A stretch of 64,000 nucleotides of DNA from an uncultured bacterium. Its GTDB lineage: Bacteria > UBP14 > UBA6098 > B30-G16. The DNA is taken from NCBI GenBank assembly GCA_965552135.1, contig CBEVQY010000003.1, positions 24,632 through 88,631 of the forward strand, given 5' to 3'. Of the stretch, positions 1 to 64,000 are shown piece after piece (positions within the stretch are counted from its first letter, which is position 1; the number at the start of each line of letters is the position of its first letter). The notes under the pieces were generated by a model. The model ran no database searches, had not been told where the DNA came from, and saw nothing but the letters and a program-made list of their open reading frames with translations. The position numbers and the translations under genes are program-made.

Positions 1-119
1 TTGTAGTAGGCTTTGACCCCCCTTTGGATCTCCCTGTGCCCACTTGCGAGGGCGGCGCACGCCGCAAGCAAAAGCACCAAGGCTATCCCAAGCCTGCACA
101 CCATCGTGACCCACCCCGT

Positions 120-1016
120 TTATGTCTTCGCTATGAGCGTCCCTTCGCCTTCGATCTCTTCGCGGCGAATGAAGGTCATGGTAAGCTCTGCGCCCAAAAG
201 CATGATCGCAGCGGTGTAGAACACCCACACGTACGTTGCCAAAATCGCGCTTATCCCGCCGTAGAGCTGGTTGAACCTAACGACATATTTTATGTACAGC
301 GCGAAGAGTCTTTTTGCCACCTCCCACGCGATTCCGGCGAAGAATCCACCCGCCAGGGCGTAGCGCCAGCGCACGCGCCTGTGGGGTATGAAGACGTAGA
401 CGGTTGTAAAAAATAGCGACACCCACAGGGTTGGCGCAAGCACAAAGAAGGCTTTCCAGAAAAGACCGATGTGCTCGTACGATATCCCCAGCACCGATAC
501 GCCAAGCTCGGCGAGGATAAATGCGCCCCAAGTTGCTGCGGCGGAGCCCAAAAGAGCAAGGTACGTCATGAACATAAGGATGTAGGCGAACAGGAGCTGT
601 CGCCAGAGTGGTCTTTGCTCGTGGCGTTCGAATACGCGGTTTATCGCCGACTCGACCGTCAAAAACACGCCGCCCGAAAAAACAAGCAAAAGCACCAAGC
701 TCACGCGATTGACCATCCCCGCCTGCTCGACGAACGTGCGGAAGAAAGAGCCTACCCTCACGGCTCCATCGGGCAAAAGCTCCTGGATATTGGCAAGACC
801 CAGGATTATGGTCGCCATCTTCTGGGGGGATTTTACCACCATCCCCGCGATGGACAGCCCAAAGAGCGCAAGCGGCACGGCGGAGAGCAGAAAGTAGAAC
901 GATATTGCCGCAGCCAGCATCGGACCGCCGTGGCGGTAGAAGTAGAACCACATTTCCCCAAAGTGCGCAAGGCACCGCCTCGCAAAGCAAGATACCTTTC
1001 GCAAAAAAGCCAACAT
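120..1016 (-). CDS. YihY/BrkB (ribonuclease BN-like) family inner-membrane protein
   Basis: Multi-TM protein with a YihY-like N-terminal AAAISFYFLLSAVP motif and six hydrophobic segments. The track ORF (120..1118) begins with TTG. I placed the start at the internal ATG at 1016; the start is uncertain. Confidence 0.65.
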   Translation of the reverse strand: MLAFLRKVSCFARRCLAHFGEMWFYFYRHGGPMLAAAISFYFLLSAVPLALFGLSIAGMVVKSPQKMATIILGLANIQELLPDGAVRVGSFFRTFVEQAGMVNRVSLVLLLVFSGGVFLTVESAINRVFERHEQRPLWRQLLFAYILMFMTYLALLGSAAATWGAFILAELGVSVLGISYEHIGLFWKAFFVLAPTLWVSLFFTTVYVFIPHRRVRWRYALAGGFFAGIAWEVAKRLFALYIKYVVRFNQLYGGISAILATYVWVFYTAAIMLLGAELTMTFIRREEIEGEGTLIAKT

Positions 1017-1169
1017 GCCTTCGAACAATATAGCCCTTCCGGCGCTTTGTGCAAGCAAGCTTTTGGAAAACAAGCCCGTTGGACGCCCATTGCAAAAATG
1101 GCTTGACTTAGAGCACAATATAGTCTACTTTTACAAACAAGTTAGCTTGTGTGCAGTCAAGGGGGATAA

Positions 1170-2483
1170 ATGAGGAAGACCTTCGTCCTTGCCTTCGTTG
1201 TGCTTTTCTGCATCGGCTTTGGCAGGGAGCTTGCGTACGTTGCGACGCTTGAGACGGGTGTGGAGGGCGACAGGTTTGGCGTGACCGTTGTCGCTTTGGG
1301 CGACGTAAACGGCGACGGTTACGGCGATATGCTTATCTGCGCTGAGGGAAGCTACGTTTTGCGCGACTATCCGGGCAAGGCTTATCTTTACCTTGGTGGT
1401 CCTCGTTTTGCTGGCGAGGCGGCGGTGGTCTTTTCCGGCGAAGCCCCCGGGGATCATTTTGGCGCAAGCGCAACGGCTTTGGGCGACATAAACGGCGATG
1501 GCTTCGGGGATTTTGCCATCGGCGCCGACAAGAACGACGAAGGCGGAACCGACGCCGGCAAGGTCTACATCTTCTTCGGCGGCAAGAAGATAGACACGAA
1601 GCCCGATTTGGTTATCGTTGGTGGTCGCGCCAACGACTGGTTTGGCAGTGCGCTTGCGGGCGGCGACGACATAAACGGCGACGGCAAACCCGACCTTTTG
1701 GTTGGCGCCCCATACGGCGGAAAAAAGTACGCTGGAACCGTAAGCATCTTCCTTGGGGGTTTTGGGTTCGAGGAGCCTGCGCTTGTGCTTTCGGGTGAGG
1801 ATGCCGGCGACTCGTACGGCGCAAGGGTCGCTATGTTGGGCGATGTCACCGCAGACGGCATAGCCGATTTCGCCGTAAGCGCCGTCTACGCCGATGCCGG
1901 CGACGTAAACGACGCCGGATGCGTTTACGTGTACGCCGGCGGCAACGTGATAAGCCAAAAGCCTGTGGCAAAGCTTTCCGGCAGCGTTCCCAGGGAGCAG
2001 ATGGGTTTTTCCGTCTGCGGTCCCGGGGATATCACCGGCGACGGCGTTGGCGACATCCTCGTCGGTGCGCCGGGCGGTGGTCCCGCGGGGATGGGGGCGG
2101 TTTACGTCTTCGCCGGCGGACAGGTCCTGCGACCCGAGCCGTTTAAGCGATTCCTCGGACAGCACCAAAACGACCTCTTCGGGCTTTCCGTATCCGGCGC
2201 GGGCGACCTCAACGCCGACAGAATCGCCGACTTCTTCGTCGGCGCTCCTTACACCGACGCAGGTCATTACCACGCCGGCAGAGTGGAGTTCTACGCAGGC
2301 GGCAAGGAGATGTCAATAAAGGACCTCTACCACACAAACGGCACGGCGGAGGAAAGCCAATACGGCTACTGCGTCGCCTACATTCCCGATTTCTTCGGTC
2401 GCGGAAAGGGGCTTTATGTTATAACGTCGGCGGGTCGCGGAAGCGGCAACGCGGGGAAGACGAAGGTCCTTGTGTACCGATAG
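1170..2483 (+). CDS. FG-GAP repeat (integrin-alpha-like) secreted protein
   Basis: Signal peptide MRKTFVLAFVVLFCIGF. At least six repeats of the DxNGDGxxD Ca-binding FG-GAP motif (GDVNGDGYGD, GDINGDGFGD, DDINGDGKPD, GDVTADGIADF, GDITGDGVGD, GDLNADRIADF). RBS-like AAGGGGGA upstream of ATG 1170. Confidence 0.8.
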   Translation: MRKTFVLAFVVLFCIGFGRELAYVATLETGVEGDRFGVTVVALGDVNGDGYGDMLICAEGSYVLRDYPGKAYLYLGGPRFAGEAAVVFSGEAPGDHFGASATALGDINGDGFGDFAIGADKNDEGGTDAGKVYIFFGGKKIDTKPDLVIVGGRANDWFGSALAGGDDINGDGKPDLLVGAPYGGKKYAGTVSIFLGGFGFEEPALVLSGEDAGDSYGARVAMLGDVTADGIADFAVSAVYADAGDVNDAGCVYVYAGGNVISQKPVAKLSGSVPREQMGFSVCGPGDITGDGVGDILVGAPGGGPAGMGAVYVFAGGQVLRPEPFKRFLGQHQNDLFGLSVSGAGDLNADRIADFFVGAPYTDAGHYHAGRVEFYAGGKEMSIKDLYHTNGTAEESQYGYCVAYIPDFFGRGKGLYVITSAGRGSGNAGKTKVLVYR

Positions 2484-2567
2484 AGGGTGCTGCCGAACCC
2501 CCAGAGCCAAGGGCTTCGGGCAACAGGTGGTGGGAGGCGAGCAATCGAGGGCTGGGATGCAAATTCG

Positions 2568-2692
2568 GCGCAGCGCGCAGGCTTTGGACAGATACCTCGG
2601 CGTGAGCGCAGGCTTTGGACAATACATTGGTGTGAGCGCAGGTTTTAGGCAAATGCCTCGGCGTGAGCGCAGGTTTTGGGCAATGCCTCGGC
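2568..2692. repeat. Tandem direct repeat, four 30-31 bp units (consensus GTGAGCGCAGGYTTTGGRCAAATRCCTCGGC)
   Basis: Read directly in the sequence. The units are contiguous with no spacers and end about 40 bp before the RBS (GGAGGTG 2721-2727) and ATG 2734 of the giant surface-protein gene. Confidence 0.75.
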
Positions 2693-2733
2693 GTGAAATC
2701 GTGAAATATAGAAAAAATTCGGAGGTGTAACAG

Positions 2734-5700
2734 ATGAGGAAGACGTTGGCTGTGGTTTTGGTGCTTTTGGGCGTTTTTGCGGGAGCTTATGCTCTTTCGT
2801 GGCGGGTTGAGCTTGCCGTTTCCGCCGGCGACGAGACCCGCACCCTCCTGTGGGGCGTTGATCCAGCCGCATCCGACGGGTACGACCACGGCATCGACGA
2901 AAACTTCCCCATCCTTCCCCCGTCGGGGCTTTACGCCTATTTCGCGATAGATGATCCTTATAATCCGTATGTTACGATGCTTTCCGAGGACGTGAGGGGT
3001 GACGAGCTTGTTGAGCACGTTTGGCGCGGCACCGCGGGCGGAGCGGTCGACCCTATCACCGTGTCGTGGAATCCTCTTGCTATACCCCTCGGCTCAGCCG
3101 AGATAGGGATAGGCACCGCCACCGTTCCCCCGATCGAGTGGATCGACATGACCACAAGCAGCTCTGTGGTCATCACGGCGGGGCAGTACTTTTGGATAAG
3201 GTTCACTCCCGCCGCCTCCGGTGCCGACAGCCCCCCTTACGTCGTTTCAACCGACCCTGCCGACGGCGCAGCCGACGTCCCAACGACCGCAAGCATCGAG
3301 ATCATCCTCGCGGACGACGAAACGGGAATAGATCCCTCCTCGGTTCTGCTTACGGTCAACGGCGAGGATGTGACCGCACGGGCTTCGTTCGTGAGAATGG
3401 GCAACGAGTTCGGAATTTATTATGCGCCCGAGTCGGGATTTCCGCCGTCGAGCACCGTTGAGGTAAGCGTTTCGGCGGCGGAGATATCCACCTCGCCCGA
3501 GTCGCTCTCTTACAGCTTCAGCTTCTCCACGGGCGCGGAGCTTGCAGAGGTCCTGTGGGAGCAGTGGATAACGGTGTACGACGTCTCACCTTCGGGCGAT
3601 ACCACCGCCATCGGGCTTTCGTTCGGCGTCGACTCCCTCTGCACCGGAGGCTTTGACCCCGGCTACGATGTCCCTCTTCCAATACCCCCCGGGGGAAGCT
3701 TTTATGCGTACTTCCCGATAAGCGATCCCGACTATCCCTTTATAAGCATGCTCAAGCGCGACATTCGCGGCGTTGGCGGCGAGGACGTCTGGATCGTCCG
3801 CACGGGCAATCCGGGCGTGTACGAATTCGTTGAGTGGGATCCCTACACGCTGCCTGAGGGTGTTGAGCTTGAGGTTGGCGTTGCCTTCCCTCCCGAAAGC
3901 CCGTCGGAGTGGGTCAATATGCGCGATGTTGAGCGGATCGAGGTAAGCCCAGGTCAGTGGGTTTGGTTGCGTCGGGTTGTGGCGCCTGTGGTCGATACGC
4001 TGCCGCCTTATCTTGTCTCGAGCGTGCCCTCCGTCGGGGCGACAGGCGTGGCACTCAGCACAAGCATCACCGTCATCATCGCCGACGACGGCTGCGGCGT
4101 CGACACGTCATCTGTGGTGTTCGTCGTCGACGGCGAGGACGTGACGTCGGACGCCGAGATGACCGTGGTGGGGGATCTTGTCTACATCACCTACGACCCG
4201 CCCACCGACTTCCCCTCCCTCTACACCGTCAGCTGGAGCGTTGAGGTCTCGGACCTCGCAACGCCCCCAAACTCCGCGCTCATAGAGGGCTACTTCACCA
4301 CAGGCTACTTCCCAACGCCAGCCTGGGCGTGCACCCTGGTGTTCGATGTATCTCCGGCGGAGGGGTCGCCGTACGTCGTGAACCTCGTCTTCGGCGTCGA
4401 CGAAGCCGGAACTGACGGCTTCGACGTCGGGCTCGATTACCCCGTAGCTCCACCTATACCCGGTGCACCCGCCTTCTACTTCTTCATCGAGGATACCCTC
4501 TGGTCCCAGCTTGCGAGGGATATAAGAAGCTCGCTTGATGATTCCATCGTTTGGGTCGCCCACTGCGTTGGTGTCGACACGACCTGGGGCAGATTCTCCG
4601 TAAGCTGGAATGCCTCAGCCCTCCCCGAGGAGGGATATTTCTTCTTCGCCGTAACCGATATGTCCACCCCGCCTGCGGAGTGGACGCCCATGACGAGCGT
4701 AACATCCCTTGATATATACTCCGACTCAAGGCTTTTTGTGCTTTATACATCCGAGGTGTATTATTGTCTTTCGGGCGTCGTTTCGCTTGAGGGCGAGGAC
4801 GATTACTCGGGCACCGTCGTTTCGATACCGTCGTTGGGAATCTCCGACACGACCGACTCCGACGGGAGCTACGAGCTTTGCGGTCTTGCGGCCGGAACGT
4901 ACACCGTTTTGTTCGAGCACGACGGCTACGAGCCGCAGGAGCACACGCTCGAGATTGTTGGCGATATGATGTTCGACGTCACGCTCTATCCGTACTACTA
5001 TCGCGTTGACGGCGTTGTGGCGCTTGAGGGCGTTCCCTCCGGCGAGTGGGACGGGACCGTCGTGAGGCTGGGCGACAACGTCACCGTCACCGACCCCGAT
5101 GGATACTTCGTGTTCAACAACGTTAGGTCGGGCGAGTACGCTTTCAGCGCCGAGCACGAGGGGTTTGTGCCGTTTGACACAGTGATTCTCGTCGACGACA
5201 CGACAATGCTTTACGTGGAGCTTGCGGCAGAGGTTCACTACGGCGATCTCGTCGTTTTGGTCGACCTGGAGGGGGGCGGTGATCTTTCGGGGACCGGCGT
5301 CGTCTTGAGCGGCACCGACACTGCCTACACCGATGCAAGCGGCGCAGCCGTCTTCGAAGACCTGGAGTACGGCACCTACGAGCTTCACATCTTCAGGGAA
5401 GGGTATCAGCCGGGCGAGCTTTTGGTTACCGTCGACGAGCCTGTGGAGACCGTTTCGACCACTCTTTCGCTTCTGCGCGGCACCGTAGAGGTTACGGTCG
5501 ACCTCGAGGGCGACGGAGACCTGTCGGGAACGATGGTCGTCCTCGACGGAGTCGACACCGCCTACACCGACGCCTCGGGAACGGCTGTGTTCAGCGAAAT
5601 CGTCTACGGAGAACATAGCCTCTACGTCTGGCGCGAGGGATACCAGCCCCAGTCCATGGACTTCACCGTAGACGAGCCCACAGAGCTTATCTCGCTCGTT

Positions 5701-7281
5701 CTGTCGCTCAAGCACGGCGTTATCGAGGGCTTCGTTATGCTCTCAACCGGACCCACCGACCTTTCCGGAACGATCGTCACCCTCGACGGCGAGGACGTCG
5801 CGTACACCGATATGACTGGCTTCTTCCGCTTTGAGGACGTCGCCTACGGGACGCACAGCCTCCATTTCCAGCACGATGGCTTCCTCCCGAAGGACACGAG
5901 CGTGTACCTTTGGGAGCCCGGGACGCTTGAGGTCAGCGTGATGCTCGAGGAAAGCCTTTACTTCAATCCGCCTCGGAACCTCACGATCTACTCTCGCCAC
6001 CACCACCGAGTAGCGATAAGGTGGGATCCGCCCGAGCCTTGTCCCGCCACGCTGGTGGGCTACGGCGTGATAAGGTCCTACATAACCCCCACCGGCGGCG
6101 ACACCATAGCGATTTTGCCGAAGTGGGCTACGGGCTACATCGACAGGGACGTTGGCGAGGGCGCGACCGACGTCTATTGGTATTGGGTTTTTGCGATATA
6201 CGCTGAGGGCACAAGCGGCGCTGCGGGTCCTCGTATGGGCTGGGCAGGCGACAATCCCGATGACCCCGACGTCCTTGTGGTGGACTTCGACAACGGCGCG
6301 CTCCTTGCTGACGGCGCCACCGCAGACGAAGCACAAGCCCTGGCAGATCTCCTCCAGGACGCCGGATACAACGTTGACGTAACCTCCCAGGACGAGCAGC
6401 TTGTCGACTTCGAGAACGATCTTCTGCTCTACCAGGCTGTCTTTGTCGTCACTGGCATTCGCGACGCCAACAACGAGCTCCTTTCGGACGGCTCTTTGGA
6501 GGTTTTGCGCGATTATCTTGGCGCCGGCGGCTGCCTCTACTGGGAGGGCGCCGACGTCGCCGCCGATTACTCCGACGCCCTCGGCGGCGACTGGCTGCCG
6601 ATGCTGGGCGTCTCCCTCGCAGACGACGGTCGCGGAAGGGGCGTTGGGAACGTGAGCGAGCTCTTCGGCGACGTCACATTCTTCTTCAACGACCTCGACC
6701 TCCACTACGACTACCGCACACGCAGCGACCACTACATAGACGAGCTTTGGGCTGAGGGCAGCGCAGTGGCTGTGCTGCTTTCGCAGGATACACCGCCGCC
6801 GAACGTGTCGAACGTGAGGATGGTGGCTTACTACGGCGTTCACCCCGAATTCACCTCGACGTGGCGAGCGGTGACGTCCTCGATATACCTTGGCGGAATT
6901 CAGTTCTCCGACGAGGTCAACAACAGGTGGGAGGTTCTGCGCGGAGTCTGGAACTTCCTCACCGGGGTCGACATCGGTCCCTACACCGGCGTGACCGAAG
7001 GGGGCAAGCAGACTTTGCCGCAGGAGCTTTCGCTTTCGCTTTCGCCAACTCCGTTCAACAGCGCGCTTGACGTGAGCGTGAGGCTTTCTGCACAGCGGGA
7101 CGTTGAGCTCTACGTTGAGGACCTTAGCGGCAGGCGGGTTTCGACGCTTTTTGCGGGAAGGCTTTCGGCAGGCGAACATACCTTCCGCTGGAACGCCGGA
7201 AACGCGCCCTCGGGAACGTATCTTGTCGTCCTGAAGTCCGGCGGAAGGTGCGAGGCACAAAAGGCGGTGCTTGTGCGCTGA
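2734..7281 (+). CDS. Giant secreted multi-domain surface protein (1515 aa) with T9SS type-A C-terminal sorting domain
   Basis: Signal peptide MRKTLAVVLVLLGVFAGAYA. Three copies of an unrecognised ~150-aa N-terminal module interleaved with Ig-like (SbsA/Big-type) domains. Six carboxypeptidase-regulatory-like (CarbopepD_reg) beta-sandwich repeats (e.g. TVVSIPSLGISDTTDSDGSYELCGLAAGTYTVLFEHDGYEPQ). An FN3-like segment, a GATase1/ThuA-like fold segment, and a C-terminal T9SS CTD (LSLSPTPFNSALDVSV...GTYLVVLKSGGRCEAQKAVLVR). Confidence 0.85.
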   Translation: MRKTLAVVLVLLGVFAGAYALSWRVELAVSAGDETRTLLWGVDPAASDGYDHGIDENFPILPPSGLYAYFAIDDPYNPYVTMLSEDVRGDELVEHVWRGTAGGAVDPITVSWNPLAIPLGSAEIGIGTATVPPIEWIDMTTSSSVVITAGQYFWIRFTPAASGADSPPYVVSTDPADGAADVPTTASIEIILADDETGIDPSSVLLTVNGEDVTARASFVRMGNEFGIYYAPESGFPPSSTVEVSVSAAEISTSPESLSYSFSFSTGAELAEVLWEQWITVYDVSPSGDTTAIGLSFGVDSLCTGGFDPGYDVPLPIPPGGSFYAYFPISDPDYPFISMLKRDIRGVGGEDVWIVRTGNPGVYEFVEWDPYTLPEGVELEVGVAFPPESPSEWVNMRDVERIEVSPGQWVWLRRVVAPVVDTLPPYLVSSVPSVGATGVALSTSITVIIADDGCGVDTSSVVFVVDGEDVTSDAEMTVVGDLVYITYDPPTDFPSLYTVSWSVEVSDLATPPNSALIEGYFTTGYFPTPAWACTLVFDVSPAEGSPYVVNLVFGVDEAGTDGFDVGLDYPVAPPIPGAPAFYFFIEDTLWSQLARDIRSSLDDSIVWVAHCVGVDTTWGRFSVSWNASALPEEGYFFFAVTDMSTPPAEWTPMTSVTSLDIYSDSRLFVLYTSEVYYCLSGVVSLEGEDDYSGTVVSIPSLGISDTTDSDGSYELCGLAAGTYTVLFEHDGYEPQEHTLEIVGDMMFDVTLYPYYYRVDGVVALEGVPSGEWDGTVVRLGDNVTVTDPDGYFVFNNVRSGEYAFSAEHEGFVPFDTVILVDDTTMLYVELAAEVHYGDLVVLVDLEGGGDLSGTGVVLSGTDTAYTDASGAAVFEDLEYGTYELHIFREGYQPGELLVTVDEPVETVSTTLSLLRGTVEVTVDLEGDGDLSGTMVVLDGVDTAYTDASGTAVFSEIVYGEHSLYVWREGYQPQSMDFTVDEPTELISLVLSLKHGVIEGFVMLSTGPTDLSGTIVTLDGEDVAYTDMTGFFRFEDVAYGTHSLHFQHDGFLPKDTSVYLWEPGTLEVSVMLEESLYFNPPRNLTIYSRHHHRVAIRWDPPEPCPATLVGYGVIRSYITPTGGDTIAILPKWATGYIDRDVGEGATDVYWYWVFAIYAEGTSGAAGPRMGWAGDNPDDPDVLVVDFDNGALLADGATADEAQALADLLQDAGYNVDVTSQDEQLVDFENDLLLYQAVFVVTGIRDANNELLSDGSLEVLRDYLGAGGCLYWEGADVAADYSDALGGDWLPMLGVSLADDGRGRGVGNVSELFGDVTFFFNDLDLHYDYRTRSDHYIDELWAEGSAVAVLLSQDTPPPNVSNVRMVAYYGVHPEFTSTWRAVTSSIYLGGIQFSDEVNNRWEVLRGVWNFLTGVDIGPYTGVTEGGKQTLPQELSLSLSPTPFNSALDVSVRLSAQRDVELYVEDLSGRRVSTLFAGRLSAGEHTFRWNAGNAPSGTYLVVLKSGGRCEAQKAVLVR
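5260..5970 (+). repeat. Intragenic tandem repeats of 237 bp (79 aa) encoding CarbopepD_reg-like domains
   Basis: Units starting at 5260 and 5497 are about 80% identical at the DNA level (gtcgacctggagggg... versus gtcgacctcgagggc...). A third, more diverged unit follows at about 5734-5970. Confidence 0.55.
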
Positions 7282-7284
7282 GGC

Positions 7285-9510
7285 TTGCTTGAGCTCCGTC
7301 GGAGACGGAGACCCGAGAAAGTGGAAGACAACTCTGAAAAATCGGATAAAGGCTCACTACGCCGCTTCTTCGGACGCTACGGCTGGCAGGTTGCGGTGCT
7401 GGCTTTTGTCGCCCTGCTTTTCGCCCTGCCAATTGCGCTGAGTTATGCCCGCAAACCCTCGATCCCCGAGGTCGGCGATATCGCCCAGGAGGACATAATC
7501 GCCCCCATAAGCTTCGAGGTCCTCAAGGATCCCGACAGCCTCGAGGCTGAGCGACAGGCGGTGTTGAGGTCGGTTCCGGTTGTCCTTTCGCTGCGCGATG
7601 GGGTGAAAGACTCCGTCCTTGCTGCCTTCGATTCCCTCTGGTCGGTTACGGTTGAGGTAGTGAAGTCGCGCGCGCTCTCGCAGGAGCAAAAGCTCGATTC
7701 GCTTGCCTCTCTGTGGCCGGGGCTTGGGGAGAGCGCCCTGGAGCTTGTGGCATCGCTAAAGCCCCGGCAGGCTTTGGACTTTGCCCGCGTGGTCAAGGCA
7801 GGGCTCAGGCTTGTGTACGGCAAGGGCTTCGTCTCCTCCCGCCTGGACGACGAGTGGCGCGGCGAGCTGTATCGGATCGGCTCGGGGAGGAGGTCCGAGG
7901 TTCTGCCCGCGGCGATGGTCATGACCGATAGCATAGCCCTCGTTGAGCTTGCGGGGTATTTCGACAGACAGTATCGGTCCTCGCCGGAGCGCTCTTCTTT
8001 GGCGCTTGCCGTGGCGAAGAGGTTCGTCGTGCCCAACCTCGTCCCCGACGAGGATGAGACCCGTGCGCTGCGAAAAAGCGCGCTCGAAAAGATATCGGAG
8101 GTGAAATTCACGGTCAAACAGGGCGAAAAGATTGTTGGCAAGCACGAGCGGATAACCCGCGAGGTCAGGCTAAAGCTTATCTCGCTCTACGACAAACTCC
8201 AGGGCAGGAGGCGCGTTGCGAGGTCCTTTTTCGCCCTGCTTTCGGTTTTCGGCGTGCTGGCTGTGTCGCTGTGCGTTGTCGCTATGTTCGGCGCTTTCCT
8301 GTGGGGATGGTACAGGGAGCTTTGGGAGGACCTTTCGAAGTTTATGGTTGCAGGCGGCGCGATGTTTGCGGTGGTTGTGGCAACTCACCTTCTGCACGCA
8401 TCCGGTCTTACCAACTATGCCGCGCCTGTCAACTTCGTCGCAGCGCTTCTGGCGTTTTTGTTCGGCGAGTGGGTGGCTTTCGCCGCGTCGGTGACCATGG
8501 TGATCCTCTGCGCGGTGGGCTTTGGCGGGAACGTCGTCTTCGTTGTGGCTGCAACGCTTGCCGCAGCAATAATAGCCTTCGGAACGCAGCGTGTCCACAT
8601 GCGCCAAAGGCTCTACAGACCCGTGCTCTACGCCGTCGTTGTCGGCGCTTTTGTGGTGGTCGTCTTCAACCTCATCCTCTACACGCCGCCGAACGATATC
8701 CTGCGCTACGCCGCCGAGTTCGGGATATCCACCCTCTTTTCTCCCTTTCTGGCGTTTTTAGCCCTGCCTTTGGCGGAGAGGCTTTCGGGCTTGGCATCTG
8801 ACTTCACCCTGACGGGTCTTGCCGACGTGAACTCCGTTTTGCTGCAGAAGCTTTCCGTCGAGGCGCCCGGAACGTTCCACCACAGCATCCTCGTGGGCAA
8901 TATGGCTGCCTCCGCCGCCGAAGCCGTGGGTGCCAACGCACCGCTCGCGAGGGTCGGAGGATACTACCACGACATCGGCAAGCTCGTCAACCCCGAGTAC
9001 TTCGATGAAAACCAAACGGGGCTAAATCCGCACGACTCCCTCTCCCCGTTCGAAAGCTTTAGGGTGATAAAGGAGCACATAAGGGAGGGGGTCGAGATAG
9101 CCAGGCTCCACCGCTTCCCGAAGCCTGTGATCGACATAATCCAGCAGCACCACGGCACCTCCGTTATGGAGTTTTTCTACCGCAAGGCGAAGGAGCTTCA
9201 GCCTTCCGTTTCGCCCGATGAGTTCAGGTATCCGGGTCCCAAGCCCCAGACGAGGGAGGCGGTGATCGTTATGATCTGCGACACTATAGAGGCTGCGGTT
9301 CGCAGCCGCGGCGAGGGGGCGTTCTCCTCACCAGAGGAACTTAAGGCTTTCGTGAACGAGCTTGTGATGGAAAAGCTCAACGACGGTCAGTTCGACGAAG
9401 CACCCATATCGATGAGGGATATAAAAAGGGTCATCGAGAGGTCTATCCCCATGCTTATGGGCATTTACCACAAGCGCGTTCCCCACGAGGGGGTGCCAAA
9501 GGGTGCGTGA
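7285..9510 (+). CDS. pgpH: PgpH-type membrane-bound HD-domain phosphohydrolase (7TM receptor with intracellular HD hydrolase)
   Basis: Multiple TM helices followed by an HD motif (HHSILVGNMAASAAEAVGAN...GGYYHDIGK). The ybeY-operon-like context (followed by a CorC/CBS gene with a 4-nt overlap) is typical for YqfF/PgpH. The track ORF starts with TTG; the real start may be the GTG at 7321. Confidence 0.8.
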   Translation: MLELRRRRRPEKVEDNSEKSDKGSLRRFFGRYGWQVAVLAFVALLFALPIALSYARKPSIPEVGDIAQEDIIAPISFEVLKDPDSLEAERQAVLRSVPVVLSLRDGVKDSVLAAFDSLWSVTVEVVKSRALSQEQKLDSLASLWPGLGESALELVASLKPRQALDFARVVKAGLRLVYGKGFVSSRLDDEWRGELYRIGSGRRSEVLPAAMVMTDSIALVELAGYFDRQYRSSPERSSLALAVAKRFVVPNLVPDEDETRALRKSALEKISEVKFTVKQGEKIVGKHERITREVRLKLISLYDKLQGRRRVARSFFALLSVFGVLAVSLCVVAMFGAFLWGWYRELWEDLSKFMVAGGAMFAVVVATHLLHASGLTNYAAPVNFVAALLAFLFGEWVAFAASVTMVILCAVGFGGNVVFVVAATLAAAIIAFGTQRVHMRQRLYRPVLYAVVVGAFVVVVFNLILYTPPNDILRYAAEFGISTLFSPFLAFLALPLAERLSGLASDFTLTGLADVNSVLLQKLSVEAPGTFHHSILVGNMAASAAEAVGANAPLARVGGYYHDIGKLVNPEYFDENQTGLNPHDSLSPFESFRVIKEHIREGVEIARLHRFPKPVIDIIQQHHGTSVMEFFYRKAKELQPSVSPDEFRYPGPKPQTREAVIVMICDTIEAAVRSRGEGAFSSPEELKAFVNELVMEKLNDGQFDEAPISMRDIKRVIERSIPMLMGIYHKRVPHEGVPKGA

Positions 9511-10766
9511 AGGAGGTTGTGGGTGGTATGGAGGCGCTGATCGCATCTTTCGCCGCTTTGCTTTTGTTCGTTTTCATGCTGTATCTTTCGTCGGCGATGG
9601 AGGTCGCCGTCTTTTCGCTTGAGCTTGATGACGAGCAAAAGCTTTCCGGCTCGCGGCGCTGGCTGGCAAAAGCCCTAAAGCGCCCCGGCGACCTCGAGGC
9701 GTTCTTCATTGTGGCAAGGGCTTTGTCCCTTGGCGGGTTCGCAATCGCAATACACATCTACTTCGGAGCCCTTGGAATGACCTCGCACCTTTTGCGCTAC
9801 CTTCTGGAGGGGGGCATCTTTTGCGCCACCGCAATGCTTGCAATGAACATCCTGCCGGCTTCCGCCGTGGCGTGGAGTGCGCAAAGAACCTTTAAGCTCT
9901 CGGGACTTGTGAGGTTTTTGTACGTGGTGTTGTATCCCGTAAAGCAGGTTGCCAAGGTCGCGCTCAACCTCATTCTCAAAAACATCGGTCTTGAGGGTTT
10001 GCAGAGCATAGCTGCCCAAAGGAGGCTTGCCTACATAACCGACGAGGGCGGACACGCCATCGAAAGCGAAGAGCGCCAGATGATAAGGCACATAATGGAC
10101 TTCGTCGAAACGACGGTGAGGGAGGTTATGGTCCCCAGAGTCGACATAGTCTGCGCTCCCGTCGACTCCACAGTGGAGGACATAATAGAGCTTGTGGAAA
10201 AGCACGGACACTCCAGAATCCCGCTCTACGACGAGACCATCGACAACATCGTCGGGATACTCTACACAAAGGACCTTCTGCTCGCCCTGGGCAAGGGCGA
10301 AAGGGATATAGATCTTTCGCGCATCTGTCGGAAGCCCTACTTCGTTCCCGAGTCGAAGCTTATCGATTCGCTGCTTGAGGAGTTCAAGCGCGAGAAGCTG
10401 CACATAGCGATAGTTGTGGACGAGTACGGCGGCGTTGCGGGTCTTGTGACGATGGAGGACCTCCTCGAGGAGATAGTTGGCGAAATCCAGGACGAATACG
10501 ATACGGAGGAGGCTCCAATTCAGCGCATCGGCGAGGGGGTTTGGCGGGTTTACGGCAGGGTGACGCTGGATGAGGTTTCGGAGGAGATAGGCGTCGAGCT
10601 TCCGGGCGACGAGGCAGACACCATAGGCGGGCTTGTGTACCAGCTTGCGGGCGCAATACCCGAGCCCGGATTCCAGGTCGAGGTCGGGGAGGATATACTG
10701 CTTGTGGTCGAGAAAATAGACGGGCAGAGGATAAAGACGGTGAAGGTGGTAAGGAAGGGGAAGTGA
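9507..10766 (+). CDS. CNNM/CorC-HlyC family protein (DUF21 TM domain + CBS pair + CorC_HlyC transporter-associated domain)
   Basis: N-terminal TM DUF21 region, tandem CBS domains (VMVPRVDIVC..., HIAIVVDEYGGVAGLVTMEDLLEEIVGEI) and a C-terminal CorC-type domain. The ATGA overlap with pgpH indicates translational coupling. Confidence 0.85.
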   Translation: MKEVVGGMEALIASFAALLLFVFMLYLSSAMEVAVFSLELDDEQKLSGSRRWLAKALKRPGDLEAFFIVARALSLGGFAIAIHIYFGALGMTSHLLRYLLEGGIFCATAMLAMNILPASAVAWSAQRTFKLSGLVRFLYVVLYPVKQVAKVALNLILKNIGLEGLQSIAAQRRLAYITDEGGHAIESEERQMIRHIMDFVETTVREVMVPRVDIVCAPVDSTVEDIIELVEKHGHSRIPLYDETIDNIVGILYTKDLLLALGKGERDIDLSRICRKPYFVPESKLIDSLLEEFKREKLHIAIVVDEYGGVAGLVTMEDLLEEIVGEIQDEYDTEEAPIQRIGEGVWRVYGRVTLDEVSEEIGVELPGDEADTIGGLVYQLAGAIPEPGFQVEVGEDILLVVEKIDGQRIKTVKVVRKGK

Positions 10767-10826
10767 GGTGGCACGCTTTGTGCACAAAGCTTTGTGGAGG
10801 GGGTTTTCTCTGCGCAGGGGCTGTGC

Positions 10827-11666
10827 ATGAGGGGTTTTGGTCTGCACATAGCGTTTTTGGTCTGCACGGTGTTTGTGCAGTCTGCGTTGGGTAGGCTTCA
10901 GACCCCCGAGCAGAGGCGCAAGGCGCTCGAGGCGCTCGAAGGCGTGGAGATACCCAAGCCCGTGAACAAAGACGCCTTCGGCGTTGGGGAGTACCTCGAC
11001 TTCGCTGTCTACGTTGCGCTGCCCGGCGTTGGCAGGGTGCCCATCGTGGGCGGACATGGAATCCTCGAGGTGCCCAACATCGTCGTGAGGAACAAAAGGC
11101 TGTGCTACTGGCTGCGGTCGACGACAAAGTCTACAGGCATCGTAGGACAAATATACCCCGTCGAGGACTACATCGAAAGCTTCATGGACGTCGACAGCTT
11201 CTACCCCTGGTACTTCCGCAAGGACGTCCGCGAGGGAAGATACAGAGACAAATACACCATATTCTTCGATCAGATCAACCACAGGGCGATAAGGGAGGGC
11301 GTCTTCGACGTCGAGACCTACCCGCGGGTTCAGGATATACTCTCCGCCTTCTACTACGTTCGCACCCTCGAGTTTGCTCCGGGCGACACCATCCCCCTTC
11401 CATATCACGACAACGGCGGGAACTACCCCATTCTGGTCGTCGTCCACAGGCGCGAGGAGGTGGAGGTCCCCGCGGGAAAGTTCAACTGCCTCGTCGTAGA
11501 GCCCATACTCAAGACCCCAGGGCTCTTCCAGCGTAAGGGGAGGATGTGGATCTGGCTCACAGACGATAGGAAGAAGATGCCCGTCAAGATGGTCTCGAAG
11601 ATACCGATAGGCTCTGTCCAGGCGCTTTTGGTTGAGTATCGTCTTGGCGATACCGATTGGCGTTAG
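10827..11666 (+). CDS. DUF3108-like secreted protein
   Basis: Signal peptide MRGFGLHIAFLVCTVFVQSALG. The GEYLDF...G and FYPWYF...GRY pattern is reminiscent of DUF3108. The track ORF begins earlier at GTG 10794; I prefer ATG 10827. Confidence 0.5.
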   Translation: MRGFGLHIAFLVCTVFVQSALGRLQTPEQRRKALEALEGVEIPKPVNKDAFGVGEYLDFAVYVALPGVGRVPIVGGHGILEVPNIVVRNKRLCYWLRSTTKSTGIVGQIYPVEDYIESFMDVDSFYPWYFRKDVREGRYRDKYTIFFDQINHRAIREGVFDVETYPRVQDILSAFYYVRTLEFAPGDTIPLPYHDNGGNYPILVVVHRREEVEVPAGKFNCLVVEPILKTPGLFQRKGRMWIWLTDDRKKMPVKMVSKIPIGSVQALLVEYRLGDTDWR

Positions 11667-11685
11667 AGCAAACCCGGAGGGTGCC

Positions 11686-12474
11686 ATGCGGATAGGCTTC
11701 GTTCAGATGAAGCCCGTTTTGGGCGATTTGGAGGGCAACCTCAGGCGCGCAGCCTCGCTCGTTGAGGGGATTGAGGCAGATATTATAGTCTTCCCCGAGC
11801 TTTTCGCAACCGGGTATCTCTTTCGCGACCGAAGCCACGCCCAAAAGCTCTCCGAGCCCGCCGGTGGCGGCTTGGTGTACGAGGCGCTCAGGTCGATCGC
11901 GAAAAAAATAGGCGGGCTTGCCGCAGGAGGCTTCCCCGAAAGGGACTCCCAAAGGCTTTTTAACTCCGTCATCGCTGTGGAGCCCGGAGGCGACTTCCAC
12001 CTCTACCGGAAGCTGCACCTCTTCGACAGGGAGAAGGAGATCTTCGACCCCGGCGACCTGCGCCTGCAGCCGTTTGAGTTCCGCGGGGCGCGCGTGGGAC
12101 TTATCATATGCTTCGACTGGATATTCCCCGAGGTCTACCGCACGCTGGCGCTCAAGGGAGCGCAGATTATACTTCATCCGTCCAACCTCGTTCTGCCCTA
12201 CTGCCAGCGGGCGAGCTACGCGAGGGCAGTGGAGAACGGGGTGTTCATCGTCCTGGCGAACAGGGTTGGCGAAGAGAGCCTCGGCGAGCTTTCCTTGCGC
12301 TTCACCGGCGGAAGCGTTATCTATTCTCCGAGGGGCGAGGTTCTTGCGCAGGCAGGTGAGTTTGAGGAGCGCGCCGTCGTGGTCGATATCGATCCGCGCG
12401 CCGCTGACGACAAATGGATAACCCAGCGAAACCACATCCTCCAAGACAGACGCCCCGAGTTCTATGAGCTATAG
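11686..12474 (+). CDS. Carbon-nitrogen hydrolase (nitrilase/Nit superfamily) protein
   Basis: MRIGFVQMKPVLGDLEGNL...VFPELFATGY...RKLHLF...ICFDWIFPE matches the CN-hydrolase catalytic E-K-C architecture. RBS CCGGAGGG lies before ATG 11686. The track ORF extends upstream from 11632. Confidence 0.8.
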   Translation: MRIGFVQMKPVLGDLEGNLRRAASLVEGIEADIIVFPELFATGYLFRDRSHAQKLSEPAGGGLVYEALRSIAKKIGGLAAGGFPERDSQRLFNSVIAVEPGGDFHLYRKLHLFDREKEIFDPGDLRLQPFEFRGARVGLIICFDWIFPEVYRTLALKGAQIILHPSNLVLPYCQRASYARAVENGVFIVLANRVGEESLGELSLRFTGGSVIYSPRGEVLAQAGEFEERAVVVDIDPRAADDKWITQRNHILQDRRPEFYEL

Positions 12475-13939
12475 TACAAAGGCTACAGTCCTTGCGGCTT
12501 TTGCGCTCGTTTCGGCGGCTTTTGCATGGAACGGCGATAGCCTGGCTTCGGTCTCACTGGAGGTCAGAGTTTTCCCGAAGCGCATACTCATCCCCAGTGG
12601 TATGTCTCAAAGCGTTTCGTCGCGGGGGATAAGCTGTCTCGTCTTCTTCGAGGACCACGACACGACCATAGGCGAGGGCTGGCGTTCGGAGCTTTTGGCT
12701 TTGGGCGAGATGCTTGCGCGAAACCCTGATCTTGTCGCGGTGATCGAGGGGTATTACTCGCCCCAGCTGGAGGGCATTCGTTCGCCGCTTGCGGGAAGGG
12801 AGCTTGCCCTGAGGCGTGCGGAGGCTGTTCTTGGCTTCGTCGTCACGAGGTTCCCGCAGGTGGGCGACAGGATCGTCGTCTCCGACACCCACGACCCCGG
12901 CGCACCGCTTGGGGACAAGCCCGCGCCGTGGGACATAAGGGCACAGATCAGGTTCCAGGTCGTGGGCTTCGGCGAAAGGAACTTCTACCCTGCGGCTCGC
13001 CCGCCGTTCTGGCGAAGGTCGTACAAAGCAATAGTCGCCGATGTCGCCCCCCAGCTTAGGCGAATATTCGCCAAAAACCCCGATGTCATAGCCGTCCTCA
13101 GGGGCTTCGGCTTCCCCAACGACAAAACGGGCTACGGCTGGCTTTCGTACCTGCGGGACAAGCTTGTCGAGAAAGTTGGCAAGAGGTTTTCGTGGAGGTT
13201 TGCGCTTTTCGTGGAGCCTTTTGCCGAGGTCCGCTCGCCGTACGCTAGCCTTAGCCTTCTGCCCGTTGGTGCGCTTCCCAACGGTGGCTTCGAGAGGATC
13301 GACCTCGTGCCCGACGACTTCCTGCCGCAGATGACCTGCTCCCTGCGCTGCTCGGCTGGATTGCCCAATCGCTTCTTCTGCGCCATCTGGCCCCCGGGGC
13401 GCTGCGGGCTTTACGCCGTCACCCTCGCTGCGAAAAGACCCTCGGTGCCGGTGTGGGCACTGCCGCTCTTTGAGGGCGAATACGCCGTCGACGTCTACAT
13501 TCCGCCGTGGGGCGTTGTGGACGACGAGGCAGGCTTTGCGGTTGAGCCATCCGACTCGTTCTGCTGCACCTGGCGGCAGGACGTGTGGCAGTTCTACGGC
13601 GACAGATTGTCTGTGGGAAGCGGGGCGGCGCTGTGGTTCGTCGCAAAAGCTGTGGCAGCCGTTGCCCCGAAGGTCGACGGGCTTAAGGTGACAGTTCTCT
13701 CCCACTGCGCCGACGACTCCGTTGGTCGTGCGCGGCTTGAGGTGATGTGGAAATCCCTTTCGGCGCAGCTTGCGGAGATGCTCGACGTCAAAACGCCGGG
13801 CGTGAGGAGGTGGCTTGTGAGGCGCGGCGTTTCGGTTGAGCTTGCCAACGACCAAACCCTCGAAGCGGCGTCCCTGCCCGAAAAGCAGCTTGCCGAGGGC
13901 AGATGCACCGTTATTCTTGAGTTCTGTGGGGGAAGATGA
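12464..13939 (+). CDS. Secreted protein with three degenerate OmpA-like (peptidoglycan-binding-type) modules
   Basis: Signal peptide MSYSTKATVLAAFALVSAAFA. Module 1 (NPDLVAVIEGYYSPQLEG...LALRRAEAVLGFVV) resembles the OmpA_C signature. Weaker copies lie around residues 190-250 and 400-470. The antisense ORF 12554..13855 is R/P-rich junk. Confidence 0.45.
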   Translation: MSYSTKATVLAAFALVSAAFAWNGDSLASVSLEVRVFPKRILIPSGMSQSVSSRGISCLVFFEDHDTTIGEGWRSELLALGEMLARNPDLVAVIEGYYSPQLEGIRSPLAGRELALRRAEAVLGFVVTRFPQVGDRIVVSDTHDPGAPLGDKPAPWDIRAQIRFQVVGFGERNFYPAARPPFWRRSYKAIVADVAPQLRRIFAKNPDVIAVLRGFGFPNDKTGYGWLSYLRDKLVEKVGKRFSWRFALFVEPFAEVRSPYASLSLLPVGALPNGGFERIDLVPDDFLPQMTCSLRCSAGLPNRFFCAIWPPGRCGLYAVTLAAKRPSVPVWALPLFEGEYAVDVYIPPWGVVDDEAGFAVEPSDSFCCTWRQDVWQFYGDRLSVGSGAALWFVAKAVAAVAPKVDGLKVTVLSHCADDSVGRARLEVMWKSLSAQLAEMLDVKTPGVRRWLVRRGVSVELANDQTLEAASLPEKQLAEGRCTVILEFCGGR

Positions 13940-14898
13940 CAGTTGTCGGCGTCGACATAGGTGGCACCAACACGAGGGCTGGCATCGTCGGCGAGGACGG
14001 CTCCGTTTTGGGCTTCGCCGTTGCCGACACTCCCGCGGCGGGCGGTCCCGAGGCAGAAGCAGCCGTGCTGGCTGAGCTTATGCAGTTCCTCAAGATAGAT
14101 CCCCGTAAGATCGACGCCCTCGGGATAGGTCTGCCAGGTCCTGTTGGCGCAGACGGCGTTGTGCACAACCCTCCGAACCTCAAGGGCTGGGGCGAGGTCG
14201 ACTTCGGTGAGGTCGTTTCGCAGGCGCTGGGGATTCCCCGGGAGCGGATTTTTGTTGGCAACGACGCCAACCTCGCCGCTTTGGCGGAGCATCGCTTCGG
14301 CAACGGCGCAGGCGCAAACCCTATGGTCCTGCTCACGCTCGGGACGGGCGTTGGCGGAGCGGTCATAATAGACGGCAAGCCCCTCTTGGGTCGGGACGGT
14401 TTCGCCGCCGAGCTGGGACACATCGTAATCGACCCCAACGGTCCGCGCTGCGGCTGCGGCAGAATCGGATGCGCCGAAGCACTCATATCCCACCGCGGGA
14501 TCGTAAGGACCGCCTGGGAGATCCTCCGCACCGACAAGGGTTCGCTTATGTGGGGTATGCTCGAGGGCGGCTACGACTCCCTCACGCCAAAGCTTGTGCA
14601 ACAGGCCGCCGACCTTGGCGACCCCGCGGCAAACCGCGTGCTTGAGCTTACCGCAAAAAGACTCGGAACGCTTATTGCCGACATAATCAACATCTTCAAC
14701 CCCGAGCGCGTCGTCATAGGGGGAGGTATATCGCGCTGGGGCGATGCGCTCATCGAGCCTGCGGCGAAGTTCGCCAAAAAGCAGGCTCTAAAGCACCTCG
14801 CCAGGGGCACAAGGATCGTGCGGGCGAAGTTCTATCAGCACGCGGGCATAATCGGCGCGGCAACAGCGGCAAGGGAAAAGCTGCTTACCGCAAAGTGA
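13936..14898 (+). CDS. ROK family sugar kinase (glucokinase-like)
   Basis: MTVVGVDIGGTNTRAGIV N-terminal ATP-binding motif, and a ROK zinc motif GHIVIDPNGPRCGCGRIGCAEA. Confidence 0.8.
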   Translation: MTVVGVDIGGTNTRAGIVGEDGSVLGFAVADTPAAGGPEAEAAVLAELMQFLKIDPRKIDALGIGLPGPVGADGVVHNPPNLKGWGEVDFGEVVSQALGIPRERIFVGNDANLAALAEHRFGNGAGANPMVLLTLGTGVGGAVIIDGKPLLGRDGFAAELGHIVIDPNGPRCGCGRIGCAEALISHRGIVRTAWEILRTDKGSLMWGMLEGGYDSLTPKLVQQAADLGDPAANRVLELTAKRLGTLIADIINIFNPERVVIGGGISRWGDALIEPAAKFAKKQALKHLARGTRIVRAKFYQHAGIIGAATAAREKLLTAK

Positions 14899-14971
14899 GC
14901 TTTGCCCAAACGCTTTGCGGCGGGAGGAGAAGGAGTCAATTTTTCGGAAAGACACACCTTGGAGGGTTGCC

Positions 14972-15739
14972 ATGCGCAAAAAGCTTGTTGCGGGGAACTG
15001 GAAGATGCACAAGGACATCCCCGAGGCGCAGACCTTGGCGCGCCAGCTTGCCGACAGACTCTCCGACGTCACGTTCGTCGACGTCGCGATATGTCCGCCG
15101 TTCGTGGACCTGTTCCCTGTGAGCCTGATACTGCGCGAGAAGGAGTCGAGGATCATCCTGGGCGCACAGAACTTGCACCCCGAGCCGTCGGGGGCGTTTA
15201 CGGGAGAGATATCGGCGCAAATGCTCATTTCTGCGGGCGTCAGGCTCGTCATCGTTGGGCACTCCGAGCGCAGACACATCTTCCTCGAGACCGATTCGTT
15301 CATAAACCGCAAACTCAAGCGCGCCCTAGAGGCTGGGCTTGTCCCGATATTCTGCATAGGCGAAACGCTTGACCAGCGCAAGGCGGGCAAAACCAACGAC
15401 GTCCTCAGGGAGCAGCTCCTTATGGGTCTTGACGGCATCGTCGTCGACGACCCCGCTCGGATAGTTATCGCCTACGAGCCCGTTTGGGCAATAGGCACGG
15501 GCGTCAACGCCACGCCGGAGCAGGCGCAGGAGGCGCAGTCCTTCGTGCGGTCTGTGCTTGCCGAAATCTGGGGGAGCGGGGTCGCGGATGGTGTGAGGAT
15601 CCTCTACGGCGGCAGCGTGAAGCCCGAAAACGCGGGGGAGCTTATGTCCCAGCCCGACGTCGACGGCGCGCTCGTGGGCGGCGCAAGCCTTAACGCCGAC
15701 TCGTTCGAAAAGATCGTCCGAAAAGCCATGGAGGTATGA
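14972..15739 (+). CDS. tpiA: Triosephosphate isomerase
   Basis: MRKKLVAGNWKMHKD...VIVGHSERRHIF...IAYEPVWAIGTG...GGSVKPENA are canonical TIM motifs. RBS GGAGGG lies at 14961-14966. The track ORF starts at 14915 but the conserved N-terminus begins at ATG 14972. Confidence 0.9.
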   Translation: MRKKLVAGNWKMHKDIPEAQTLARQLADRLSDVTFVDVAICPPFVDLFPVSLILREKESRIILGAQNLHPEPSGAFTGEISAQMLISAGVRLVIVGHSERRHIFLETDSFINRKLKRALEAGLVPIFCIGETLDQRKAGKTNDVLREQLLMGLDGIVVDDPARIVIAYEPVWAIGTGVNATPEQAQEAQSFVRSVLAEIWGSGVADGVRILYGGSVKPENAGELMSQPDVDGALVGGASLNADSFEKIVRKAMEV

Positions 15740-16968
15740 CGCTTTTTGTCGTCATGGTGCTTTTTGTGTGCGCGGCGCAGGCGCAGATCGCGGAGGTGAG
15801 GTTTTGGGCGTATCAGCTCCAGGGGCTTGATCGCGAAGGCGCCGTTGAGGCTCTGGTGGAGTCACGCTACGACATGCTCGTCCTTGAGCCCACGCGGACC
15901 GACCGCGATTGCACCGACTTCGACGCCCGCGCCATGGTCGATGCGCTGCACGCCTCGCCCGGAACCTCTTTGCCGCGCAAGATCGTTCTGGCGTACATCG
16001 ACATAGGCGAGGCGGAGGACTGGCGCACCTACTGGCAGGACTGGTGGGTCGCGCCCACAGATACTTCGCGCGGCAACCCCGATTTCCTCCTTGCGCCCGA
16101 CCCCGACGGCTGGAGCGGAAACTACCCCGTCGCCTTCTGGGACGAGCGCTGGTGGGAGATAATAATCGACGGCGACTCAAGCCTCGTCAAGCTCGCCCTC
16201 GCCGACGGCTTCGACGGCGTGTATCTCGACTGGATCGAAGCCTACGACGATCCCGTCGTTGCGGCTTTTGCGGAGAGCGCAGGCGTGGACCCCGACTCGG
16301 CGATGGTGGCGTTCGTCGAGCATATAAGGGAGGTTGCCAGGGGGATCGACCACGACTTTCTGGTCGTTGGTCAGAACGGGATTTGGCTTGCGGACGAGCA
16401 GCCTTTGTATTTCTCCGTCGTGGACGGCGTTGCGCAGGAGGACCTAAGCTTCGGCGGCGAGGCGGACGTCCCATGGGGCGACCCGCGCGCAGGCGACATC
16501 CCACAAGGCCCGCACGAACAAGCCGAAATGGTGGAGATGCTGCTGCAATATAAGGACCGCGGACTGCCCGTCTTCACGTGCGACTACGCGCTCCTCCCCG
16601 AGAACGTGGAGCTCGCCTACGAGTTCTCGTATTCGCACGGCTTCGTCCCGTTCGTCTCGCAAACGCCCCTCGACAGACTGCCCGACTACTACCCGCCCGG
16701 ATACTCCATCTCAGAGCGGTATGCGCCCAACTCGTTTGCGCTTTCCGTCTCGCCCAATCCCGCGGCTGGCCTGTGCAGGATAAGCCTGCCCGGCGCAGGA
16801 TCATTTGCCGTCTTCGACTTAGCGGGGCGGGTCGTCTGGCGGGGCGCCGTCTTTGCCGAAGGCACAACCCTGTGGCGACCCGAGGACCCGCGGCACGGCG
16901 TCTACATCCTGCGCTGGCGAGGAGTCGATGGAAAACAGGGGGAAGCCACGATCGTGCTGATAAGGTAG
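15736..16968 (+). CDS. GH114-family (endo-alpha-1,4-polygalactosaminidase / PelA-hydrolase-like, TM1410-type) glycoside hydrolase with T9SS C-terminal sorting domain
   Basis: Signal peptide, then FWAYQLQG...VLAYIDIGEAEDWRTYWQDWW...FDGVYLDWIEAY, characteristic of the GH114 TIM-barrel. The C-terminus ALSVSPNPAAGLCRISL...GVYILRWRG...ATIVLIR is a T9SS CTD. Confidence 0.7.
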   Translation: MTLFVVMVLFVCAAQAQIAEVRFWAYQLQGLDREGAVEALVESRYDMLVLEPTRTDRDCTDFDARAMVDALHASPGTSLPRKIVLAYIDIGEAEDWRTYWQDWWVAPTDTSRGNPDFLLAPDPDGWSGNYPVAFWDERWWEIIIDGDSSLVKLALADGFDGVYLDWIEAYDDPVVAAFAESAGVDPDSAMVAFVEHIREVARGIDHDFLVVGQNGIWLADEQPLYFSVVDGVAQEDLSFGGEADVPWGDPRAGDIPQGPHEQAEMVEMLLQYKDRGLPVFTCDYALLPENVELAYEFSYSHGFVPFVSQTPLDRLPDYYPPGYSISERYAPNSFALSVSPNPAAGLCRISLPGAGSFAVFDLAGRVVWRGAVFAEGTTLWRPEDPRHGVYILRWRGVDGKQGEATIVLIR

Positions 16969-17248
16969 CCCGGTGGAGGGGATTATGGCGCCATTTGGTG
17001 GTGCAGTTGTCTTTGGGGCGATGGCTAAGCGCTTTTTCAGGTGCCTGAGGGGTAACCTTACCCCCACAGGCGCAATAGCCGGCGAGAGGTCGATGTTCGC
17101 CCTGAAGGGCGAGGTGAACGTCGTTGCGAACGCGAAGGGGGTTTGTCCGGACCCTTTCGCTGCTGGCGTGGCGGCTGACGCCGTCTTCGGCGGCGTGCTC
17201 CTTTCGAGCTCGATATCCTCAACCGCCGCGGCCGGGTGAGGCTTTGGC

Positions 17249-18496
17249 ATGGTCAAGTTCGTCTACGACTTGCTTTGGTGGGTCGGGCTTTTTGTTGTGT
17301 GGCCCGTTTTGCTTTTGTGGGGGATCGTTCGCGGCGAGCGCTTGCTCGACCGGCTTGGTCTGTGGCGCGGCGTCCCGAAGGGGTGCGTGTGGATACACGG
17401 GTCGTCTTTGGGGGAGTGCGCCGAGGCGCTGGCGCTGGCAAAGGCTCTTCGAAGGCGCGGCGCACCGATTCTGCTTACGGCAACAACGCTTGCCGGATAC
17501 AGGCGCCTGGTCGAGGACGCCCCGAGGGGGTGCGTTGTCCGCCAGCAGCCCCTCGACCATCCGCTCTGCGTCGCTGCCGCCGCGTCGGCGGCTAAGCCAC
17601 GTCTGCTCGTCGTCCTCGAGTCTGATCTCTGGCTCGGCATGATCTCCGCCGCCCGCGCCGAAGGCGCCAGGGTGATCGTCGCAAGCGCAAAGCTTTCCGA
17701 AAAAACGCTTCGCAGAGCAAAGGGTCTCGAGGGATTTTTCGCCGAGCTCTGGCGGCACGTCGACTTCGTATACGCGAGGAGCAGGCTCGATGCTGCGCGC
17801 TTCGTTGAGGCAGGGCTCGATCCACAAAAGGTGGCGGTTCTGGGGGACCTTAAGCTCTCCGTCGACGTCGGAGAGCCTCTGCCGAAGCCCGAGCGCTTCC
17901 CCATAGTCGTTGCGGGGAGCGTTCGCGCAAAGGAGGAGGTCGTTGTGGTCGACGCCTTCGTCGGGCTGCGGAGGGTTTTTCCAAAGGCACTTTTGGTTTT
18001 GGCGCCGCGGCACCAAGATAGGTTCGACGCCGCCGCAAGGCTTCTGGAGAGGCGGGGAATCCCTTTCTCGAGGCGTTCGCGCTCAAACGGTCCTAAACCT
18101 CAGGACGCGGCGTTTCTGATAGATACGCTGGGCGAGCTTGGGAAGTTCTATTCGTGGGGCGATATAGCGATAGTTGGCGGCACCTTCGCCGACTACGGCG
18201 GGCACAATCCGATAGAGCCCGTTCTCTTCGGCGTGCCTGTGGTTCACGGTCCGAGCACGCACAGCAACGCCGAGCTTTTCGCCCTCGTCGACGAAGCCTG
18301 CGCGGGGGTTTGCGTTGACGCCGATGAGCTTGCCGAGGCGCTTTCGGGGATCCTCTCGGACGAAGCGAGGCTCTCGCGCCTCAAGGACGCCGCGGAGAAA
18401 CTCGCCAACCGACTCTCATCGTTGGGCGACCGCTACGCCCAGGAGATCTACTCGCGGTGGATAAAAAAATGGAGCGTAGGGGATTCGAACCCCTGA
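17249..18496 (+). CDS. waaA: 3-deoxy-D-manno-octulosonic-acid (Kdo) transferase
   Basis: N-terminal membrane anchor, then VWIHGSSLGECAEALALAKAL (Kdo-transferase N-domain) and a GT-B C-terminal domain (IVGGTFADYGGHNPIEPVLFGVPVVHGP). The 3' end overlaps the tRNA on the opposite strand. Confidence 0.85.
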   Translation: MVKFVYDLLWWVGLFVVWPVLLLWGIVRGERLLDRLGLWRGVPKGCVWIHGSSLGECAEALALAKALRRRGAPILLTATTLAGYRRLVEDAPRGCVVRQQPLDHPLCVAAAASAAKPRLLVVLESDLWLGMISAARAEGARVIVASAKLSEKTLRRAKGLEGFFAELWRHVDFVYARSRLDAARFVEAGLDPQKVAVLGDLKLSVDVGEPLPKPERFPIVVAGSVRAKEEVVVVDAFVGLRRVFPKALLVLAPRHQDRFDAAARLLERRGIPFSRRSRSNGPKPQDAAFLIDTLGELGKFYSWGDIAIVGGTFADYGGHNPIEPVLFGVPVVHGPSTHSNAELFALVDEACAGVCVDADELAEALSGILSDEARLSRLKDAAEKLANRLSSLGDRYAQEIYSRWIKKWSVGDSNP

Positions 18497-18542
18497 CCTC
18501 GACGCTGCCAGCGTCGCGCTCTCCCAGCTGAGCTAACGCCCC
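18470..18542 (-). tRNA. tRNA-Ala (anticodon GGC)
   Basis: The minus-strand sequence GGGGCGTTAGCTCAGCTGGGAGAGCGCGACGCTGGCAGCGTCGAGGTCAGGGGTTCGAATCCCCTACGCTCCA folds as a cloverleaf with a G3:U70 pair (the alanine identity element), anticodon loop CTGGCAG and T-loop TTCGAAT. No CCA is encoded. Confidence 0.9.
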
Positions 18543-18822
18543 GTCGTCTTTTATTATACCCCACCTTCCCGCGTGGCGCAAGACTTTTTTGCGGGCGTTG
18601 TCCACGCCTTTCCCTAAGCTTTTTAACTGGGAAACTTGTGCCTCTTTGTTTGATGCGGTTTGCACCGTTTCCAAAGTTCAGTTTTCCGTCGGGTTTGCTG
18701 TAGCAGTGTTTCGCTTATCCACTTTACGTTCTGCGTTGGAAAATGAGGACATTGAATTTTGTTCGCCCCTGTGCGTCAAGACGAAAAGATTGTTTCTGAT
18801 TGTTGCTGCCTCAATGTTGATG

Positions 18823-20619
18823 TTAACGAATCAGGATTGCTCGCTTGGTGACTGTTCGGTTGGCGACTTTAAGACGAACAAGGTAAAGGCTGCTTGGGAC
18901 GTCATTGGACGGAGTCCAGAAGACGGTATAAGTTCCAGGATCTTGTCGCGTATTCAGAAGCCTCGTGCCGAAACGTCCTTCGGTGTCATATACTTCAAGG
19001 ATAACCTGAGCTTGGATTGGAACAGTGTAACTTATCTTCAGTAAGGAGTTGAAAGGATTGGGAGATAGCATCATGGATAACTCGCAAGGTTTAAGGTTGG
19101 CTGTTTCTATTTTCGAGGAATGCTTACTGTATCGCAAAGTATAACAACCCCATGTCCATTCGTCATATCCTCGAACTCTCAAATAAAACCAGCCTGAGTG
19201 CGGAGCAAACCAATCGCTGATCGCAAAATTGAGGGATTCGCCACTGTCGTCGTCATCCACCAGAATAAGCCCCAGAGGATCATCAAATATTTCCCCATAA
19301 GTGTCTGTGGAGCCCGTTGTGTAAAATGTAAATCTATCACCTTCGATGGCGTAAAACTGGAACCAATCACCATCTCCCATTGGGGCTATGGTGTGATTTT
19401 GTGCGTGTTCGACCTCAGATATGTCGTCTAATACTGTTGCCATTGCATAATCGTTATCGCATTCGTATTCGTCGCCGCAGTAGCACGGGCTAATAAGGGA
19501 GGGGTCAGGAACAGACACTGTTAGGGTGAATTCGTCTGGCGTTTGCATGTATTGGTAGTTTATTCCCTCGAAGAGGCCTACTTCCGTTCCAAACTCAAGG
19601 AAATATGAAAATCCTCCATATACTGAAGTTCCTACTTCGAAGTATCCTCCTGACACAATTGTCCTAGCTGCTAATCTATAATAGACCTCAAGAGGCAAAC
19701 ACTCTAGTTCTGATGCAGGACCGCAGACATTGAGGTGAACTCTGGATTCAGCCACTGTTGCCAACCCTCCTTCCGAGCCATACGCATCCTCGGAATACCA
19801 TGGTGGGGCACTAATATGGAAATAGCACAGGAAATTGGGGGTATATTCATATGTGTTATTATCATACAACTCGTCTATATCTGCTCTGTTCCACTCAGCA
19901 GTAATGTGAATGTTTTCATCCGAACATAGAGGAGGAAGTTTCTCTGTATAAAATCTAATTACGCCAAGCGGATGGACGATGATTCCCCTACCGTCGTCGT
20001 GCGTTGTCATTTGAGCCGTTTTGCCCCAGATCAGCAGTGACGTTAAAAAGTACCCTGGCAAGCAAGCGTCATCAAAGGGATCTAGTACTGTAAAGTCGAA
20101 GTTGAACGGAGAAGTTCCTTCGTCATCGCCATTATGCCACGTTAATGTTCCGCTCAGGCGATATAGTCCGCAAGGCATATGTGAGGCAAGTATCACAATT
20201 ATGCAAGCGCTCCTATTGCCGAAATCGAGAGGGGGTAAATCCCAAAACCAGCCTGAAGGTCCATAGAGATTAAAGTTTCCTGTCATGGTAACTTGTCTCC
20301 CCCATCCTCCAATCCAGTCGGTGCCCAAATCGCCATACTCCTCGCCATAGTGAGAGTAGTCGAGTTGTCGACAGACCATATATGGCTTTAAGTATATTAT
20401 TATTGAATCGAGATCGTAGGCTGGGGTGGTTTCGTAGATCACAGATATTGCACCAACAAGATTGTAATCGATGGTCCAGTCGAAGACGGTTGCTCCATCG
20501 ACGCCGTTGCGTATGTTGTAGAATATGTTTTTATCAAAGCAAAAATTCTGAACGGATACTGCTTTTGCGTCGACTATTAAAAAGCAAAGTATAAATATTA
20601 GTAGCTTTGTATTTTTCAT
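18823..20619 (-). CDS. Secreted protein with pre-peptidase C-terminal (PPC) domain and T9SS C-terminal sorting domain
   Basis: Signal peptide MKNTKLLIFILCFLIVDAKA. A PPC-like segment DGDWFQFYAIEGDRFTFYTTGSTDTYGEIFDDPLGLILVDDDDSG...GWFYLRVRGY. The C-terminal LSPNPFNSLLKISYTV...SSLYLVRLKVANRTVTKRAILIR is a T9SS CTD. Codon usage is AT-rich, unlike its neighbours. Confidence 0.7.
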   Translation of the reverse strand: MKNTKLLIFILCFLIVDAKAVSVQNFCFDKNIFYNIRNGVDGATVFDWTIDYNLVGAISVIYETTPAYDLDSIIIYLKPYMVCRQLDYSHYGEEYGDLGTDWIGGWGRQVTMTGNFNLYGPSGWFWDLPPLDFGNRSACIIVILASHMPCGLYRLSGTLTWHNGDDEGTSPFNFDFTVLDPFDDACLPGYFLTSLLIWGKTAQMTTHDDGRGIIVHPLGVIRFYTEKLPPLCSDENIHITAEWNRADIDELYDNNTYEYTPNFLCYFHISAPPWYSEDAYGSEGGLATVAESRVHLNVCGPASELECLPLEVYYRLAARTIVSGGYFEVGTSVYGGFSYFLEFGTEVGLFEGINYQYMQTPDEFTLTVSVPDPSLISPCYCGDEYECDNDYAMATVLDDISEVEHAQNHTIAPMGDGDWFQFYAIEGDRFTFYTTGSTDTYGEIFDDPLGLILVDDDDSGESLNFAISDWFAPHSGWFYLRVRGYDEWTWGCYTLRYSKHSSKIETANLKPCELSMMLSPNPFNSLLKISYTVPIQAQVILEVYDTEGRFGTRLLNTRQDPGTYTVFWTPSNDVPSSLYLVRLKVANRTVTKRAILIR

Positions 20620-20713
20620 TCTTACGCCCTCCTGCCTAATATTTTACACAAAGCACTAAAATGTCCTCAAGGAACTCGGGTTTACTCGGTATTTTTATCC
20701 TCATTGTATCGTA

Positions 20714-21424
20714 TCATCGGAGCAGAGTTATCCGTTTAATTAGCGTTTGGGCGGAGGTTTTTAGGAGAATGAGATAGACGCCATTGCGAATATCGTCGGA
20801 CGGGGTCCAGAACGTCGTATGAGAACCGGCGCTCAGATGTTCGTTCCTAAGGGCTGCAACAGGATGTCCCATTATATCGCAGATTTTGAGGGAGACATTT
20901 TGATCTAGAGGCAGATCATATCGAATAAGGATCACTTCATTAAAAGGATTGGGCGACACTCTTAGAGTGATTGTGTGAGGTGTGCAGCTTTCCTCTACTT
21001 TAACATAACATGTTTCGAGCTCAACAGCATCCAGTATCTCATCAGGTTCGGTAGGTTCGTAGTCATCGTCCCAATAGACTACAAAGTAAATGGGCAGGTT
21101 GGCATAAGTGGGTATGGTAATCAAGCCTTCAGGAGGATAGGGACAGGTAACTGTCGTTTCAGTAGGGGAGTATCCTCCGCGAGCAATTGCATGATACGAA
21201 TGGAAAAAGTCGGTATCTGCATCCATTACTGCGACATATAAATGCAAGCTGTCATTGGAGGGCAGATTCCACCAATGCAAGGTAAACTCGCAGGAGTACG
21301 GTTCTCCGAGTGCGCAGCATGGAAAATCAGGGGCTATAAACTCAGCTCCCAGGCCCCATATGAGGGGACTTGTGAGTGTAATGAAAGGCGTTAGGATCAA
21401 AAGTCTTTTCGGCAAATTCTCCAT
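20714..21424 (-). CDS. Small secreted hypothetical protein with T9SS C-terminal sorting domain
   Basis: Signal peptide, an unknown roughly 130-aa N-domain, then ITLRVSPNPFNEVILIRYDL...NGVYLILLKTSAQTLIKRITLLR. It lies in the low-GC islet. Confidence 0.65.
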   Translation of the reverse strand: MENLPKRLLILTPFITLTSPLIWGLGAEFIAPDFPCCALGEPYSCEFTLHWWNLPSNDSLHLYVAVMDADTDFFHSYHAIARGGYSPTETTVTCPYPPEGLITIPTYANLPIYFVVYWDDDYEPTEPDEILDAVELETCYVKVEESCTPHTITLRVSPNPFNEVILIRYDLPLDQNVSLKICDIMGHPVAALRNEHLSAGSHTTFWTPSDDIRNGVYLILLKTSAQTLIKRITLLR

Positions 21425-21765
21425 CTTTCACCTCCTGACCAAAAGGGTTTTGCCGACCAAATAGGTTCTGGTCGTAGTTGGAAGGAGTTTTTTCACTTCT
21501 TCCGACCCGCTCACGCAGGATTGAATCCGGGCTGTACTGACGGATTCTCGAATTTCTTTCTAGACCTTTAATTTAAAAATATGGATTTTCCTCACTAAAG
21601 TCAAGAACAAGGATTCGGTTTCTTTATTTTTAACGAGATGGAATTTGCCCTCGACATCCCGATGGAATACGTGGATTGACCGCTGAAGGGGTGAACTGAG
21701 ATTGCTTTCGTACGTTTCCGTCGCCCCGACGGCGCCTGCGCACAAACGCAACGACACCCGCGGCA

Positions 21766-23082
21766 TCAGCTCTTCCCAACGACCGAGACGTTATCGAGCC
21801 GTATGTAGGGCGCGAAATATCTGTCGAACCACCTTCCCTCGCGGCTTATGGCGGTGATCTCCTTTAGGTTCTGGTATATGTTTCCGGCGATGGCGGCGTT
21901 TTTGATTCTTCCTGTGATCTCGCCGTCCTCGATCTTGAACGCAGTCGACACGGGGTTCGAGAACGCCCCCGATAGGACGTTGCCCTGTCCGAGCCCGAGC
22001 ACAGACTCGATCATTATGCCCTCTTTTACGTCCGCCAGGATTTCCGCAAGCGGGGTTTCGCCCTCCTTTATGATGACGTTCGACGGGCTTGGCGCTGGCG
22101 GTGAGAAGAGGGAGCGTTCCGCGCAGCCGTTAGTCTGGTAGCCCGACTTTTTTGCGGTGACTATGTCGAATATGAAGTTTTTGAGCACGCCTTCTTCGAC
22201 AAGGGCGAGCCGCCTTTTGGGAACGCCCTCGCAGTCGAAGGGTTTCGACGCGGGCTTGCGGGCAAGGGTACCGTCGTCGTAAACGCAGAGCTTCGGGTCG
22301 AAAAGCCTTTCGCCAAGCTTGTTGTATATGGGGCTGCTTTTCGTGTAGATGTTGTTGCCGGAAAGTCCGGCAAGAAGCGGTATCAGAAGGAGCATGGTGC
22401 CCATTGGGGTGAAGACGACGGGCACCCTTCCCGAGGGCACCGGAAGGATTCTGTCGGCGTAGCGCATGACGTCGTCTATCTTTGCGGCGATGGGGTTGAC
22501 CGCCTCGTCCGTCTTTTGGGGCAGATGGGTGTCGACGTAGTAGTCCCAGGCCATGTAGATATCGCCCTCTTTCATCCTAATGATGACGCCCGAGAGGGAG
22601 AACTCGGTGGCTTCGTATGCGCCGTCGAATCCCTCGGTGTTGACGACGTGTATGCGCTTTACCCCCGATGTGGCGGCGACCTCCATGTCGCAGTCGGAGC
22701 GGTACTTCTCGAGCCTCGCCCTGAGCTCCTTGCAGAATTCAACGAGCGTTGAAACCGTTGCCGACTCAACGCGGGGGTCGTAGATGTCAAGCTTTGGGAC
22801 CTCCGTTTTGCCGGGGAAGGTTATATCCACTTTTTCGCTTATTTTGGCTGCGTTTAGGGCGTCGTCGATTATTTTTTCTGCGGCGTTTTCGTCGGTTGTG
22901 GCGGCGGTTCCGATTCTGCCGCCCACATTCAGCCGGACTGCCCAGCCGCGCAGGCGGCTGCTACTGCTGCTGTGCACCTTCCATCCCTTGAAGTGCAGCG
23001 CCCGCGAAACGCCGTCTACGTGGTATACCTCCGCCGAATCCGATACCTTGCTCGCCCTCTCGAGTATATCGTAGATATCCAT
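21766..23082 (-). CDS. pmbA: TldE/PmbA-family metalloprotease subunit
   Basis: TldD/PmbA-fold protein lacking the HExxxH motif, which is typical of the PmbA partner. It lies immediately downstream of tldD. A strong RBS GAAAGGAG precedes ATG 23082. The track ORF starts upstream at 23115. Confidence 0.85.
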   Translation of the reverse strand: MDIYDILERASKVSDSAEVYHVDGVSRALHFKGWKVHSSSSSRLRGWAVRLNVGGRIGTAATTDENAAEKIIDDALNAAKISEKVDITFPGKTEVPKLDIYDPRVESATVSTLVEFCKELRARLEKYRSDCDMEVAATSGVKRIHVVNTEGFDGAYEATEFSLSGVIIRMKEGDIYMAWDYYVDTHLPQKTDEAVNPIAAKIDDVMRYADRILPVPSGRVPVVFTPMGTMLLLIPLLAGLSGNNIYTKSSPIYNKLGERLFDPKLCVYDDGTLARKPASKPFDCEGVPKRRLALVEEGVLKNFIFDIVTAKKSGYQTNGCAERSLFSPPAPSPSNVIIKEGETPLAEILADVKEGIMIESVLGLGQGNVLSGAFSNPVSTAFKIEDGEITGRIKNAAIAGNIYQNLKEITAISREGRWFDRYFAPYIRLDNVSVVGKS

Positions 23083-23101
23083 GCTGCGCTCCTTTCGGTT
23101 T

Positions 23102-24478
23102 TTATCTTCCAGCAATGATCACGTTTCTTATCCTTATGTGTGGGCTTCCTTCGGCTGTGGGGACGGCTTGACCGGCTTTACCGCAAAAGCCTGCGTTGGG
23201 GCTCCAGGTGAAGTCGTCTGCTATCTGTTCGATGTTGGCGAGCGTTTCGAAGAGGTTTCCCTGCAGAACGACGTCGCGGACCATCTCGGCGAGCTTGCCG
23301 TCCCTTATCATGTAGCCGTAGCCCGCCGAGAACGAGAAGTTCTCGAGCTGGGTTTGTCCGCCGTAGGCGTCGATGGCGTATACGCCGAGCTTTATCCCGT
23401 CGAATATTTGGTCTGCGGGGTGTGGTCCTGCCTCGATGGCTGTGTTGGTCATCCTCACGATGGGTGGATGGCTGTAGCTTTCGGCGCGGGCGTTCCCTGT
23501 GGGCTTTTCGCCAAGCTTCGCCGCCGTCTGGCGCGAGTGAAGTCTGCCGACGAGAACGCCCTCCCTTATCAAATACGTCCGCTCCGCCGGAACACCCTCG
23601 TCGTCGTACGTGATCGTCCCCCTTATCTCGGGCATAACGGAGCCGTCGTCGAACACGTTGAGGAACTCGGGACCGAAGCGCCTGCCGAGCTTCATCATCT
23701 CCTGCGCCTGCGGGTTCTCCTCTATATGGTCAGCCTCGGAGAGGTGTCCGAAGGCTTCGTGGATGAAGACGCCGGCAAGCGTTGGGTCGAGGACGACGGT
23801 GTAAATTCCCCCCTTGACCGGCTCGGCTTCGAGCAAACCCAGCGCTGTGTCCACAACCTTTTTGACCATTCCGTCGAGCTTGAGGAGGTCCCCAAACGAG
23901 CTTCGGGATGCGAAGCTATCGTGAGCCGACTGGACGAGGTCGCCTTTTCGTGCTCTTACGGCGCATCGCAGGCTGCAGTCGGCGCGCGAGCGAAGGATGT
24001 GCGCACCCTCGGTGGTCACAAAGAACCCCTCGGTGAAGCTCTCGCTGTAGCGCAGTGAACGCTCTATTATCCTGTCGCCGCCTTCTGCGACAAGCTCGTC
24101 GTACCTGCGCAAAAGCTCGTTCTTCTCGGCGACGGAGTGGCTGCGGAAGTCGTCGGAGATCTTAGCTTTCACCTCGTCCTCGACCGGCTCGACCTCGGCA
24201 AGCTTTATGGGTTCGTCGGGTATCAGGGCTTTGGATGCGTCAAGCGCGTCGGCAACGGCTTTCTCGATGTCGTCGACGCTGTTGAACGAGGCGAAGCCCC
24301 AGCCATGTCCGGGCAGAAGAACCCGAACGGCGCCGCCCATGTCAACCGATGGGCTTGCCGACTCAAGAACACCGTTTTTCAAAAGCATCGAAAACGATGT
24401 GGTCCTCTGAAACCTAAGCTCCCCGTAGCCCTCTATCTTCCGCAGAGCCTGTGTTGCCCTGTCGAGGATATCGTCCAT
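23102..24478 (-). CDS. tldD: TldD metalloprotease
   Basis: HEAFGH zinc-binding motif (VFIHEAFGHLSEADHI) plus the conserved C-terminal GxxxxxG TldD fold, over its full length. Confidence 0.9.
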   Translation of the reverse strand: MDDILDRATQALRKIEGYGELRFQRTTSFSMLLKNGVLESASPSVDMGGAVRVLLPGHGWGFASFNSVDDIEKAVADALDASKALIPDEPIKLAEVEPVEDEVKAKISDDFRSHSVAEKNELLRRYDELVAEGGDRIIERSLRYSESFTEGFFVTTEGAHILRSRADCSLRCAVRARKGDLVQSAHDSFASRSSFGDLLKLDGMVKKVVDTALGLLEAEPVKGGIYTVVLDPTLAGVFIHEAFGHLSEADHIEENPQAQEMMKLGRRFGPEFLNVFDDGSVMPEIRGTITYDDEGVPAERTYLIREGVLVGRLHSRQTAAKLGEKPTGNARAESYSHPPIVRMTNTAIEAGPHPADQIFDGIKLGVYAIDAYGGQTQLENFSFSAGYGYMIRDGKLAEMVRDVVLQGNLFETLANIEQIADDFTWSPNAGFCGKAGQAVPTAEGSPHIRIRNVIIAGR

Positions 24479-24493
24479 TTTGACCTCCGGGTG

Positions 24494-25669
24494 TTATTCG
24501 CTTTCGACGTGGGTCATAGCCCCCTCCAGGCGGGGGATGAGTTCTTCGCCGAAGAAGTCGGCGACGAAGCTTGAGACTGCTTTCCTCATTTCGTTCAGGA
24601 AGTTTTTCACGCTGAACCTTCGGGCATTTTGTGCGGCAAGCTCGGGGTCGAACTTCATCTGTTCGAACCTGACGACGGCGTCTATAAGCGCCTCGGGCGT
24701 AGGCTCGTGGAAGAAGAGTCCCGTTACGCCGTCGATGACCGTCTCGGTGACGCCGCCCTTGCCGTACGCTATGACGGGTCTGCCGGCCGCCTGGCTTTCG
24801 ACGGGAACCATACCGAAGTCCTCCTCGCCGGGGAAGATGACGGCTCTGGCGTGCCGCAAAAGCTCAACCTTCTTCTCCTTCGTGACGAAGCCCAAGAACT
24901 TAATGTTGGGTTTGGACATCCTCTGCAGGCGTTTGAGCTGCGGTCCTGTGCCCGCGACCAAAAGCCGCTTCCCGAGCCTGTTGAAAGCCCTTACGGCTAT
25001 GTCGATCCTCTTGTACGGAACGAGCCGCGACAGACAGAGGTAGTAGTCCCCGACCTCGTCGGCGGGTGTTATGTGCGCTATCTCGACGGGCGGGTAGACG
25101 ACCACGGCGTCGCGCCTGTAGAATTTCGAGATCCTCCTGCGAACCGTCTCGGAGTTGGCGATGAAGTAGTCGACGCGGTCAGCCGAAGCCTTATCCCAAA
25201 GGCGAAGGTAGTTGAAGGCAAAAGGGTAGACGAGCTTGCTTATGAACTTCGAGTAGCTCTGCTTGTATTCGAAGTAAAGTTCCCAGGCCTGTCTCATCGG
25301 CGTGTGGCAGTAGCATATATGCAGGGTATCGCTGCGGGTGAGGACACCTTTCGACCACAGGTACGATGAGCTTATTACGAGGTCGTAGCCGCGCAGGTCG
25401 ATCTGCTCGACCATCGTCGGGTAGAGCAGGAGGTAGTATTTGTAGAGTTTTCGCTTGAACGGCAGAAACCTGCTCCATCCAACGGGTCTTATGTCCCATC
25501 CTCTGAAGTCGGGGGGGACGAGCTTTGGGTCGTATATCAGCGTGTAGACGGGTGCCGCAGGGAAGAGGTGATGCAGCCACCTCAGAACCGTCTCGGCTCC
25601 GCCGCTTTGGTTCAGGTAGTCGTGGACGAGCGCCACACGAAAAGCTTTTTCGCCTATGAAGCTCATCAA
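24494..25669 (-). CDS. GT4-family glycosyltransferase
   Basis: GT-B fold with the C-terminal EEDFGMVPVESQAAGRPVIAYGKGGVTETV (E-x7-E-like) motif typical of GT4. Confidence 0.85.
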   Translation of the reverse strand: MMSFIGEKAFRVALVHDYLNQSGGAETVLRWLHHLFPAAPVYTLIYDPKLVPPDFRGWDIRPVGWSRFLPFKRKLYKYYLLLYPTMVEQIDLRGYDLVISSSYLWSKGVLTRSDTLHICYCHTPMRQAWELYFEYKQSYSKFISKLVYPFAFNYLRLWDKASADRVDYFIANSETVRRRISKFYRRDAVVVYPPVEIAHITPADEVGDYYLCLSRLVPYKRIDIAVRAFNRLGKRLLVAGTGPQLKRLQRMSKPNIKFLGFVTKEKKVELLRHARAVIFPGEEDFGMVPVESQAAGRPVIAYGKGGVTETVIDGVTGLFFHEPTPEALIDAVVRFEQMKFDPELAAQNARRFSVKNFLNEMRKAVSSFVADFFGEELIPRLEGAMTHVESE

Positions 25670-25698
25670 AATCTTTTAATAATAACTCAACTGCATCC

Positions 25699-26829
25699 CT
25701 ATCGCAAGCGGAATACGAAGCCGTCCTGTGTGGAGAGGAAGATGCTTTTCCCGTCGGATGCTGGAGGTTGCCTCACCTTCTTTCCGATGTCGAGTTCGCC
25801 CCGCACTGTGCCGTCTTCGATCGAGATCAGGAAGATCCTTCCCGCGTACGTTGCCACGACTGCGTCGTCGCCCACAAGGATCGGCGGTGCAGCCACAACC
25901 GACGAGAGGTTTGTGCGCCACAGGGGCTCTCCGAGCGCGTTTACGCAAAGCACGTTGCCGCTCGTTGTGGCGGCTACGATGAGTTCTTCGCGCGCCGCCG
26001 GCGCAAGGAGTCGCAGACCGAGCTCTTTTCTCCACAGCGTCGAGCCGTCGTCCCTTTTGAGGGCAGAGATGGCGTTGTCGCTCGCTGCGATAACCGCTTT
26101 CCCAGCAAGCGCGACGGCTGTGACGGCGTGCTCAACCCGCCTCCGCCAGATGACGTCGCCGCCGGTTGTGACCGCGCAGACCAAGTTTCCCGCGGCAACC
26201 CAGAGCGTATCGCCACATACGGCTGGTTGCGCCAGTGCGGGTCCTCCGAGGTCGAGCTTCAGCGTTGTCTGCCCCGTCGCCGCCGAAAGCAAAAAGAGCC
26301 TCCCCGAGAGGGTTGCCAGCGCAAGCAGGGAGCCCACAGGCGCCGGTGTGGTTGCGACGTCGCCGGCAAACCTTCGCCAAATCAGCTTGTCGCGCAACAG
26401 GTTATAGACGCCGACGCGGTTCCAGTTGCCGAAGCCCGCGAAGATCATAAGCGAGTCGCGGAGGGTCGGCGGCAGCTGCATCGGCGTGTCGACCCAAAGC
26501 CTTGCGGCGGGCTTCCCCGTTGCCGCGTCGAGCGCCACAACGTACTTCGACGGCGTCCCCACGAAGACGAGCTCACCGTAAATCGTTGGCGCCGTGGGAT
26601 CGAGGGAGCGGATATCCGTCCTCCAGGCGATGTCAAGCCTACGGGAAAGCGTCCCCTCCGTTGCGCCGCTGTTTCCGACGTCGTGTCGCGGCAAGGGCCA
26701 TTCGCCGGCCCGGGCTATGTCCTCTGCCGTAAGCAGCGGTTTTCGGGTGCAGCCCGTGACAAGCGCAGCCAAAAGCGCAAGCACAAGGGCAGACTTCGCG
26801 TATCGCCGCCCTGAAGCAGGCGAGTTCAT
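25699..26829 (-). CDS. PQQ-like beta-propeller repeat lipoprotein (BamB-like)
   Basis: Start MNSPASGRRYAKSALVLALLAALVTGC, with a lipobox LVTGC. Repeated LWR/VWRR...G beta-propeller blades. Its start overlaps the stop of the upstream giant gene as ATGA at 26829. The track ORF extends further upstream (to 27294) through R-rich sequence, which is unlikely to be real. Confidence 0.7.
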   Translation of the reverse strand: MNSPASGRRYAKSALVLALLAALVTGCTRKPLLTAEDIARAGEWPLPRHDVGNSGATEGTLSRRLDIAWRTDIRSLDPTAPTIYGELVFVGTPSKYVVALDAATGKPAARLWVDTPMQLPPTLRDSLMIFAGFGNWNRVGVYNLLRDKLIWRRFAGDVATTPAPVGSLLALATLSGRLFLLSAATGQTTLKLDLGGPALAQPAVCGDTLWVAAGNLVCAVTTGGDVIWRRRVEHAVTAVALAGKAVIAASDNAISALKRDDGSTLWRKELGLRLLAPAAREELIVAATTSGNVLCVNALGEPLWRTNLSSVVAAPPILVGDDAVVATYAGRIFLISIEDGTVRGELDIGKKVRQPPASDGKSIFLSTQDGFVFRLR

Positions 26830-29800
26830 CAGCGCACCAAAAGCGTCTTCCTCACGAACCTGCGTCCGCCCACGTCCACGACGAGCAGGTAAATCCCCGA
26901 CGAGGCGTTCTTCGCGCTCCACCTCAGGGTGTATCTGCCCGCGGGGAGGACCTTTCCGCCCGCGATCGTCGCGACGACGCGCCCGGCAAGGTCGGTGACT
27001 CTGGCGCTCACAGCGGTTGGCTCCGCCAGGTACAGGTCGACCTCGGTGACGCTGTTGAAGGGATTTGGGTACGGCATACCGACCGACGTCCTTCGCGGCA
27101 GCGTCTCGCACACCTTGGTCGTCGAGGTGTCTATGAACGCGACGGCGCCGCTGTCGACCGGGAGACACGCAGCGGGATTCCCGTAGCTCACGTACGCAAG
27201 CCCTTCGCCGTAAGCGTTTTCGACGCCTATTGTCGCGACTTCGCGGGCAGCATCGGGCACCGAGAGGTAGACCACCTGCCCCGTGAGGATGCACGGCGAG
27301 GCGCCAGCTTCAACGATGGGTATCCAAAGCTGGAACGTCGCGGGCTTGCCGCTTGGGTCGAAGTAGGCGTAAAAGTCCTTCCACTCCACCACGAAGAAGG
27401 AGTCTCCGCACGGGGTCTCGAACGGGGCGGCGCTGTAGCCGTAGAAGATCCGCCCGGCGGGGAGGGTGTCCTCAGGCGGCTCCGGAGTGAGGTCGGTCCA
27501 CAGGGCGGCAAAGAGCAGGTTAGGCAGGCTGCTGTCGGGGATGGAGCCGTTCGTGTAGGCGTAGTCGCAGGTCGTGTCGAACGTCACGAAGCCGTTGGAG
27601 CATATCCTCACCCAGGGCTCGGCTATTTCCTCCCCGATGAAGGTTATGGGCGGTCCGAGGGGTTTGGTTTCGGAAATGAAGTAATCTGTGACCGAGTGGT
27701 TTGGTGTTCCGGAGCCGCCCTGGTGGGGGTCGAGCTCGACCCAGGCGAAGGTGGGCACGAAGGGTGCATCGCCCGCGTCGGCGAAGTTGTCGGCGAAGAT
27801 AAGTGCTAAAGCATCGTTGGCGCCGTGGTGCGGATCACCTATCGCCGATGTGAACCGCATCGCCGGTGCGCCCTCGGGCAGAACGCTGCGGTTGCCAGCA
27901 GTGTCCCACGCAACGAAGTAGTACGAAAGCGTCTCACCCTCCGCAAGCTCCGAAAGCAGATAGCCGTAAGTGGTTCCCAACGTCGTTTCGGCTGTGGCGA
28001 ATGAGGCTTCACCGCCGCATTCGTAGTAGAGCGTTTCTGCGGCGAGGTCTGCCGCGTTGATCTGCGCGAAGAGCCAAAGCACAAAGCCCTCGCTTGCGCA
28101 AAGGTACACAAGGCTTTCGGGCTCGTGCGCTATCTGCGGCGGGAAGGTATCAACGAACTCGGATGGGGGAACGAATCTTATAGCAAGCTCGTCTATGACG
28201 GGGTTTTCGGGCGGGGCACCGTTGTACTCGTAGATAAGCCCCGAGGTCCCGTCGGGGGATGATATTCCCACCGTCGCCGAGTTGCCGCGAACGCGACCTA
28301 TATCCTCAACCCCCACAAGCCCGGTGTACTGGAGGACGATGCCTCCGTCCTCGGCGAGGATGACCTCGAAGGTTATGCGGTCCGTCGTCGACGAGTACGG
28401 AACGTAGACGTTGGAGAAGATTACGAGGAAGCGCTGAGTTCCGTCGGAGATGTCCGTTTTGGTGTATATCTTCGACGCCGGCGATGCCATGTCGTTGACC
28501 TTCAGGTCGTCCCAGAAGGGGGCGATAACTCCAGCGATGGTTGTGGTTGGCAGGCTGTCGTTCCAGGCGTGGGAGCTTGTAAGCGGCTCGAACGCCAAAA
28601 AGCCGTTGGTCGAAACCCAGACCGTATCGAACGACGTTTCGTAGAACGGGAAGCTGAACGGCAGGGGCAGGGCAGTGTATTCGTCGTCGCCGGCGAGGTC
28701 GAGCTCGGTTGCGTCGGAGGTGATTATCTCCTCGAACTCCGGAGCCTCGGCGCCGTCGTAGTAGTTGTCGTACCACATGTATCCCGCGACGTCGGGTCCG
28801 CCGAAGCCCACGTGGTGCAGCCCCTCGAACCTGACCGTGAGGGTGTCGTCGCTTGGGACCTCGTCGCCGTAGCAGCTTGTGACGAAGACGGCGGAGTACG
28901 AATCGGCGGGGAAGTCGGTCCAGGGCGAGAAGAGGACGGTATCGGCTGTGCCCGAGGCTATGTCTACGTACTGGGTATCGGCGTAGACTAAGCCGCTTGC
29001 GTCGCCTGTGATCGTGAGGACCACAGGCACGTGTGCTTCGTCGAACGAGCCGAAGTTCCGCACCGCGCAGGCAGGGGTTATGACCTCGATGTTCACAACG
29101 CGACCAAAGGGCGCAATAGCCGAAACAACGGCTATGTTGTGGTCGACTGGAGCGGGCGGCAGAAACTCTATCCTAAGCGAGTCCGAAAGCGAAGCCTCGT
29201 TGTACGAATACTGCAGCCCTACGGTGCCGTCCTCGTTTTCGATCCCTATAGTGGCGCTGGCGCCGTGACTGTAGCTCGGTTCGCCCTCGAGGGTCGCATC
29301 GAGGTACTGGAAGACGATTGCGCCGTCTCCGGATGAGCTTTCGTAGAGTATAGCCTCGTACGTCCACACGTCCTCGATGAAGCCAAGGCGGAAGAAGTTG
29401 TACCAGATCACCGCAAACCACCGCTCCGGCTCCTCCCCGCCGCTTACGGCGTATATCGCCGTCTCTATCGTGTCCACGTCGTAGTACTTTTGGTCGTCCC
29501 AGAGGGGCAGGATGAGCCCGTTGGGCGTCGATGCGTCGGGGATAGGCTCGTTGAAGAACTCGGTGACCTCGTCGGGATAGAACGACAGAAGCCCGTTCGT
29601 GCTGACCCAGATGCTGTCGTAGTCTATGCCGTAGAACGAGAAGGTGAACGGCAGGTGGACGACCAAGGCTTCGTCGTCATCGCCCGGAAGGAAGGCGAGA
29701 GGGGTGTCCGCTGGGCTTGGGGATATCCACTCGAACGCGACGCCGGGTTCTTCGCTGTCGCGGAATGTGTAGCCGTAGTCGTCCGGTCCGCCCGTCGAAG

Positions 29801-29861
29801 CCCAAACTGCAAAGAAAGCCAAAACCACAACCCAAAAAGCTGCGCGCAACATGGGATTCAC
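26829..29861 (-). CDS. Large secreted protein (1010 aa) with three copies of an unrecognised ~200-aa module and a T9SS C-terminal sorting domain
   Basis: Signal peptide MNPMLRAAFWVVVLAFFAVWA. The repeated modules are marked by GYxxxD...LPFxFxFYxxxYDxxWVSTNGxLxF. The C-terminus MPYPNPFNSVTEVDLYL...SGIYLLVVDVGGRRFVRKTLLVR is a T9SS CTD. Confidence 0.8.
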   Translation of the reverse strand: MNPMLRAAFWVVVLAFFAVWASTGGPDDYGYTFRDSEEPGVAFEWISPSPADTPLAFLPGDDDEALVVHLPFTFSFYGIDYDSIWVSTNGLLSFYPDEVTEFFNEPIPDASTPNGLILPLWDDQKYYDVDTIETAIYAVSGGEEPERWFAVIWYNFFRLGFIEDVWTYEAILYESSSGDGAIVFQYLDATLEGEPSYSHGASATIGIENEDGTVGLQYSYNEASLSDSLRIEFLPPAPVDHNIAVVSAIAPFGRVVNIEVITPACAVRNFGSFDEAHVPVVLTITGDASGLVYADTQYVDIASGTADTVLFSPWTDFPADSYSAVFVTSCYGDEVPSDDTLTVRFEGLHHVGFGGPDVAGYMWYDNYYDGAEAPEFEEIITSDATELDLAGDDEYTALPLPFSFPFYETSFDTVWVSTNGFLAFEPLTSSHAWNDSLPTTTIAGVIAPFWDDLKVNDMASPASKIYTKTDISDGTQRFLVIFSNVYVPYSSTTDRITFEVILAEDGGIVLQYTGLVGVEDIGRVRGNSATVGISSPDGTSGLIYEYNGAPPENPVIDELAIRFVPPSEFVDTFPPQIAHEPESLVYLCASEGFVLWLFAQINAADLAAETLYYECGGEASFATAETTLGTTYGYLLSELAEGETLSYYFVAWDTAGNRSVLPEGAPAMRFTSAIGDPHHGANDALALIFADNFADAGDAPFVPTFAWVELDPHQGGSGTPNHSVTDYFISETKPLGPPITFIGEEIAEPWVRICSNGFVTFDTTCDYAYTNGSIPDSSLPNLLFAALWTDLTPEPPEDTLPAGRIFYGYSAAPFETPCGDSFFVVEWKDFYAYFDPSGKPATFQLWIPIVEAGASPCILTGQVVYLSVPDAAREVATIGVENAYGEGLAYVSYGNPAACLPVDSGAVAFIDTSTTKVCETLPRRTSVGMPYPNPFNSVTEVDLYLAEPTAVSARVTDLAGRVVATIAGGKVLPAGRYTLRWSAKNASSGIYLLVVDVGGRRFVRKTLLVR

Positions 29862-29865
29862 CTCC

Positions 29866-30258
29866 CTACTTTATAAGTCCCAGAAACCTGTCGAGGTCCT
29901 CTGGGTTAACGAACCTTATGCTGCCGTAGTAACATCCCTTCCTGTTGCAGAACTGAAGCTCGCCCCCTGTGGCAAGCTCGATTTTGATCTGATCAGCTTT
30001 GCAGTAGCACTTGCCCGCTATGGGCAGGGGCTTCTCGCAGTGCGGGCAGAAGAACTTCACCACATCCCCGGGGAGGATGTCGAGCTCTTCGGGCTCTATG
30101 GTTTCGTGGTCGCCGTAGATGGCGGAAAGCCAGATGTAGCCCCGATGCCCTTTGTTCTCCACAAGGAACCTGAGGGCGGGCTTGTTTTTAATGAGGTGCT
30201 CTTCGTCGTTTAGCTTCTGGCGGCAAAGCGGGCAGATCGCTTCTATGTAGTGGTACAT
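29866..30258 (-). CDS. Cys-rich zinc-ribbon protein (CxxC...CPxC...CxC...Cx4C), unrecognised family, paralog of 32943..33464
   Basis: 130 aa. Cysteine pairs CPLC, CPHC, CYC and CNRKGC. Shares LSxIxGDH...CPxC...KCxxC...FCxxxGC...GDL motifs with the 173-aa protein at 32943..33464. Confidence 0.55.
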   Translation of the reverse strand: MYHYIEAICPLCRQKLNDEEHLIKNKPALRFLVENKGHRGYIWLSAIYGDHETIEPEELDILPGDVVKFFCPHCEKPLPIAGKCYCKADQIKIELATGGELQFCNRKGCYYGSIRFVNPEDLDRFLGLIK

Positions 30259-30270
30259 CGCACGACCTCC

Positions 30271-31629
30271 TCAGAATTTGTACATTCCGCCGATCGTAAC
30301 AAACCCTCCTGCGCTTTCGCCGACGAGGTTCCGTCTGTACGATATGTCGAGCAATACGTTTCCGAACCTGAGCATGGCGCCGGCACCTACGCCGAAGCCC
30401 GAAATCCAAACCGACTCGAAGTACGACTCCTTTTCGGCGAGGTACACGTAGCCCACATCCGCACCAGCCGAGAGGTAGAGCAAAAGCGGGCTTGCGTAGT
30501 AGAAGTTGTAGAGCGCCTCGACGCCAAAGCGCATCGTGTTCACGCTGGCTACGGTGTTGTTGAGCTTGCTTATCCTCGCCTCGGTGCGAAACGTGTCGAC
30601 TATAATGGTATCCGTGCCCGTCGGTATAGTGTCCTGATAGAAGAATGTGTCAATGCTAATTACGAGGGTATCCTGCAGGTAGTTCCATTTGACGTTGCTT
30701 CTGCCGAAGATGACGTTCCCGCGGAGGATGAATGGTCCCACAAAGTACCCCGCGCCGAGGCTGAACTCGGAAAGGGATGTAAGCCCCAGCGCGTTTACAG
30801 TATCGAACTCGCTTGGAGACTCGTAACCGCCGGGAACGTCCTTGAGGTAAATCCTTTGGGTTATGCAGCTTTGGCGCTTCTCGTCCCTTATGGAGAAGAG
30901 GTAGTTTTCGGTTGGGCTGAAGGTGTCGAAGAAAAGCCCAACAACTCGTCTCCTCGTCGTTCGGAACTCCTCCCTTTCGCGCAGAAGGGCAAGTTTTCTT
31001 TCGGCAAGCTCCTTTTGGTGCTCAAGCTTTTGCTTCTGGATCCTCTCGCGGCTTTCTATCTCGGACTTCAAAAGCTCCATATCCCTTATGCCCGCCTGCG
31101 CCTTCTCCAAAAACTCGCCGCCGGGGTTCTTCTCGATGTAGGTCCTGTAGTATCGTATCGCTTCGTCCGCGAGGTCGGATCTTGAGAGCTGGTGAGCTTT
31201 CTCACCGAAAAGCTGCGCAAGGTGATAATAGTATTGGGGGTCGAGCTCCACGAGCTTGAGCCAGACGTCGTAGTACTCGTAGTGGTTCTCGAGGGCTTTT
31301 TCGAAGTGGCTTTGTGCTTTTCCTCTGTCGCCTGCGGCGAGGTATATAAGTCCTGCCTTGTATTGCAGGAAGGCGTTTTGAGGGCGCAGCGCCAGCGCCT
31401 TCTCGATGTAGTTCGTTGCCGTCTCGTAGTCGCCCTCTTCGTAGGCGAGCCAGGCGTAGTTGTAGAGGAACTCAGGGTTGTTCAGGTTCTCCTCAAGCTC
31501 GCCCACCATATCGGTCAGGGACCTGTCGGTGTACGTTGGATATTCCCGGGGCTTTTGGAATATATCCTCGAACTCCTGCGGATGCGTCGCAACGGTAAGG
31601 AGCGCCAGAGCCCAAAAGATCCTTCTCAT
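30271..31629 (-). CDS. TPR-repeat / coiled-coil protein with C-terminal outer-membrane beta-barrel-like domain
   Basis: Signal peptide, TPR-like helices (YNYAWLAYEEGDYETATNYIEKALAL...), a charged coiled-coil (ERIQKQKLEHQKELAERKLALLRE), then alternating-hydrophobic beta-strands ending in an aromatic C-terminus (...GGMYKF), which is typical of OMP barrels. Confidence 0.6.
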   Translation of the reverse strand: MRRIFWALALLTVATHPQEFEDIFQKPREYPTYTDRSLTDMVGELEENLNNPEFLYNYAWLAYEEGDYETATNYIEKALALRPQNAFLQYKAGLIYLAAGDRGKAQSHFEKALENHYEYYDVWLKLVELDPQYYYHLAQLFGEKAHQLSRSDLADEAIRYYRTYIEKNPGGEFLEKAQAGIRDMELLKSEIESRERIQKQKLEHQKELAERKLALLREREEFRTTRRRVVGLFFDTFSPTENYLFSIRDEKRQSCITQRIYLKDVPGGYESPSEFDTVNALGLTSLSEFSLGAGYFVGPFILRGNVIFGRSNVKWNYLQDTLVISIDTFFYQDTIPTGTDTIIVDTFRTEARISKLNNTVASVNTMRFGVEALYNFYYASPLLLYLSAGADVGYVYLAEKESYFESVWISGFGVGAGAMLRFGNVLLDISYRRNLVGESAGGFVTIGGMYKF

Positions 31630-32900
31630 GCTGCCTCCTTACTGTCTTTGTTTATCTGCGGCGGAAACGCCCCAAGCGCCTTTTCGTAGAACGCGGTTAT
31701 TGGCTTGAAGTTTCTCTCCAAAAGCGTCACCAGTGCGGCGGCAAACGCGATGCTAAGAAACACAACGACGTACGCAACGCCCTGGATGAGGTCGCCGTGT
31801 TCGACGCCTTTCTGCATGGGTAGCGATGCGAGCACCGCGGCGGCAAGTCCCTTCGGAACCAAAACCGACATCACCATCGCGTCGTAGCGCGGAACCTTCT
31901 TGGGCATCGCAAACCTCACAACCAAAAGCCTCACCAGAAATATCAAAACGACAAGCCCAAAGCCTGCGGCTATTGTTCCCGCACGGGAGAATTTAATGGA
32001 AATCCCCAGGTAAAGAAAGAAAAAGATTTTGAGCAGGAAGACGATCTCCTCGAAGAAGGTTTTTTCGTACCGAGACATTTCGTCTGGCTTTTTTACCGCG
32101 AAGCGGGTGTGCTTTTGGATTCGCTCGATTGGCACGTCCTTTATGTTCGCCAGTGTTACTCCGAATGCGAGCGCTGCTATTGCGCCGCTGTAGCCGAGGA
32201 ACTCCGCAAGCCCGTAGAGGACGAAGATATACGCCATCGTCGCAAGCGCAGTTACGGGAAAGCCCTTAAGCTTCCGTAAAAGCAGTGCCCAAACCGCTCC
32301 GCCGCAAAAGCCTATCGCCGAGGCAAGGACCAGCGAGGCTATGATCTGACCGATTATGCGCCCCGTCTCCACGGCTCCCGAGGCGTACGCCTGAAGCAGG
32401 CTCATCGCAACGACTATGCAGATCACGTCGGTTATCGCGGACTCCAGAAAGAGCACAGCGTACGCCATGGGTGAGAGCCTGAGCTTTTGTATGATCGGTA
32501 TGACCACCGCCGATGATGTTCCGCCGACGATGGCGCCGGCCATCGCCGCCACAAGCGGCTTCATCCCGAAAAGCCCCCAGCATGCGAGCGCAACGACGAG
32601 CATCGTTGCCAGAAAGCAGCTCAGCGAAACGAGCGCCGTCTCGTCAAGGGATTCGCGCAGCTGGCGGACGCTTAGGTTTATGCCGCCCTCAAACAGGATC
32701 ACGATGAGCGCCACCGTCGTGGCGACGTCGCCAAGCCTCCCGAAGTGCTCCTGCTTAACAAGACCCGTCACAGGTCCAAGTATTATCCCCAAGAGGGTGA
32801 GGAGCAGCACGTCGGGTATCCTTGTGCGCTCGAAGATAGACGTGAAGAGGTAGGCGAGGAAGATTACGAGTCCCGCGCCCAGAACCACAAGCGACATCAC
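31626..32900 (-). CDS. Cation:proton antiporter (CPA family Na+/H+ exchanger-like)
   Basis: About 12 TM helices. An N-terminal LGIILGP...ILFEGG motif is characteristic of Na_H_Exchanger (PF00999). A 4-nt overlap with the downstream gene. Confidence 0.85.
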   Translation of the reverse strand: MMSLVVLGAGLVIFLAYLFTSIFERTRIPDVLLLTLLGIILGPVTGLVKQEHFGRLGDVATTVALIVILFEGGINLSVRQLRESLDETALVSLSCFLATMLVVALACWGLFGMKPLVAAMAGAIVGGTSSAVVIPIIQKLRLSPMAYAVLFLESAITDVICIVVAMSLLQAYASGAVETGRIIGQIIASLVLASAIGFCGGAVWALLLRKLKGFPVTALATMAYIFVLYGLAEFLGYSGAIAALAFGVTLANIKDVPIERIQKHTRFAVKKPDEMSRYEKTFFEEIVFLLKIFFFLYLGISIKFSRAGTIAAGFGLVVLIFLVRLLVVRFAMPKKVPRYDAMVMSVLVPKGLAAAVLASLPMQKGVEHGDLIQGVAYVVVFLSIAFAAALVTLLERNFKPITAFYEKALGAFPPQINKDSKEAA

Positions 32901-32942
32901 AAAGCCCCCGTTTGGAGTTGCGTTTTGCGGGGTGCGCGACGT

Positions 32943-33464
32943 CTACCATGCGCCCTCGACGTACTCGCGGCTTATCAGGTCGCCCGCGCGAACTATATAT
33001 GAGCTCGGACAACCAACGACGTCGCAGAAGGCTATGCCGTCGGAGACATCGAACTCCTCCGACAGCGAAAGCACCCTTATCTCGCCCTGCGAGCACTGGT
33101 CGCACTTGGTCAGCACGGGGATTTCGACCCCGCAGTAGGGGCACATAACGCTGACCTTCTCGCCGTCGACAAGCTTTACGCCGATGGAGAGGCGCGTGTG
33201 ATCGCCGAAGATGGGCGAAAGCACAACCTCGCCCTCATCGCCGCCAGGGCGCCTGACCCTCAGGCGAATCCCAGGACAGCCATTAAAGCTCGCGTAGTCC
33301 CATATCAGGTTGTGCCCGTTAGGGCAAAAGACCTTCTTGACGACCACAACCTTCCTGTGTGATTCCTTCGCTTCGCGTCTGAGCCTAAGCTCCCTCGGGT
33401 CGGGGATGATCATGAACCCGCGTTCGTCGAATATATCGCCCATCCGAAAACCTCCCTTGTTCAT
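32943..33464 (-). CDS. Cys-rich zinc-ribbon protein, paralog of 29866..30258
   Basis: 173 aa, with CPNGH, MCPYC, KCDQC and FCDVVGC motifs. Alignable to the 130-aa paralog (LSPIFGDH versus LSAIYGDH). A 4-nt overlap with apgM upstream. Confidence 0.55.
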   Translation of the reverse strand: MNKGGFRMGDIFDERGFMIIPDPRELRLRREAKESHRKVVVVKKVFCPNGHNLIWDYASFNGCPGIRLRVRRPGGDEGEVVLSPIFGDHTRLSIGVKLVDGEKVSVMCPYCGVEIPVLTKCDQCSQGEIRVLSLSEEFDVSDGIAFCDVVGCPSSYIVRAGDLISREYVEGAW

Positions 33465-34663
33465 GCCAGGAACTTGAGGAGTCTTCCCGCATCAGCCATC
33501 ATGAGAAGGATTATCGCCTCGGCAGGGATTATGCCGAGTATTCCCTTTGCGCACTCGCGCTCCGAGAACTTCTTTGCGTCGTCGGCGAATGTGTAGCGCC
33601 CCTTTATAAGGAGCGGCACCGGGTGCCAGCTGTGCCCGCCGTAAACCGCGGGCGTCGAGTGATCACCCGTTATCGTTATAACGTCGGGCGAAAGCTCCAA
33701 AAGCTCGGGAAGCTTCCTGTCGACCTCCTCTATCACCCGAACCTTCCCCTCGAAGTCCTTGTCCTCGCCGCACGAGTCGGTCTTCTTGATGTGGATGAAG
33801 AAGAAGTCGTATTCGTCCCACAGGTTTCTTGCAAGCTCGAACTCCTCCTCGATGGTCTCGCCCACGGGCGGTGTATCCATCCCCACTATTCGCGCAAGCC
33901 CGCGGTACATGGGGTACGACGCGATGCCAACCGCCCTCATGCCGTATTTCTCGGTCGAGGTCTTTATGTCCATAAGCGTTGAGTAGCCCCGCAAAAGGAC
34001 GGTGTTTGCCGGGTATTCGTCTTCGAGGATCTGCGTTGCCCGCTCGACGAACTCGTTTATGATTCTCGCCGTTTTTTCGGCGGCGCGGGAAAGCGGCATG
34101 GCTTTGACCGGGGGTTTCCCCGCGACCTGCGGGTCGGCGTCGGTGACGTCGGGCACAAGGCCGGGGCCGCGGAAGACGACCGCAAAGCGGTAGTCCTTGC
34201 CGGCGGCGATGTCGACCGTTATGTCCTCTATGGCGGTTATGTTTTCGCGGAGTTTTGCCACAAGCCTTTTGCAAAGCTCGGTGGGGATTCTTCCGGCTCG
34301 GCGGTCGGTGATAATGCCGTCCTTGAGCGTGGCGAAGTTGCCGCGCGCAGCAAGATCCCCAGGACCAACGTCAAGACCCAGACCAAAGGCTTCGAGTATC
34401 CCCCTGCGGATGTTGTACTTGAGGGGGTTGTATCCGAACAGTCCGAGGTGTCCGGGCGCGCTACCGGGCGTTATGCCGTATCCGACGGGTATGTGCAGTC
34501 CGCACGAGCCTGCCGCAGCCAGGGCGTCCATATTGGGCGTGTTGGCTACCTCAAGCTCCGTGACGCCCTCGGCGTTGGTCGTGCCGCCCAAACCGTCGAG
34601 AACAAGCAGAACAAGCTTCGTGTCGTTCTTAACGATCAGCTGCGGAAGGATTTCCTCGTACAT
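33461..34663 (-). CDS. apgM: 2,3-bisphosphoglycerate-independent phosphoglycerate mutase, archaeal type
   Basis: 400 aa. LVLLVLDGLGG...ANTPNMD (metalloenzyme domain) and ITGDHSTP...GGHSWHPVP match the ApgM family (PF10143 + PF01676). Confidence 0.85.
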   Translation of the reverse strand: MYEEILPQLIVKNDTKLVLLVLDGLGGTTNAEGVTELEVANTPNMDALAAAGSCGLHIPVGYGITPGSAPGHLGLFGYNPLKYNIRRGILEAFGLGLDVGPGDLAARGNFATLKDGIITDRRAGRIPTELCKRLVAKLRENITAIEDITVDIAAGKDYRFAVVFRGPGLVPDVTDADPQVAGKPPVKAMPLSRAAEKTARIINEFVERATQILEDEYPANTVLLRGYSTLMDIKTSTEKYGMRAVGIASYPMYRGLARIVGMDTPPVGETIEEEFELARNLWDEYDFFFIHIKKTDSCGEDKDFEGKVRVIEEVDRKLPELLELSPDVITITGDHSTPAVYGGHSWHPVPLLIKGRYTFADDAKKFSERECAKGILGIIPAEAIILLMMADAGRLLKFLA

Positions 34664-34761
34664 CGCCCTACCTCCATCGAAGTCTGTCGAAATTTAAGCT
34701 GTGCGAAAAAACGGGCAAGGTTTTTGTGAGTGGGGTCGGGGAAGCGGGGCGAAGGAGAGTC

Positions 34762-34794
34762 CGGAAAGCAGAAGGCTCCCAGCGCGGTGGGAGC
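34762..34794 (-). terminator. Putative intrinsic terminator downstream of fabF
   Basis: A perfect hairpin GGCTCCC-N8-GGGAGCC followed, on the minus strand, by TTCTGCTTTCC. Confidence 0.35.
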
Positions 34795-34864
34795 CTGTCA
34801 AAACCGTGGTCTGTTGATCCAAGAATGGGGCTTGCAGACAGGTGCTCAGCCTGTGCAGAGGCGC

Positions 34865-36109
34865 CTATTCGCCCTCCCACTTCTTGACTATGATCGTTGC
34901 GTTGTGTCCGCCGAAGCCGAAGGAGTTGGAGAGGGCGATCTTCGGCTTTGCCTCGACCTTCTCCTGGACAATGTTCAGCCCTTCGCATTCGGGCTCGAGG
35001 TTTTCGATGTTTATCGATGGGTGCACCCAGCCGCTTTTGAGGGACATAACGGTAGCGATAAGCTCGACCGCGCCCGCAGCACCCAGCAGATGCCCTATCA
35101 TCGACTTCGAGGAGTTGATCAGAGGCTTGCCGGAGTTTGTGCCGAACACCTTCTTGAGCGCCTTTGCTTCGCTTATGTCGCCTGCGGGCGTGGACGTCCC
35201 GTGCGCGTTGACGTAGTCGATGTCGCCGGGGGTGAGTCCTGCGTCGGCTATCGCTTTTTGCATAACCTCAACGGCGCCCAGCCCGTCCTCGTGGGGAGCT
35301 GTGATGTGGTATGCGTCGCCCGTCTCGGCGTACCCTATGATCTCCGCGAGTATCGGTGCTCCGCGGCGCTTGGCGCTCTCAAGCTCCTCCAAAACCAAAA
35401 CCCCAGCGCCCTCGGCCATAAGGAAGCCGTCTCTGTCTTTGTCGAACGGTCTTGATGCGCGTTTGGGGTCGTCGTTTCGTGTGGTGAGCGCCCTTGCGGC
35501 GCAGAATCCGGCGTACGCCAGCGGGTGCAGTGGTGCCTCGCTGCCGCCGGTGACCATAAGGTCGGCTCGACCCTCACGTATCGCGAGGTAGGAGTTGCCT
35601 ATTGCGTGCGTTCCCGAGGCGCAGGCGCTTGTGGTGGTGTAGTTCGGTCCGCGCAGGTTGTAGCGGATCGAAATAAGCGCCGAGGCTATGTCGGAGATCA
35701 TCATGGGTATTAAAAACGGGCTTACGCGCCGCGGTCCCCGCTCGAGCAGGACCTTGTGCTGGTCAAGCAGCGTCGTTATTCCGCCGATGCCCGAGCCGAT
35801 GAGGACGCCGCCGCGCTGTGGGTCGTACCCGTTTGGTGTAAGCCCCGCCTGCCTGCAAGCCTGTTCGGCGGCAACTATCGCGTACTGGGCGAAAAGGTCG
35901 AGGCGACGCGCCTCCTTCGGATCGATATACTCGCTCGGGTCAAAATCCTTGACCTCCGCCGCTATCCGCGACGGCAGGTTGGATGCGTCGAACCTCGTGA
36001 GCGGACCTGCACCGCTTTCGCCGGCAAGAAGGTTGGACCAAAACGTGTCGACGTCGTTTCCGAGGGGCGTAACCGCCCCAACGCCGGTGATGACCACCCT
36101 GCGCCTCAT
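34865..36109 (-). CDS. fabF: Beta-ketoacyl-[acyl-carrier-protein] synthase II
   Basis: Active-site Cys in ...TTSACASGTHAIG..., the His-His motif (HGTSTP...GHLLGAAG) and a C-terminal NSFGFGGHNATIIV. Lies immediately downstream of acpP. Confidence 0.9.
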   Translation of the reverse strand: MRRRVVITGVGAVTPLGNDVDTFWSNLLAGESGAGPLTRFDASNLPSRIAAEVKDFDPSEYIDPKEARRLDLFAQYAIVAAEQACRQAGLTPNGYDPQRGGVLIGSGIGGITTLLDQHKVLLERGPRRVSPFLIPMMISDIASALISIRYNLRGPNYTTTSACASGTHAIGNSYLAIREGRADLMVTGGSEAPLHPLAYAGFCAARALTTRNDDPKRASRPFDKDRDGFLMAEGAGVLVLEELESAKRRGAPILAEIIGYAETGDAYHITAPHEDGLGAVEVMQKAIADAGLTPGDIDYVNAHGTSTPAGDISEAKALKKVFGTNSGKPLINSSKSMIGHLLGAAGAVELIATVMSLKSGWVHPSINIENLEPECEGLNIVQEKVEAKPKIALSNSFGFGGHNATIIVKKWEGE

Positions 36110-36118
36110 AAAGGCTCC

Positions 36119-36364
36119 TTATTTTTCCGCAAGCTTCTTTTCCAGATACTCTATCGCCGCGCCGACGGTGGTGAGCTTTTCGGCGTCCTCGTCGGGAATC
36201 TCTATCCCGAACTCCTCCTCAAGCGCCATAACGAGCTCAACGGTGTCGAGCGAGTCGGCGCCGAGGTCGTCGATGAAGTGGGCATCGGGGGTTATCTGGT
36301 CCTCGCTTACGCCAAGCTTTTCGACGATAAGCTCCTTCACCCTGCTTTCGATCGCCATCTCCAC
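36119..36364 (-). CDS. acpP: Acyl carrier protein
   Basis: 81 aa, with a [21 protein letters not shown] phosphopantetheine-attachment site. Confidence 0.9.
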
Positions 36365-36499
36365 CTCCTTTCTGCGCCTTTCTGGGTCGCCAATAGATTA
36401 CCTTTGCGCGCGTATGCTGTCAACATTTTTTTGCCGCAGGCGTGCACCACTCTTTTTCGCTTGCAAAGCGCAGCTGCCGAAAAGATATTTAGAAGCGCT

Positions 36500-37282
36500 A
36501 TGGAACGCTCGCAGATAGAGGAGATCGTCTCCCGCGTTGTGGCTGCGATAAGGGGAGAGGGTGCGTCGCGTGGTGCTGGGAGTGGAGCCCGCGATGCTTC
36601 GGATGCCTCTTCTGGGGGCGAGAGCTTGCCCGTCCTTAAGCCTCTGCGGCCGGGTGAGCCCGTTTTGGTGACCGAAGCCGCCCTCAAAAAGCTTGCGCCA
36701 ACCGGTGGGACAGTGCTCGTCGCCGGCAGGGCGATAATAACCCCCTCCGCGCGCGACTACATGAGGAAGAAGGGCGTTGAGATAAAGCAGGTCGATCTGG
36801 GCTCTTCGGCTGGGGGTGTGCACCCGGCGCTTTCGAAGACCATCGCCATAGGCGCCGATCACAGGGGCTTTGCGCTCAAGGAGCACCTGAAGCGCGAGCT
36901 TTCCAAGCGCGGCTACAGCGTTGTCGACGTGGGCACGCACAAGCCCGAGCGCTGTGACTATCCCGATTTTGCTGCCGCCGTCGCGAAGAAGGTTTCGTCG
37001 GGGCAGGCGGCTTTTGGCATCGTCATCGACAGCGCGGGCATCGGTTCCGCTATAGCTGCGAACAAGGTTTCCGGCGTTCGCGCCGCCTGTTGTTGGGATG
37101 TCCCGTCGGCGGTGCAGGCAAGGCTACACAACAACGCCAACGTCATCGCTCTGGGCGCCGACAACATCGCCCCCGCAAAGGCGCTCGAGATGGCGACGAA
37201 GTTCATCGAGACCGAATACGTCCCCAACGAGCGCTACGAGCGCAGGCTCGCCAAGATATCGGAGCTTGAGCGGAAAGGCTGA
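36500..37282 (+). CDS. RpiB/LacA/LacB-family sugar-phosphate isomerase with ~110-aa N-terminal extension
   Basis: The C-terminal ~150 aa read IAIGADHRGFALKEHLKRELSKRGYSVVDVG...GIVIDSAGIGSAIAANKV...ALGA, typical of RpiB. The N-terminal extension (MERSQIEEIVSRVVAAI...AIITPSARDYMRKKGVEI) is of unknown family. The track ORF 35756..37282 runs antisense through acpP and fabF, so the start is set at ATG 36500. Confidence 0.75.
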   Translation: MERSQIEEIVSRVVAAIRGEGASRGAGSGARDASDASSGGESLPVLKPLRPGEPVLVTEAALKKLAPTGGTVLVAGRAIITPSARDYMRKKGVEIKQVDLGSSAGGVHPALSKTIAIGADHRGFALKEHLKRELSKRGYSVVDVGTHKPERCDYPDFAAAVAKKVSSGQAAFGIVIDSAGIGSAIAANKVSGVRAACCWDVPSAVQARLHNNANVIALGADNIAPAKALEMATKFIETEYVPNERYERRLAKISELERKG

Positions 37283-37317
37283 AGTCCATCCTGCAGGTCG
37301 CGGCCAGCCTGCGGATC

Positions 37318-37358
37318 GCACCCGGGGCAGGGATTTTTGTTTTGCCCGGTGCTTTGTC
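37318..37358 (+). terminator. Putative intrinsic terminator between the convergent rpiB-like and nitroreductase genes
   Basis: Hairpin GCACCCGGGGCAGGG-loop-TGCCCGGTGC followed by TTTGTC. Confidence 0.4.
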
Positions 37359-37384
37359 GGGGCGCGTGATTTCGCGGCAGCGGC

Positions 37385-37918
37385 TCAGACCCAGCTTGGC
37401 GGTTTTGCGCCCCAGCGGTTCTCGTGGACGATCTCCGAAAGCGGCTTCCTCTCCTTCGGCGGTGGCGTTTCGGCTGGGTATCCGATGGTGAAGATTGCGA
37501 CGACCTGAGCGTCCTGCGGCACTCCGAGCGCCTCGCGCATCCTATCCTGCCAGAACGCAACCACCCAGCACGACCCAAGCCCAAGCGCCGTCGCTGCAAG
37601 CGCTATGTGCTCGCCGGCTATGCCGATGTCGACCATGTGCGCAACGTTGCCGTTCGTGCAGACGTAGTCGGAGGGGTACCCGACCGCGGCGATGATTACC
37701 GGCGCCTCGAGGACGAAACGCTGATCCTTCGTTGCCTCGTACACCCTGCGCTTCGTCTCCTCGTCGGTGATGACGATGAAGTGCCAGGGCTGTCTGTTCC
37801 TCGCCGATGGCGCAAGCCGCGCAGCCTCAAGTATCTGTCTGAGTTTCTCCTCCTCCACGGGGCGCCTGGCGTAGGACCTTACGCTACGCCGCGCAGAGAT
37901 CGCCTCGAAGAGGTCCAT
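37385..37918 (-). CDS. Nitroreductase family protein
   Basis: MDLFEAISARRSVRSY...LEAARLAPSARNRQPWHF is the classic nitroreductase N-terminus. A perfect RBS AAAGGAGGTG precedes ATG 37918; the track ORF starts 7 codons earlier. Confidence 0.8.
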   Translation of the reverse strand: MDLFEAISARRSVRSYARRPVEEEKLRQILEAARLAPSARNRQPWHFIVITDEETKRRVYEATKDQRFVLEAPVIIAAVGYPSDYVCTNGNVAHMVDIGIAGEHIALAATALGLGSCWVVAFWQDRMREALGVPQDAQVVAIFTIGYPAETPPPKERKPLSEIVHENRWGAKPPSWV

Positions 37919-37935
37919 CGCCACCTCCTTTGGAT

Positions 37936-38391
37936 TCACTCAAGCATCTGAAGCTTCTTTTCGAAGTCCTTGACCTTGGGCGGCTTTTTGCCCTTGCCGG
38001 GGATTATCTCGTGCCCCTCTGCCGAAAGCCTTTGGGCTTGGGCTTCGACGCCTCCGGGGTATTTGGGGTTGAGGCTCCCGTCGCTTTTGAGCGTGCGCCA
38101 ATAGGGCGTGATGTCCTCCCTCCCCTCGGCGAAGTCCTCTTCGGCGGCATAGGCGGCGATTTTGATGAATATTCCGAGCGTCATGGGGCAGGTGTAGTCG
38201 GCGCCGAAGCGGCGGGCAAGGTAGGCGCCTATGTGCTTGACCGTCGTGACCTTGCCCCACTCGACCCTACGCATGACCTCGTCGACGTCTGTGGGCTTTG
38301 GCACAAGCATAACGCCCTTCTCGGTTCGCTTGACGACGCGCTCACGAGGTGTGCCCAGCTTCTCGCGAAAGCTTTTGCGACGACTACCCAT
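37936..38391 (-). CDS. Hypothetical protein, possibly MGMT/Atl-like DNA-binding fold lacking the catalytic cysteine
   Basis: WGKVTTVKHIGAYLARRFGA...ITPYWRTL loosely resembles the G-V-TYG-IA...PCHRV alkyltransferase DNA-binding domain, with Cys replaced. This is a weak call. Confidence 0.3.
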   Translation of the reverse strand: MGSRRKSFREKLGTPRERVVKRTEKGVMLVPKPTDVDEVMRRVEWGKVTTVKHIGAYLARRFGADYTCPMTLGIFIKIAAYAAEEDFAEGREDITPYWRTLKSDGSLNPKYPGGVEAQAQRLSAEGHEIIPGKGKKPPKVKDFEKKLQMLE

Positions 38392-40132
38392 AAAACCCGC
38401 CTTTCTTTGTTATCGGCATCCTGCGTTCTCTGTCGAAGGCTCTTGCGGTTATCTTTATGCCCGGGGGCGCCTGGCGCCTCTTGTACTCAGCTTTATCGAC
38501 CATCGCCGCCACGCGCTTTACCACAGCCTCGTCGAAGCCGGTGCGATCGATGATCTCCGAAACCGGCATCTCCTGCTCGATGTAGAGCTCGAGGATCTGG
38601 TCGAGGACGTCGTAAGGCGGCAGGGTATCGGTATCGAGCTGGTCTTTGCGGAGCTCGGCTGTGGGCGGACGATCGATTATGCTCTGCGGGATAAGGTCCC
38701 TTCCTGCTTTCCTGTTGCGCCACCTCGCCAGCTGCCAAACAAGCGTTTTGGGGACGTCCTTTATGACCGCAAAGCCGCCGACCATATCGCCGTAGAGCGT
38801 TGCGTAGCCAACGCTTGTCTCGCTTTTGTTCCCAGTGGCGAGCACAAGATGACCGAACTTGTTCGAAAAAGCCATGAGGATGTTGCCCCTGATCCGCGAC
38901 TGGATGTTCTCTTCGGTTATGTCGAACTGCGTGCCCCTGAAGTGTGGCTCGAGGTGCGAGAGGTAGGCTTTAAAAAGAGGCTCGATTTCGACGACGGAGA
39001 GGTTTATCCCGAGGTTTTTTGCAAGCTTTTGCGCATCGACGAAGCTTTGCTGCGCCGTAAACCTCGTCGGCATAAAGAGCGCGTAGACGTTTTCTGGACC
39101 CACGGCGTCCGATGCGATCGCTGCAACAAGCGCAGAGTCTATCCCGCCGGAGAGCCCGAGGATCACGCTTTTAAACCCGTTTTTGCAAACGTAGTCCCTG
39201 AGTCCGCACACGAGCGCAAGCCATATCTCCTCGAGGGGCTCTGGGGGTTCGTGCAGCACAGGTTCGATTGGGGGCTTTTCGAGCGTCGGTATGAACGGTA
39301 TTTCGACCACGTCGACGTGCTGACCGATTCGGAGCTGGGCGAATCTTCTGTCGCGGGTGCGTGGGTCGCGCAGTCTGCGGCGGAAGACGTCCTCGAGGTT
39401 TACGTCGACTATGAGGAGCTCCTCGGAAAACGCGCCCGCTCTGGCGATTATTTCGCCCTCGGCATCGACGACGAAGGACTGACCGTCGAAAACGAGCTCG
39501 TCCTGTCCGCCAACGCAGTTCAGGTACGCCACGGCGACGGCGTTGTCCGATGCCCTCGTCCCAACCATCCGCTCCCGAAGCTCCCTCTTGCCGTGGTGGT
39601 ACGGGGAGGCATTGATGCTCAGGGCGAACTCGCAGTTGCCAAGATAGGTTTGTGCGACAAGCGGTCCCTCGGGGTGCCAGATGTCCTCGCAGATCCCCAC
39701 GGCAAACCGGAAGCCCTGCGTCTCGTAGACCGTTATCCTCTCGCCCGGAGCAAAGTAGCGCTTCTCGTCGAAGACGCCGTAGTTGGGCAGGAAGATCTTT
39801 CGGTACGTGTCCCATACCCTGCCTCGGTAGATCAGCGCTGCGGCGTTGTATGTGTCGTCGTCGCGTTCGGGGAACCCGAGGACGATTATGGAGTTAAGCT
39901 TTGCCGTTTTGCGCGCAACCTCGTCCACAACGCGACCCGCCTCGTCGAGGAAACCCGTGTGAAAGAGGAGGTCTTCGGGGGGATATCCGCACACAACAAG
40001 CTCGGGGAAGGCTATGACATCGGCGCCAAGCTCCGCCGCCCGGTGCGCGTAGTCGATTATCTTATCCTTGTTGCCGTCGAAATCCCCAACGGTGGGATTG
40101 ATCTGTGCCAAAGCAAGCCGCACGATGCGCAT
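38384..40132 (-). CDS. nadE: Glutamine-dependent NAD+ synthetase
   Basis: An N-terminal CN-hydrolase domain (VRLALAQINP...FPELVVCGY...GICEDIWHP) and a C-terminal NAD-synthase PP-loop (VILGLSGGIDSALVAAIA). RBS AGGGGG precedes ATG 40132. The track ORF extends to 40219. Confidence 0.85.
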   Translation of the reverse strand: MRIVRLALAQINPTVGDFDGNKDKIIDYAHRAAELGADVIAFPELVVCGYPPEDLLFHTGFLDEAGRVVDEVARKTAKLNSIIVLGFPERDDDTYNAAALIYRGRVWDTYRKIFLPNYGVFDEKRYFAPGERITVYETQGFRFAVGICEDIWHPEGPLVAQTYLGNCEFALSINASPYHHGKRELRERMVGTRASDNAVAVAYLNCVGGQDELVFDGQSFVVDAEGEIIARAGAFSEELLIVDVNLEDVFRRRLRDPRTRDRRFAQLRIGQHVDVVEIPFIPTLEKPPIEPVLHEPPEPLEEIWLALVCGLRDYVCKNGFKSVILGLSGGIDSALVAAIASDAVGPENVYALFMPTRFTAQQSFVDAQKLAKNLGINLSVVEIEPLFKAYLSHLEPHFRGTQFDITEENIQSRIRGNILMAFSNKFGHLVLATGNKSETSVGYATLYGDMVGGFAVIKDVPKTLVWQLARWRNRKAGRDLIPQSIIDRPPTAELRKDQLDTDTLPPYDVLDQILELYIEQEMPVSEIIDRTGFDEAVVKRVAAMVDKAEYKRRQAPPGIKITARAFDRERRMPITKKGGFYG

Positions 40133-40284
40133 AAAAACCCCCTTGTCGTCGCCTAACCTAAATTTAGCCAACAAAGCCTGCGAAGCAAAAGTTTTAGCTT
40201 GCAAAGACCGCGTTTTCATTTTCCTTGCAAGTCTTCGGGATTGCTTTTATTTTGCCAAAACTTCGTCAAGGGGGAGGACCGTTT

Positions 40285-42156
40285 ATGGCTGAATCGGTCT
40301 TTATGAAGAAGCTTCGGGAGAGGATGGGGGCGATATTTTTCGTCGTCGCCCTGCTTTTTGTTGGCATGATGGTGTTTCAGTGGGGCATGAACATCACAGC
40401 ACGCCGCAGACATCGACCGGAAAACACCATCGCTGTTGTTGGGGAGGACGAAAAGATCGATTACGCCGAGTATGCCCGCACCTACGAGGATCAGATCCAG
40501 GATGCGTACAACCGCGGGCAAAGCGTCGACGATTTCGTGGCTGAGGACATAAGGGAGCAGGCCTGGCAGACGGTGGTAAACAGGCACATCCTCAGCCATC
40601 AGTTCGACGAGAAGCTCACCTCGGGTTTCGACGGCGTTGAGCTTTACGAGAAGCTCAGGCGTCAGCCGCCGGATTGGCTCAAGCAGCACCCACAGTTCCA
40701 GACCGACGGCAGGTTCGACTACCAAAAGTACCTCGATGCCCTAAACGACCAGAACGTCGACTGGACGCCCGTTGAGCGCGCCGTCGCATCGAACCTGCCC
40801 TACGATAAGCTCAGAACGCTTGTGTCTACGATAAGCTTCGTCACAATGCCCGAGGCAATGGACGAATACGTCTTTATGAACACAAAGGTCAGGGGTGAGT
40901 ATATAGTCTTTGGTCCTGACTGCGGCGAAGTCGACGTCGACACATCGGAGGAGGCTTTACGCAAGTACTACGAAGCGCACGCAGACTCGCTCGTTAAGCG
41001 TCCCTATGTGGTCTTCAGGTACATTGCGATTCCCTACGTTCCCTCGCGGTTCGACTCGCTGGAGGTGCGCGCCGACCTCGACACGCTTATGAAGAGAATA
41101 CGCTCGGGCGAGGATTTTGGAGAGCTTGCCGAGGCGTATTCGCAGGACCAGCAGAGCGCCGTAAATGGAGGAGATATAGGCTGGTTTTCGCGTGGGCAGC
41201 TTATTCCCGAGTTCGAGGCGGTTGCGTTTGGGCTCGACAGCGGAGAGGTCTCCGAGCCCGTGCTGACGAGGTACGGATGGCACATAATTCGCTGCCTCGG
41301 CAGGAAGGTCGTGACCGACACCCTGACGGGCGCTGTCGACACGCTCGTCCATCTGCAGCACATTCTGCTTCGGATCGACGTTGGTTACGAGACCGCCGAA
41401 AGTCTCGACGCCTTAGCGGACGACGTTTTGCGCTACGCCTCCGAGCACGGGATCGACTCCGCCGCTGCCGCCTTCGGTCTGGACGTTGCGAAAACTCCGC
41501 CCGTCGGACCGGACGAGGCTATACCTGGCATAGGCATGCGGACGCTGCTTACAACCTACGCCTTCGAGCACGGACCCGGTCTTTTCCCCGAGGTGGTAAA
41601 GAGTCAGGGCATGCTTTTCGTCGTCTGGGTCGACGAGGTCGTTCCGCCGAAGTTTGAGAACTTTGCCGAAGCTCGGTGGTACGTCAAGAAGCGGGTTGTC
41701 TCCGAGGCTTGGCGCCGCAGGTGCCGCGAGCTTGCGCGCGAGGCGCTGCGGAGGATAAAGGCGGGCGAGCCCATGCGCAAGGTCGCAGATGAGCTCGGGG
41801 CGGCATACGATACCACGGGGCTTGTCGGCATCTTCGAGCGGACCGAAGCCCACAGCTTCGACCCCTGGGTCTCGGGCGCACTTTTGGGAATCCAAAGCCC
41901 CGACTCGCTTTCGGGCGTCATCTACGACGGCGAAGGACGGTTCTACATCGTCCACCTCCTCGAGAGGCACGACGTCGATATGTCGAACTTCCGCGAAAGC
42001 GCCGACCAGGTCAGGCAGGCGATATTCCAGGACAAGAGGAACGCGGCGTACTCCCAGTGGTTTGCGAACCTGCGCAGACACGTGAGGGTCAAGGACCTGA
42101 GGACGCGGTATTTCGTTGAAGAGACAGCCTCTTCCGAAACGAGCGCCCAAAAGTAA
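40285..42156 (+). CDS. Periplasmic chaperone / peptidyl-prolyl cis-trans isomerase, PpiD/SurA-like with parvulin (PpiC) domain
   Basis: N-terminal TM anchor (IFFVVALLFVGMMVF) and a parvulin segment (HILLRI...GGDIGWFSRGQLIPEFEAVAFGL..GEVSEPVLTRYGWHII). RBS GGGGGAGG precedes ATG 40285. Confidence 0.75.
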   Translation: MAESVFMKKLRERMGAIFFVVALLFVGMMVFQWGMNITARRRHRPENTIAVVGEDEKIDYAEYARTYEDQIQDAYNRGQSVDDFVAEDIREQAWQTVVNRHILSHQFDEKLTSGFDGVELYEKLRRQPPDWLKQHPQFQTDGRFDYQKYLDALNDQNVDWTPVERAVASNLPYDKLRTLVSTISFVTMPEAMDEYVFMNTKVRGEYIVFGPDCGEVDVDTSEEALRKYYEAHADSLVKRPYVVFRYIAIPYVPSRFDSLEVRADLDTLMKRIRSGEDFGELAEAYSQDQQSAVNGGDIGWFSRGQLIPEFEAVAFGLDSGEVSEPVLTRYGWHIIRCLGRKVVTDTLTGAVDTLVHLQHILLRIDVGYETAESLDALADDVLRYASEHGIDSAAAAFGLDVAKTPPVGPDEAIPGIGMRTLLTTYAFEHGPGLFPEVVKSQGMLFVVWVDEVVPPKFENFAEARWYVKKRVVSEAWRRRCRELAREALRRIKAGEPMRKVADELGAAYDTTGLVGIFERTEAHSFDPWVSGALLGIQSPDSLSGVIYDGEGRFYIVHLLERHDVDMSNFRESADQVRQAIFQDKRNAAYSQWFANLRRHVRVKDLRTRYFVEETASSETSAQK

Positions 42157-42166
42157 CTTTGTCGCT

Positions 42167-43162
42167 ATGGGCAAGTGCGTTCTCGTGACAGGTGGAGCTG
42201 GCTTTATTGGCTCGAACTTCGTTCGGCGCCTTCTCCGCGAGGACGACGTCTCGCGCGTCGTCGTCCTGGATAAGCTGACCTACGCCGGAAGCCTCGATAA
42301 CCTCGAGGGCGTTTTGGACGATGATCGCGTTGAGTTCATCCGCGGCGACATCGCCGACGCGGAGGTCTCGCGCGAGGCGATGCGTGGTGCGGACTGGGTC
42401 GTCAACTTCGCCGCCGAGTCGCACGTGGACAGGTCCCTTGCCGACGCCGCGCCGTTTATGAGGACGAACGTGGAGGGTGTGCGCGTTCTCCTGGAGCTTG
42501 CGCGCCAGCTTTCACCCGAAAAGTTCCTCCACATCTCCACCGATGAGGTCTACGGTCCCGTTCTCGAGGGCGCGGTGGACGAGAGCGCGCCGCTGCGACC
42601 GTCAAGCCCTTACTCCGCGTCCAAAGCCGCCGCCGATATGCTGTGCAACGCCTACTTCGTGTCATTCGGGGTACCCGTCCTCGTGGCGCGAAGCTCAAAC
42701 AACTACGGACCCTATCAGTATCCCGAAAAGCTCATCCCGCGCTTCGTATCCCTCGCGCTTCAGGACAAGCCGCTGCCCATCTACGGCGACGGGCTTTACG
42801 TCCGCGATTGGCTCTTTGTGGAGGACAACTGCGATGCGCTCCTTCTGCTTTTGCGGGAGGGTGAGCCCGGGCAGATCTACAACATCGGCGCGGGCGAGCT
42901 GCACAAAAACATCGACGTCGCCCGAAGGCTTTTGGACATACTCGGCAAGCCGCACTCGCTCATCACACACACAACCGACCGCCCGGGTCACGACAGACGC
43001 TACTGCGTCGACTGGAGCAAAATAGAATCCCTTGGCTGGCGCCCCAAGGCGAGCTTCGAGGAAAAGTTCAAGGAAACGGTCCTCTGGTACAGCCGACGCG
43101 TCGAGTGGTGGTCGAAGAGAACCGAGGAAGCCGAAAGGTTCTACAGCACAAAGGGGTTTTGA
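42167..43162 (+). CDS. rfbB: dTDP-glucose 4,6-dehydratase
   Basis: VLVTGGAGFIGSNFV Rossmann motif, catalytic YSASKAA (YxxxK) and HISTDEVYG. About 330 aa. Confidence 0.85.
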   Translation: MGKCVLVTGGAGFIGSNFVRRLLREDDVSRVVVLDKLTYAGSLDNLEGVLDDDRVEFIRGDIADAEVSREAMRGADWVVNFAAESHVDRSLADAAPFMRTNVEGVRVLLELARQLSPEKFLHISTDEVYGPVLEGAVDESAPLRPSSPYSASKAAADMLCNAYFVSFGVPVLVARSSNNYGPYQYPEKLIPRFVSLALQDKPLPIYGDGLYVRDWLFVEDNCDALLLLLREGEPGQIYNIGAGELHKNIDVARRLLDILGKPHSLITHTTDRPGHDRRYCVDWSKIESLGWRPKASFEEKFKETVLWYSRRVEWWSKRTEEAERFYSTKGF

Positions 43163-43217
43163 CCTTGTGGCTTCCCCTTCTTTCCAATTGACACATCGTT
43201 GCGCCCAATTTTTTGCC

Positions 43218-43245
43218 TTGACAATTTATAGCTTGTTCGTAATTT
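43218..43245 (+). promoter_or_regulatory. Putative sigma70-type promoter for the HU gene (TTGACA-16-TAATTT)
   Basis: TTGACA at 43218-43223 and TAATTT at 43240-43245. RBS AAAGGAGAGG lies at 43270-43279, before ATG 43285. Confidence 0.4.
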
Positions 43246-43284
43246 AAGTAATGGTAAAGGGATAGGAAGAGAAAGGAGAGGGTT

Positions 43285-43602
43285 ATGACGAAAGCTGATC
43301 TTGTGGAGATGGTTGCCGAGCGCACGGGCTTCACCAAAACCGACGTCCACGTTATCTTCGACACCCTCCTTGAGGTTATCAAGGACGTTCTCGCCTCCGG
43401 TCACAACATCGAGATAAGGCGTTTTGGCACGTTCAAGCTGAAGATCCGCAAGCCGCGTATGGCGCGTAATCCTCGCACGGGCGAGCCTGTGCCCGTTGGC
43501 GAGCGAGTTGTGCCCGTCTTTAAGCCCTCCAATGAGTTCAAGGGGCAGATAAAGATCACCCCCGACGAGCTGCGCGCCAAGGAGAAGGCTTTGAGGGGGT
43601 AA
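43285..43602 (+). CDS. HU/IHF-family DNA-binding protein
   Basis: MTKADLVEMVAERTGFTKTDV...IEIRRFGTFKLKIRKPRMARNPRTGEPV matches the HU beta-arm signature. Confidence 0.85.
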   Translation: MTKADLVEMVAERTGFTKTDVHVIFDTLLEVIKDVLASGHNIEIRRFGTFKLKIRKPRMARNPRTGEPVPVGERVVPVFKPSNEFKGQIKITPDELRAKEKALRG

Positions 43603-43619
43603 AAACCGGGGCTCGTAAG

Positions 43620-43766
43620 GTGGGAAGGACGGCAAGGACGGTCCTTTTTGTTGTGTCGGTTGTCGTCGGCGCCCTGCTTGTCTTTGTGGGCGTTAGGCTT
43701 CTTGATCTTGCCGAGGTTGTGGCGAACGGCACGGTGCTTTGTCTTTCGTGCGTCGGCATAGGCTGA
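43620..43766 (+). CDS. Possible small membrane peptide (about 48 aa) with C-terminal CxxC
   Basis: GTG-initiated ORF VGRTARTVLFVVSVVVGALLVFVGVRLLDLAEVVANGTVLCLSCVGIG. It lies 22 nt upstream of the NapH-like polyferredoxin gene and is not in the ORF track because it is under 60 aa. Speculative. Confidence 0.25.
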   Translation: MGRTARTVLFVVSVVVGALLVFVGVRLLDLAEVVANGTVLCLSCVGIG

Positions 43767-43788
43767 CGCAGCTTCCGGCAATGCTCAG

Positions 43789-44640
43789 ATGAAGAAGGGA
43801 CTCAAACGCTTCAGGCTTGCCTCGCAGCTTCTGGCGCTTGTCCTGCTCAACGGCTACGTCAAGGGCTGGATCAGGCGCCCACATCTCTACAGCGGGAACG
43901 CAAAGGGAATTGTCCTGCCCGTCCTGAACTGCTACGCCTGCCCCGGGGCGTACACAAGCTGCCCCGCAGGTTCCCTCCAGCACTTTATGGTCGTAAAGGC
44001 TTTTCCCTGTTACGTCCTCGGCGTGTTTTTCGTCTTCGGGGCGTTTTTGGGAAGGCTTTTGTGCGGCTGGGCCTGCCCGTTTGGGCTGCTGCAGGACATA
44101 CTTTTTAAAATAAAGACCAAAAAGCTTGCGCTGCCACGGTGGATGCGCTACGGGAAATACGCCTTCCTCGTGCTTGCCGTCTTTGTGCTTCCCTACCTTT
44201 TGGCCGATACCGTCTTCTGCAAGATATGTCCGCAGGGGGCGCTTGAGGGCGGCATACCGCAGGTGTTGCTTAAGCCCGAGCTCCGTCGCCTCGTGGGAAC
44301 GCTTTACTTGAGCAAGATAGCCGTTTTGGTCGTTTTCGTCGTGGCGATGGTTTTCGTGAAGCGCCCGTTCTGTCGGGTTGTTTGTCCGGTTGGCGCCGCG
44401 TTGGCGGTGTTCAACAAGGTAAGCTTACTAAGGCTTAGGGTCGACGAAACGAGGTGCGACAGGTGCGGCTTCTGCCGCGTCGTCTGTCCGGTCGATATAG
44501 CGGTTTACGAGGATCCCAACTCCCTCGAGTGTGTTCGCTGCGGTGAGTGCACCGCCTGCCCGAGGGGGGCGGTTGCGTTCACCACGCTGTTTGCCGCCGA
44601 CGAGACTTCCCACACAAAGGCGGACGAAGCCGGCGGGTAA
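43789..44640 (+). CDS. NapH/MauN-like membrane-bound 4Fe-4S polyferredoxin
   Basis: TM helices carrying a CxxC (LNCYACPG...SCP) motif, plus CGWACPFG, CKICPQ and two ferredoxin-type clusters (CDRCGFCRVVCP, CVRCGECTACP). Confidence 0.7.
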   Translation: MKKGLKRFRLASQLLALVLLNGYVKGWIRRPHLYSGNAKGIVLPVLNCYACPGAYTSCPAGSLQHFMVVKAFPCYVLGVFFVFGAFLGRLLCGWACPFGLLQDILFKIKTKKLALPRWMRYGKYAFLVLAVFVLPYLLADTVFCKICPQGALEGGIPQVLLKPELRRLVGTLYLSKIAVLVVFVVAMVFVKRPFCRVVCPVGAALAVFNKVSLLRLRVDETRCDRCGFCRVVCPVDIAVYEDPNSLECVRCGECTACPRGAVAFTTLFAADETSHTKADEAGG

Positions 44641-44709
44641 AACCCGCGCTTTATCCCCTTGCCTCGAAGGAGCGCTTTAGTAGATTGTGGAGATGCAGGA
44701 GAGGGTGTG

Positions 44710-46047
44710 ATGGCTCGGCTTTTTGTCTTTTTGCTTTTCGCATCGGTGCTTTGGGCTTTTTCGCTTGGTGGGCGCAACTGGCTCGACTACCGCGGCGCCT
44801 GGAAGGGACATTCCCACTTCGAGGACAGGGTTTGGGCGAGCCTCTCCTCGGGCGATTTTTCGGCGGGTGTGCTTTTCTGGGCAAAGGAGCCATCAAGGCT
44901 CGACCAAAGCGGAGAGGACACTATCTCCGCCGCGATCGCGCAGTATTGGTTCAGCTTCTACTCGCCGCGCATCGAGCTTACGGCGGGAAGCTTCACCTAC
45001 ACGCTGGGTCAGGGCATCCTCATCGACCTCTACGACCGCGCCGACATCCAGATCGACCACCACTGCGACGGAGCTTCGTTTAAGCTTCGCCTGCCCCATC
45101 TGGAGCTCTCGGGATTCTCCGGCATAGCCCGCTGGGACGACGATGCCCTCGTTCGCGGCGCGGAGGGCGTTTTGTCTCTCTTGGGCTTGCGCGGAGGCGT
45201 CGAGTACGGGAAGATCATACCCAAGCTTTCGGCAGCGCAGGAGCTTTTTGGTGCGTTTCTGGCGGCCGAGTCGGATTTTCTCTCGCTTTGGGTCGAGGCG
45301 GGCAGAAAGAACGCGCTGGGGGGTCTTGTGGAGGATGGAACCGCCGTCTACGCGTCGGCAACGGCGATCCTCGGAACTTTTTCGTTTACCGCAGAGTACA
45401 AGGACTATCGGCACTTCGCCGTCCGAACGCCCGCAATACAGTACAACAACCCGCCCACGCTGATAAGGGAGCCGTCGTACACCCTTCCGAGCCGGCACCT
45501 AAGGCAGCTTGACGCCAACGACGAGCTTGGCTTTGCCGCAAGGGCTGAGGGCGCAGTTGGGTCGCTTGGCGGAGAGGCGTTTTTCGGATATGCGCAAAGA
45601 CACGACGGCGGTCGACCGTTTACGCAGCTTTGGCTCGAAGCCGAGCTCACAAGCTCGGACGAGACCGCATACTACAAGCTTGCCCTCGACTACAGCGACG
45701 ATGCGGGCGAGAGGCGCGTAACGCCCATTGTCGATATCACCGCCGAGCCCGGCTGGACCCGGTTGGGGTTCAACCTCGTCGGAGAGTACCAGAGGAGCGG
45801 CGAGAGGAACAACGTCTTTGCGTCCTTTGCGGTGTCATTCGCCCCTTATGCCACCGTTGGCGTCGACGGCGGATACGTCGACGACGAGGCGTTCGTCCGC
45901 CTCTTCTCCGACATCGATGCGATAGAGCGGGCGAAGGTAAGGTTGGGCCTTGGGAAAAGACCCGGGGGATTTACCTGCTCCGGAGGTGTGTGCAGGTACG
46001 AGCCCCCATTTGAGGGAGTTGAACTGCAGATCGTTCTGACATACTGA
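44710..46047 (+). CDS. Hypothetical secreted beta-barrel-like (outer-membrane?) protein with C-terminal CSGGVC motif
   Basis: Signal peptide MARLFVFLLFASVLWAFSLGG (RBS AGGAGAGG). Alternating-hydrophobic strands throughout, ending ...GGFTCSGGVCRYEPPFEGVELQIVLTY. No recognisable catalytic motifs. Confidence 0.5.
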   Translation: MARLFVFLLFASVLWAFSLGGRNWLDYRGAWKGHSHFEDRVWASLSSGDFSAGVLFWAKEPSRLDQSGEDTISAAIAQYWFSFYSPRIELTAGSFTYTLGQGILIDLYDRADIQIDHHCDGASFKLRLPHLELSGFSGIARWDDDALVRGAEGVLSLLGLRGGVEYGKIIPKLSAAQELFGAFLAAESDFLSLWVEAGRKNALGGLVEDGTAVYASATAILGTFSFTAEYKDYRHFAVRTPAIQYNNPPTLIREPSYTLPSRHLRQLDANDELGFAARAEGAVGSLGGEAFFGYAQRHDGGRPFTQLWLEAELTSSDETAYYKLALDYSDDAGERRVTPIVDITAEPGWTRLGFNLVGEYQRSGERNNVFASFAVSFAPYATVGVDGGYVDDEAFVRLFSDIDAIERAKVRLGLGKRPGGFTCSGGVCRYEPPFEGVELQIVLTY

Positions 46048-46049
46048 CG

Positions 46050-46874
46050 ATGGATTTTTCGCGGCGTCTTGATGCATCGGCGGATTTTCTTCGCGAGCGC
46101 GGCGTTTTGCCCGAGGTGTTCTTCGTGCTCGGCTCGGGGCTTGATCTCTCGCCCTTGGCGGATGCGCTTGGTGCGGTTCGATCGTACTCGTACGGCGAGA
46201 TCCCAGGCTTCCCCGCGCCGACGGTGCCGGGTCATTCGGGCAGGATGGTCTATGGAGTCTTTAGTGGTTTCGGCGTTGCGCTTTTCCTCGGGAGAAAACA
46301 TATCTACGAGGGCAGCGTTGATGATGCCGTTTTCGTTCCCGCGCTTATGGGCAGGCTTTGTGCGAAGGTCGGTTTTTTCACAAGCTCCGTGGGCGCGGTC
46401 TGTGAGGAGCTTTCGCCGGGCGAGCTTGTTGCCATAACGGATATCGTCAACCTCCAGGGGCGTTATGCCGCGCGCTACGCCTTTCCGCCGCGGGGGAGGG
46501 TCTACAGGGCGTTCGACGGTGAGCTTACGAGGCTTTTGCTCGAGAGCGGGGCGGAGATTGGCGTTTGCCTGAGGCGTGGCGTGCTTGCGGCCGTCACCGG
46601 ACCGTCGTACGAAACGCCCGCCGAGGTGAGGATGCTGCGGACGATCGGCGCGTCTGTGGTTTCGATGTCTATGGCGCCGGAGCTTTCGGCAGCCTACGGC
46701 GCGGGCATACGCTGCGTGGGGGTGTCGGTCGTCACCAACCGCGCCGGAGCGCGCTCCGAGCACGCCGAGGTCCTCGCGGCGGCAAAAGAGGCGTCGCAGA
46801 GGCTCTTGCGCGTTGCTCGACGCTTCCTGGAAAAATACTCCGCGCTTCGAAGAGATGAGACGTTTTCTCCTTAG
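46050..46874 (+). CDS. Purine nucleoside phosphorylase (PNP/MTAP family)
   Basis: VFFVLGSGL...HSGRMVYG...GASVVSMSMAPE...VSVVTN are PNP-family I/II motifs. Confidence 0.85.
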   Translation: MDFSRRLDASADFLRERGVLPEVFFVLGSGLDLSPLADALGAVRSYSYGEIPGFPAPTVPGHSGRMVYGVFSGFGVALFLGRKHIYEGSVDDAVFVPALMGRLCAKVGFFTSSVGAVCEELSPGELVAITDIVNLQGRYAARYAFPPRGRVYRAFDGELTRLLLESGAEIGVCLRRGVLAAVTGPSYETPAEVRMLRTIGASVVSMSMAPELSAAYGAGIRCVGVSVVTNRAGARSEHAEVLAAAKEASQRLLRVARRFLEKYSALRRDETFSP

Positions 46875-47172
46875 GCTTCGCGAAAGCCGCACCGCGTTCT
46901 GGACGGGTGTCGCGCTGCTTGTGGTAAACCCGCCCCTGGGGTGGGCTGGATTCGCCGTGGGAGGTTATTTCACGGCGAGGTACGGTTCGCCCAAGTATAT
47001 TTTTTGGGCGACGGTGCTCTACGGGATAACCTGGGGCATGACCGGCGCGGGCGTTTTGCTCGCAGGTCCGAGGGGTGTGACCTTAGCCAGGAGAATCCTT
47101 TCGCGCCTGTGGAGGGGGATCTCCGGCGGCGATGGAGAAGACGTCGGTACAACACATAGCCGGCGAGGCTGA
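46855..47172 (+). CDS. Small hypothetical membrane protein (2 TM)
   Basis: MRRFLLRLRESRTAFWTGVALLVVNPPLGWAGFAVGGYF...TVLYGITWGMTGAGVLLAG. Overlaps the PNP 3' end in another frame. Weak call. Confidence 0.3.
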   Translation: MRRFLLRLRESRTAFWTGVALLVVNPPLGWAGFAVGGYFTARYGSPKYIFWATVLYGITWGMTGAGVLLAGPRGVTLARRILSRLWRGISGGDGEDVGTTHSRRG

Positions 47173-47989
47173 TCTCCAGCGACCGTGGGGAAAGACGCCT
47201 TTTCTGGCTTTGGCTTGGGTGGCGTACGCCATTTTTGTGGCGTTGGTGGTCTTGGTGGTGTACTTCGCCGAGCCGAGGCTTCGCCAGATAGGGGATTTCG
47301 CCCTTTGGGGCGCTTTTGCCATTGCCGGGGTGGTCCTTGCCGCAGTGGGGGGAGGGCTTCTGCTTATAACGCTCACCGCCGCAACGGGGATCGACCTCCT
47401 CTACCCGCACGGGAGAACGCAGATAACCATGCGCGTGCTGCCGCCCGTCGTCTACGCGCTTGGCACGCTGATTTTGCGCATACCGAAGGACAAGCTCAGG
47501 GAAAGCTTTGTCGCCCTCTCAAACGCCCTGTTTTGGGCGCAGGCTAAGCGCGGCAGGTTCAAAAGCGAGCGCCTGCTTATACTTTTGCCCCACTGCCTCC
47601 AGTGGCACGACTGTCCGTGGAAGATAACGTGGTCGATAGAGAACTGTCGGCGCTGCGGGCGCTGCCCCCTCGGAGACCTCGTTGACCTCCACGGGCGCAA
47701 CGGGATATACGTCTACGTCGCCACGGGTGGAACGATCGCCCGCAGGGTCGTTTCGGAGGCTAAGCCCACGATGATCCTCGCCGTCGCGTGCCCCAGGGAC
47801 CTCGCCGAGGGAATGGTCGACGTCTATCCGATCCCGGTCTACGGAATCCTCCTTTCCCGGCCGCACGGTCCCTGCTTCGACACGAAGCTTGAGCTTGGGA
47901 GGGTCTTCGATTTCTTCAAAACCTTTCGCCCCGACGCCTACGAGCTGCTCAGGGAGAGGGGCTCGGAGCTTGTTCGGTCTTCGGGGTGA
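47132..47989 (+). CDS. DUF116-family membrane protein with conserved Cys cluster
   Basis: N-terminal TM helices, then LLILLPHCLQWHDCPWKITWSIENCRRCGRCPLGDL, which is characteristic of DUF116. Confidence 0.65.
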   Translation: MEKTSVQHIAGEADLQRPWGKTPFLALAWVAYAIFVALVVLVVYFAEPRLRQIGDFALWGAFAIAGVVLAAVGGGLLLITLTAATGIDLLYPHGRTQITMRVLPPVVYALGTLILRIPKDKLRESFVALSNALFWAQAKRGRFKSERLLILLPHCLQWHDCPWKITWSIENCRRCGRCPLGDLVDLHGRNGIYVYVATGGTIARRVVSEAKPTMILAVACPRDLAEGMVDVYPIPVYGILLSRPHGPCFDTKLELGRVFDFFKTFRPDAYELLRERGSELVRSSG

Positions 47990-48621
47990 GCTTCGTCGTC
48001 CCGCCAGACAGCGACGACCGTTTCGCCGGCGCAGACCCTTTCGCCCACGTTCACCGTTACGCTTGCCGACTGCGGCAGCACGAGCTCGACCCGCGAGCCA
48101 AAGTGTATGATCCCGAAGCGCTCGCCCTTGCGGAGCTTTGCTCCTGGCTTTGCGCGGCAGACGACCCTGCGGGCTATAACGCCCGCTATCTGCCTCACCC
48201 GCACCATGCCGTGGGGCGTTTCGAGCAGCACCTCAACGCGCTCGTTCGACATCGACGCCTCGCCGGTGAAGGCGGGTTTGAACCCGCCCGGAAAGCGCCT
48301 TACGTCGACGACGACGCCGTCGGTTGGGCTGCGGTTCACGTGGACGTCGAGGGGGCTCATAAAAATCGCTATCCGCTTCGCCGAGGGGATGTCGGGGTCG
48401 TCGTATTCGTCGACTGAGACGACCTTCCCGTCGGCGGGAGACACAACGGCGCTTTCGTCGTCGGGGATCTCGCGCCTGGGGTCGCGGAAGAAGAAGAAGG
48501 TGATCGCAGTCCCCACAACGCCGACGGTGGCGACCACACTCCCCCAAACGCCGCCCCCGAAAACCCCCAGCGCAAACAGGACCAGAAAGTAGAGCGCAAA
48601 CCTTATTCCTGATTTGTCCAC
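47938..48621 (-). CDS. psd: Phosphatidylserine decarboxylase family protein (short, archaeal-like type)
   Basis: N-terminal TM, then PADGKVVSVDEY...IFMSPLDVHVNRSPTDGVV...IIHFGSRVEL, with an FGS(R) autocleavage-type motif. Confidence 0.8.
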   Translation of the reverse strand: MDKSGIRFALYFLVLFALGVFGGGVWGSVVATVGVVGTAITFFFFRDPRREIPDDESAVVSPADGKVVSVDEYDDPDIPSAKRIAIFMSPLDVHVNRSPTDGVVVDVRRFPGGFKPAFTGEASMSNERVEVLLETPHGMVRVRQIAGVIARRVVCRAKPGAKLRKGERFGIIHFGSRVELVLPQSASVTVNVGERVCAGETVVAVWRDDEAHPEDRTSSEPLSLSSS

Positions 48622-48722
48622 GAAACTAATTTACGTCGGGACGCGTTTAGGTCAAGCCTTGCGGCTTGACACGACGCTTTGTGTGGTTCATATTGGGTTG
48701 GTGCTTTTCCGGGGGCGAGACG

Positions 48723-50642
48723 ATGAGGGTATTGCTTCCCGACGGTTCGTCGGTTGAGGTTTCCTGTGGTGCGACGCCTTTGGACGTTGCGCGCAAGCTT
48801 TCGGCGCGCCTTGCCAAAGAGGCTTTGGTTGCGGTCGTCGACGGGAGGCTTTGGGACCTTGCGCGACCCCTGCCCGACGGCGACGAAGTCCGCCTTGAGA
48901 TAAAAACCTTCGACGACCGGGAGGGGCGCGAGGTGTTCTGGCACTCCGCTGCCCACATCATGGCGCACGCCGTACGAGACCTGTTCCCGGAGGTCAAGAT
49001 CGCCATAGGTCCCCCCATCGAGGAGGGTTTTTACTACGACTTCGACAAGCCCGAGCCCTTCACCCAAAGTGACCTCGAGCGCATAGAGGCTCGGATGAGG
49101 GAGCTTGTGGAGTCTGATCTTCCCTTCGAGCGGCGCGAGGTCTCCCGCGAGGAGGCGAGGAAGCTCTTCGAGGAGCAGGGCGAAAGCTACAAGCTCGAGC
49201 TTTTGGACGATATCCCCGAGGGCGAGGGGGTTTCGCTTTACCGCGTGGGCGACTTCGTCGACCTGTGCCGCGGTCCACATCTGCCCAGGACCGGACTCGT
49301 TAGGTATTTCAAGCTTGTTTCCGTTGCGGGTGCCTACTGGCGCGGCGACGCAAGAAACCCAATGCTTCAGAGGATCTACGGCGTCGCCTTCCCCAAGAAG
49401 TCGATGCTTGAGGACTTCCTTCGCCGCCGCGAGGAAGCGCTCCGCAGAGACCACAGACGCCTCGGAAGAGAACTCGACCTCTTCATAATCGACGACTCGG
49501 TCGGTCCGGGGCTTGTGCTCTGGACGCCAAAGGGCGCAGCGGTGAGGGAGGTCATAGAGGACTTCTGGAGGCAGGAGCACAAAAAGCACGGGTACAAGCT
49601 CGTCTACACGCCCCACGTGGGGCGGGAGGTGCTCTGGCAGCAAAGCGGGCACCTCGAGTTCTACAGCGAAAACATGTACCCGAGGATGGACGTGGAGGGT
49701 CAGGGGTACTACATAAAGCCAATGAACTGCCCCTTCCACATAAAGCTCTACAAGAGGCGTCGTTACTCTTACAGGGAGCTTCCCCTGAGGTGGGCGGAGC
49801 TTGGCACCGTTTATCGATACGAGCTGAGCGGCGTTTTGCACGGTCTTTTGCGCGTGCGCGGATTCACTCAGGACGACGCGCACATCATCTGCCGAGCCGA
49901 CCAGGTCGAGGACGAGATCAAAGAGGTCCTGCGGTTCTCGATATATATGCTAAACGCCTTCGGCTTTAAGGAGTTCGATATATTTCTCTCGACGCGTCCG
50001 TCCGAGAAGTACGTTGGTTCGCCCGAGATGTGGGAGCTTGCCGAGGCTTCGCTCAAGAAGGCGATCGAGGAGGAGGGGCTTCCCTACGAGATCGATGAGG
50101 GTGGCGGCGCCTTCTACGGACCGAAGATAGACATAAAAATAAAGGATGCCCTCGGCAGAAGCTGGCAGTGCTCTACCATCCAGTTCGACTTCAACCTGCC
50201 CGAGCGGTTCGACATGACGTACGTCGCCAAGGACGGCTCGTTCCAAAGACCCTACATGATCCATCGTGCGCTTTTGGGTTCGATCGAGCGCTTTTTCGCA
50301 ACGCTCGTCGAGCACTACGCCGGCAACTTCCCCACCTGGCTTGCGCCCGTGCAGGTGGCTGTGCTTTCGGTAAGCGAAAGACACAACGACTACGCGCGGG
50401 AGGTGTACAGCCGCCTCTTCGACGAGGGGATACGCGTTGAACTCGACGACTCCTCCGAGCGCATAGGCTACAAGATAAGGGCTGCGGAGACGCAGAAGAT
50501 CCCTTACATGCTCATCGTTGGCGAGCGCGAGGTTTCCGCTGGCACCGTCTCCGTCAGACGCCACGGAAAGGGCGATGTGGGGACGATGCCCCTCGGGGAG
50601 TTCATAAGAACGATAAAGGACGAGATCGCCAAAAGGACCTGA
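48723..50642 (+). CDS. thrS: Threonine--tRNA ligase
   Basis: N-terminal TGS domain (MRVLLPDGS...), a second additional domain ([11 protein letters not shown]), class II aaRS motifs ([27 protein letters not shown]; [10 protein letters not shown]) and an anticodon-binding C-terminus. The track ORF starts at 48666. Confidence 0.95.
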
Positions 50643-50739
50643 GCTCCTGCTTTTGGTGCTTGGCTGGGGCGGTCTTTTCGGAGCTTTTGCGCCGGAGCGT
50701 TTTGGTTGGCTGCGGCACGCTCTGAGATCAGGTCCGCGG

Positions 50740-53496
50740 TCACTCGCCCACGTAAAGGAGCGCGTCCTCTCCCAAAAGGACCCAGTAACCTCGACCCCGC
50801 TGCAGGTGGTCGGCGGGTGCGTACGCCTCGCCTTCCAGGGCGAACGGCGGCGGAATGTACGCGTCCGCGGGAGCCGACGTTATTGCCCCGCCGTCCGTTG
50901 GGGGTGAGATCAACCACCAGCCGCCGCCAAGCGCGTGGCATTGCGACGTGGTGGAGTAGTACCAGACGGGTATGGGCAAGGCGCACGTGCTTAGGGCGAA
51001 AAAACCCCTTCCGCCGATCCAGCTGCGGAGGCAGAAGAATCCGTGTTCGCCGTAGGCGAAGAAGCCGAAGACGCCAAGCTCCGTCACTGTGGGTATGCGC
51101 CCGAAGGCGGGATATCCCGGAAAGCCCAGAAGGTTCCATCCGCGCCTCGTCCGCAGGTTGAACTCCTTCGGTGCGCCGAAGGTTGCGGAGATGATGATCG
51201 TTTCGGCTGGTGCTACGGTGGCGTGGCTTTGCGCCTTCATATCGATCGTTCCGCGCACAAGGACGGCGCCGTCGGGGAGCGCAGCTGGGTCCCAGCTTGC
51301 CTCAACGGCAACGCTGTCGCAGTTGACGATGCACCACACGAGGCTTTCCGCAAGCTCCGGGGCGAAATCCCTCACAAGCCATGTGCCGCAGGTCCAGATT
51401 CTTACGTCGACTTTTTCGGGCTGCGGCAGCCAGAGGAGGTCGAGGGTAGGGTCGTAGCAGGGCGATGCGCCGGGCGCCTGACCGATCACAAGCACCCTCG
51501 AGCGGCGCCCCTCCGCCGCAAACGAAAGCTCGGCGTACCACCGCCTCATAAACACGACCTCGACACACACCCTTTCTGCGCGGTTTGGCGCGCCGTAGTC
51601 GGGGTCGTCGCGGACGCCGTCGATGCACAGGGTCGATGGTCGCGCGGGTGCAAGCTGGGGCGCGAGCTCCGCGGACGTCCAGAAGACGGCGAAGTCGCCC
51701 GCAGTGTCCACGCAGACGGGGAGGGCGCTGTCGCCAACCGACGCCGTCGCGGCGGGCGATATCCTGCCGCTTGTCGAGTCGATGAAAACCCACGCGCACA
51801 CGCCCCTCGAGAAGTTCACGGTGTCGCCGTCCCCGGGGACGGAGAGGAGGGGCACAGGCGGCGTCAGGTCGACGAGAAAGTCGGTGCAAACCGGCTCCGA
51901 GAGCGGGTCGCCTGCGGTGGTGCGAACGTCGACGAGGCAGACCTCAACGCTATCCCCGTCGGCGAAGGGCGCGGTGGGGGTGTATATGAGTGTATCTGCG
52001 ATGATTTCGGCGGTTGCCGTGTCGCCGTTTACCAGAACTACAGCCGTCGCGGGGTCGATTATGCGCTCGGTGTGCAGGGCGAACTTGACCTTTTGCGTTG
52101 AGTCCGAGGTCACGGCGCCGGGGAAGGGGCTTATAAGCTCTGCCACGACGGGCGATACCGACGAGAACCCCGCGTAGATGTAGACCTTCCCCCGTCCGTG
52201 GAACTCCGGCGCGCCCACGGCGAAGTCGGGATGTCCGTCGCCGGTGAAGTCGCCCAAGGGCTCTATCGTCCAGCCGAAGTTTTGCCCGTCGAACTCGCCG
52301 CGGCAGAAGTAGTCGACCACGCTATCCGGCTCGAAGCCACCGCAGAAGATCAAAACCTGCCCCCTGAACTCGCCGCTTTCCGGGTCGTAGTTGGCGGAGA
52401 CGGCGATGTCATCGTATCCGTCGCCGTTTACGTCGCCTGGGGCGCCAACGCTGCCGCCAAGCGCATCGCCGTCGCAGCGACCCGTGATGACGAGGTCGGG
52501 AACCTCGAACGGCGACGACGTGCCGGGCTTCCCGAGGTAGACGTACGCGCGCCCGTAAGTCGAGTCCGCAATGCGGAAGTTGTAGGCGCCGCAGAGTGCG
52601 TCGTCGTATCCGTCGCCGTTTACGTCGCCTGTGGCGGCAACGCTCCCGCCGAAGAAGTCCATCGGGAACTCGCCCGTAAACGAAAACTCGGGAACGGTTA
52701 TCCCCAAAAGCGTCCTTTCGCCCGTAAGCACGTATGCTGCGCCGGGTTTGAGCCAGTATGCGCCCGCCTGAACTGCGCCCACAAGCAGATCCGGAACCCC
52801 GTCGCCGTCGAAGTCGAAGCCGCCGTCTATGTCGGTGCCGAAGTCGTCGAGGGAGTCGAGCCCGCATACGGTCACGTCGGGCAGTGTGTCGTCTCCGCCG
52901 AAGTAGATGTAGACCTTCCCCGTGCGCCATCCCAGGCAGTCGTTGTACAGCGCACCCACGGCAAGGTCATCGTATCCGTCTCCGTTGAGGTCGCCTATGC
53001 CCGCCACCGAGTAGCCGAAGTTGTCGAACGGGTTTTCTCCGCCGAGGGCGACGTCGGGGATCTCGTCGAGGCTCGGTCCGCCGAAGAAGACGTAGGCAGC
53101 GCCGATGTCGTCGACGACGTTTGCGCCGGCGAGGAGGTCGTCGTATCCGTCGCCGTTTACGTCGCCAGCGCAGTCGAGGGCTATCCCGAGCTGGTCGCCC
53201 GGCGAGAGCCCGTAGATCACAAGTCCGGGCGAGGTGATCTCGCCGTCGAAGTAGATGTACACTGCGCCCGAGCTTAGGTTTGCCATCGGCGCACCGACCG
53301 CGATGTCGACCGCTCCGCTGCCGTCGAAGTCGCCCGCGGCGATCGACCACCCAAAGTTGCCCGATGTGTCGGGCTCGACTATAACGCCCCAGGGCAAAAG
53401 CTCATCCGCGCTCAGGACAGCGCCCAGACCCAAAACGACCAGTTTTGCCAAAAGCCTCATCGCAGCAAAGATGCGTTGCAGGCTTTTGTGGGTCAA
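50740..53496 (-). CDS. Large secreted FG-GAP repeat protein (918 aa)
   Basis: At least seven FG-GAP-type Ca-binding repeats (GDFDGSGAVD, GDVNGDGYDD three times, GDLNGDGYDD, FDFDGDGVPD, GDFTGDGHPD), then Ig-like and unknown C-terminal regions. Its start overlaps the metH stop as ATGA. Confidence 0.75.
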   Translation of the reverse strand: MTHKSLQRIFAAMRLLAKLVVLGLGAVLSADELLPWGVIVEPDTSGNFGWSIAAGDFDGSGAVDIAVGAPMANLSSGAVYIYFDGEITSPGLVIYGLSPGDQLGIALDCAGDVNGDGYDDLLAGANVVDDIGAAYVFFGGPSLDEIPDVALGGENPFDNFGYSVAGIGDLNGDGYDDLAVGALYNDCLGWRTGKVYIYFGGDDTLPDVTVCGLDSLDDFGTDIDGGFDFDGDGVPDLLVGAVQAGAYWLKPGAAYVLTGERTLLGITVPEFSFTGEFPMDFFGGSVAATGDVNGDGYDDALCGAYNFRIADSTYGRAYVYLGKPGTSSPFEVPDLVITGRCDGDALGGSVGAPGDVNGDGYDDIAVSANYDPESGEFRGQVLIFCGGFEPDSVVDYFCRGEFDGQNFGWTIEPLGDFTGDGHPDFAVGAPEFHGRGKVYIYAGFSSVSPVVAELISPFPGAVTSDSTQKVKFALHTERIIDPATAVVLVNGDTATAEIIADTLIYTPTAPFADGDSVEVCLVDVRTTAGDPLSEPVCTDFLVDLTPPVPLLSVPGDGDTVNFSRGVCAWVFIDSTSGRISPAATASVGDSALPVCVDTAGDFAVFWTSAELAPQLAPARPSTLCIDGVRDDPDYGAPNRAERVCVEVVFMRRWYAELSFAAEGRRSRVLVIGQAPGASPCYDPTLDLLWLPQPEKVDVRIWTCGTWLVRDFAPELAESLVWCIVNCDSVAVEASWDPAALPDGAVLVRGTIDMKAQSHATVAPAETIIISATFGAPKEFNLRTRRGWNLLGFPGYPAFGRIPTVTELGVFGFFAYGEHGFFCLRSWIGGRGFFALSTCALPIPVWYYSTTSQCHALGGGWWLISPPTDGGAITSAPADAYIPPPFALEGEAYAPADHLQRGRGYWVLLGEDALLYVGE

Positions 53497-55856
53497 GCTT
53501 TGTTAGCGAGCTTGCAGAGGATCTTTGCCGCAGCGAGGGCGTCTTTGGCGTATATCGCGCCGATGCGCTCCGCAAACTCTGCCGTCACCGCGGCGCCGCC
53601 GACGATTACGGGCAGCTCCGGAAAGCGCTCCCTTATCTTTTCGACCGTCGCCTCAAGCGACGGCAGCGTCGTCGTCATAAGCGCGGAGAGCCCGACGGCG
53701 ATGTATTTGCCCGCGGCAAGCTCCTCGACGATGCGGCTGGCGGGAACGCTTTTGCCCATGTCGACCACTTCAAACCCGTGGCTTTGGAGGACGGCTCTGA
53801 CGAGGTTCTTCCCGATGTCGTGCACGTCGCCGCGGACCGTCGCCAGAAGTACCCTGCCCCTCGAGCCCGCGCCGGGCGGAAGCATCCCCCTCAGGATGTC
53901 GAGCGCCTTCGCCGTGGCTTCGGCAGAGGCGATAAGCTGCGGCAAAAAGACCTCGCGGCGGTCGTAAAGCTCGCCAACGTGGCGTATCGCGGGTATCACA
54001 ACCTCGTCTATCACCTTAAGCGGATCCCCTCTTCCCTCAAGCTCGGCTGGGATGTGCTCGCCCACAAGCTCTGCGTTCCCGTGGACTATGTCTTCCCACA
54101 GGCTTTGGGTATGTGTGTGTTGTGTGTGCGTTTCGGCGGTGAGATCAGAGAGTGCTTTGCCCTTTGGGTCACGTCCTGCGAGGAGCTGTGCTGCCGCGAT
54201 GGTCTGCGCGACGATGTGGTCGTTTGGGTCGGTGATTACGGCACAAAGCCCTTTCATCACAGCCGCCGCCGCCATCGCCGCGTTGACCTGCGAGCGCCAG
54301 GGCAAGCCGTACGAGACGTTGGACAGTCCGAGGATCGTGGGGATTCCCGCTTTGCGCAGGGCGTCGAGCGCGCGCAGGGTCACCTCAACCGCATCGGGCG
54401 CCGCAGAGACCGGAAGCATCACAGGATCAGCGATTACGCGGCTTCCGTCTATCCCAAGCTCCTGGGCGCGGGATATGATCTTTTCGATCACCTTTGTTCG
54501 TTTGTCTGGGTCGTCGGGCACGCCGTCGTCGTCCATCGCGAGGGCGACTATGCAGGCGCCGTACTTCGCCGCAAGGGGGAGGACGTCCGAAAGGGACGCC
54601 TCGCGCCCCGAGACGGAGTTGATCACAGGCACGCCCGGGCACACCTTGAGCGCTTCCTCGAGCGCCTCTGGGTTTGTTGTGTCGATGAAGATCGGCGCTT
54701 CAGACACAGTCGTCACCGCTGCGACCGCTTTGGGCAGGATTTTCTCTTCGTCGACCTCGGGCGCCGCCACGCACACGTCGAGGGCGTGAGCCGAGCGCTG
54801 CTCTACCGCCTCGAGCTTGACCGCGCTCAGGTCCCCTGCGGCGAGCTTTTCGCGAAAGCGCCTTCTGCCCGAGGGGTTTATCCGCTCGCCCACGAGCGCA
54901 ACGGGCTCGTCGTAGGCGATGCGCAAAAGCCTCGTTCTGCTTGCAGTCCAAAAGCCCGTTGCCCTACTTCGCGCTTTGACGGGTTTTCCCCTGACGGCGT
55001 CGGCGATGCGGGCGATGTGCTCCGGCGATGAGCCGCAGCAGGCGCCTATGATGTTCGCACCCGCTTCGCGCAGTGCGAGCGCCGCATCCGCCATCTGCTC
55101 CGGCGTCGCCGGAAAGACCGTTTTGCCGCCAACGACCTTCGGTCTTCCGGCGTTGGGCTGGGCGATTATGGGTTTTTCGGTGAGGGGCGCCATCCTCTCC
55201 ACCGCGGCCACTACGGGCTTGATCCCCGCCCCGCAGTTGGTGCCGAAGGCTTTTGTGGGCAGGTTGTTTGCCGTCAGGGCGAAGACCTCGGGCGGCGTTC
55301 CCGTGACGGAGCGATCGCCCTCGTCGAATGAGAACGTTGCGGCGATGGGCGCCGAGCCTGCGGCAAGACAGCCCAAAACCGCCGCCTTAAGCTCCACCAC
55401 GTCGGTGAACGTCTCAAGGAGGATAAAGTCCACGCCGGCTTTGATCAGGTGCTCCGCCCAGAGCCTGAACTCGCGGACCGCCTCGTCGAAGGAGAGTTCT
55501 CCGAACGGCTGGAGGAATACCCCGATGGGTCCGATATCGCCAGCGACGGCGGCTTTTTGTGCGGCTGCGCGGCGGGCGAGGTCGACTGCGGCGGAGATGA
55601 TCTCGCCCTGGCGCCCCGAAAGACCGTATTGCGCAAGCTTTAGCCTCGATGCGCCGAAGGTGTTTGTGGTTATTATCTGCGCTCCTGCCTCGACGTAGCT
55701 GCGGTGGATCTCCAGCACCGTCTCCGGCGCCTCGATGTTCCACAGCTCCGGCGGCTTGTCGGCGGGCAGACCCGCCTGCTGGAGCATCGTTCCCATTGCT
55801 CCGTCGAAGACGACGACCTCCCGCGCCGATATGTCGAAGACGTCGCAGGAGCGCAT
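53493..55856 (-). CDS. metH: Cobalamin-dependent methionine synthase lacking the C-terminal AdoMet reactivation domain
   Basis: Hcy S-methyltransferase domain (Zn ligands ...GTNCGAG...GACCGSSP), pterin-binding domain, and B12 cap plus B12-binding domain with GDVHDIGKN (DxHxxG). The protein is 787 aa, against about 1200 aa for full-length MetH. Confidence 0.85.
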   Translation of the reverse strand: MRSCDVFDISAREVVVFDGAMGTMLQQAGLPADKPPELWNIEAPETVLEIHRSYVEAGAQIITTNTFGASRLKLAQYGLSGRQGEIISAAVDLARRAAAQKAAVAGDIGPIGVFLQPFGELSFDEAVREFRLWAEHLIKAGVDFILLETFTDVVELKAAVLGCLAAGSAPIAATFSFDEGDRSVTGTPPEVFALTANNLPTKAFGTNCGAGIKPVVAAVERMAPLTEKPIIAQPNAGRPKVVGGKTVFPATPEQMADAALALREAGANIIGACCGSSPEHIARIADAVRGKPVKARSRATGFWTASRTRLLRIAYDEPVALVGERINPSGRRRFREKLAAGDLSAVKLEAVEQRSAHALDVCVAAPEVDEEKILPKAVAAVTTVSEAPIFIDTTNPEALEEALKVCPGVPVINSVSGREASLSDVLPLAAKYGACIVALAMDDDGVPDDPDKRTKVIEKIISRAQELGIDGSRVIADPVMLPVSAAPDAVEVTLRALDALRKAGIPTILGLSNVSYGLPWRSQVNAAMAAAAVMKGLCAVITDPNDHIVAQTIAAAQLLAGRDPKGKALSDLTAETHTQHTHTQSLWEDIVHGNAELVGEHIPAELEGRGDPLKVIDEVVIPAIRHVGELYDRREVFLPQLIASAEATAKALDILRGMLPPGAGSRGRVLLATVRGDVHDIGKNLVRAVLQSHGFEVVDMGKSVPASRIVEELAAGKYIAVGLSALMTTTLPSLEATVEKIRERFPELPVIVGGAAVTAEFAERIGAIYAKDALAAAKILCKLANKA

Positions 55857-55909
55857 GTCTCAGTAAAGATGCGCCGGGGGTTTATTTTGGGCAAGCCGAA
55901 TGAGTGGCG

Positions 55910-56623
55910 TCAGTCTGCGGGCGATGCGATGAGGTTTGCGCCGATGCGGTGAACCGCCTCGGCGGAGGTTCTGCTGTTCACAGTTGGGGGGGCTACTATG
56001 CCCACGTGGAGGTCGGTTATGTCGTTTTCGTCGGCGTCCCAGCTTCCGTCGCCGGGGTTGAGCGGGTCTTCGGCGAGGAGGTGGTCGATCACCTCCACAG
56101 TTCCCGCTGCGGCGTTGCTCCATCCTGTGGCTGGGGTTGTGTGTGCCCCGCCGGCGCCGAGCGCGGGGAAGCTTGCGCCCAGAAGGAGCTTGTACTGTTG
56201 GGCGCCCAGTCCGGCGCAGTCGAGGCTTTCGGGGTGTGTTCCCGCTGCGGCGGTCCAGTCGTCGGGCGGAGGCGGTCCGATGTACAGAACCGATGCGTCG
56301 ACATCTATCGTTATGCCGCCTGTGTTCTCAAGCCCGAAGACAAAATGTCCGCTCTGGCATGGGTTCCAGTGTGGTGCAGCTCCCGCGCTGTCGGCGTGAA
56401 CTGTATCGCCCGCGGCGGAGGCAGCGTAGTACTCGCCAGCGTCAAAAAGACCACGATCCACCGACGCGCTTGAGTAGAGGTTGAAGCTTATGCCAACCAT
56501 CCTCACGGAGACGCGGATGTAGACCGTGTCGGTCGCGCCCGCTCCAGTCCAGCTTTGCCCCCAAACCGCCGAAACAAGACAGAACGAAACAGCGAAGAAG
56601 ATTTTTCTCCCCGCCGACCTCAC
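55910..56623 (-). CDS. Secreted hypothetical protein, paralog of 56714..57382 (unrecognised family)
   Basis: Signal peptide. Shared motifs with the neighbour include WGQSWT, DTVYIRVSVRMVG, ENTGGITIDV, LAEDPLNPGDGSWDA. Confidence 0.5.
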   Translation of the reverse strand: MRSAGRKIFFAVSFCLVSAVWGQSWTGAGATDTVYIRVSVRMVGISFNLYSSASVDRGLFDAGEYYAASAAGDTVHADSAGAAPHWNPCQSGHFVFGLENTGGITIDVDASVLYIGPPPPDDWTAAAGTHPESLDCAGLGAQQYKLLLGASFPALGAGGAHTTPATGWSNAAAGTVEVIDHLLAEDPLNPGDGSWDADENDITDLHVGIVAPPTVNSRTSAEAVHRIGANLIASPAD

Positions 56624-56654
56624 GCTTCAAAAAATAAAACGCCCTCCCTTTTTG

Positions 56655-56690
56655 CGCAAACAAAAAAGCCCCCGGCCTGCACCGGGGGCT
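56655..56690 (-). terminator. Intrinsic terminator after the 56714..57382 gene
   Basis: The minus-strand sequence GGAAAGCCCCCGGTGCAGGCCGGGGGCTTTTTTGTTTGCGC is a GC-rich 9-bp stem followed by a T6GTTT tract. Confidence 0.55.
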
Positions 56691-56713
56691 TTCCGCCACC
56701 GCATCACCACACC

Positions 56714-57382
56714 TTAGTCCGATATCTTCCCGATCACGCATACATACAAGCTCTGCGTCGCCGTCGTGGATGAGGACATCGGCATGACGAACTCCAGATG
56801 GTACTCGACCTGGTCAGCCTCAGCTTCCCAGGAACCGTCATCGGGTGTGGGAGCTTCGGTCGGATCCTCTGCCATAAGGTTCTCATACTCGTCGGTTGAG
56901 CCCTCGTCTTCGGGGAGAACTGTCCAGGAGCTGGGGCCAGAGACAGCGCCGTCGGAAGTCTCGAAGGCATAGGCGCCACCGACGGTGTCCTCGGCGTTGA
57001 TCGTGGCGCAGGTGATGTTGGAGTTGTCGTGGCTCCAGGTCGGTCCGCTGAGACCCTCGTCGAAGTAGGTGTTGAAGTCGAGCGTCACACCGCCTGTGTT
57101 CTCAATCCAGAAGACCTCGTGCAGCACATCGCAGGGATGGACCAAAGAGTCCTCGGTTGCCACGGTGTCAGCTGTGACGCTCCACACCAATGTTGGGGCG
57201 GTAGTCGAGTGGTCAGATCCCTCGCCGCCCACGTTAAACGTCCACTGGGCGCCGATCATATGCACGTTGACCTTCACCCACACGGTGTCGGGGCTCTGTT
57301 CGGCCGTCGAAGTCCATGTCTGCGCCCAGCTTGCCCCTGCGAGCAGGGCGAGTGCGGCAGCGACGAGCAGCAGCCTCTTCAT
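56714..57382 (-). CDS. Secreted hypothetical protein, paralog of 55910..56623
   Basis: Signal peptide MKRLLLVAAALALLAGASWA. Motifs WAQTWT, DTVWVKVNVHMIG, ENTGGVTLDF, MAEDPTEAPTPDDGSWEA. RBS AAGGAGGTG precedes ATG 57382. Confidence 0.55.
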   Translation of the reverse strand: MKRLLLVAAALALLAGASWAQTWTSTAEQSPDTVWVKVNVHMIGAQWTFNVGGEGSDHSTTAPTLVWSVTADTVATEDSLVHPCDVLHEVFWIENTGGVTLDFNTYFDEGLSGPTWSHDNSNITCATINAEDTVGGAYAFETSDGAVSGPSSWTVLPEDEGSTDEYENLMAEDPTEAPTPDDGSWEAEADQVEYHLEFVMPMSSSTTATQSLYVCVIGKISD

Positions 57383-57638
57383 ACCTCACACCTCCTTGGT
57401 TTGGGTTTGGGCTTCTGTTGTTTCCCCCTCCTAAAGCGCTGACTGCCTGCACGCTTCCTCTTCCTCCCACCTCCTTCGTTCCTCTTGCCTGCCAACAAAG
57501 AATTACTATGCCGCGAATTTGTCAAGGGAAAAATAGCCCTCAGCTTTTTCGTGTCAAGAGATTTCGTTTAACGGAGTGTAAAGCGATTTTATTTTGCTTG
57601 CGCGTTTGTGGGAGGTTAGTATTTTGGCGGGGAGGGCA

Positions 57639-59354
57639 ATGGGAGGTTTTCTGCAACTTGTTTTTCACGGTCATCTTCCCTACGTTCTTTCGCACGGGAG
57701 GTGGCCGCACGGCGCCGATTGGGTTTTCGAGGCGGCGGCGGAGACGTACATCCCCCTTTTGCGCATCCTGCGGCGCGCAAGGGAGGAGGGTATACCCATA
57801 AGGTTTACTATGGGTATATCGCCTGTTCTGGCGGAGCAGCTTGCTCACCCGTCGTTCGGCGATGGATTTGACGACTACCTCGATATGAAGGTTTCGGCGG
57901 CGCGCGAAGACCAGCGGTACTTCTCCCAGATCGGCGACGAGGCGAGGCTTGAGCTGGCGAGGATGTGGGAGGATTATTACCGTGGCGTTGCCGACGACTT
58001 CGCCGCACTGGGCGGTGATATAGTCGCTGCGTTTCGCAGGGCGCAGGAGGACGGTCAGCTTGAGCTTATAACCTGCGCCGCAACGCACGGGTATCTTCCA
58101 CTTCTCGGGACGGACAATTCCGTTTACGCGCAGCTTGCCCTCGCAAAGCGCGTCCACAGGCGGCACTTCGGCGTTGATCCCAAGGGGATCTGGCTGCCCG
58201 AAGCCGCCTACCGCCCCAGATACGAGTGGGAGCCGCCCGTCGGCGAAAAGAAGAGGAAGCTCCGAAGGGGGATCGAGGAGTTCCTGTATCACCTCGATAT
58301 CCGCTACTTCTTCGTCGACAGCCACCTTTTGCGCGGCGGCAGGGCGATAGGCGTTTACATCGACAGGTTCGAGGCGCTAAGGAGGCTTTGGGCGCAGTTC
58401 GAGCGCGAGTACAAGCCCCGCAAGGAGCTTCCCAGATCCCCTTACAAGCCTTACCTCTGCAGCTCCGCCGATGGGCTTTTCGCGACGCCGTTTTTCGTCC
58501 GCGACCCGCGCACCGGGCTGCAGGTGTGGAGCGGCGAATGGGGATATCCGGGAAACCCCGCCTACCTCGACTTCCACAAAAAGCACTTCCCCGGAGGACA
58601 CAGATACTGGCGCGTGACCAATCCCAAAGCCGACCTCGCCGACAAGGACATCTATCGCCCCGAGTGGGTTGCCCCCGCGATTGCGGAGCAGGCAGACCAC
58701 TTCGTCGGATTGTGCGCGGAGATCGTGGAAGGTGCAGAGGCTGAAGTCGGCGACGTCCCGCCGGTTATTACGGCGCCCTTCGACGCCGAGCTTTTTGGGC
58801 ACTGGTGGTTCGAGGGTCCGAGGTGGCTCTTTGAGGTCGCAAAGCGCATAGCACAAAACCCAAAGCTTTCGATGACGTCGGGCTGGGAGTATCTGGAGAG
58901 GTATCCGCCCGGGGATGTTGTCCACCTGCCCGAGGGCTCGTGGGGTCAGGGCGGATTCCACTACATCTGGCTCAATGACTGGACGCTCTGGACGTGGGAG
59001 CACATATACGCCGCTGAGGAGCGGATGAGGCGCCTTGCTAACCGCTTTGTTCGCTTTGGTGCTGACGGTCGGCTGCGGCGCGCGCTCGCACAGGCTGCGC
59101 GAGAACTCCTCCTGCTCGAGGCGTCGGACTGGCAGTTTTTGATATCGACTTGGTCCGCGAGGGATTACGCCGAGGGAAGGGTCGCCTTCCACTGGGAGAG
59201 ATTCTGTGATATGGCTGATCTTGCCGAAAAGCTGTTCGAGGGTGTTGATCCGCCCCAGGGAAGGTGGCGTGAGCTCGAAATCCTCGAAAATCAAGACGAC
59301 CTCTTCCCAGACGTTGATCCGTCGCTTTGGGCAGACGAAATGCTTGACTTTTAG
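57639..59354 (+). CDS. GH57-family 1,4-alpha-glucan branching enzyme (Thermococcus TK1436-type)
   Basis: FLQLVFHGHLPYVLSHG is the GH57 N-terminal signature. The conserved DFHKKHFPGGHRYWRV region and a C-terminal helical domain (DUF1957-like) follow. RBS GGGGAGGG precedes ATG 57639; the track ORF starts at 57594. Confidence 0.8.
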   Translation: MGGFLQLVFHGHLPYVLSHGRWPHGADWVFEAAAETYIPLLRILRRAREEGIPIRFTMGISPVLAEQLAHPSFGDGFDDYLDMKVSAAREDQRYFSQIGDEARLELARMWEDYYRGVADDFAALGGDIVAAFRRAQEDGQLELITCAATHGYLPLLGTDNSVYAQLALAKRVHRRHFGVDPKGIWLPEAAYRPRYEWEPPVGEKKRKLRRGIEEFLYHLDIRYFFVDSHLLRGGRAIGVYIDRFEALRRLWAQFEREYKPRKELPRSPYKPYLCSSADGLFATPFFVRDPRTGLQVWSGEWGYPGNPAYLDFHKKHFPGGHRYWRVTNPKADLADKDIYRPEWVAPAIAEQADHFVGLCAEIVEGAEAEVGDVPPVITAPFDAELFGHWWFEGPRWLFEVAKRIAQNPKLSMTSGWEYLERYPPGDVVHLPEGSWGQGGFHYIWLNDWTLWTWEHIYAAEERMRRLANRFVRFGADGRLRRALAQAARELLLLEASDWQFLISTWSARDYAEGRVAFHWERFCDMADLAEKLFEGVDPPQGRWRELEILENQDDLFPDVDPSLWADEMLDF

Positions 59355-59372
59355 AAAACGGAGGTGGTCAAA

Positions 59373-60089
59373 ATGGCGAGGAGGGCATTTTTTGTGGTCT
59401 TGCTTTTTGTGGGGCTTGTTTGGTCGCAGAAGAAGGAGCAGCTTGCCTTCGTGTCGCTCATAAACGGCAACGAGGACATATTCCTCGTCTACGAGGACGG
59501 CACCGGTCTTGTTCAGCTGACCAAAAGCCCAGCCAACGACTGGTCGCCTCGCTGGAGCCCCGACGGCAAGAAGATCGTCTTCATCTCCGACAGGGACGGC
59601 AACTCCGAGATATACATAATGAACGCCGACGGCACAGGTCTTTTGAACCTGAGCAAAAGCCCAGCCAACGACTGGGACCCGCGGTGGACGAAGGACGGAA
59701 GAGTGGTTTTCCTCTCCGACAGAAGGCGCTACTGGGAGCTTTACATAGTCAATCCTGACGGCACGGGTCTTCAGGCGCTTTTGGCAAACTGGGTTCCCGA
59801 GGAGCATATGTGCTGGTCTCCCGACGGGGAGAAGATAGCCGAGGAGTCGGACGCAACGGGGAACTGGGAGATTTACATAGGCGATGCCCAGAGGAAGAAG
59901 ATGATAAACATAACCAACAACCCCGCCGACGACCTCGATCCCTGCTGGAACAAGGACGGGACCAAGATAGCCTTCGTCTCCGACAGGGACGGCGATATGG
60001 AGATTTACTGGATTCGCCCGGACGGCACCGGTCTGACGAAGGTCACCGACAACGACGTCGACGACCACACCCCCCAGTGGCGACCGTGA
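59373..60089 (+). CDS. TolB-like PD40 beta-propeller repeat protein (secreted)
   Basis: Signal peptide, then five PD40 repeats (SPANDWSPRWSPDGKKIVFISDRDGNSEIYIMNADGTG...). RBS GGAGGTG is 6 nt before ATG 59373. The track ORF starts at 59364 with a GTG inside the RBS. Confidence 0.7.
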   Translation: MARRAFFVVLLFVGLVWSQKKEQLAFVSLINGNEDIFLVYEDGTGLVQLTKSPANDWSPRWSPDGKKIVFISDRDGNSEIYIMNADGTGLLNLSKSPANDWDPRWTKDGRVVFLSDRRRYWELYIVNPDGTGLQALLANWVPEEHMCWSPDGEKIAEESDATGNWEIYIGDAQRKKMINITNNPADDLDPCWNKDGTKIAFVSDRDGDMEIYWIRPDGTGLTKVTDNDVDDHTPQWRP

Positions 60090-60093
60090 TCAT

Positions 60094-60813
60094 ATGGTGA
60101 TAAGCCTTCCTCAAATTGCGGGGGCGGTTTACTCGTACACCGTTTTGCCTTCGACGCAGGATGAGGCGAAGCGGCTTCTTTCAGGCGGCTGCCGACCGCC
60201 GTTTGTAGTGATTGCCGAAAGGCAGACCGCGGGCAGAGGAAGGCTCAACCGCAGCTGGGCGTCGCCCGAGGGTGGGATATACCTGAGCTGGGTCGATTCT
60301 CCCCCCGTTTCGCCCGCCGCGGCGCTTGTCGTCGGCGTTGCGCTGGCGAAAGCTATCCGCGCCAAAACCAAAGGGGACGTCGTGCTCAAGTGGCCCAACG
60401 ATGTGCTCCTTGGTGGCGGCAAGGTCGCTGGGATACTTTTGGAGACCTTCGGCAACGCCGTCGTCGTCGGCGTGGGCGTGAACACCTTTCCTCAGGGCGC
60501 CTTCGGCGACGATGAACCACCAAACGCTGCGTGCCTCCCGCTCCCCGGGCGCGAAAAGGCGGAGCTTTTGCGCACCTTCTTCGAGGAACTCTCTCGGCTT
60601 TGGCGGCGGTTCCGCGACGACGGGTTTGCGCCCATCCGCGAGGAGTACATGGCGCTTTCGTTCCCGCTGGGAACGCCCATCCGGGTCGTTTCGGGCGACC
60701 TGAGCCTGCCCGGCAGGTTCGCCGGCGTCGATGACGAGGGAAGGCTGCTCCTTGCCTGCAGCGACGGTGAAAAGCGGTTCGCGGCGGGCGAGGTTTCGCT
60801 GAGAACGCAATGA
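60094..60813 (+). CDS. birA: Biotin--[acetyl-CoA-carboxylase] ligase (catalytic domain only, no N-terminal HTH)
   Basis: QTAGRGRLNRSWASPEGG (GRGRxxRxW biotin-binding loop) and KWPNDVLLGGGKVAGIL match the BPL/LPL catalytic domain. About 239 aa, without the repressor domain. Confidence 0.8.
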   Translation: MVISLPQIAGAVYSYTVLPSTQDEAKRLLSGGCRPPFVVIAERQTAGRGRLNRSWASPEGGIYLSWVDSPPVSPAAALVVGVALAKAIRAKTKGDVVLKWPNDVLLGGGKVAGILLETFGNAVVVGVGVNTFPQGAFGDDEPPNAACLPLPGREKAELLRTFFEELSRLWRRFRDDGFAPIREEYMALSFPLGTPIRVVSGDLSLPGRFAGVDDEGRLLLACSDGEKRFAAGEVSLRTQ

Positions 60814-61544
60814 AGAAAGCGGACGTCAAAAACGCCCTGGTTTACCTGGCTTTCGCCCTCGCTGGGCTTGTCGTTGGGCTCTGGGCGTTCGACAGGGTCC
60901 TTATGCCCGTTGTGATAGGCAGCGGAAAAGCCTATCCCATACCGAACCTCGTTGGGCTTCCCGCCGAGGAGGCGCAGAGACGCGCCGAGGAGAAGGGCTT
61001 TAGGTTTAAGGTCGTCAAGGAGGAGTATTCGCTCGTCGTTCCTGCGGGTATGGTGATGAGCCAGATCCCCAAGGCGCAGAGCTTTGCCAAAAAAGGTCGG
61101 ACGATACGTGTCGTTGTGAGCAAGGGCGGTATGGTGGTCGAGGTTCCCGACGTCGTTGGTTTTTTGCGCAGGCAGGCGCAGATAAAGCTTGAGGGGGCAG
61201 GTCTTAAGGTTGGCGAGGTTGTGGAGGTTTACTGCGATTCCGTTGGAGTGGGTCGCGTTGCGGCAACCGATCCCGCCGCGGGCGAGACGGTCGCCGTGGG
61301 GACGAGCGTGAAGCTCACGATAAGCAAGGGTCCCGAAAGCGGGATCGTCGAGGTGCCGAACCTCGTCGGCATGAAGTCCGACGACGCCTGCGCCACCCTC
61401 GCCCAGCTCGGACTTAAGTGCGTGAAGGTCCTGCGGAGGATCCCCACCATAGCCGACGGCGAGGTCTTCAAGCAGAATCCGCCGCCGGGAACGAGGCTTT
61501 ACAGGGGCAACAGCGTGAAGATAATGGTCAACAAGCTGGAGTGA
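60810..61544 (+). CDS. PASTA domain-containing membrane protein (three PASTA repeats)
   Basis: N-terminal TM (ALVYLAFALAGLVVGLWAF) followed by three ~65-aa PASTA units (PNLVGLPAEEAQRRAEEKGF..., PDVVGFLRRQAQIKLEGAGL..., PNLVGMKSDDACATLAQLGL...). A 4-nt overlap with birA. Confidence 0.8.
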   Translation: MKKADVKNALVYLAFALAGLVVGLWAFDRVLMPVVIGSGKAYPIPNLVGLPAEEAQRRAEEKGFRFKVVKEEYSLVVPAGMVMSQIPKAQSFAKKGRTIRVVVSKGGMVVEVPDVVGFLRRQAQIKLEGAGLKVGEVVEVYCDSVGVGRVAATDPAAGETVAVGTSVKLTISKGPESGIVEVPNLVGMKSDDACATLAQLGLKCVKVLRRIPTIADGEVFKQNPPPGTRLYRGNSVKIMVNKLE

Positions 61545-61549
61545 GCGCG

Positions 61550-62359
61550 ATGTTGAGCTTGAATGAGGTTGTCTCCGCCGTTTGCGCCGACCGCACAAGC
61601 GGGTCGACCGAGCTTGCCCAGCGGCTCCTTGCGCGCATAGCTCAGGGCGGCTTCAGCGCGGACGAGCTTGAGGAGGCAAGGCGGAAGGTCCTCGCCGCCC
61701 ATCCCGATATGGCTGTGCTCAGACGCCTTTTCTCCGTTCTCGAGCGGACCCCGTTCGAGGGGGTTCCCACGGCGGCGGGGGAGTTCCTCTCGTCTCTGCG
61801 CGCTGCGCCCGAACGGATCGCAAGACACCTCGCCGAAGCCCTGCCCTCCGGCGCAAGGCTTATGCTCTACAGCCGCAGCGGCACCGTTGAGCGATGCGTC
61901 TTGGCGGCGCACAGGTGGGGCAAGGTTGGTTCGGTGGTTCTGTCGGAGGCGCGCCCCGACCTCGAGGGCAAAGCCCTCGCCGAAGACCTCGCCGCACACG
62001 GCATACCCACAACCCTCACCGTCGACTGCGCGCTGGGGTGCTTCGTCGACGGCGTTGACGTCGTCCTCGTCGGCGCCGACGCCGTAACGCCGGAGTACAT
62101 CGTCAACAAGGTCGGCACCCTGCAGCTGGCGCTTTTGGCGAACTACGCGGGAAAGCGCATCCTCTGCCTCGCCTCCGTCCTGAAGTTCGTCGAAAGCCTT
62201 GCGGTCAAAAAGTCGGCTTCGCCGCCCTGGCGCAAGCTGCCGGAGGGTGTGAAGCCCGATGTGCCCCTGTTCGAGAGGGTGCCGCTCGCGCTGCTTTCCG
62301 CCGTCGTGTGCGAAAGGGGATTTGTGGGCGACGTGGAGATAAAAAGAATTCTGGAGTGA
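61550..62359 (+). CDS. eIF-2B alpha/beta/delta-related (IF-2B family) protein; possible ribose-1,5-bisphosphate / MTR-1-P isomerase-like
   Basis: 269 aa. GSTELAQRLL...RLMLYSRSGTVERCVLAAHRWGK...VLVGADAVTPEYIVNKVGTLQLALLA matches the IF-2B Rossmann-like fold. ATG 61550 is in frame with the longer track ORF (61418). Confidence 0.7.
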   Translation: MLSLNEVVSAVCADRTSGSTELAQRLLARIAQGGFSADELEEARRKVLAAHPDMAVLRRLFSVLERTPFEGVPTAAGEFLSSLRAAPERIARHLAEALPSGARLMLYSRSGTVERCVLAAHRWGKVGSVVLSEARPDLEGKALAEDLAAHGIPTTLTVDCALGCFVDGVDVVLVGADAVTPEYIVNKVGTLQLALLANYAGKRILCLASVLKFVESLAVKKSASPPWRKLPEGVKPDVPLFERVPLALLSAVVCERGFVGDVEIKRILE

Positions 62360-62371
62360 TGACCTCAGGGG

Positions 62372-62399
62372 TTGACATGCCGTCCTGCGGCTCTATTTT
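62372..62399 (+). promoter_or_regulatory. Putative sigma70-like promoter upstream of panD (TTGACA-16-TATTTT)
   Basis: TTGACA at 62372-62377 and TATTTT at 62394-62399. RBS TAAGGAGG at 62415-62422. ATG at 62427. Confidence 0.3.
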
Positions 62400-62426
62400 T
62401 ATCTTGCAGCCACGTAAGGAGGCGGG

Positions 62427-62783
62427 ATGCTGAGGGTGTATTGCAAATCGAAGTTGCACAAGGTGAGGGTGACGGGTTTGGAGCTTGACTACGACGGCTC
62501 GCTGGAGCTTGATCCCGAGCTAATGGAGGCGGCGGATATAGCGGCGTGGGAGCAGGTGCAGGTCGTCAACCTCGAGAACGGCAACAGGTTCTGGACGTAC
62601 GTCATTCCCGGCGTTCGCGGCAGCGGCACCGTGGCGCTTAAGGGCGCTGCGGCGAGGAAGGCGATGGTGGGCGACAGGGTCATCGTCATCTCGTACGTCT
62701 ACGCAACTCCGCAGGAGTGGGGCGAAAGGAAGCCCCTAACTGTCCTCGTCGACGAGAACAACAGGGTCGTTTCGGTCAAGTGA
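62427..62783 (+). CDS. panD: Aspartate 1-decarboxylase
   Basis: MLRVYCKSKLHKVRVTGLELDYDGSLELD... carries the Gly24-Ser25 self-cleavage site (DYDGSLE) typical of pyruvoyl-dependent PanD. 118 aa. Confidence 0.9.
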   Translation: MLRVYCKSKLHKVRVTGLELDYDGSLELDPELMEAADIAAWEQVQVVNLENGNRFWTYVIPGVRGSGTVALKGAAARKAMVGDRVIVISYVYATPQEWGERKPLTVLVDENNRVVSVK

Positions 62784-62808
62784 CCTACCGCTGCGCTGGG
62801 GGCGAAGC

Positions 62809-63564
62809 ATGTCGGAGAGCTTTTACGCCGTCGTTCTTGCGGCGGGCAAGGGGAAGAGGATGAAGTCCACCCTGCCCAAGGTCCTCCACAAGTTGCGCGG
62901 AAAGCCCTTAATCGACTACGTCCTCGGGACGGTCCTTTCGCTTTCGCCCGCTGGGGTCGTCGTTGTCGTCGGCTTCGGCAGGGAGCTTGTGATGGAACAC
63001 ATCAGGCGCGCGTGGGCCGGAACCCCCCTTGAGTTTGTGGTTCAAAAGGAGCTTTTGGGCACCGCCGATGCCGTAAGGCGCGCCCTTGATGTTTTGCCGC
63101 AGACGGGGGACGTCGTCGTCCTCTGCGGCGATGTGCCGCTTATATCGCCCCAGACGATACGAAAGATGCTTTCGACCCACGCATCAACGGGCGCTGCGGC
63201 AACGATACTTACCGCGCTGCTCGACGACCCCAAGGAATACGGCAGGATAATCCGCGCCCAGGACGGCTCAGTGGAGGCGATCGTCGAGCATAAGGACGCC
63301 ACGCCCCAGCAGCGCCTGATAAAGGAGATCAACGCGGGCACATACGTCTTCCGCCTCGACGCCCTGCGCGACGCGATAAAGGACGTCCGCAACGAAAACG
63401 CACAGGGCGAGTTCTACCTCACCGACGTCGTGCACATCCTCCGGGGGAAGGGGCTTAGGGTTTCGGCAGTCGTTGCCGAAGACAGATGGGAGGTCGAGGG
63501 GGTGAACTCGCCTGCCCAGCTTGCCGCACTGGAGGAACACCTTTCTTCATTATCGGGACGGTGA
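62809..63564 (+). CDS. Sugar-phosphate nucleotidyltransferase (GlmU N-terminal domain-like; lacks the acetyltransferase LbH domain)
   Basis: AVVLAAGKGKRMKSTLPKVLH (G-x-G-x-R-M NTP-transferase loop), ...VLCGDVPLI..., about 250 aa. Confidence 0.75.
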   Translation: MSESFYAVVLAAGKGKRMKSTLPKVLHKLRGKPLIDYVLGTVLSLSPAGVVVVVGFGRELVMEHIRRAWAGTPLEFVVQKELLGTADAVRRALDVLPQTGDVVVLCGDVPLISPQTIRKMLSTHASTGAAATILTALLDDPKEYGRIIRAQDGSVEAIVEHKDATPQQRLIKEINAGTYVFRLDALRDAIKDVRNENAQGEFYLTDVVHILRGKGLRVSAVVAEDRWEVEGVNSPAQLAALEEHLSSLSGR

Positions 63565-63636
63565 GCTTGCCCTCCCGCCCGAACGGAGCGAGGGACCGAA
63601 TCTGCTGGCAGCACGCAGCGATGGTCCGCAAATCGG

Positions 63637-63665
63637 TTGATTTTTGCCGCATTTTTCGGTATTAT
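63637..63665 (+). promoter_or_regulatory. Putative strong sigma70-type promoter (TTGATT-17-TATTAT)
   Basis: TTGATT at 63637-63642, a 17-bp spacer, and TATTAT at 63660-63665. RBS GGAGGGG lies before ATG 63688. Confidence 0.45.
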
Positions 63666-63687
63666 GATAAACAGCGCGGAGGGGTGT

Positions 63688-64000
63688 ATGAGGCAAGTAT
63701 TCGGTAAGCTTTGGGTAGATGTTTTGCTTTTGGGGCTTGTTTTTTTGGGCGTTACGGTTCACTTCTATCCCCCTCGGAGAGGTGTAGTGCATTTGGCGTC
63801 GCCCGCTCTGAAGGCGAGTTTGAAGAAGCCCGCCCGCTCGCGCTACGTCACCGAGCGGTTTTTGGAGGCTTTTGGTCGCAGGTTTAGACTTCCACAGGAC
63901 GCCAGCAGGCTTTCGCGCGCGGCGCTTGCCGCAAACTCCTACATCGATATACTCCACGCTCAGTCGGCTATGGTGAACCTCGAAAGTGCTTTTTGGCGGA
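63688..64000 (+). CDS. Hypothetical membrane protein (5' partial; continues beyond the window)
   Basis: ATG 63688 preceded by an RBS. MRQVFGKLWVDVLLLGLVFLGVTVHFY is a TM or signal-anchor. The ORF is still open at the window end. Confidence 0.35.
   Translation, partial: MRQVFGKLWVDVLLLGLVFLGVTVHFYPPRRGVVHLASPALKASLKKPARSRYVTERFLEAFGRRFRLPQDASRLSRAALAANSYIDILHAQSAMVNLESAFWR

Follow-up and report, generated by a model that had tools for sequence, protein, structure and literature searches.

An AT-rich two-gene islet encoding T9SS-type cargo proteins between pmbA and a tRNA-Ala gene of a GC-rich bacterium, probably acquired horizontally

Genomic islands associated with tRNA genes are known as blocks of deviating composition that carry accessory cargo, are inserted at the 3' end of the tRNA gene and come with an integrase and att-type direct repeats. 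Transposons and elements bounded by insertion sequences (IS) are delimited by terminal inverted repeats and encode a transposase. Type-A cargo proteins of the T9SS combine an N-terminal signal peptide with a C-terminal domain (CTD) of about 80 amino acids, which is captured by the models TIGR04183 and PF18962. Within the 64-kb stretch of DNA that was analysed as a whole (the window), an islet of two genes shows features of some of these systems. Like the tRNA-associated islands, it adjoins a tRNA gene, carries accessory secreted-protein cargo and stands out as a sharply bounded low-GC segment whose codon and oligonucleotide usage deviates. However, it differs from them in its size of only 3.1 kb with two genes, in lacking an integrase and att-type direct repeats, and in its position, as it lies beyond the promoter on the 5' side of the tRNA gene and is not inserted at the 3' end. 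From transposons and IS-bounded elements it is distinguished by the absence of terminal inverted repeats and of a transposase domain. We consider it probable (roughly 0.78) that the islet is a two-gene module acquired horizontally from a bacterium of lower GC content that exports proteins, like the host, via a T9SS.

An earlier note on this DNA had described a fall in GC content exactly between the tRNA-Ala gene and pmbA. The fall is real and its location correct, but the block is slightly smaller than the interval between the two genes. The interval (18543-21765) has 45.5% GC compared to 60.2% in the remaining window, corresponding to z = -7.4 relative to 218 host segments of equal length (mean GC 60.3%, sd 2.0, minimum 55.5%). 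The islet proper, delimited by GC windows and tetranucleotides, spans 18615..21695 (no strand assigned) and comprises about 3.08 kb with about 45% GC. In windows of 60 nt, GC drops at about 18615, past the promoter-like element of tRNA-Ala, and rises again at about 21695, some 70 nt short of the pmbA stop codon. Apart from the islet bins, every 1-kb bin of the window has at least 54% GC. The deviation goes beyond bulk GC and extends to third codon positions and to GC-normalised tetranucleotides. Both genes show the AT-rich codon usage that had been ascribed to them, with GC3 values of 0.45 and 0.46 (z = -8.8 against 37 host ORFs; 0.747 +/- 0.033, minimum 0.68). In GC-normalised tetranucleotide usage, the islet correlates with the host at 0.49, while host segments reach 0.88 +/- 0.05 (minimum 0.67). 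The islet is thus an outlier in sliding-window GC, in tetranucleotides and in codon composition (GC3), in line with the kind of compositional checks that had been proposed.

To the left, the islet is flanked by host genes. The kdtA/waaA gene for Kdo transferase (17249..18496, plus strand; Pfam Glycos_transf_N 3e-40 and NCBIfam Kdo transferase models) has a GC3 of 0.74, and its ORF overlaps by 27 nt the convergent gene for tRNA-Ala with anticodon GGC (18470..18542, minus strand; ARAGORN, Rfam tRNA 64.5 bits). An Rfam scan of 17.5-23 kb returned nothing besides this tRNA. A promoter-like element, TTGCGC-17-TATAAT (18553..18581, minus strand), was recognised by eye 10 nt upstream of the tRNA 5' end and was not returned by the consensus scan; because its GC content (0.60-0.62) is host-like, it is placed outside the islet. 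To the right lies pmbA (21766..23115, minus strand), assigned by its Pfam PmbA_TldD domains and by comparison with PmbA of the relatives L004 and L005, with a GC3 of 0.75. The PmbA C-terminus is conserved to the final residues compared to these relatives, so that the gene is not disrupted by the insert. The genes tldD, pmbA, the small islet gene, the large islet gene and the tRNA gene form, in this order, a co-directional array that the tRNA gene ends.

The nearest host relatives, L004 and L005, retain the order GT-tldD-pmbA but carry different genes downstream of pmbA, and the islet is absent. This comparison of syntenic loci agrees with an insertion, but with distant partners, as the best identities are 57% for PmbA and 72% for TldD and no closer host relatives were found in the databases searched. 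Since the sequence stems from a 98.9-kb contig assembled from a metagenome and a second contig with the same junctions was not found, it has to be asked whether the assembly inserted a low-GC fragment of a different population into a GC-rich contig. For such a chimera, two joins would have to be false and yet return to one and the same host genome left and right of the insert, and the two flanks show identical host composition. The insert moreover starts and stops in intergenic DNA, with pmbA, the tRNA gene and the tRNA promoter intact, and no exact junction repeat of a length that misleads assemblers is present. We therefore regard a chimera as very unlikely.

The earlier note had placed the islet 5' of the tRNA gene and had found neither an integrase nor flanking direct repeats. 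The position and the lack of an integrase were confirmed, and no significant direct repeat was found either. By Pfam, no integrase or transposase was found in the ORFs from about 11.6 to 32.9 kb or in the other window ORFs scanned; the islet holds the two cargo genes only, and the neighbouring ORFs are housekeeping genes. No terminal inverted repeats join the islet ends, and neither a partial tRNA copy nor a tRNA-derived repeat is present at the far end. The sole flanking direct repeat, with 15 of 17 nt matching (18561 / 21829), was rejected as an att site, as a repeat of this kind occurs by chance in 1.5% of shuffles and in 5.7% of real-sequence controls. PHROGs and PADLOC gave no phage or defence family matches, and no relatives were found among viral contigs.

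It could be argued that the islet is a decayed tRNA-targeted integrative element, a former genomic island from which the integrase and the att repeats have disappeared. The atypical composition directly next to a tRNA gene and the imperfect repeat would fit this explanation, but the right copy of the repeat lies inside conserved pmbA codons, and the islet is located on the promoter side of the tRNA gene with the promoter in between. In addition, the flanks retrieved for the four other loci described below contain no tRNA gene near the module; flanks of up to 10 kb were available only for L046 and L048. Together with the missing integrase, tRNA copy and significant repeat, this makes a decayed island highly improbable. 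The tRNA adjacency looks coincidental, given the position at the wrong (5') end and the absence of a tRNA gene at the other module loci. Under the preferred reading of a horizontally acquired module, the two genes would have landed in the spacer that separates pmbA from the tRNA-Ala(GGC) promoter, reading in the direction of both neighbours and leaving the flanks undamaged. The likeliest route of entry would be illegitimate recombination, or recombination by flank homology after DNA uptake, while a tRNA-targeting integrase would be an unlikely one.

Judged by sequence, the islet pair is a conserved two-gene module, newly recognised here, in which a small CTD protein is followed by a large one. 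Homologues were searched among about 15 billion proteins; for the large protein, this included an exhaustive HMMER run queried with the first 400 residues. The module was found at only four other loci (five with the window), all on low-GC contigs of 36-45%. The sole full-length homologue of the large protein, P0002, has the same length and 51% identity and is encoded on a contig of 38.6% GC directly after a gene for a CTD protein of 241 amino acids. HMMER revealed four further homologous proteins at three loci (L046/L047, L048 and L049), each encoded after a gene for a CTD protein of 223-259 amino acids and all on DNA of 36-45% GC; a match to the repeat protein P0065 is probably spurious. A scan of JGI metagenomes returned only matches at the level of the CTD (L044 and L045). 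Neither homologous genes of the same composition at the same locus in all relatives nor closest homologues from high-GC organisms of the same clade were found, the two observations that had been named beforehand as speaking against a transfer. The composition of the islet and the low GC content of all contigs with homologues of the large protein support the earlier proposal of lateral acquisition from a lower-GC donor that possesses a T9SS.

The composition of the module differs between its loci. At L048 it forms an AT-rich islet as well (GC3 0.29-0.34 vs 0.49-0.57; GC 36% vs 44.7%). At L046 it matches its own genome in GC3 (0.24-0.30 vs 0.28-0.37), as expected of a donor-type lineage, and its overall GC of 36.0% is slightly below the 38.3% of the flanks. 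The module is thereby AT-richer than its flanks in all three genomes with enough flanking sequence, in L046 only slightly, and this could partly be intrinsic to the genes and not reflect a transfer each time. In its strict form, this would mean that the islet genes are native, fast-evolving surface-protein genes whose AT-richness arises, for instance, from relaxed selection or an AT-biased mutation pattern, from weak expression or because AT-rich DNA is itself selected for. The small protein, of which only the CTD and a PC-x-CA motif can be aligned, is indeed fast-evolving. However, the GC3 deficit of 30 points (0.45 vs 0.75), the sharp edges and the distinct tetranucleotides are far outside the usual range within a single genome, and the other host T9SS cargo genes in the window show a normal GC3 of 0.74-0.80. 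The extreme sparsity of the family implies that vertical inheritance would need massive loss. A native origin is thus considered unlikely.

For the horizontally acquired module, the earlier note had suggested a recent transfer, which the composition does not demonstrate. The values for GC1/2/3 of 0.49/0.41/0.45 fit an unameliorated gene from a donor with 45% GC and equally a partly ameliorated gene from a donor with 37% GC. No donor emerges from the comparisons, since even the closest homologue reaches just 51% identity and the islet has no non-coding DNA in common with any homologous locus. None is shared with the remaining window either. A further-reaching interpretation, which is possible but doubtful, is that the pair constitutes a rare self-contained T9SS cargo cassette that moves between distant lineages of very different GC content without a recognisable mobility gene, forming an AT-rich islet in at least two genomes (window and L048), and that the two proteins act jointly on the cell surface, e.g., as an adhesin or an enzyme with its partner. 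As an instance of horizontal gene transfer, the islet is small and ordinary; it reveals no new mechanism and has no bearing on any long-standing open question. It is a clean small case in which secretion-system cargo was transferred into a deeply branching, barely sampled lineage, with a GC-rich host lineage and AT-rich known relatives. Furthermore, it defines a very sparse two-gene module with an unclassified passenger domain that could merit structural and functional study.

The large gene (18823..20619, minus strand) encodes a protein of 598 amino acids and is preceded by a GGAGGG Shine-Dalgarno sequence 7 nt before the ATG. The protein consists of a signal-peptide-like N-terminus, an N-domain (residues ~21-380), a PPC-like (pre-peptidase C-terminal) domain and the T9SS CTD. 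The N-domain of about 380 amino acids is unclassified and mostly beta-stranded, and no match to it was found in Pfam, NCBIfam or PDB. An AlphaFold2 model based on an alignment of five sequences reached a mean pLDDT of only 47.6, and its Foldseek matches in PDB, generic multi-beta-sandwich chains with TM ~0.11, were dismissed as meaningless. The layout of such an N-domain followed by a PPC-like domain is one typically seen in binding proteins or enzymes that are secreted.

The PPC domain that the earlier note had assigned to one of the proteins is apparent from homology but not from a direct model search. Residues 380-497 (19129..19482, minus strand) show 44% identity over 118 amino acids to P0021, a protein annotated with PF04151 (BLASTP, E = 8e-23), and align at 30-44% identity with many PF04151-annotated proteins; the region is matched repeatedly within P0004. 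About 50 database hits align across it, and most of the 59 hits carry a precomputed PF04151 annotation. The motif pattern D.D(W/Y)F.F ... DT.G.(L/I) ... DDDSG ... NF ... G.YY(L/I).V.G is present. The direct Pfam search for PF04151 aligned the full model length to residues 416-484 but yielded only 10.5 bits (E = 1.2; cut-off 25.9), which indicates a divergent subtype. A further difference to PF04151 proteins is that no recognisable peptidase domain precedes the PPC-like domain. Within the family of the large protein, the domain is confined to the versions from the window and from L001.

The small gene (20714..21424, minus strand) encodes 236 amino acids and has the Shine-Dalgarno sequence AGGAGGTGA 4 nt before the ATG. 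Its product comprises a signal-peptide-like N-terminus, the PC-x-CA motif, a divergent domain of about 130 amino acids and the T9SS CTD, and it is an orphan in whole-protein searches. Upstream of the gene, an AT-rich leader of the module (21425..21695, minus strand) falls to 28-32% GC at its lowest. It contains the promoter-like sequence TTGACT-17-TATTTT (21604-21576, minus strand), although the number of consensus promoter hits in the scanned region does not exceed the shuffle expectation. Inspection of 21425-21765 hinted at a degraded third CTD gene, but the match lacks significance (1.1 bits with the HMM; E = 0.11 for the best BLASTP alignment, obtained against a tiny database). Expression of the two genes would rely on a strong Shine-Dalgarno sequence for each and on the AT-rich leader with its promoter-like site.

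To describe the sorting domains as bona fide, as in the earlier note, is fair, though borderline by the curated cut-offs. The CTD of the small protein (residues 156-236; 20717..20959, minus strand) passes TIGR04183 with 27.4 bits (cut-off 23) and narrowly misses PF18962 with 26.0 bits (cut-off 27). The CTD of the large protein (residues 519-598; 18826..19065, minus strand) reaches 22.4 bits for TIGR04183 (cut-off 23) and 18.3 bits for PF18962 (cut-off 27), both just below the cut-offs. Its assignment is backed by the orthologue P0002, whose CTD reaches 39.2 bits and exceeds the Pfam cut-off, and the family profile of the large protein weakly matches the solved T9SS CTD chains 8glj_D and 8glk_D (PDB). 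In both proteins the matches end at the extreme C-terminus, at residue 595 of 598 in the large and 232 of 236 in the small protein.

The N-termini MKNTKLLIFILCFLIVDAKA and MENLPKRLLILTPFITLTSPLIWGLGA show by inspection a charged n-region and a hydrophobic core. With these N-termini and CTDs of about 80 amino acids, the islet proteins resemble T9SS type-A cargo. Their passengers, the ~380-aa N-domain of the large protein and the domain carried by the small one, fall outside all described families. None of the translocon or attachment genes sprA, porV, porU and porK-N was found among the window ORFs scanned. The host is nevertheless expected to possess a T9SS, because host-native high-GC cargo encoded at 2734-7281 and 26829-29861 bears a CTD of the same type. 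As the CTD architecture of the islet proteins matches that of the host cargo (SP.PFNS ... G.YL ... K..L[LV]R), export via the host T9SS is expected. Both proteins would cross the inner membrane by Sec, would be recognised by the host T9SS and would then be released or attached to the cell surface; to call them effectors, as had been done before, is not supported. Thereby, a foreign sorting signal should suit the T9SS of the recipient, and the cargo repertoire could grow by plug-in acquisition. A further host CTD in the window, encoded at 15736-16968, was missed by the custom CTD profile and is more divergent, reaching 16.8 bits with TIGR04183 (cut-off 23).

The islet lies in a minus-strand gene series that encodes, from high to low coordinates, a GT4 glycosyltransferase (24494-25669), tldD (23102-24478), pmbA (21766-23115), a small gene of 236 aa (20714-21424), a large gene of 598 aa (18823-20619) and tRNA-Ala(GGC) (18470-18542; ARAGORN, Rfam). 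The plus-strand gene kdtA/waaA (17249-18496) is convergent with the tRNA, and both overlap tail to tail by 27 nt (18470-18496). The low-GC block between tRNA-Ala and pmbA was confirmed: positions 18543-21765 have a GC content of 45.5% compared to 60.2% in the remaining window (z = -7.4; equal-length host segments 60.3 +/- 2.0%, minimum 55.5%), and every other 1-kb bin of the window stays at or above 54%. The earlier note had set the drop exactly between these two genes; the drop itself stands, while fine mapping places its edges at ~18615 and ~21695. The 70 nt directly upstream of the tRNA, which have host-like GC and contain a promoter-like TTGCGC-17-TATAAT read from the sequence, thereby fall outside the islet. 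Both islet ORFs show the AT-rich codon usage described before, with GC3 values of 0.45 and 0.46 compared to 0.747 +/- 0.033 (minimum 0.68) for 37 host ORFs; their GC2 equals that of the host, and the compositional anomaly resides in codon choice. The tetranucleotide usage of the islet deviates as well (base-composition-normalised correlation with the host 0.49 versus 0.88 +/- 0.05 for same-size host segments).

The two genes are found together elsewhere. In a word-indexed search of 5.8 billion clusters the small protein matched only itself, and the sole full-length homologue of the large protein was P0002, with 51% identity and also 598 aa. An exhaustive HMMER search with the first 400 residues of the large protein against 1.84 billion representatives revealed four further homologues (P0063, P0064, P0066 and P0067); a repeat-protein match, P0065, is probably spurious. 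Each homologue contig encodes a 223-259-aa protein with a C-terminal sorting domain (CTD) of the type IX secretion system (T9SS), directly followed by the large gene: L001 (ENA, 3.9 kb; 241 and 598 aa), L046/L047 (JGI, 469-kb contig; 223 and 490 aa), L048 (NCBI GCA_044449065.1, 201-kb contig; 259 and 669 aa) and L049 (Logan, 2.2 kb; about 235 aa, followed by a large gene in two parts). As this arrangement recurs at all of them, the pair is a two-gene module, conserved but of very sparse occurrence, that the earlier note had not recognised. The small proteins have little more in common than a signal peptide, a PC-x-CA motif and the CTD. The large proteins share an N-terminal domain of ~380 aa with motifs including Q.FCFD.N.F, IY.KPYMV, EYGD.GTDW, GYFL.S, HP.GVFRYY and Y.YTP; this passenger domain is unclassified, with no match in Pfam, NCBIfam, PHROGs, PADLOC or PDB. 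In L049:56-2190 the public gene call P0067 runs across the stop codon that separates the small gene from the large one, and P0066 is the second half of the split large gene; either a frameshift or assembly error is present, or this copy of the module is a pseudogene.

All module-carrying contigs of these other loci are low in GC. The module and its flanks have 38% and 39% GC in L001 (module GC3 0.29-0.30) and 36% and 38% in L046, where module GC3 is 0.24-0.30, host GC3 0.28-0.37 and the module looks compositionally native; the L049 module has 42% GC (GC3 0.37-0.39). In L048, an unrelated 45% GC genome, the module is again a sharp AT-rich islet (36% GC in 44.7% flanks; GC3 0.29-0.34 versus 0.49-0.57 for the host), a second case that is new here. 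The native look in L046 together with the islet in L048 fits a home of the module in a low-GC lineage and its entry into at least two other genomes. That the module genes are intrinsically AT-rich rather than foreign is a conceivable but improbable alternative, as it would leave the 30-point GC3 gap unexplained in a host whose other T9SS cargo has normal GC3. The composition of the islet and the low-GC contigs of all homologues support the earlier proposal that the genes were acquired laterally from a T9SS-bearing donor of lower GC; in kind, this is an ordinary small genomic islet.

Relatives of the host were sought by a genome-collection scan with TldD, resulting in four MAG contigs with 68-72% identity, of which two or more come from hydrothermal sediments as judged by isolate names; all remaining matches (Anaerolineae) showed 45-59% best-segment identity and ~50% or less over full-length matches. 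L002, L004 and L005 are real relatives, since GT-tldD order is common to the host, L005 and L002, and tldD-pmbA order to the host, L004 and L005. Downstream of pmbA, L005 encodes rarA and L004 gltX, L002 has a DNA methyltransferase where pmbA would be, and tRNA and module are absent there in all three. The host belongs to a very isolated lineage, with 57% identity to the best PmbA homologue among ~15 billion proteins, 72% to the best TldD and 45% to the next named match, from Zixibacteria. The relatives have 43-52% GC and GC3 of 0.36-0.48 compared to 60% GC in the window, which makes the host a GC-rich outlier within a mostly AT-rich clade, a point not noticed before. The GC1/2/3 values of the islet (0.49/0.41/0.45) are those expected of a gene from such an AT-rich relative. 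By the Muto-Osawa and Lawrence-Ochman relationships, they are as compatible with a donor of 45% GC and no amelioration as with a donor of 37% GC and partial amelioration, and a recent date of transfer, as suggested earlier, is not demonstrated.

Both islet genes are preceded by strong Shine-Dalgarno sequences (GGAGGG and AGGAGGTGA), and their products have signal-peptide-like N-termini and C-terminal T9SS type-A sorting domains. The small protein exceeds the TIGR04183 cut-off (27.4 bits versus 23) and lies narrowly under that of Pfam (26.0 versus 27); the large protein is narrowly under both (22.4 and 18.3 bits), its orthologue P0002 at L001 reaches 39.2 bits, and the large-protein family profile weakly matches the solved T9SS CTD chains 8glj_D and 8glk_D. 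Judged by these scores, the sorting domains claimed for both genes are credible but borderline against the curated cut-offs. The PPC domain (PF04151) claimed for the large protein holds by homology and not by direct Pfam scan (E = 1.2, not significant): residues 380-497 show 44% identity to a PF04151-annotated protein (E = 8e-23), and nearly all of 59 database matches align across this region. This insert is confined to the large proteins of the window and L001. Structure prediction with AlphaFold2 gave a model of unusable quality (mean pLDDT 47.6), and a fold search with it returned only generic beta-sandwich chains (TM ~0.11). The genes are intact and have ribosome-binding sites, and their products carry host-compatible CTDs and, in the large one, the PPC-like domain. 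Both proteins are predicted to be exported by Sec, translocated by the T9SS and then released or attached to the surface; the label of effectors is not demonstrated.

The host has T9SS cargo of its own. A custom CTD profile built from islet and related proteins also detects a 1515-aa protein with five CarboxypepD_reg repeats and a Big_5 domain (2734-7281) and a 1010-aa NIDO-domain protein (26829-29861), which share the CTD architecture SP.PFNS ... G.YL ... K..LVR. A GH114 glycoside hydrolase (15736-16968) has a weak T9SS-type CTD (TIGR04183 16.8 bits, cut-off 23). All three are GC-rich, and the T9SS-type CTDs on these host proteins suggest a large native T9SS secretome. As the sorting signal appears to be used natively by GC-rich cargo, the host should accept imported cargo.

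Concerning the route of insertion, no integrase or transposase was found among the ORFs scanned (~11.6-32.9 kb and other window ORFs), whose products are either metabolic, envelope or secreted proteins of ordinary kinds or lack a family match, in agreement with the earlier note as regards the missing integrase. No inverted repeat joins the islet ends, no non-coding DNA is shared between the islet and the other module loci, and no viral contig carries a relative. The sole flanking direct repeat (15/17 nt, 18561 / 21829) was treated as chance, as 1.5% of shuffles and 5.7% of real-sequence controls also contain such a repeat and its right copy lies inside conserved pmbA codons. Since the islet is on the promoter (5') side of the tRNA, as described before, and no tRNA is present in the retrieved flanks of the other loci, the tRNA adjacency is most likely incidental. 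As mobility genes, significant repeats and shared non-coding DNA are lacking, we infer the mechanism rather than observe it; most likely, DNA was taken up and then inserted into a permissive spacer between genes by recombination that was either illegitimate or guided by the flanks.

In L048:8500-12100 (JBIOHP010000005.1) the module is flanked by a peptidase S46 gene and an ABC transporter operon, with no tRNA and no integrase among precomputed Pfam annotations of genes within 10 kb. In L046:5122-9299 it is preceded by a third T9SS-CTD gene (548 aa), before which a HicB-like antitoxin gene and two DUF7670 genes are encoded; these surroundings look like an accessory-gene neighbourhood. In the window, minus-strand positions 21425-21765 contain, in the small-gene frame, the faint CTD-like strings SIHVFHRDVEGKF and TYLVGKTLLVRR, the latter ending in a stop 3 nt short of the small-gene ATG; their scores are not significant. 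As a third CTD gene in L001 and L046 ends ~22 nt before the small gene, these strings could be the decayed remains of such a gene.

Follow-up and report, generated by a model that had tools for sequence, protein, structure and literature searches.

Ten tightly packed genes read from a single strand invite the question of whether they encode one system or merely share a crowded stretch of chromosome. Such a run occupies positions 21766–34663 of a 64-kb stretch of DNA (64,000 nt in all, referred to here as the window) from an uncultured bacterium. The initial annotation viewed it as a single operon with a plausible role, at the outer membrane, in assembling, glycosylating or proteolytically maturing a T9SS cargo. 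We arrive at a different reading, to which we give a probability of roughly 0.75: a compact genome has here strung functionally unrelated modules into a single long directon, probably transcribed as one or two polycistronic units. Only four of the ten genes are kept together in relatives, which argues for an ordinary compact gene run and against a novel system in which ten genes serve secretion or maturation.

Gene content and packing of the run

The ORF list and profile searches give ten co-directional minus-strand genes in this interval, and their family assignments agree with those predicted at the outset (Table 1).

Table 1. Genes and candidate signals in and next to the run (window coordinates).
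Feature	Position	Strand	Remarks
fabF	34865–36109		PF00109 + PF02801; upstream of hairpin
Terminator-like hairpin	34773–34796	−	Between fabF and apgM; 9-bp stem, 6 GC pairs, T-rich tail
apgM, cofactor-independent phosphoglycerate mutase, 400 aa	33461–34663	−	First gene of run; PF10143 + PF01676
ZnR173, Cys-rich zinc-ribbon protein	32943–33443	−	Probable start Met8 (ATG 33443); alternative ATG 33464 would overlap apgM
CPA-type cation/proton antiporter, 424 aa	31626–32900	−	PF00999, 141 bits
TPR-OMP	30271–31629	−	Signal peptide; TPR hits; AF2 barrel model
ZnR130, Cys8 zinc-ribbon protein, 130 aa	29866–30258	−	No signal peptide
T9SS cargo, 1010 aa	26829–29861	−	Signal peptide; three NIDO-like modules; type A C-terminal domain
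PQQ-repeat/BamB-like beta-propeller lipoprotein, 376 aa	25699–26829	−	PF13360, 88 bits; lipobox LVTGC
Sigma-70-like hexamers, TTGCGA-17-TATTAT	25679–25707	−	PQQ/GT4 junction; candidate internal promoter
GT4 glycosyltransferase, 391 aa	24494–25669	−	Cytoplasmic; PF00534 (92 bits) + PF13439
TldD metalloprotease subunit, 458 aa	23102–24478	−	HEAFGH at 240–245; three PmbA_TldD domains
PmbA/TldE, non-catalytic partner, 438 aa	21766–23082	−	Length from ATG 23082, preceded by AAAGGAG

Gaps between successive genes range from –4 to +45 nt, and almost all of the genes are preceded by an SD sequence of their own. Four ATGA overlaps had been claimed, of which one, at the CPA/TPR-OMP junction (31626/31629), is solid. 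The junction at 26829 is actually a 1-nt overlap, in which the PQQ gene begins within the cargo stop codon (TGATG). At 33461/33464, the overlap gives way to a 17-nt gap, as seven of seven orthologues of ZnR173 align from Met8, upstream of which lies the SD sequence AAGGGAGG. The fourth, at 23102/23115, depends on an unlikely TTG start codon for PmbA; initiation at the ATG listed in Table 1 leaves a gap of 19 nt.

The close packing had been put forward as the signature of a single operon. However, spacing this tight is normal in the window, where intergenic distances of –4 to +20 nt and extended runs of genes on one strand occur throughout. GC3 is uniform across the run (0.70–0.79) and native by comparison with the window. 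This agreement in composition led us to reject horizontal acquisition of the cluster. None of the ten proteins matched a PADLOC defence model at E ≤ 1e-3, and a tRNA was the sole match in the Rfam search.

The products are distributed over several compartments. Signal peptides are absent from apgM, ZnR130, ZnR173, GT4, TldD and TldE; the CPA antiporter belongs to the inner membrane; and TPR-OMP, the PQQ lipoprotein and the cargo are exported. This survey of signal peptides and localisation revealed no single compartment or pathway in which all ten products meet.

Transcription signals

Upstream of apgM, the hairpin at 34796–34773 likely marks the 5′ boundary of the transcription unit, and a gap of 341 nt lies downstream of the run. 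Separate promoters and terminators inside the cluster had been named as evidence that would speak against a single operon. Promoter-like sites number 7 in the run, compared to 5.1 ± 2.2 in shuffled sequences, and terminator-like sites number 23, compared to 18.4 ± 5.4; both counts are at chance level, and no convincing terminator was found within the run. The hexamers at the PQQ/GT4 junction represent a possible internal promoter, which we treat only as a lead because hexamers of this type occur no more often than expected from shuffled sequences. Given the shared strand, the tight spacing, the lack of a convincing internal terminator and the flanking hairpin and gap, co-transcription of the ten genes is plausible. 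This operon-like architecture of one strand, short gaps and no internal terminators is widespread in the window as a whole. The 1-nt overlap of the cargo and PQQ genes suggests co-translation in the present genome.

Conservation of gene order in related genomes

Nine related uncultured genomes, with identities of 47–65%, were compared. Most of their contigs are short, such that context beyond the cargo gene comes from two relatives (L005 and AUK196) and context for the PQQ gene from one. The TPR-OMP and ZnR130 genes lie together in 6/6 informative relatives, and the cargo gene is adjacent in three of four. CPA orthologues (57–63% identity) are found upstream of TPR-OMP in half of the informative relatives (4/8). 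FlpD and Fer4 immediately precede TPR-OMP in 8/9 relatives and are absent from the window, no homologue of either being detected anywhere in its 64 kb; Fer4 and ZnR130 are invariably separated by TPR-OMP. What the lineage conserves is the block FlpD–FeS protein–TPR-OMP–ZnR130, from which the first two genes have been lost in the window.

The remaining six genes (apgM, ZnR173, PQQ, GT4, TldD and TldE) adjoin this core in none of the relatives with enough flanking sequence. No match attributable to apgM, TldD or PmbA was seen at the relatives' loci, and the only GT4-like match there, in L017, is weak (30% over 102 aa). In L005 the cargo gene is followed by an amino-acid kinase gene, and in AUK196 an asparaginase gene, and no cargo gene, comes after ZnR130. 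The sole clear PQQ orthologue (39% identity) adjoins a divergently oriented DAO oxidoreductase gene rather than a cargo gene, and the MAG that contains it carries CPA–FlpD–Fer4–TPR-OMP on another contig. Outside the block, flanking genes vary from genome to genome, with IspD, ScpA, Omp85, FeoA and QueA upstream and the amino-acid kinase and asparaginase downstream. Hence, of the two subsets singled out in the initial annotation for a test of synteny, the zinc-ribbon, antiporter and TPR-barrel genes do form a syntenic group, together with the cargo gene, whereas the grouping of cargo, PQQ, GT4 and TldDE is not conserved, an outcome that the annotation had listed among those refuting its proposal. 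One caveat is the distance of these relatives: a larger part of the cluster might persist in closer genomes; a species-specific functional link among the ten genes may also be compatible with absent synteny.

Proposed organization of the run

We propose that the run would comprise six modules. The first would be apgM, a glycolytic housekeeping gene with equivalog-level matches to NF003160 (561.9 bits; cut-off 468) and TIGR00306 (353.8 bits; cut-off 320), and the second ZnR173, a relocated member of the zinc-ribbon family. The third would be a lineage-specific conserved block of CPA, TPR-OMP, ZnR130 and the NIDO-repeat cargo, a putative remnant of the (CPA)–FlpD–FeS protein–TPR-OMP–ZnR130–(cargo) arrangement of the relatives. 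The BamB-like lipoprotein, the GT4 transferase and a canonical cytoplasmic TldD/TldE pair would make up the other three. The lipoprotein falls short of the BamB equivalogs (88 bits versus 285.2 for TIGR03300; 48 versus 423 for NF008351), and since it has a lipobox and a PQQ_2 propeller without an equivalog score, we call it BamB-like, not demonstrably BamB. For GT4, the NCBIfam profile search gave no equivalog-level match. An arrangement of this kind could be explained without cross-talk among the ten genes.

The zinc-ribbon family

The two zinc-ribbon proteins were claimed to be paralogous, and pairwise comparison bears this out (29% identity over 90 aa, E = 3e-10). A metagenome scan for ZnR173 with a two-sequence alignment returned three loci. 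Its orthologues (54–62% identity) occur in unrelated contexts, next to Endonuclease_NS/acyl-CoA dehydrogenase or PcrB/AI-2E transporter genes. We take ZnR173 to have been relocated; the family of Cys-rich zinc-ribbon proteins to which it belongs is widespread and uncharacterised, spans 356 clusters at 50% identity and has no Pfam or NCBIfam model. This uncurated family is the only mildly novel element of the region.

ZnR130 is 65–83% identical in relatives, is more conserved than either of its neighbours, and is always encoded immediately 3′ of TPR-OMP. Its AF2 model (pLDDT 94) has no match in the PDB. The protein would be cytoplasmic and metal-binding. An alternative to our reading takes ZnR130 and its family to be accessory metal-binding subunits of cytoplasmic flavin/FeS redox complexes, with FlpD–FeS protein–ZnR130 as the unit and TPR-OMP, CPA and the cargo as co-transcribed passengers. 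ZnR130 has eight conserved cysteines, and at least five cluster representatives carry the ZnR domain as a C-terminal fusion to NuoE-like PF01257; one of these heads a NuoE–NuoF–NuoG-like–NfnAB-like operon. These ferredoxin fusions, along with the proximity of FlpD and the FeS protein in nearly all relatives, suggest, in our preferred reading as well, that the family's ties are to cytoplasmic redox complexes rather than to secretion. Against the subunit role, ZnR130 persists in the window where FlpD and Fer4 have been lost, TPR-OMP intervenes between Fer4 and ZnR130 wherever they occur, and the stand-alone relatives (P0071 and the ZnR173 orthologues) do not adjoin redox genes. Of the closest ZnR130-like proteins outside the lineage, P0067 is encoded on a 1.4 kb contig and P0071 beside unrelated genes. 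With the metal content and partners of ZnR130 putative, we regard this alternative as unlikely.

TPR-OMP and the T9SS cargo

In its AF2 model, TPR-OMP consists of a TPR region (38–167), a long helix (174–224) and a small OmpA/OprF-like beta-barrel (228–452), with a C-terminal ...KF. The small size and OmpA-like form of the barrel led us to reject a role as a BcsC/PgaA-like exporter. We picture the protein as a periplasmic TPR scaffold held at the outer membrane by a barrel that would act as an anchor and not as a channel; it may act as a tether or chaperone for proteins of the envelope, the adjoining surface cargo among them.

Assignment of the 1010-aa protein to T9SS holds up, based on a hydrophobic N-terminus and a TIGR04183 match of 27.3 bits (cut-off 23) over residues 931–1005; the corresponding Pfam model, PF18962, scores just under its cut-off (23.3 versus 27 bits). 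A novel, thrice-repeated module had also been described in this protein. The repeat is real, with copies at residues ∼62–237, 392–567 and 750–915, ahead of the C-terminal domain (931–1006). Segment comparison, which picks up repeats missed by whole-protein BLAST self-comparison, gives 38% identity between A and B (E = 3e-33), E = 8e-9 between B and C, and E = 6e-6 between A and C. The novelty does not stand, because the module is NIDO-like: PF06119 scores 42 bits (cut-off 25), covering only residues 413–459 of copy 2; the assignment extends to copies 1 and 3 through their similarity to copy 2 (E = 3e-33 and E = 8e-9, respectively).

Orthologues of the cargo (42–50% identity) follow ZnR130 in L004, L005, L009/L026 and L025. 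Their presence there, despite scrambled flanks, would fit a cargo-handling module made up of TPR-OMP, ZnR130, the NIDO cargo and sometimes CPA, in which TPR-OMP, whose protein-binding TPR domain is anchored in the outer membrane, serves as a cargo-specific adaptor or anchor. Comparable logic applies to cargo-adjacent T9SS accessory genes, e.g. the sprF-like genes of Flavobacterium. We consider this quite unlikely, however: AUK196 has the TPR-OMP–ZnR130 pair with no cargo beside it, ZnR130 is cytoplasmic and outdoes both neighbours in conservation, no other neighbours are as constant as FlpD and Fer4, both cytoplasmic redox genes, and profile searches detected no homology between TPR-OMP and known T9SS components. 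Similarly doubtful is a more elaborate scheme in which (FlpD–FeS protein)–TPR-OMP–ZnR130–(NIDO cargo) is a functional unit, with an undescribed Cys8 metal-binding ZnR fold linking redox complexes of the cytoplasm to a surface protein and a TPR scaffold in the outer membrane, or, in a weaker version, electron-transfer complexes of the NuoE/FlpD type having ZnR as a novel accessory module.

A single envelope-biogenesis system of all ten genes, in which GT4 glycosylates and TldD/E matures the cargo with help from the PQQ lipoprotein and TPR-OMP, would suit the co-directional, tightly spaced genes, the lack of a convincing internal terminator, the cargo/PQQ overlap and the four envelope products, but it is very improbable: six of the ten genes are unsyntenic with the core in every informative relative, apgM belongs to glycolysis, packing as tight is seen between unrelated genes in other parts of the window, and the proposed maturation mixes compartments, since the cargo leaves by way of Sec and T9SS while TldD/TldE and GT4, having no signal peptides, probably cannot act on it at the outer membrane, and TldD/E is a closed-shell protease whose narrow pore admits only unfolded peptides (PMC5810440).

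Our preferred reading, a directon of unrelated modules, is mainly cautionary. Because compact genomes contain long same-strand runs and stop/start overlaps between unrelated genes, packing alone is no evidence for a system. Two families merit follow-up: the small, highly conserved Cys8 proteins, with a confidently predicted fold lacking a PDB match and repeated fusion to NuoE-like ferredoxins, and the lineage-restricted TPR protein with an OmpA-like barrel anchor, always paired with one ZnR member. Both would add modestly to what is catalogued of uncharacterised domains in uncultured bacteria of hydrothermal sediments.

Comparison with known systems

The TldD/TldE pair resembles E. coli TldD/TldE (PmbA) (PMC5810440), with adjacent paralogues of three domains each (PF01523, PF19290 and PF19289 exceed their cut-offs in both), no signal peptide, and HExxxH, the metal motif of TldD (PMC5810440), in TldD (HEAFGH) and not in PmbA. 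A cysteine of TldD ∼26 residues from its C-terminus is, judged by position only, a candidate counterpart of the third metal ligand of the E. coli protein (Cys454, 27 residues from the end). Both proteins score below the NCBIfam equivalog cut-offs (285 bits versus 635 for archaeal TldD; 104 versus 438 for PmbA). No RiPP or microcin precursor and no toxin–antitoxin partner stood out among the neighbouring genes.

For the zinc-ribbon proteins, the nearest parallel is with NuoE-like (PF01257) subunits of NuoEFG/HydABC-type (Bfu-family) flavin redox complexes, since some NuoE-like proteins carry the ZnR domain as a C-terminal extension. ZnR130 and ZnR173, in contrast, stand alone, and the cluster contains no NuoE or NuoF gene; the connection is known from domain fusion in distant relatives only. 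Our literature search found no paper describing NuoE combined with a zinc ribbon, nor one describing NIDO combined with T9SS.

TPR-OMP is placed nearest the outer-membrane TPR scaffolds BamD, the BepA TPR domain, PilW and LpoP, and the TPR-plus-barrel polysaccharide exporters BcsC, PgaA and PelB. Exporters of the latter type have a large C-terminal export barrel and an adjoining synthase, features that TPR-OMP does not share. Finally, the cargo has the hallmarks of type A T9SS cargo with NIDO-like domains, namely a signal peptide, a Por_Secre_tail and extracellular NIDO-like modules. It differs from known T9SS cargo in having three diverged NIDO-like copies and in its host, an uncultured lineage rather than a characterised member of the Bacteroidota.

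Composition of the run

The ten minus-strand ORFs at 21766–34663 are all present, and Pfam and NCBIfam upheld the identities assigned to them in the initial annotation (table). Neither collection contained a curated family matching the two Cys-rich proteins of 173 and 130 aa (ZnR173 and ZnR130). These are paralogues, with 29% identity over 90 aa (pairwise E=3e-10) and eight conserved cysteines in common. The cargo had been described as carrying a novel module repeated three times. The repeat is real (copies 1 and 2, 38% identity over 181 aa, E=3e-33; copies 2 and 3, E=8e-9; copies 1 and 3, E=6e-6), but the module is not novel, because Pfam assigns the second copy to NIDO.

Features of the run, listed 5' to 3', and of its surroundings in the window
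Feature	Position (strand)	Assignment
Terminator-like hairpin	34796–34773	between fabF and apgM
apgM		NF003160, 562 bits (cut-off 468)
ZnR173	32943–33443 (−)	zinc-ribbon protein
CPA antiporter		Na+/H+-exchanger type; PF00999, 141 bits
TPR-OMP		TPR protein, 452 aa
ZnR130	29866–30258 (−)	zinc-ribbon protein
NIDO cargo		1010 aa; NIDO match; T9SS type A C-terminal domain, TIGR04183, 27.3 bits (cut-off 23)
PQQ lipoprotein	true start, ATG 26829	PQQ_2 beta-propeller; signal peptide ending in lipobox LVTGC
Sigma-70-like hexamers	25679–25707 (−)	TTGCGA-17-TATTAT
GT4		glycosyltransferase
TldD		three PmbA_TldD domains
PmbA/TldE		three PmbA_TldD domains
598-aa and 236-aa genes	18823–21424 (−)	just downstream of the run
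tRNA-Ala	18470–18542	beside the two preceding genes
1515-aa ORF	2734–7281 (+)	

Other proteins in the window resemble T9SS substrates. At its C-terminus, the 1515-aa ORF matches those T9SS C-terminal-domain regions of relatives' loci that the cargo also matches, which brings the window to at least four candidates. Resemblance to the sorting domain came from Pfam for the 236-aa protein (26.0 bits, just below the cut-off of 27) and from tBLASTn only for the 598-aa protein. Judging by base composition (GC3 ∼0.45 versus ∼0.75 elsewhere; regional GC 0.47–0.50), these two genes look recently acquired.

A four-gene block is conserved in relatives

The TPR-OMP family is tiny: 5.8 billion proteins yielded 12 full-length clusters (47–63% identity), all from unclassified uncultured bacteria, some labelled Guaymas (Guay16) or AUK isolate. 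We compared every ORF of the window against neighbourhoods from nine distinct relatives, most of whose contigs are short. ZnR130 directly follows TPR-OMP in all six relatives with downstream sequence and is 65–83% identical there, above the conservation of its neighbours. A NIDO cargo (42–50% identity) comes next at loci L004, L005, L009/L026 and L025; in AUK196, an asparaginase takes its place. The antiporter (57–63% identity) lies upstream in 4/8 informative relatives.

Directly upstream of TPR-OMP, 8/9 relatives carry a FlpD/MvhD-like gene (one of these, on a truncated contig, has the FeS gene only). FlpD is 76–99% identical among relatives and is usually accompanied by a ∼350-aa two-[4Fe-4S] protein. 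Among loci L001–L012 and L022–L027, these genes stand between the antiporter and TPR-OMP, equivalent to position ∼31629 of the window. Neither was found in the window's 64 kb, and there the antiporter overlaps TPR-OMP directly.

Beyond the block, flanks differ in every genome: IspD, ScpA, FeoA, QueA or an Omp85 protein upstream, and an amino-acid kinase or asparaginase downstream. The block has thus been selectively retained and the rest scrambled. One sub-lineage adds a further envelope-biogenesis gene next to the block: Omp85/POTRA (BamA-like), immediately upstream of FlpD-Fer4-TPR-OMP-ZnR130 (L006, 6332–8188; L022, 4960–6816), with SecDF and TamB close by.

The other six genes (apgM, ZnR173, PQQ, GT4, TldD and PmbA) show no association with this core in the compared loci. 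No homologue of apgM, TldD or PmbA occurs in the ∼305 kb of fetched loci, relatives' included, and the only GT4-like match there is weak (L017, 30% identity over 102 aa). For PQQ, just one orthologue is clear (39% identity). It adjoins a divergently oriented DAO-type oxidoreductase gene, and its MAG (JALTEE) carries CPA-FlpD-Fer4-TPR-OMP on another contig. ZnR173 orthologues (54–62% identity) adjoin Endonuclease_NS and acyl-CoA dehydrogenase genes or sit between PcrB and an AI-2E transporter, and one is from L004's metagenome, on a different contig.

Junctions and transcription signals

Four ATGA overlaps had been proposed, of which only CPA/TPR-OMP (31626/31629) is robust. The cargo and PQQ genes overlap by 1 nt (TGATG). 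The seven aligned ZnR173 orthologues all start opposite Met8, with AAGGGAGG upstream of that ATG, and this start leaves a 17-nt gap after apgM. PmbA is much more likely to start at ATG 23082, which follows AAAGGAG, than at the TTG upstream of it; the resulting gap is 19 nt. The initial annotation was largely correct for genes and partly wrong for junctions.

Almost every gene of the run has its own Shine-Dalgarno sequence. The hairpin before apgM and a 341-nt gap downstream of PmbA make co-transcription plausible. Promoter-like and terminator-like matches showed no excess over shuffled sequence. The sigma-70-like hexamers fall exactly within the AT-rich 29-nt PQQ/GT4 gap and, as a motif match, could represent an internal promoter splitting the run in two. 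Intergenic spacing of −4 to +20 nt and multi-gene directons are found all over the window; tight packing is a property of the genome rather than of these ten genes, whose GC3 (0.70–0.79) also agrees with the rest of the window.

The zinc-ribbon family

When 1.84 billion cluster representatives (50%-identity clusters) were searched with a profile, 356 ZnR relatives reached E≤1e-3. Neither Pfam nor NCBIfam has a model for the Cys8 domain, and its confidently predicted fold has no match in PDB. Four groups are seen: stand-alone proteins of ∼130 aa; ZnR173-type proteins (∼160 aa), which carry a CPNGH motif and, at the N-terminus, FDxxGxLxIP; tandem duplications of ∼280 aa; and proteins in which the domain is fused C-terminally to a NuoE-like thioredoxin-like [2Fe-2S] ferredoxin (PF01257; at least five representatives). 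One such fusion (L029/L030, 7001–7900) heads a NuoE-NuoF-NuoG-like-NfnAB-like operon. Together with the FlpD/FeS adjacency, the fusion suggests that the family may be tied to cytoplasmic redox complexes; however, stand-alone relatives occur in unrelated contexts, and the FlpD/FeS genes have been lost from the window locus.

A probable composite directon

It was initially proposed that the T9SS cargo is glycosylated, or matured by TldD/E, at the outer membrane. The compartments make this improbable: the enzymes lack signal peptides and the substrate is exported. TldD/E is moreover a closed shell whose narrow pore admits unfolded peptides only (PMC5810440). None of the ten proteins matched a PADLOC defence model. 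Nor is a single ten-gene system supported: the compared relatives keep only the four-gene sub-block, and the other six are not linked to it. With only the core syntenic and the maturation role mismatched in compartment, we read the run as a composite directon. It would comprise apgM as a housekeeping gene, ZnR173 as a relocated gene, what is left of a conserved block specific to the lineage (CPA, TPR-OMP, ZnR130 and NIDO cargo), a lipoprotein resembling BamB, a GT4 and an ordinary TldD/TldE pair.

ZnR130 is predicted to be cytoplasmic. The description that fits TPR-OMP best is a TPR scaffold in the periplasm, held by a small OmpA-like barrel that serves as an anchor rather than a channel; export in the manner of BcsC/PgaA is thereby excluded. 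As originally framed, the cluster offers little novelty; only the ZnR family, with the TPR-OMP pairing that is constant in the relatives, merits modest follow-up. The peptidase genes conform to the catalytic/non-catalytic TldD/TldE pair described previously (PMC5810440): HEAFGH is present in TldD and absent from PmbA/TldE, as expected for that pair.

Follow-up and report, generated by a model that had tools for sequence, protein, structure and literature searches.

Two small Cys-rich proteins, here called S and L, flank a cation:proton antiporter gene and a gene for a TPR/barrel outer-membrane protein in the 64-kb window (the whole stretch of DNA analysed), and this flanking is an accident of gene order in this one genome. 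Our leading reading, to which we attach roughly even confidence, is that S and L are cytoplasmic docking or regulatory proteins with two metal sites each, old paralogs within an unnamed family whose positions on either side of the 2 envelope genes are fortuitous. From sequence and profile searches, that family is a large one of small double-metal-site proteins, without a Pfam or NCBIfam model or a solved structure.

The gene cluster and the two Cys-rich proteins

All the genes of the cluster lie on the minus strand, in the order L, antiporter, TPR/barrel, S, as the earlier note had described it. The antiporter gene (31626..32900) encodes a 424-aa protein of the CPA family (Na_H_Exchanger, E 5e-41). 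The TPR/barrel gene (30271..31629) encodes a protein of 452 aa with a signal peptide, TPR repeats (TPR_2, E 1.4e-10), a charged segment of coiled coil and, at the C-terminus, a beta-barrel whose last residues are ...YKF (OMP_b-brl, E 0.0097, short of the cut-off). Directly upstream of L is a housekeeping gene for a cofactor-independent phosphoglycerate mutase of the ApgM type (33461..34663), and S is followed by a gene for a secreted protein of ~1007 aa (26829..29852), which carries NIDO-like repeats and, at its C-terminus, a sorting domain for type IX secretion; the likely start of this gene is ATG 29852, preceded by GGGAGG. A terminator-like hairpin (34773..34796, minus strand) is located 3′ of fabF. 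Since the intergenic gaps are 42 nt or less throughout, from this hairpin to the NIDO gene, the 6 genes of this run, the NIDO gene included, are probably a single transcription unit. Rfam detected one tRNA in the whole window and no RNA element in the S-L region.

The ORFs of S (29866..30258, minus strand; 130 aa) and L (32943..33443, minus strand; 166 aa) are real genes, with a GC3 of 0.76, as in the neighbouring genes, strong Shine-Dalgarno sites at both starts (for S, GGAGG 7 nt upstream) and, among orthologues, pN of 0.11-0.27 against a saturated pS of 0.8-1.0. The length of 173 aa first given for L needs correction: because ATG 33443 has AAGGGAGG 7 nt upstream and every homologue opens with MGYxFD, the start is at 33443 rather than 33464, and the end coordinate in the earlier note overshoots by 21 nt. 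AlphaFold2 models have a pLDDT of 94 for S and 83 for L. Orthologues fall into 13 clusters for S (65-83% identity) and 14 clusters for L. No signal peptide, other export signal or membrane anchor was found in the N-terminal hydropathy of either protein, where the 12-residue maximum is 0.88 for S and 0.71 for L; the hydrophobic N-terminus of the TPR/barrel protein, at its signal peptide, reaches 2.17. Because their N-termini are not hydrophobic, S and L are predicted to be cytoplasmic.

Four collinear Cys/His knuckles had been proposed for both proteins, and these are borne out. In S they are CPLC (30223-30234), CPHC (30037-30048), CYC (30001-30009) and CNRKGC (29932-29949); in L they are CPNGH (33312-33326), CPYC (33132-33143), CDQC (33093-33104) and CDVVGC (33009-33026). 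Both conform to the 8-ligand pattern of the family, which is C-x2-C or C-x3-H, then CPxC, then CxC (knuckle 3 of S) or CxxC (knuckle 3 of L), then Cx4C. Seven Cys are invariant across the 27 orthologues, as are the eighth ligand in the first knuckle (Cys in S, His in L) and the Ser and Asp of a (L)Sx(I)xGDH loop, which reads SAIYGDH in S (30106-30126) and SPIFGDH in L (33198-33218). In 120 diverse family members the same 7 Cys are at least 90% conserved, and so is the Ser of the (L)S(P/A)xxG(D) loop, which lies between the first and the second knuckle. The HxxxCxxC motif of ZAS anti-sigma factors was sought in S and L, and no His stands 4 residues ahead of any CxxC.

An unnamed family with distinct subfamilies

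The paralogy suggested by the earlier note is confirmed at the level of sequence, with S and L homologous well beyond chance. BLASTP aligns them at E 3e-10 with 29% identity over 90 aa, hhalign of the 2 orthologue alignments gives a probability of 98.4% (E 4e-15, 107 columns), and a single family profile, built from the 120 members of alignment A3, matches both over their full length (E 3.3e-52 for L, 1.1e-36 for S) and no other ORF in the window. The idea of a duplicated adaptor fares less well. S shares 47% identity with domain 1 of a TA06 tandem protein, one of a group of two-domain proteins of ~290 aa, versus 29% with L, and of 125 tandem domain-1 sequences 98% get a better score from the S HMM than from the L HMM. 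Another tandem protein is WP_084070208.1, of the cultured Desulfocicer vacuolatum DSM 3385. L falls with a single-domain form of ~160 aa, and its N-terminal part has the FDxxGxxIPDP motif and helix that mark this long subfamily. Since S sides with tandem domain 1 and L with the single-domain form, the profile comparisons identify them as old paralogs of different subfamilies, and local duplication is not their origin.

The family comprises 378 cluster representatives at E<=1e-3 (176 at <=1e-10), and a second search returned 419 proteins at E<=1e-6, from Bacteroidales, Ignavibacteria, Cloacimonetes, WOR-3, TA06, Zixibacteria, Desulfobacterota and Asgard archaea. Across these lineages, from bacterial candidate phyla to Asgard archaea, the tandem forms are 45-73% identical. 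As to a viral or mobile origin, 2.9 million viral contigs contained no relatives. The fold is predicted with high confidence by AlphaFold. Throughout, the members are labelled “hypothetical” or have generic automatic names, some of them misleading (“methionyl-tRNA synthetase”, “topoisomerase 1 zinc finger”), and a family model would better annotate several hundred clusters that are now hypothetical or misnamed.

That the 2 proteins could not be placed in a named family holds after profile searches. None of the 120 members reaches a Pfam cut-off; in the Pfam scan of S and L, the bit scores, each against its cut-off, are 11.6/27.3 for DZR (PF12773), 19.7/26.9 for DUF5810, 19.1/27.9 for Brz, 13.5/33.2 for HVO_2753 and 13.3/28.9 for HypA. 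NCBIfam, PADLOC and PHROGs return nothing for S and L beyond sub-threshold, generic zinc-ribbon matches, with NCBIfam equivalogs scoring far under their cut-offs. In the PDB, single sequences find no match, and the family profile matches only the knuckles of YfgJ. Zn_ribbon_6 (PF07191, YfgJ) was considered and rejected: L scores 15.7 bits against a gathering cut-off of 25, S has no match, and none of the 120 relatives passes. Moreover, YfgJ (PDB 2jne, 2jrp) is a 71-aa ribbon pair without the beta insert of the S/L family and with a different knuckle order. Trm112, the zinc-knuckle activator subunit of methyltransferases, is not homologous (Pfam Trm112p, 11.6 bits against a cut-off of 22); it binds metal at a single site, its insert is helical, and no methyltransferase neighbours are seen at S or L. 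Structural matches to PilZ/YcgR-like barrels (VCA0042) are not significant, and the RxxxR and (D/N)xSxxG motifs, with which the six-stranded PilZ barrel binds c-di-GMP, are missing from the consensus.

Gene order in related genomes

Related loci, retrieved with alignments narrower than A3, separate the 2 sides of the arrangement seen in the window. The gene immediately upstream of S is the TPR/barrel gene in all 6 S-carrying genomes, and no other neighbour of S is conserved; in 4 of the 5 informative genomes the NIDO/T9SS gene comes next after S. L adjoins the antiporter in none of 8 other loci, where its usual neighbours are genes for an Endonuclease_NS protein and an acyl-CoA dehydrogenase. 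The adjacency claimed in the earlier note thus stands for S and the TPR/barrel gene and fails for L and the antiporter. Nor are the antiporter and TPR/barrel genes a fixed pair: in L006 and L009, the only other loci in which the antiporter belongs to the S block, the two are separated by FlpD, with or without an Fe-S protein, and in L007 and L010 the block lacks the antiporter. Other assemblies that have both proteins carry S and L on separate contigs, and only in this genome do the two bracket the antiporter and TPR/barrel genes. An ApgM-type phosphoglycerate mutase gene near L or S was absent from every locus fetched (tblastn against L001-L036).

The S block is generally syntenic and of mixed function, comprising the antiporter, FlpD, an Fe-S protein, the outer-membrane protein and secreted cargo. 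Within it, the S-TPR/barrel adjacency is unbroken despite saturated synonymous divergence, while the gap between the 2 genes widens to 118-372 nt in L007 and L006. The earlier note had read the bracketing as a sign that S and L are regulatory or chaperone subunits of an envelope complex. This envelope-adaptor reading is mostly not supported, given 2 proteins without signal peptides, a bracketing confined to one genome and relatives fused to cytoplasmic redox and sensor proteins. The suggestive arrangement in the window is a coincidence, and a false lead on an envelope complex is thereby removed.

Possible roles of S and L

As we picture them, S and L would be small, beta-rich cytoplasmic proteins with 2 tetrahedral metal sites each. 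CPxC (S) or CPNGH (L) would join the distant CPxC to make site A, which would clamp a beta insert of ~58 residues that bears the conserved Ser-x3-Gly-Asp loop; site B, from CxC or CxxC with Cx4C, would be a classical zinc ribbon. We infer that the metal is zinc, and iron could occupy the Cys4 sites. Such a domain would serve for docking or regulation, as a module that is stabilised by metal and binds partner proteins in the cytoplasm. This role is the most likely one, since in other lineages the domain is built into, or encoded beside, NfnAB, NuoE/F-type NAD(P)H:ferredoxin oxidoreductases, CBS sensor pairs (as fusions) and a cyclase/AAA_16 (cyclase/STAND) protein (also a fusion). The partners suggested for S and L are transferred from these distant relatives, at 30-47% identity, because no Nfn or NuoEF gene occurs in the window or adjoins S or L in their own lineage. 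The docking model accounts for the S-TPR/barrel adjacency only as inherited synteny. The Ser/Asp loop could also be a ligand-binding or catalytic site instead of a docking surface.

That adjacency raises the possibility that S alone, and not L, works with the TPR/barrel protein, the type IX-secreted NIDO protein or both, as a cytoplasmic regulator or a pre-export factor. The recurrent gene order across the S-carrying genomes is old, since synonymous sites between the genomes are saturated, and in the window the genes stand 12 nt and a few nt apart, without an intervening terminator. However, S has no signal peptide and its 8 metal-binding Cys are typical of cytoplasmic proteins, whereas the barrel and its TPR domain are beyond the inner membrane. 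Moreover, the whole block is syntenic and functionally mixed, and the adjacency may therefore be inherited order and not function. Also against a partnership are the wide gaps in L007 and L006 and the S-type relatives of 6 other lineages, which have no TPR/barrel homologue nearby. On this evidence we consider a partnership of S with the envelope proteins unlikely. A role as small electron carriers, with rubredoxin-like iron at the Cys4 sites and with the fused copies as extra redox centres of Nfn and Bfu enzymes, is improbable as well, even though flavin/Fe-S oxidoreductases have the domain as a fusion or as a co-encoded protein, FlpD (MvhD-like) and a 2x[4Fe-4S] protein occur in the S block of sister genomes, L is often 5′ of an acyl-CoA dehydrogenase gene, and anaerobic lineages supply most members. 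The Cys3His ligand set at site A of the L type is the usual one for zinc; spacings of CxC and Cx4C, with no Gly after the second Cys, are unlike the CxxCG/CPxCG knuckles of rubredoxin, to which there is no Pfam match at E<=1; and fusions to CBS pairs and a cyclase would not be expected of an electron carrier.

It is quite improbable that S and L form a heterodimer as a two-gene version of the tandem proteins of other phyla. The 2 proteins co-occur in the assemblies or samples GCA_021162205.1, 3300016457 and 3300030616, their orthologue sets are of nearly equal size, and tandem domain 1 is S-type. Yet domain 2 scores a median of 19.5 bits with the L HMM versus 102 bits for true long-form proteins, L belongs to a separate and widespread single-domain clade, and the 2 genes are never linked outside this window; S and L as the split halves of a tandem protein were rejected because domain 2 is not L-like. 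Very improbable is a role as zinc-ribbon, nucleic-acid-binding regulators of transcription or translation, which would fit the sub-threshold matches to Brz, HVO_2753 and TFIIS-like ribbons and the automatic name “RNA-binding Zn-ribbon” of some relatives. These matches are all below curated cut-offs and confined to the knuckles, the sequences show neither a helix-turn-helix nor a basic patch, and pI values are acidic to neutral (~5 for L, 6.2-8.9 for S, a median of 5.7 for the tandem proteins). The likeness to the C-terminal ribbon of TFIIS and Rpb9 is limited to a 40-residue sub-structure, and S and L lack its acidic catalytic hairpin and have no link to RNA polymerase.

Returning to the docking or regulatory reading, a more specific form of it, tentative and somewhat unlikely in our judgement, is that S-type and “domain-2-type” domains constitute an unrecognised module of electron-bifurcating NAD(P)H:ferredoxin oxidoreductases, in which pairing of domains 1 and 2 would assemble, bridge or gate the enzymes and of which S and L would be free-standing members. 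NuoE-like (Bfu) subunits are fused to one of the domain types and NfnB to the other, and the operons concerned also encode free tandem proteins. The domain's only recurrent partners, in fusions and operons, are NfnAB (NfnSL) and Bfu-type (NuoE/F-like) enzymes, but S and L themselves do not adjoin such genes. The Nfn link comes from few independent lineages, 2 each for operons, NfnB fusions and NuoE fusions. A complete 8-Cys domain stands at the N-terminus of true NfnB homologues, in which T. maritima NfnB (4ylf_B, E 3e-166) is matched over residues 139-592 and no solved structure extends over residues 1-138; characterised NfnAB/Bfu enzymes are without the domain, and 4ylf_B and 5jca_L align only from residue 139 on. 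At the C-terminus of NuoE-like subunits, the domain occurs within a NuoEFG and NfnAB-like operon, and in 2 unrelated lineages tandem genes are immediately 5′ of NfnA/NfnB. The parts of a Bfu family survey reached by a term search make no mention of such an extra domain or subunit (PMC9304861). Nothing relevant was found in the literature on an Nfn/Bfu-associated zinc domain or on YfgJ function. If the module exists, S and L would act on cytoplasmic redox partners within the same interaction system. Flavin-based electron-bifurcating enzymes are central to anaerobic energy metabolism, and repeated fusions with NfnB and with NuoE-like subunits suggest that the domain is an accessory component of them that has so far gone unstudied.

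Family membership and paralogy of the two Cys-rich proteins

The 130-aa Cys-rich protein S (29866-30258, minus strand) and its longer relative L (32943-33443, minus strand) belong to a new family with many members, and one of a familiar type: small proteins based on the zinc ribbon. We are highly confident of this classification taken together with the coincidental nature of their bracketing of an antiporter gene and an outer-membrane protein gene. That neither protein falls in any named family, as an earlier note had it, was borne out: Pfam and NCBIfam scans of S and L gave only generic matches, all under the cut-off, and PADLOC and PHROGs scans gave none. Of 120 diverse family members, 0 reached the cut-off of any Pfam model, and source names are either “hypothetical protein” or misleading automatic labels. 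Searches of the PDB with S and L as single sequences returned no match, and with the family profile the only match was to the YfgJ knuckles (E 2.4e-5). A word-indexed search found only 13-14 close clusters for each protein; when the merged alignment was used for a full HMM search, 378 cluster representatives came up at E<=1e-3 (176 at E<=1e-10), and a second search gave 419 proteins at E<=1e-6. Members occur in Bacteroidales, Ignavibacteria, Cloacimonetes, WOR-3, TA06, Zixibacteria, Desulfobacterota (with Desulfocicer vacuolatum as a cultured carrier) and Asgard archaea.

By sequence comparison S and L are homologous, with a BLASTP E of 3e-10 for the pair and, for the two orthologue sets, an hhalign probability of 98.4% (E 4e-15, 107 columns). 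The collinear motifs on which the earlier claim of paralogy was built are confirmed as four knuckles in the same order: the first (CPxC in S, CPNGH in L), then some 58 inserted residues that include (L)Sx(I)xGDH, the second (CPxC), the third (CxC in S, CxxC in L) and the fourth (Cx4C). Seven Cys, one Ser, one Asp, one Gly and one Pro are invariant across 27 orthologues; as eighth ligand S has Cys (CPLC) and L has His (CPNGH). One correction concerns the start of L, which is the ATG at 33443, 7 nt downstream of AAGGGAGG; the database gene call and every homologue have the same start, and L is thus 166 aa long, not 173. Both are real genes, given a GC3 of 0.76 similar to that of adjoining genes, strong ribosome-binding sites before each, and non-synonymous divergence of 0.11-0.27 among orthologues whose synonymous divergence is saturated.

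Three architectures dominate the family: a long single-domain form (about 160 aa, L-type, first knuckle CPNGH), a short single-domain form (about 135 aa, S-type, first knuckle CPxC) and a very common tandem form (about 290 aa). Beyond its own orthologues, S best resembles the short singles (about 42% identity) and domain 1 of the tandem proteins (up to 47%, in TA06), against only 29% identity to L. Among 125 tandem first domains, 98% are scored better by the S HMM (median 77 bits) than by the L HMM (median 33 bits), and domain 2 represents a divergent third type. Since S lies nearer to the short singles and to tandem domain 1 than to L, the sequences make S and L ancient paralogs that did not originate by local duplication. 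The aligned tandem proteins share 16 invariant Cys and 45-73% identity among bins from Bacteroidales, Cloacimonetes, TA06, Asgard archaea and bins labelled Zixibacteria. Conservation at this unusual level suggests that the tandem form is under strong constraint and may have been transferred laterally.

Confident AlphaFold2 models were obtained from the 27-sequence alignment (S, pLDDT 94 and pTM 0.85; L, pLDDT 83). S is predicted to be all-beta with a single C-terminal helix; the interval between knuckles 1 and 2 is modelled as a three-stranded meander (residues 17-44) plus a Ser/Asp loop, and two hairpins bearing knuckles 3 and 4 would resemble a classical zinc ribbon. In the L model there are, in addition, an FDxxGxxIPDP segment at the N-terminus and a helix. 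Judged by motif pattern and secondary structure, the ligands are probably distributed over two sites, giving each protein two probable Cys4 or Cys3His sites. No solved structure matches the domain arrangement significantly: resemblances to zinc ribbons (TFIIS, Trm112, YfgJ, the topoisomerase I C-terminus), to the small barrel of EF-Tu domain 2 and to the PilZ protein VCA0042 were all non-significant.

The gene cluster and its conservation

All genes of the cluster lie on the minus strand and are tightly packed. After acpP and fabF comes a terminator-like hairpin (34796-34773), followed by an ApgM-type phosphoglycerate mutase gene (33461-34663), L, a CPA-type cation:proton antiporter gene (31626-32900), the gene of an outer-membrane protein with signal peptide, TPR and beta-barrel (30271-31629), S, and a gene at 26829-29852 whose product, roughly 1000 aa long, has NIDO repeats and a type IX secretion sorting domain (the NIDO gene), after which stands a BamB-like (PQQ_2) beta-propeller gene (25699-26800). 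Between the mutase and NIDO genes every gap is <=42 nt, and no terminator-like sites were found between genes in that stretch. Envelope proteins are abundant in the downstream half of the cluster, though S is cytoplasmic.

S is carried by six genomes: that of the window and the sister genomes of loci L006, L007/L012, L009, L010 and L011. The TPR/barrel gene directly precedes S in all six, and the NIDO gene follows it in four of five informative cases. Four sister loci have FlpD (MvhD-like) just upstream of the TPR gene, with spans listed as 5766-6191 (L006), 3767-5374 (L007), 7165-8664 (L009) and 6936-8501 (L010), and in three of the four FlpD is accompanied by a 353-aa FrhB_C/2x[4Fe-4S] protein; both genes are absent from the window, which either lost them or never had either. 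The antiporter is in the S block of the window, L006 and L009 only, and the L007 block has an inserted DUF3800 or asparaginase gene; the antiporter and TPR/barrel “pair” is no fixed unit. L lies outside the S block in all eight other L loci, and its bracketing with S is therefore unique to the source genome of the window. L is usually followed by Endonuclease_NS and acyl-CoA dehydrogenase genes (L001, L004/5, L014, L015, L019) and in some loci has a PcrB-family gene ahead of it (L016, L017, L019); in GCA_021162205.1, S and L sit on separate contigs.

Elsewhere in the window, a two-gene low-GC island (18470-21424; GC 0.47-0.50, GC3 0.45 vs about 0.75 elsewhere) directly adjoins tRNA-Ala(GGC) (18470-18542). 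Its products are a 598-aa protein, for which a Pfam search gave no match, and one of 236 aa that bears a type IX secretion sorting domain; the island looks like a horizontally acquired insertion at the tRNA gene.

Fusions, operons and a possible role

Fusions and operons of relatives are the sole functional lead for the family. In one Cloacimonetes lineage and one archaeal-looking lineage, true NfnB homologues (L035, 7791-9578; L032, 7713-9569) begin with a complete eight-Cys domain (residues 1-138). Residues 139-592 of the L035 protein match T. maritima NfnB (4ylf_B, E 3e-166) and also P. furiosus NfnI; the N-terminal extension of ~138 residues is covered by no solved structure. In both lineages NfnA/NfnB have a tandem gene 2-30 nt upstream, and in one of the two a second tandem gene stands between NfnB and NuoE/NuoF. 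An S-type domain also ends a NuoE-like [2Fe-2S] subunit (L025/L026, 7001-7900), whose gene is the first of an operon with NuoF-, NuoG-, NfnA- and NfnB-like genes. Term searching of the survey in which the Bfu family was defined (PMC9304861) turned up no mention, in the text so covered, of an added domain or subunit of this type. CBS pairs and a double-zinc-ribbon/adenylate-cyclase/AAA_16 protein are further fusion partners. The remaining contexts form no pattern: the Desulfocicer member adjoins a hybrid-cluster protein, another adjoins an RF-1-domain protein, and, in a single instance (L021, 76-1881), an S-like 135-aa member is divergent from the nickel/zinc metallochaperone genes hypA and hypB.

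No export signal was found in S or L, and their pI is acidic to neutral. Together with the predicted metal sites and the way in which relatives are appended to several cytoplasmic proteins, these features fit best with a small module, stabilised by metal, that would act by binding partner proteins, as do Trm112 and other zinc-knuckle subunits; in other lineages NAD(P)H:ferredoxin oxidoreductases would be its preferred partners. For S and L such a role is inferred from distant relatives, and we put forward a docking or regulatory mechanism only tentatively. No Nfn or NuoEF genes lie within the window, and the link to Nfn/Bfu enzymes, a lead worth following, is mostly beyond it.

The main rivals to partner binding are that the sites bind iron and carry electrons, that S and L form a heterodimer, that they bind nucleic acid, or that S, though not L, has a functional link with either the TPR/barrel protein or the secreted cargo. 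The last has adjacency as its one argument; near S-type relatives beyond S's own lineage, no TPR/barrel homologue was found. It is also all that survives of the earlier proposal that both proteins may be regulatory or chaperone subunits, perhaps adaptors, of an envelope complex: the S and TPR/barrel adjacency is conserved, in a syntenic and functionally mixed block, but for L and for the pairing the proposal falls by the refuting condition that the earlier note had set, loss of the arrangement in related genomes.

Genes for NMD3, DUF424 and an eIF-5/eIF-2B-domain (PF01873) protein are present on the L032 contig (1-5800), which carries the family member P0277 under the NCBI label “candidate division Zixibacteria”. 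The contig looks archaeal, and the bin may be mislabelled or chimeric.
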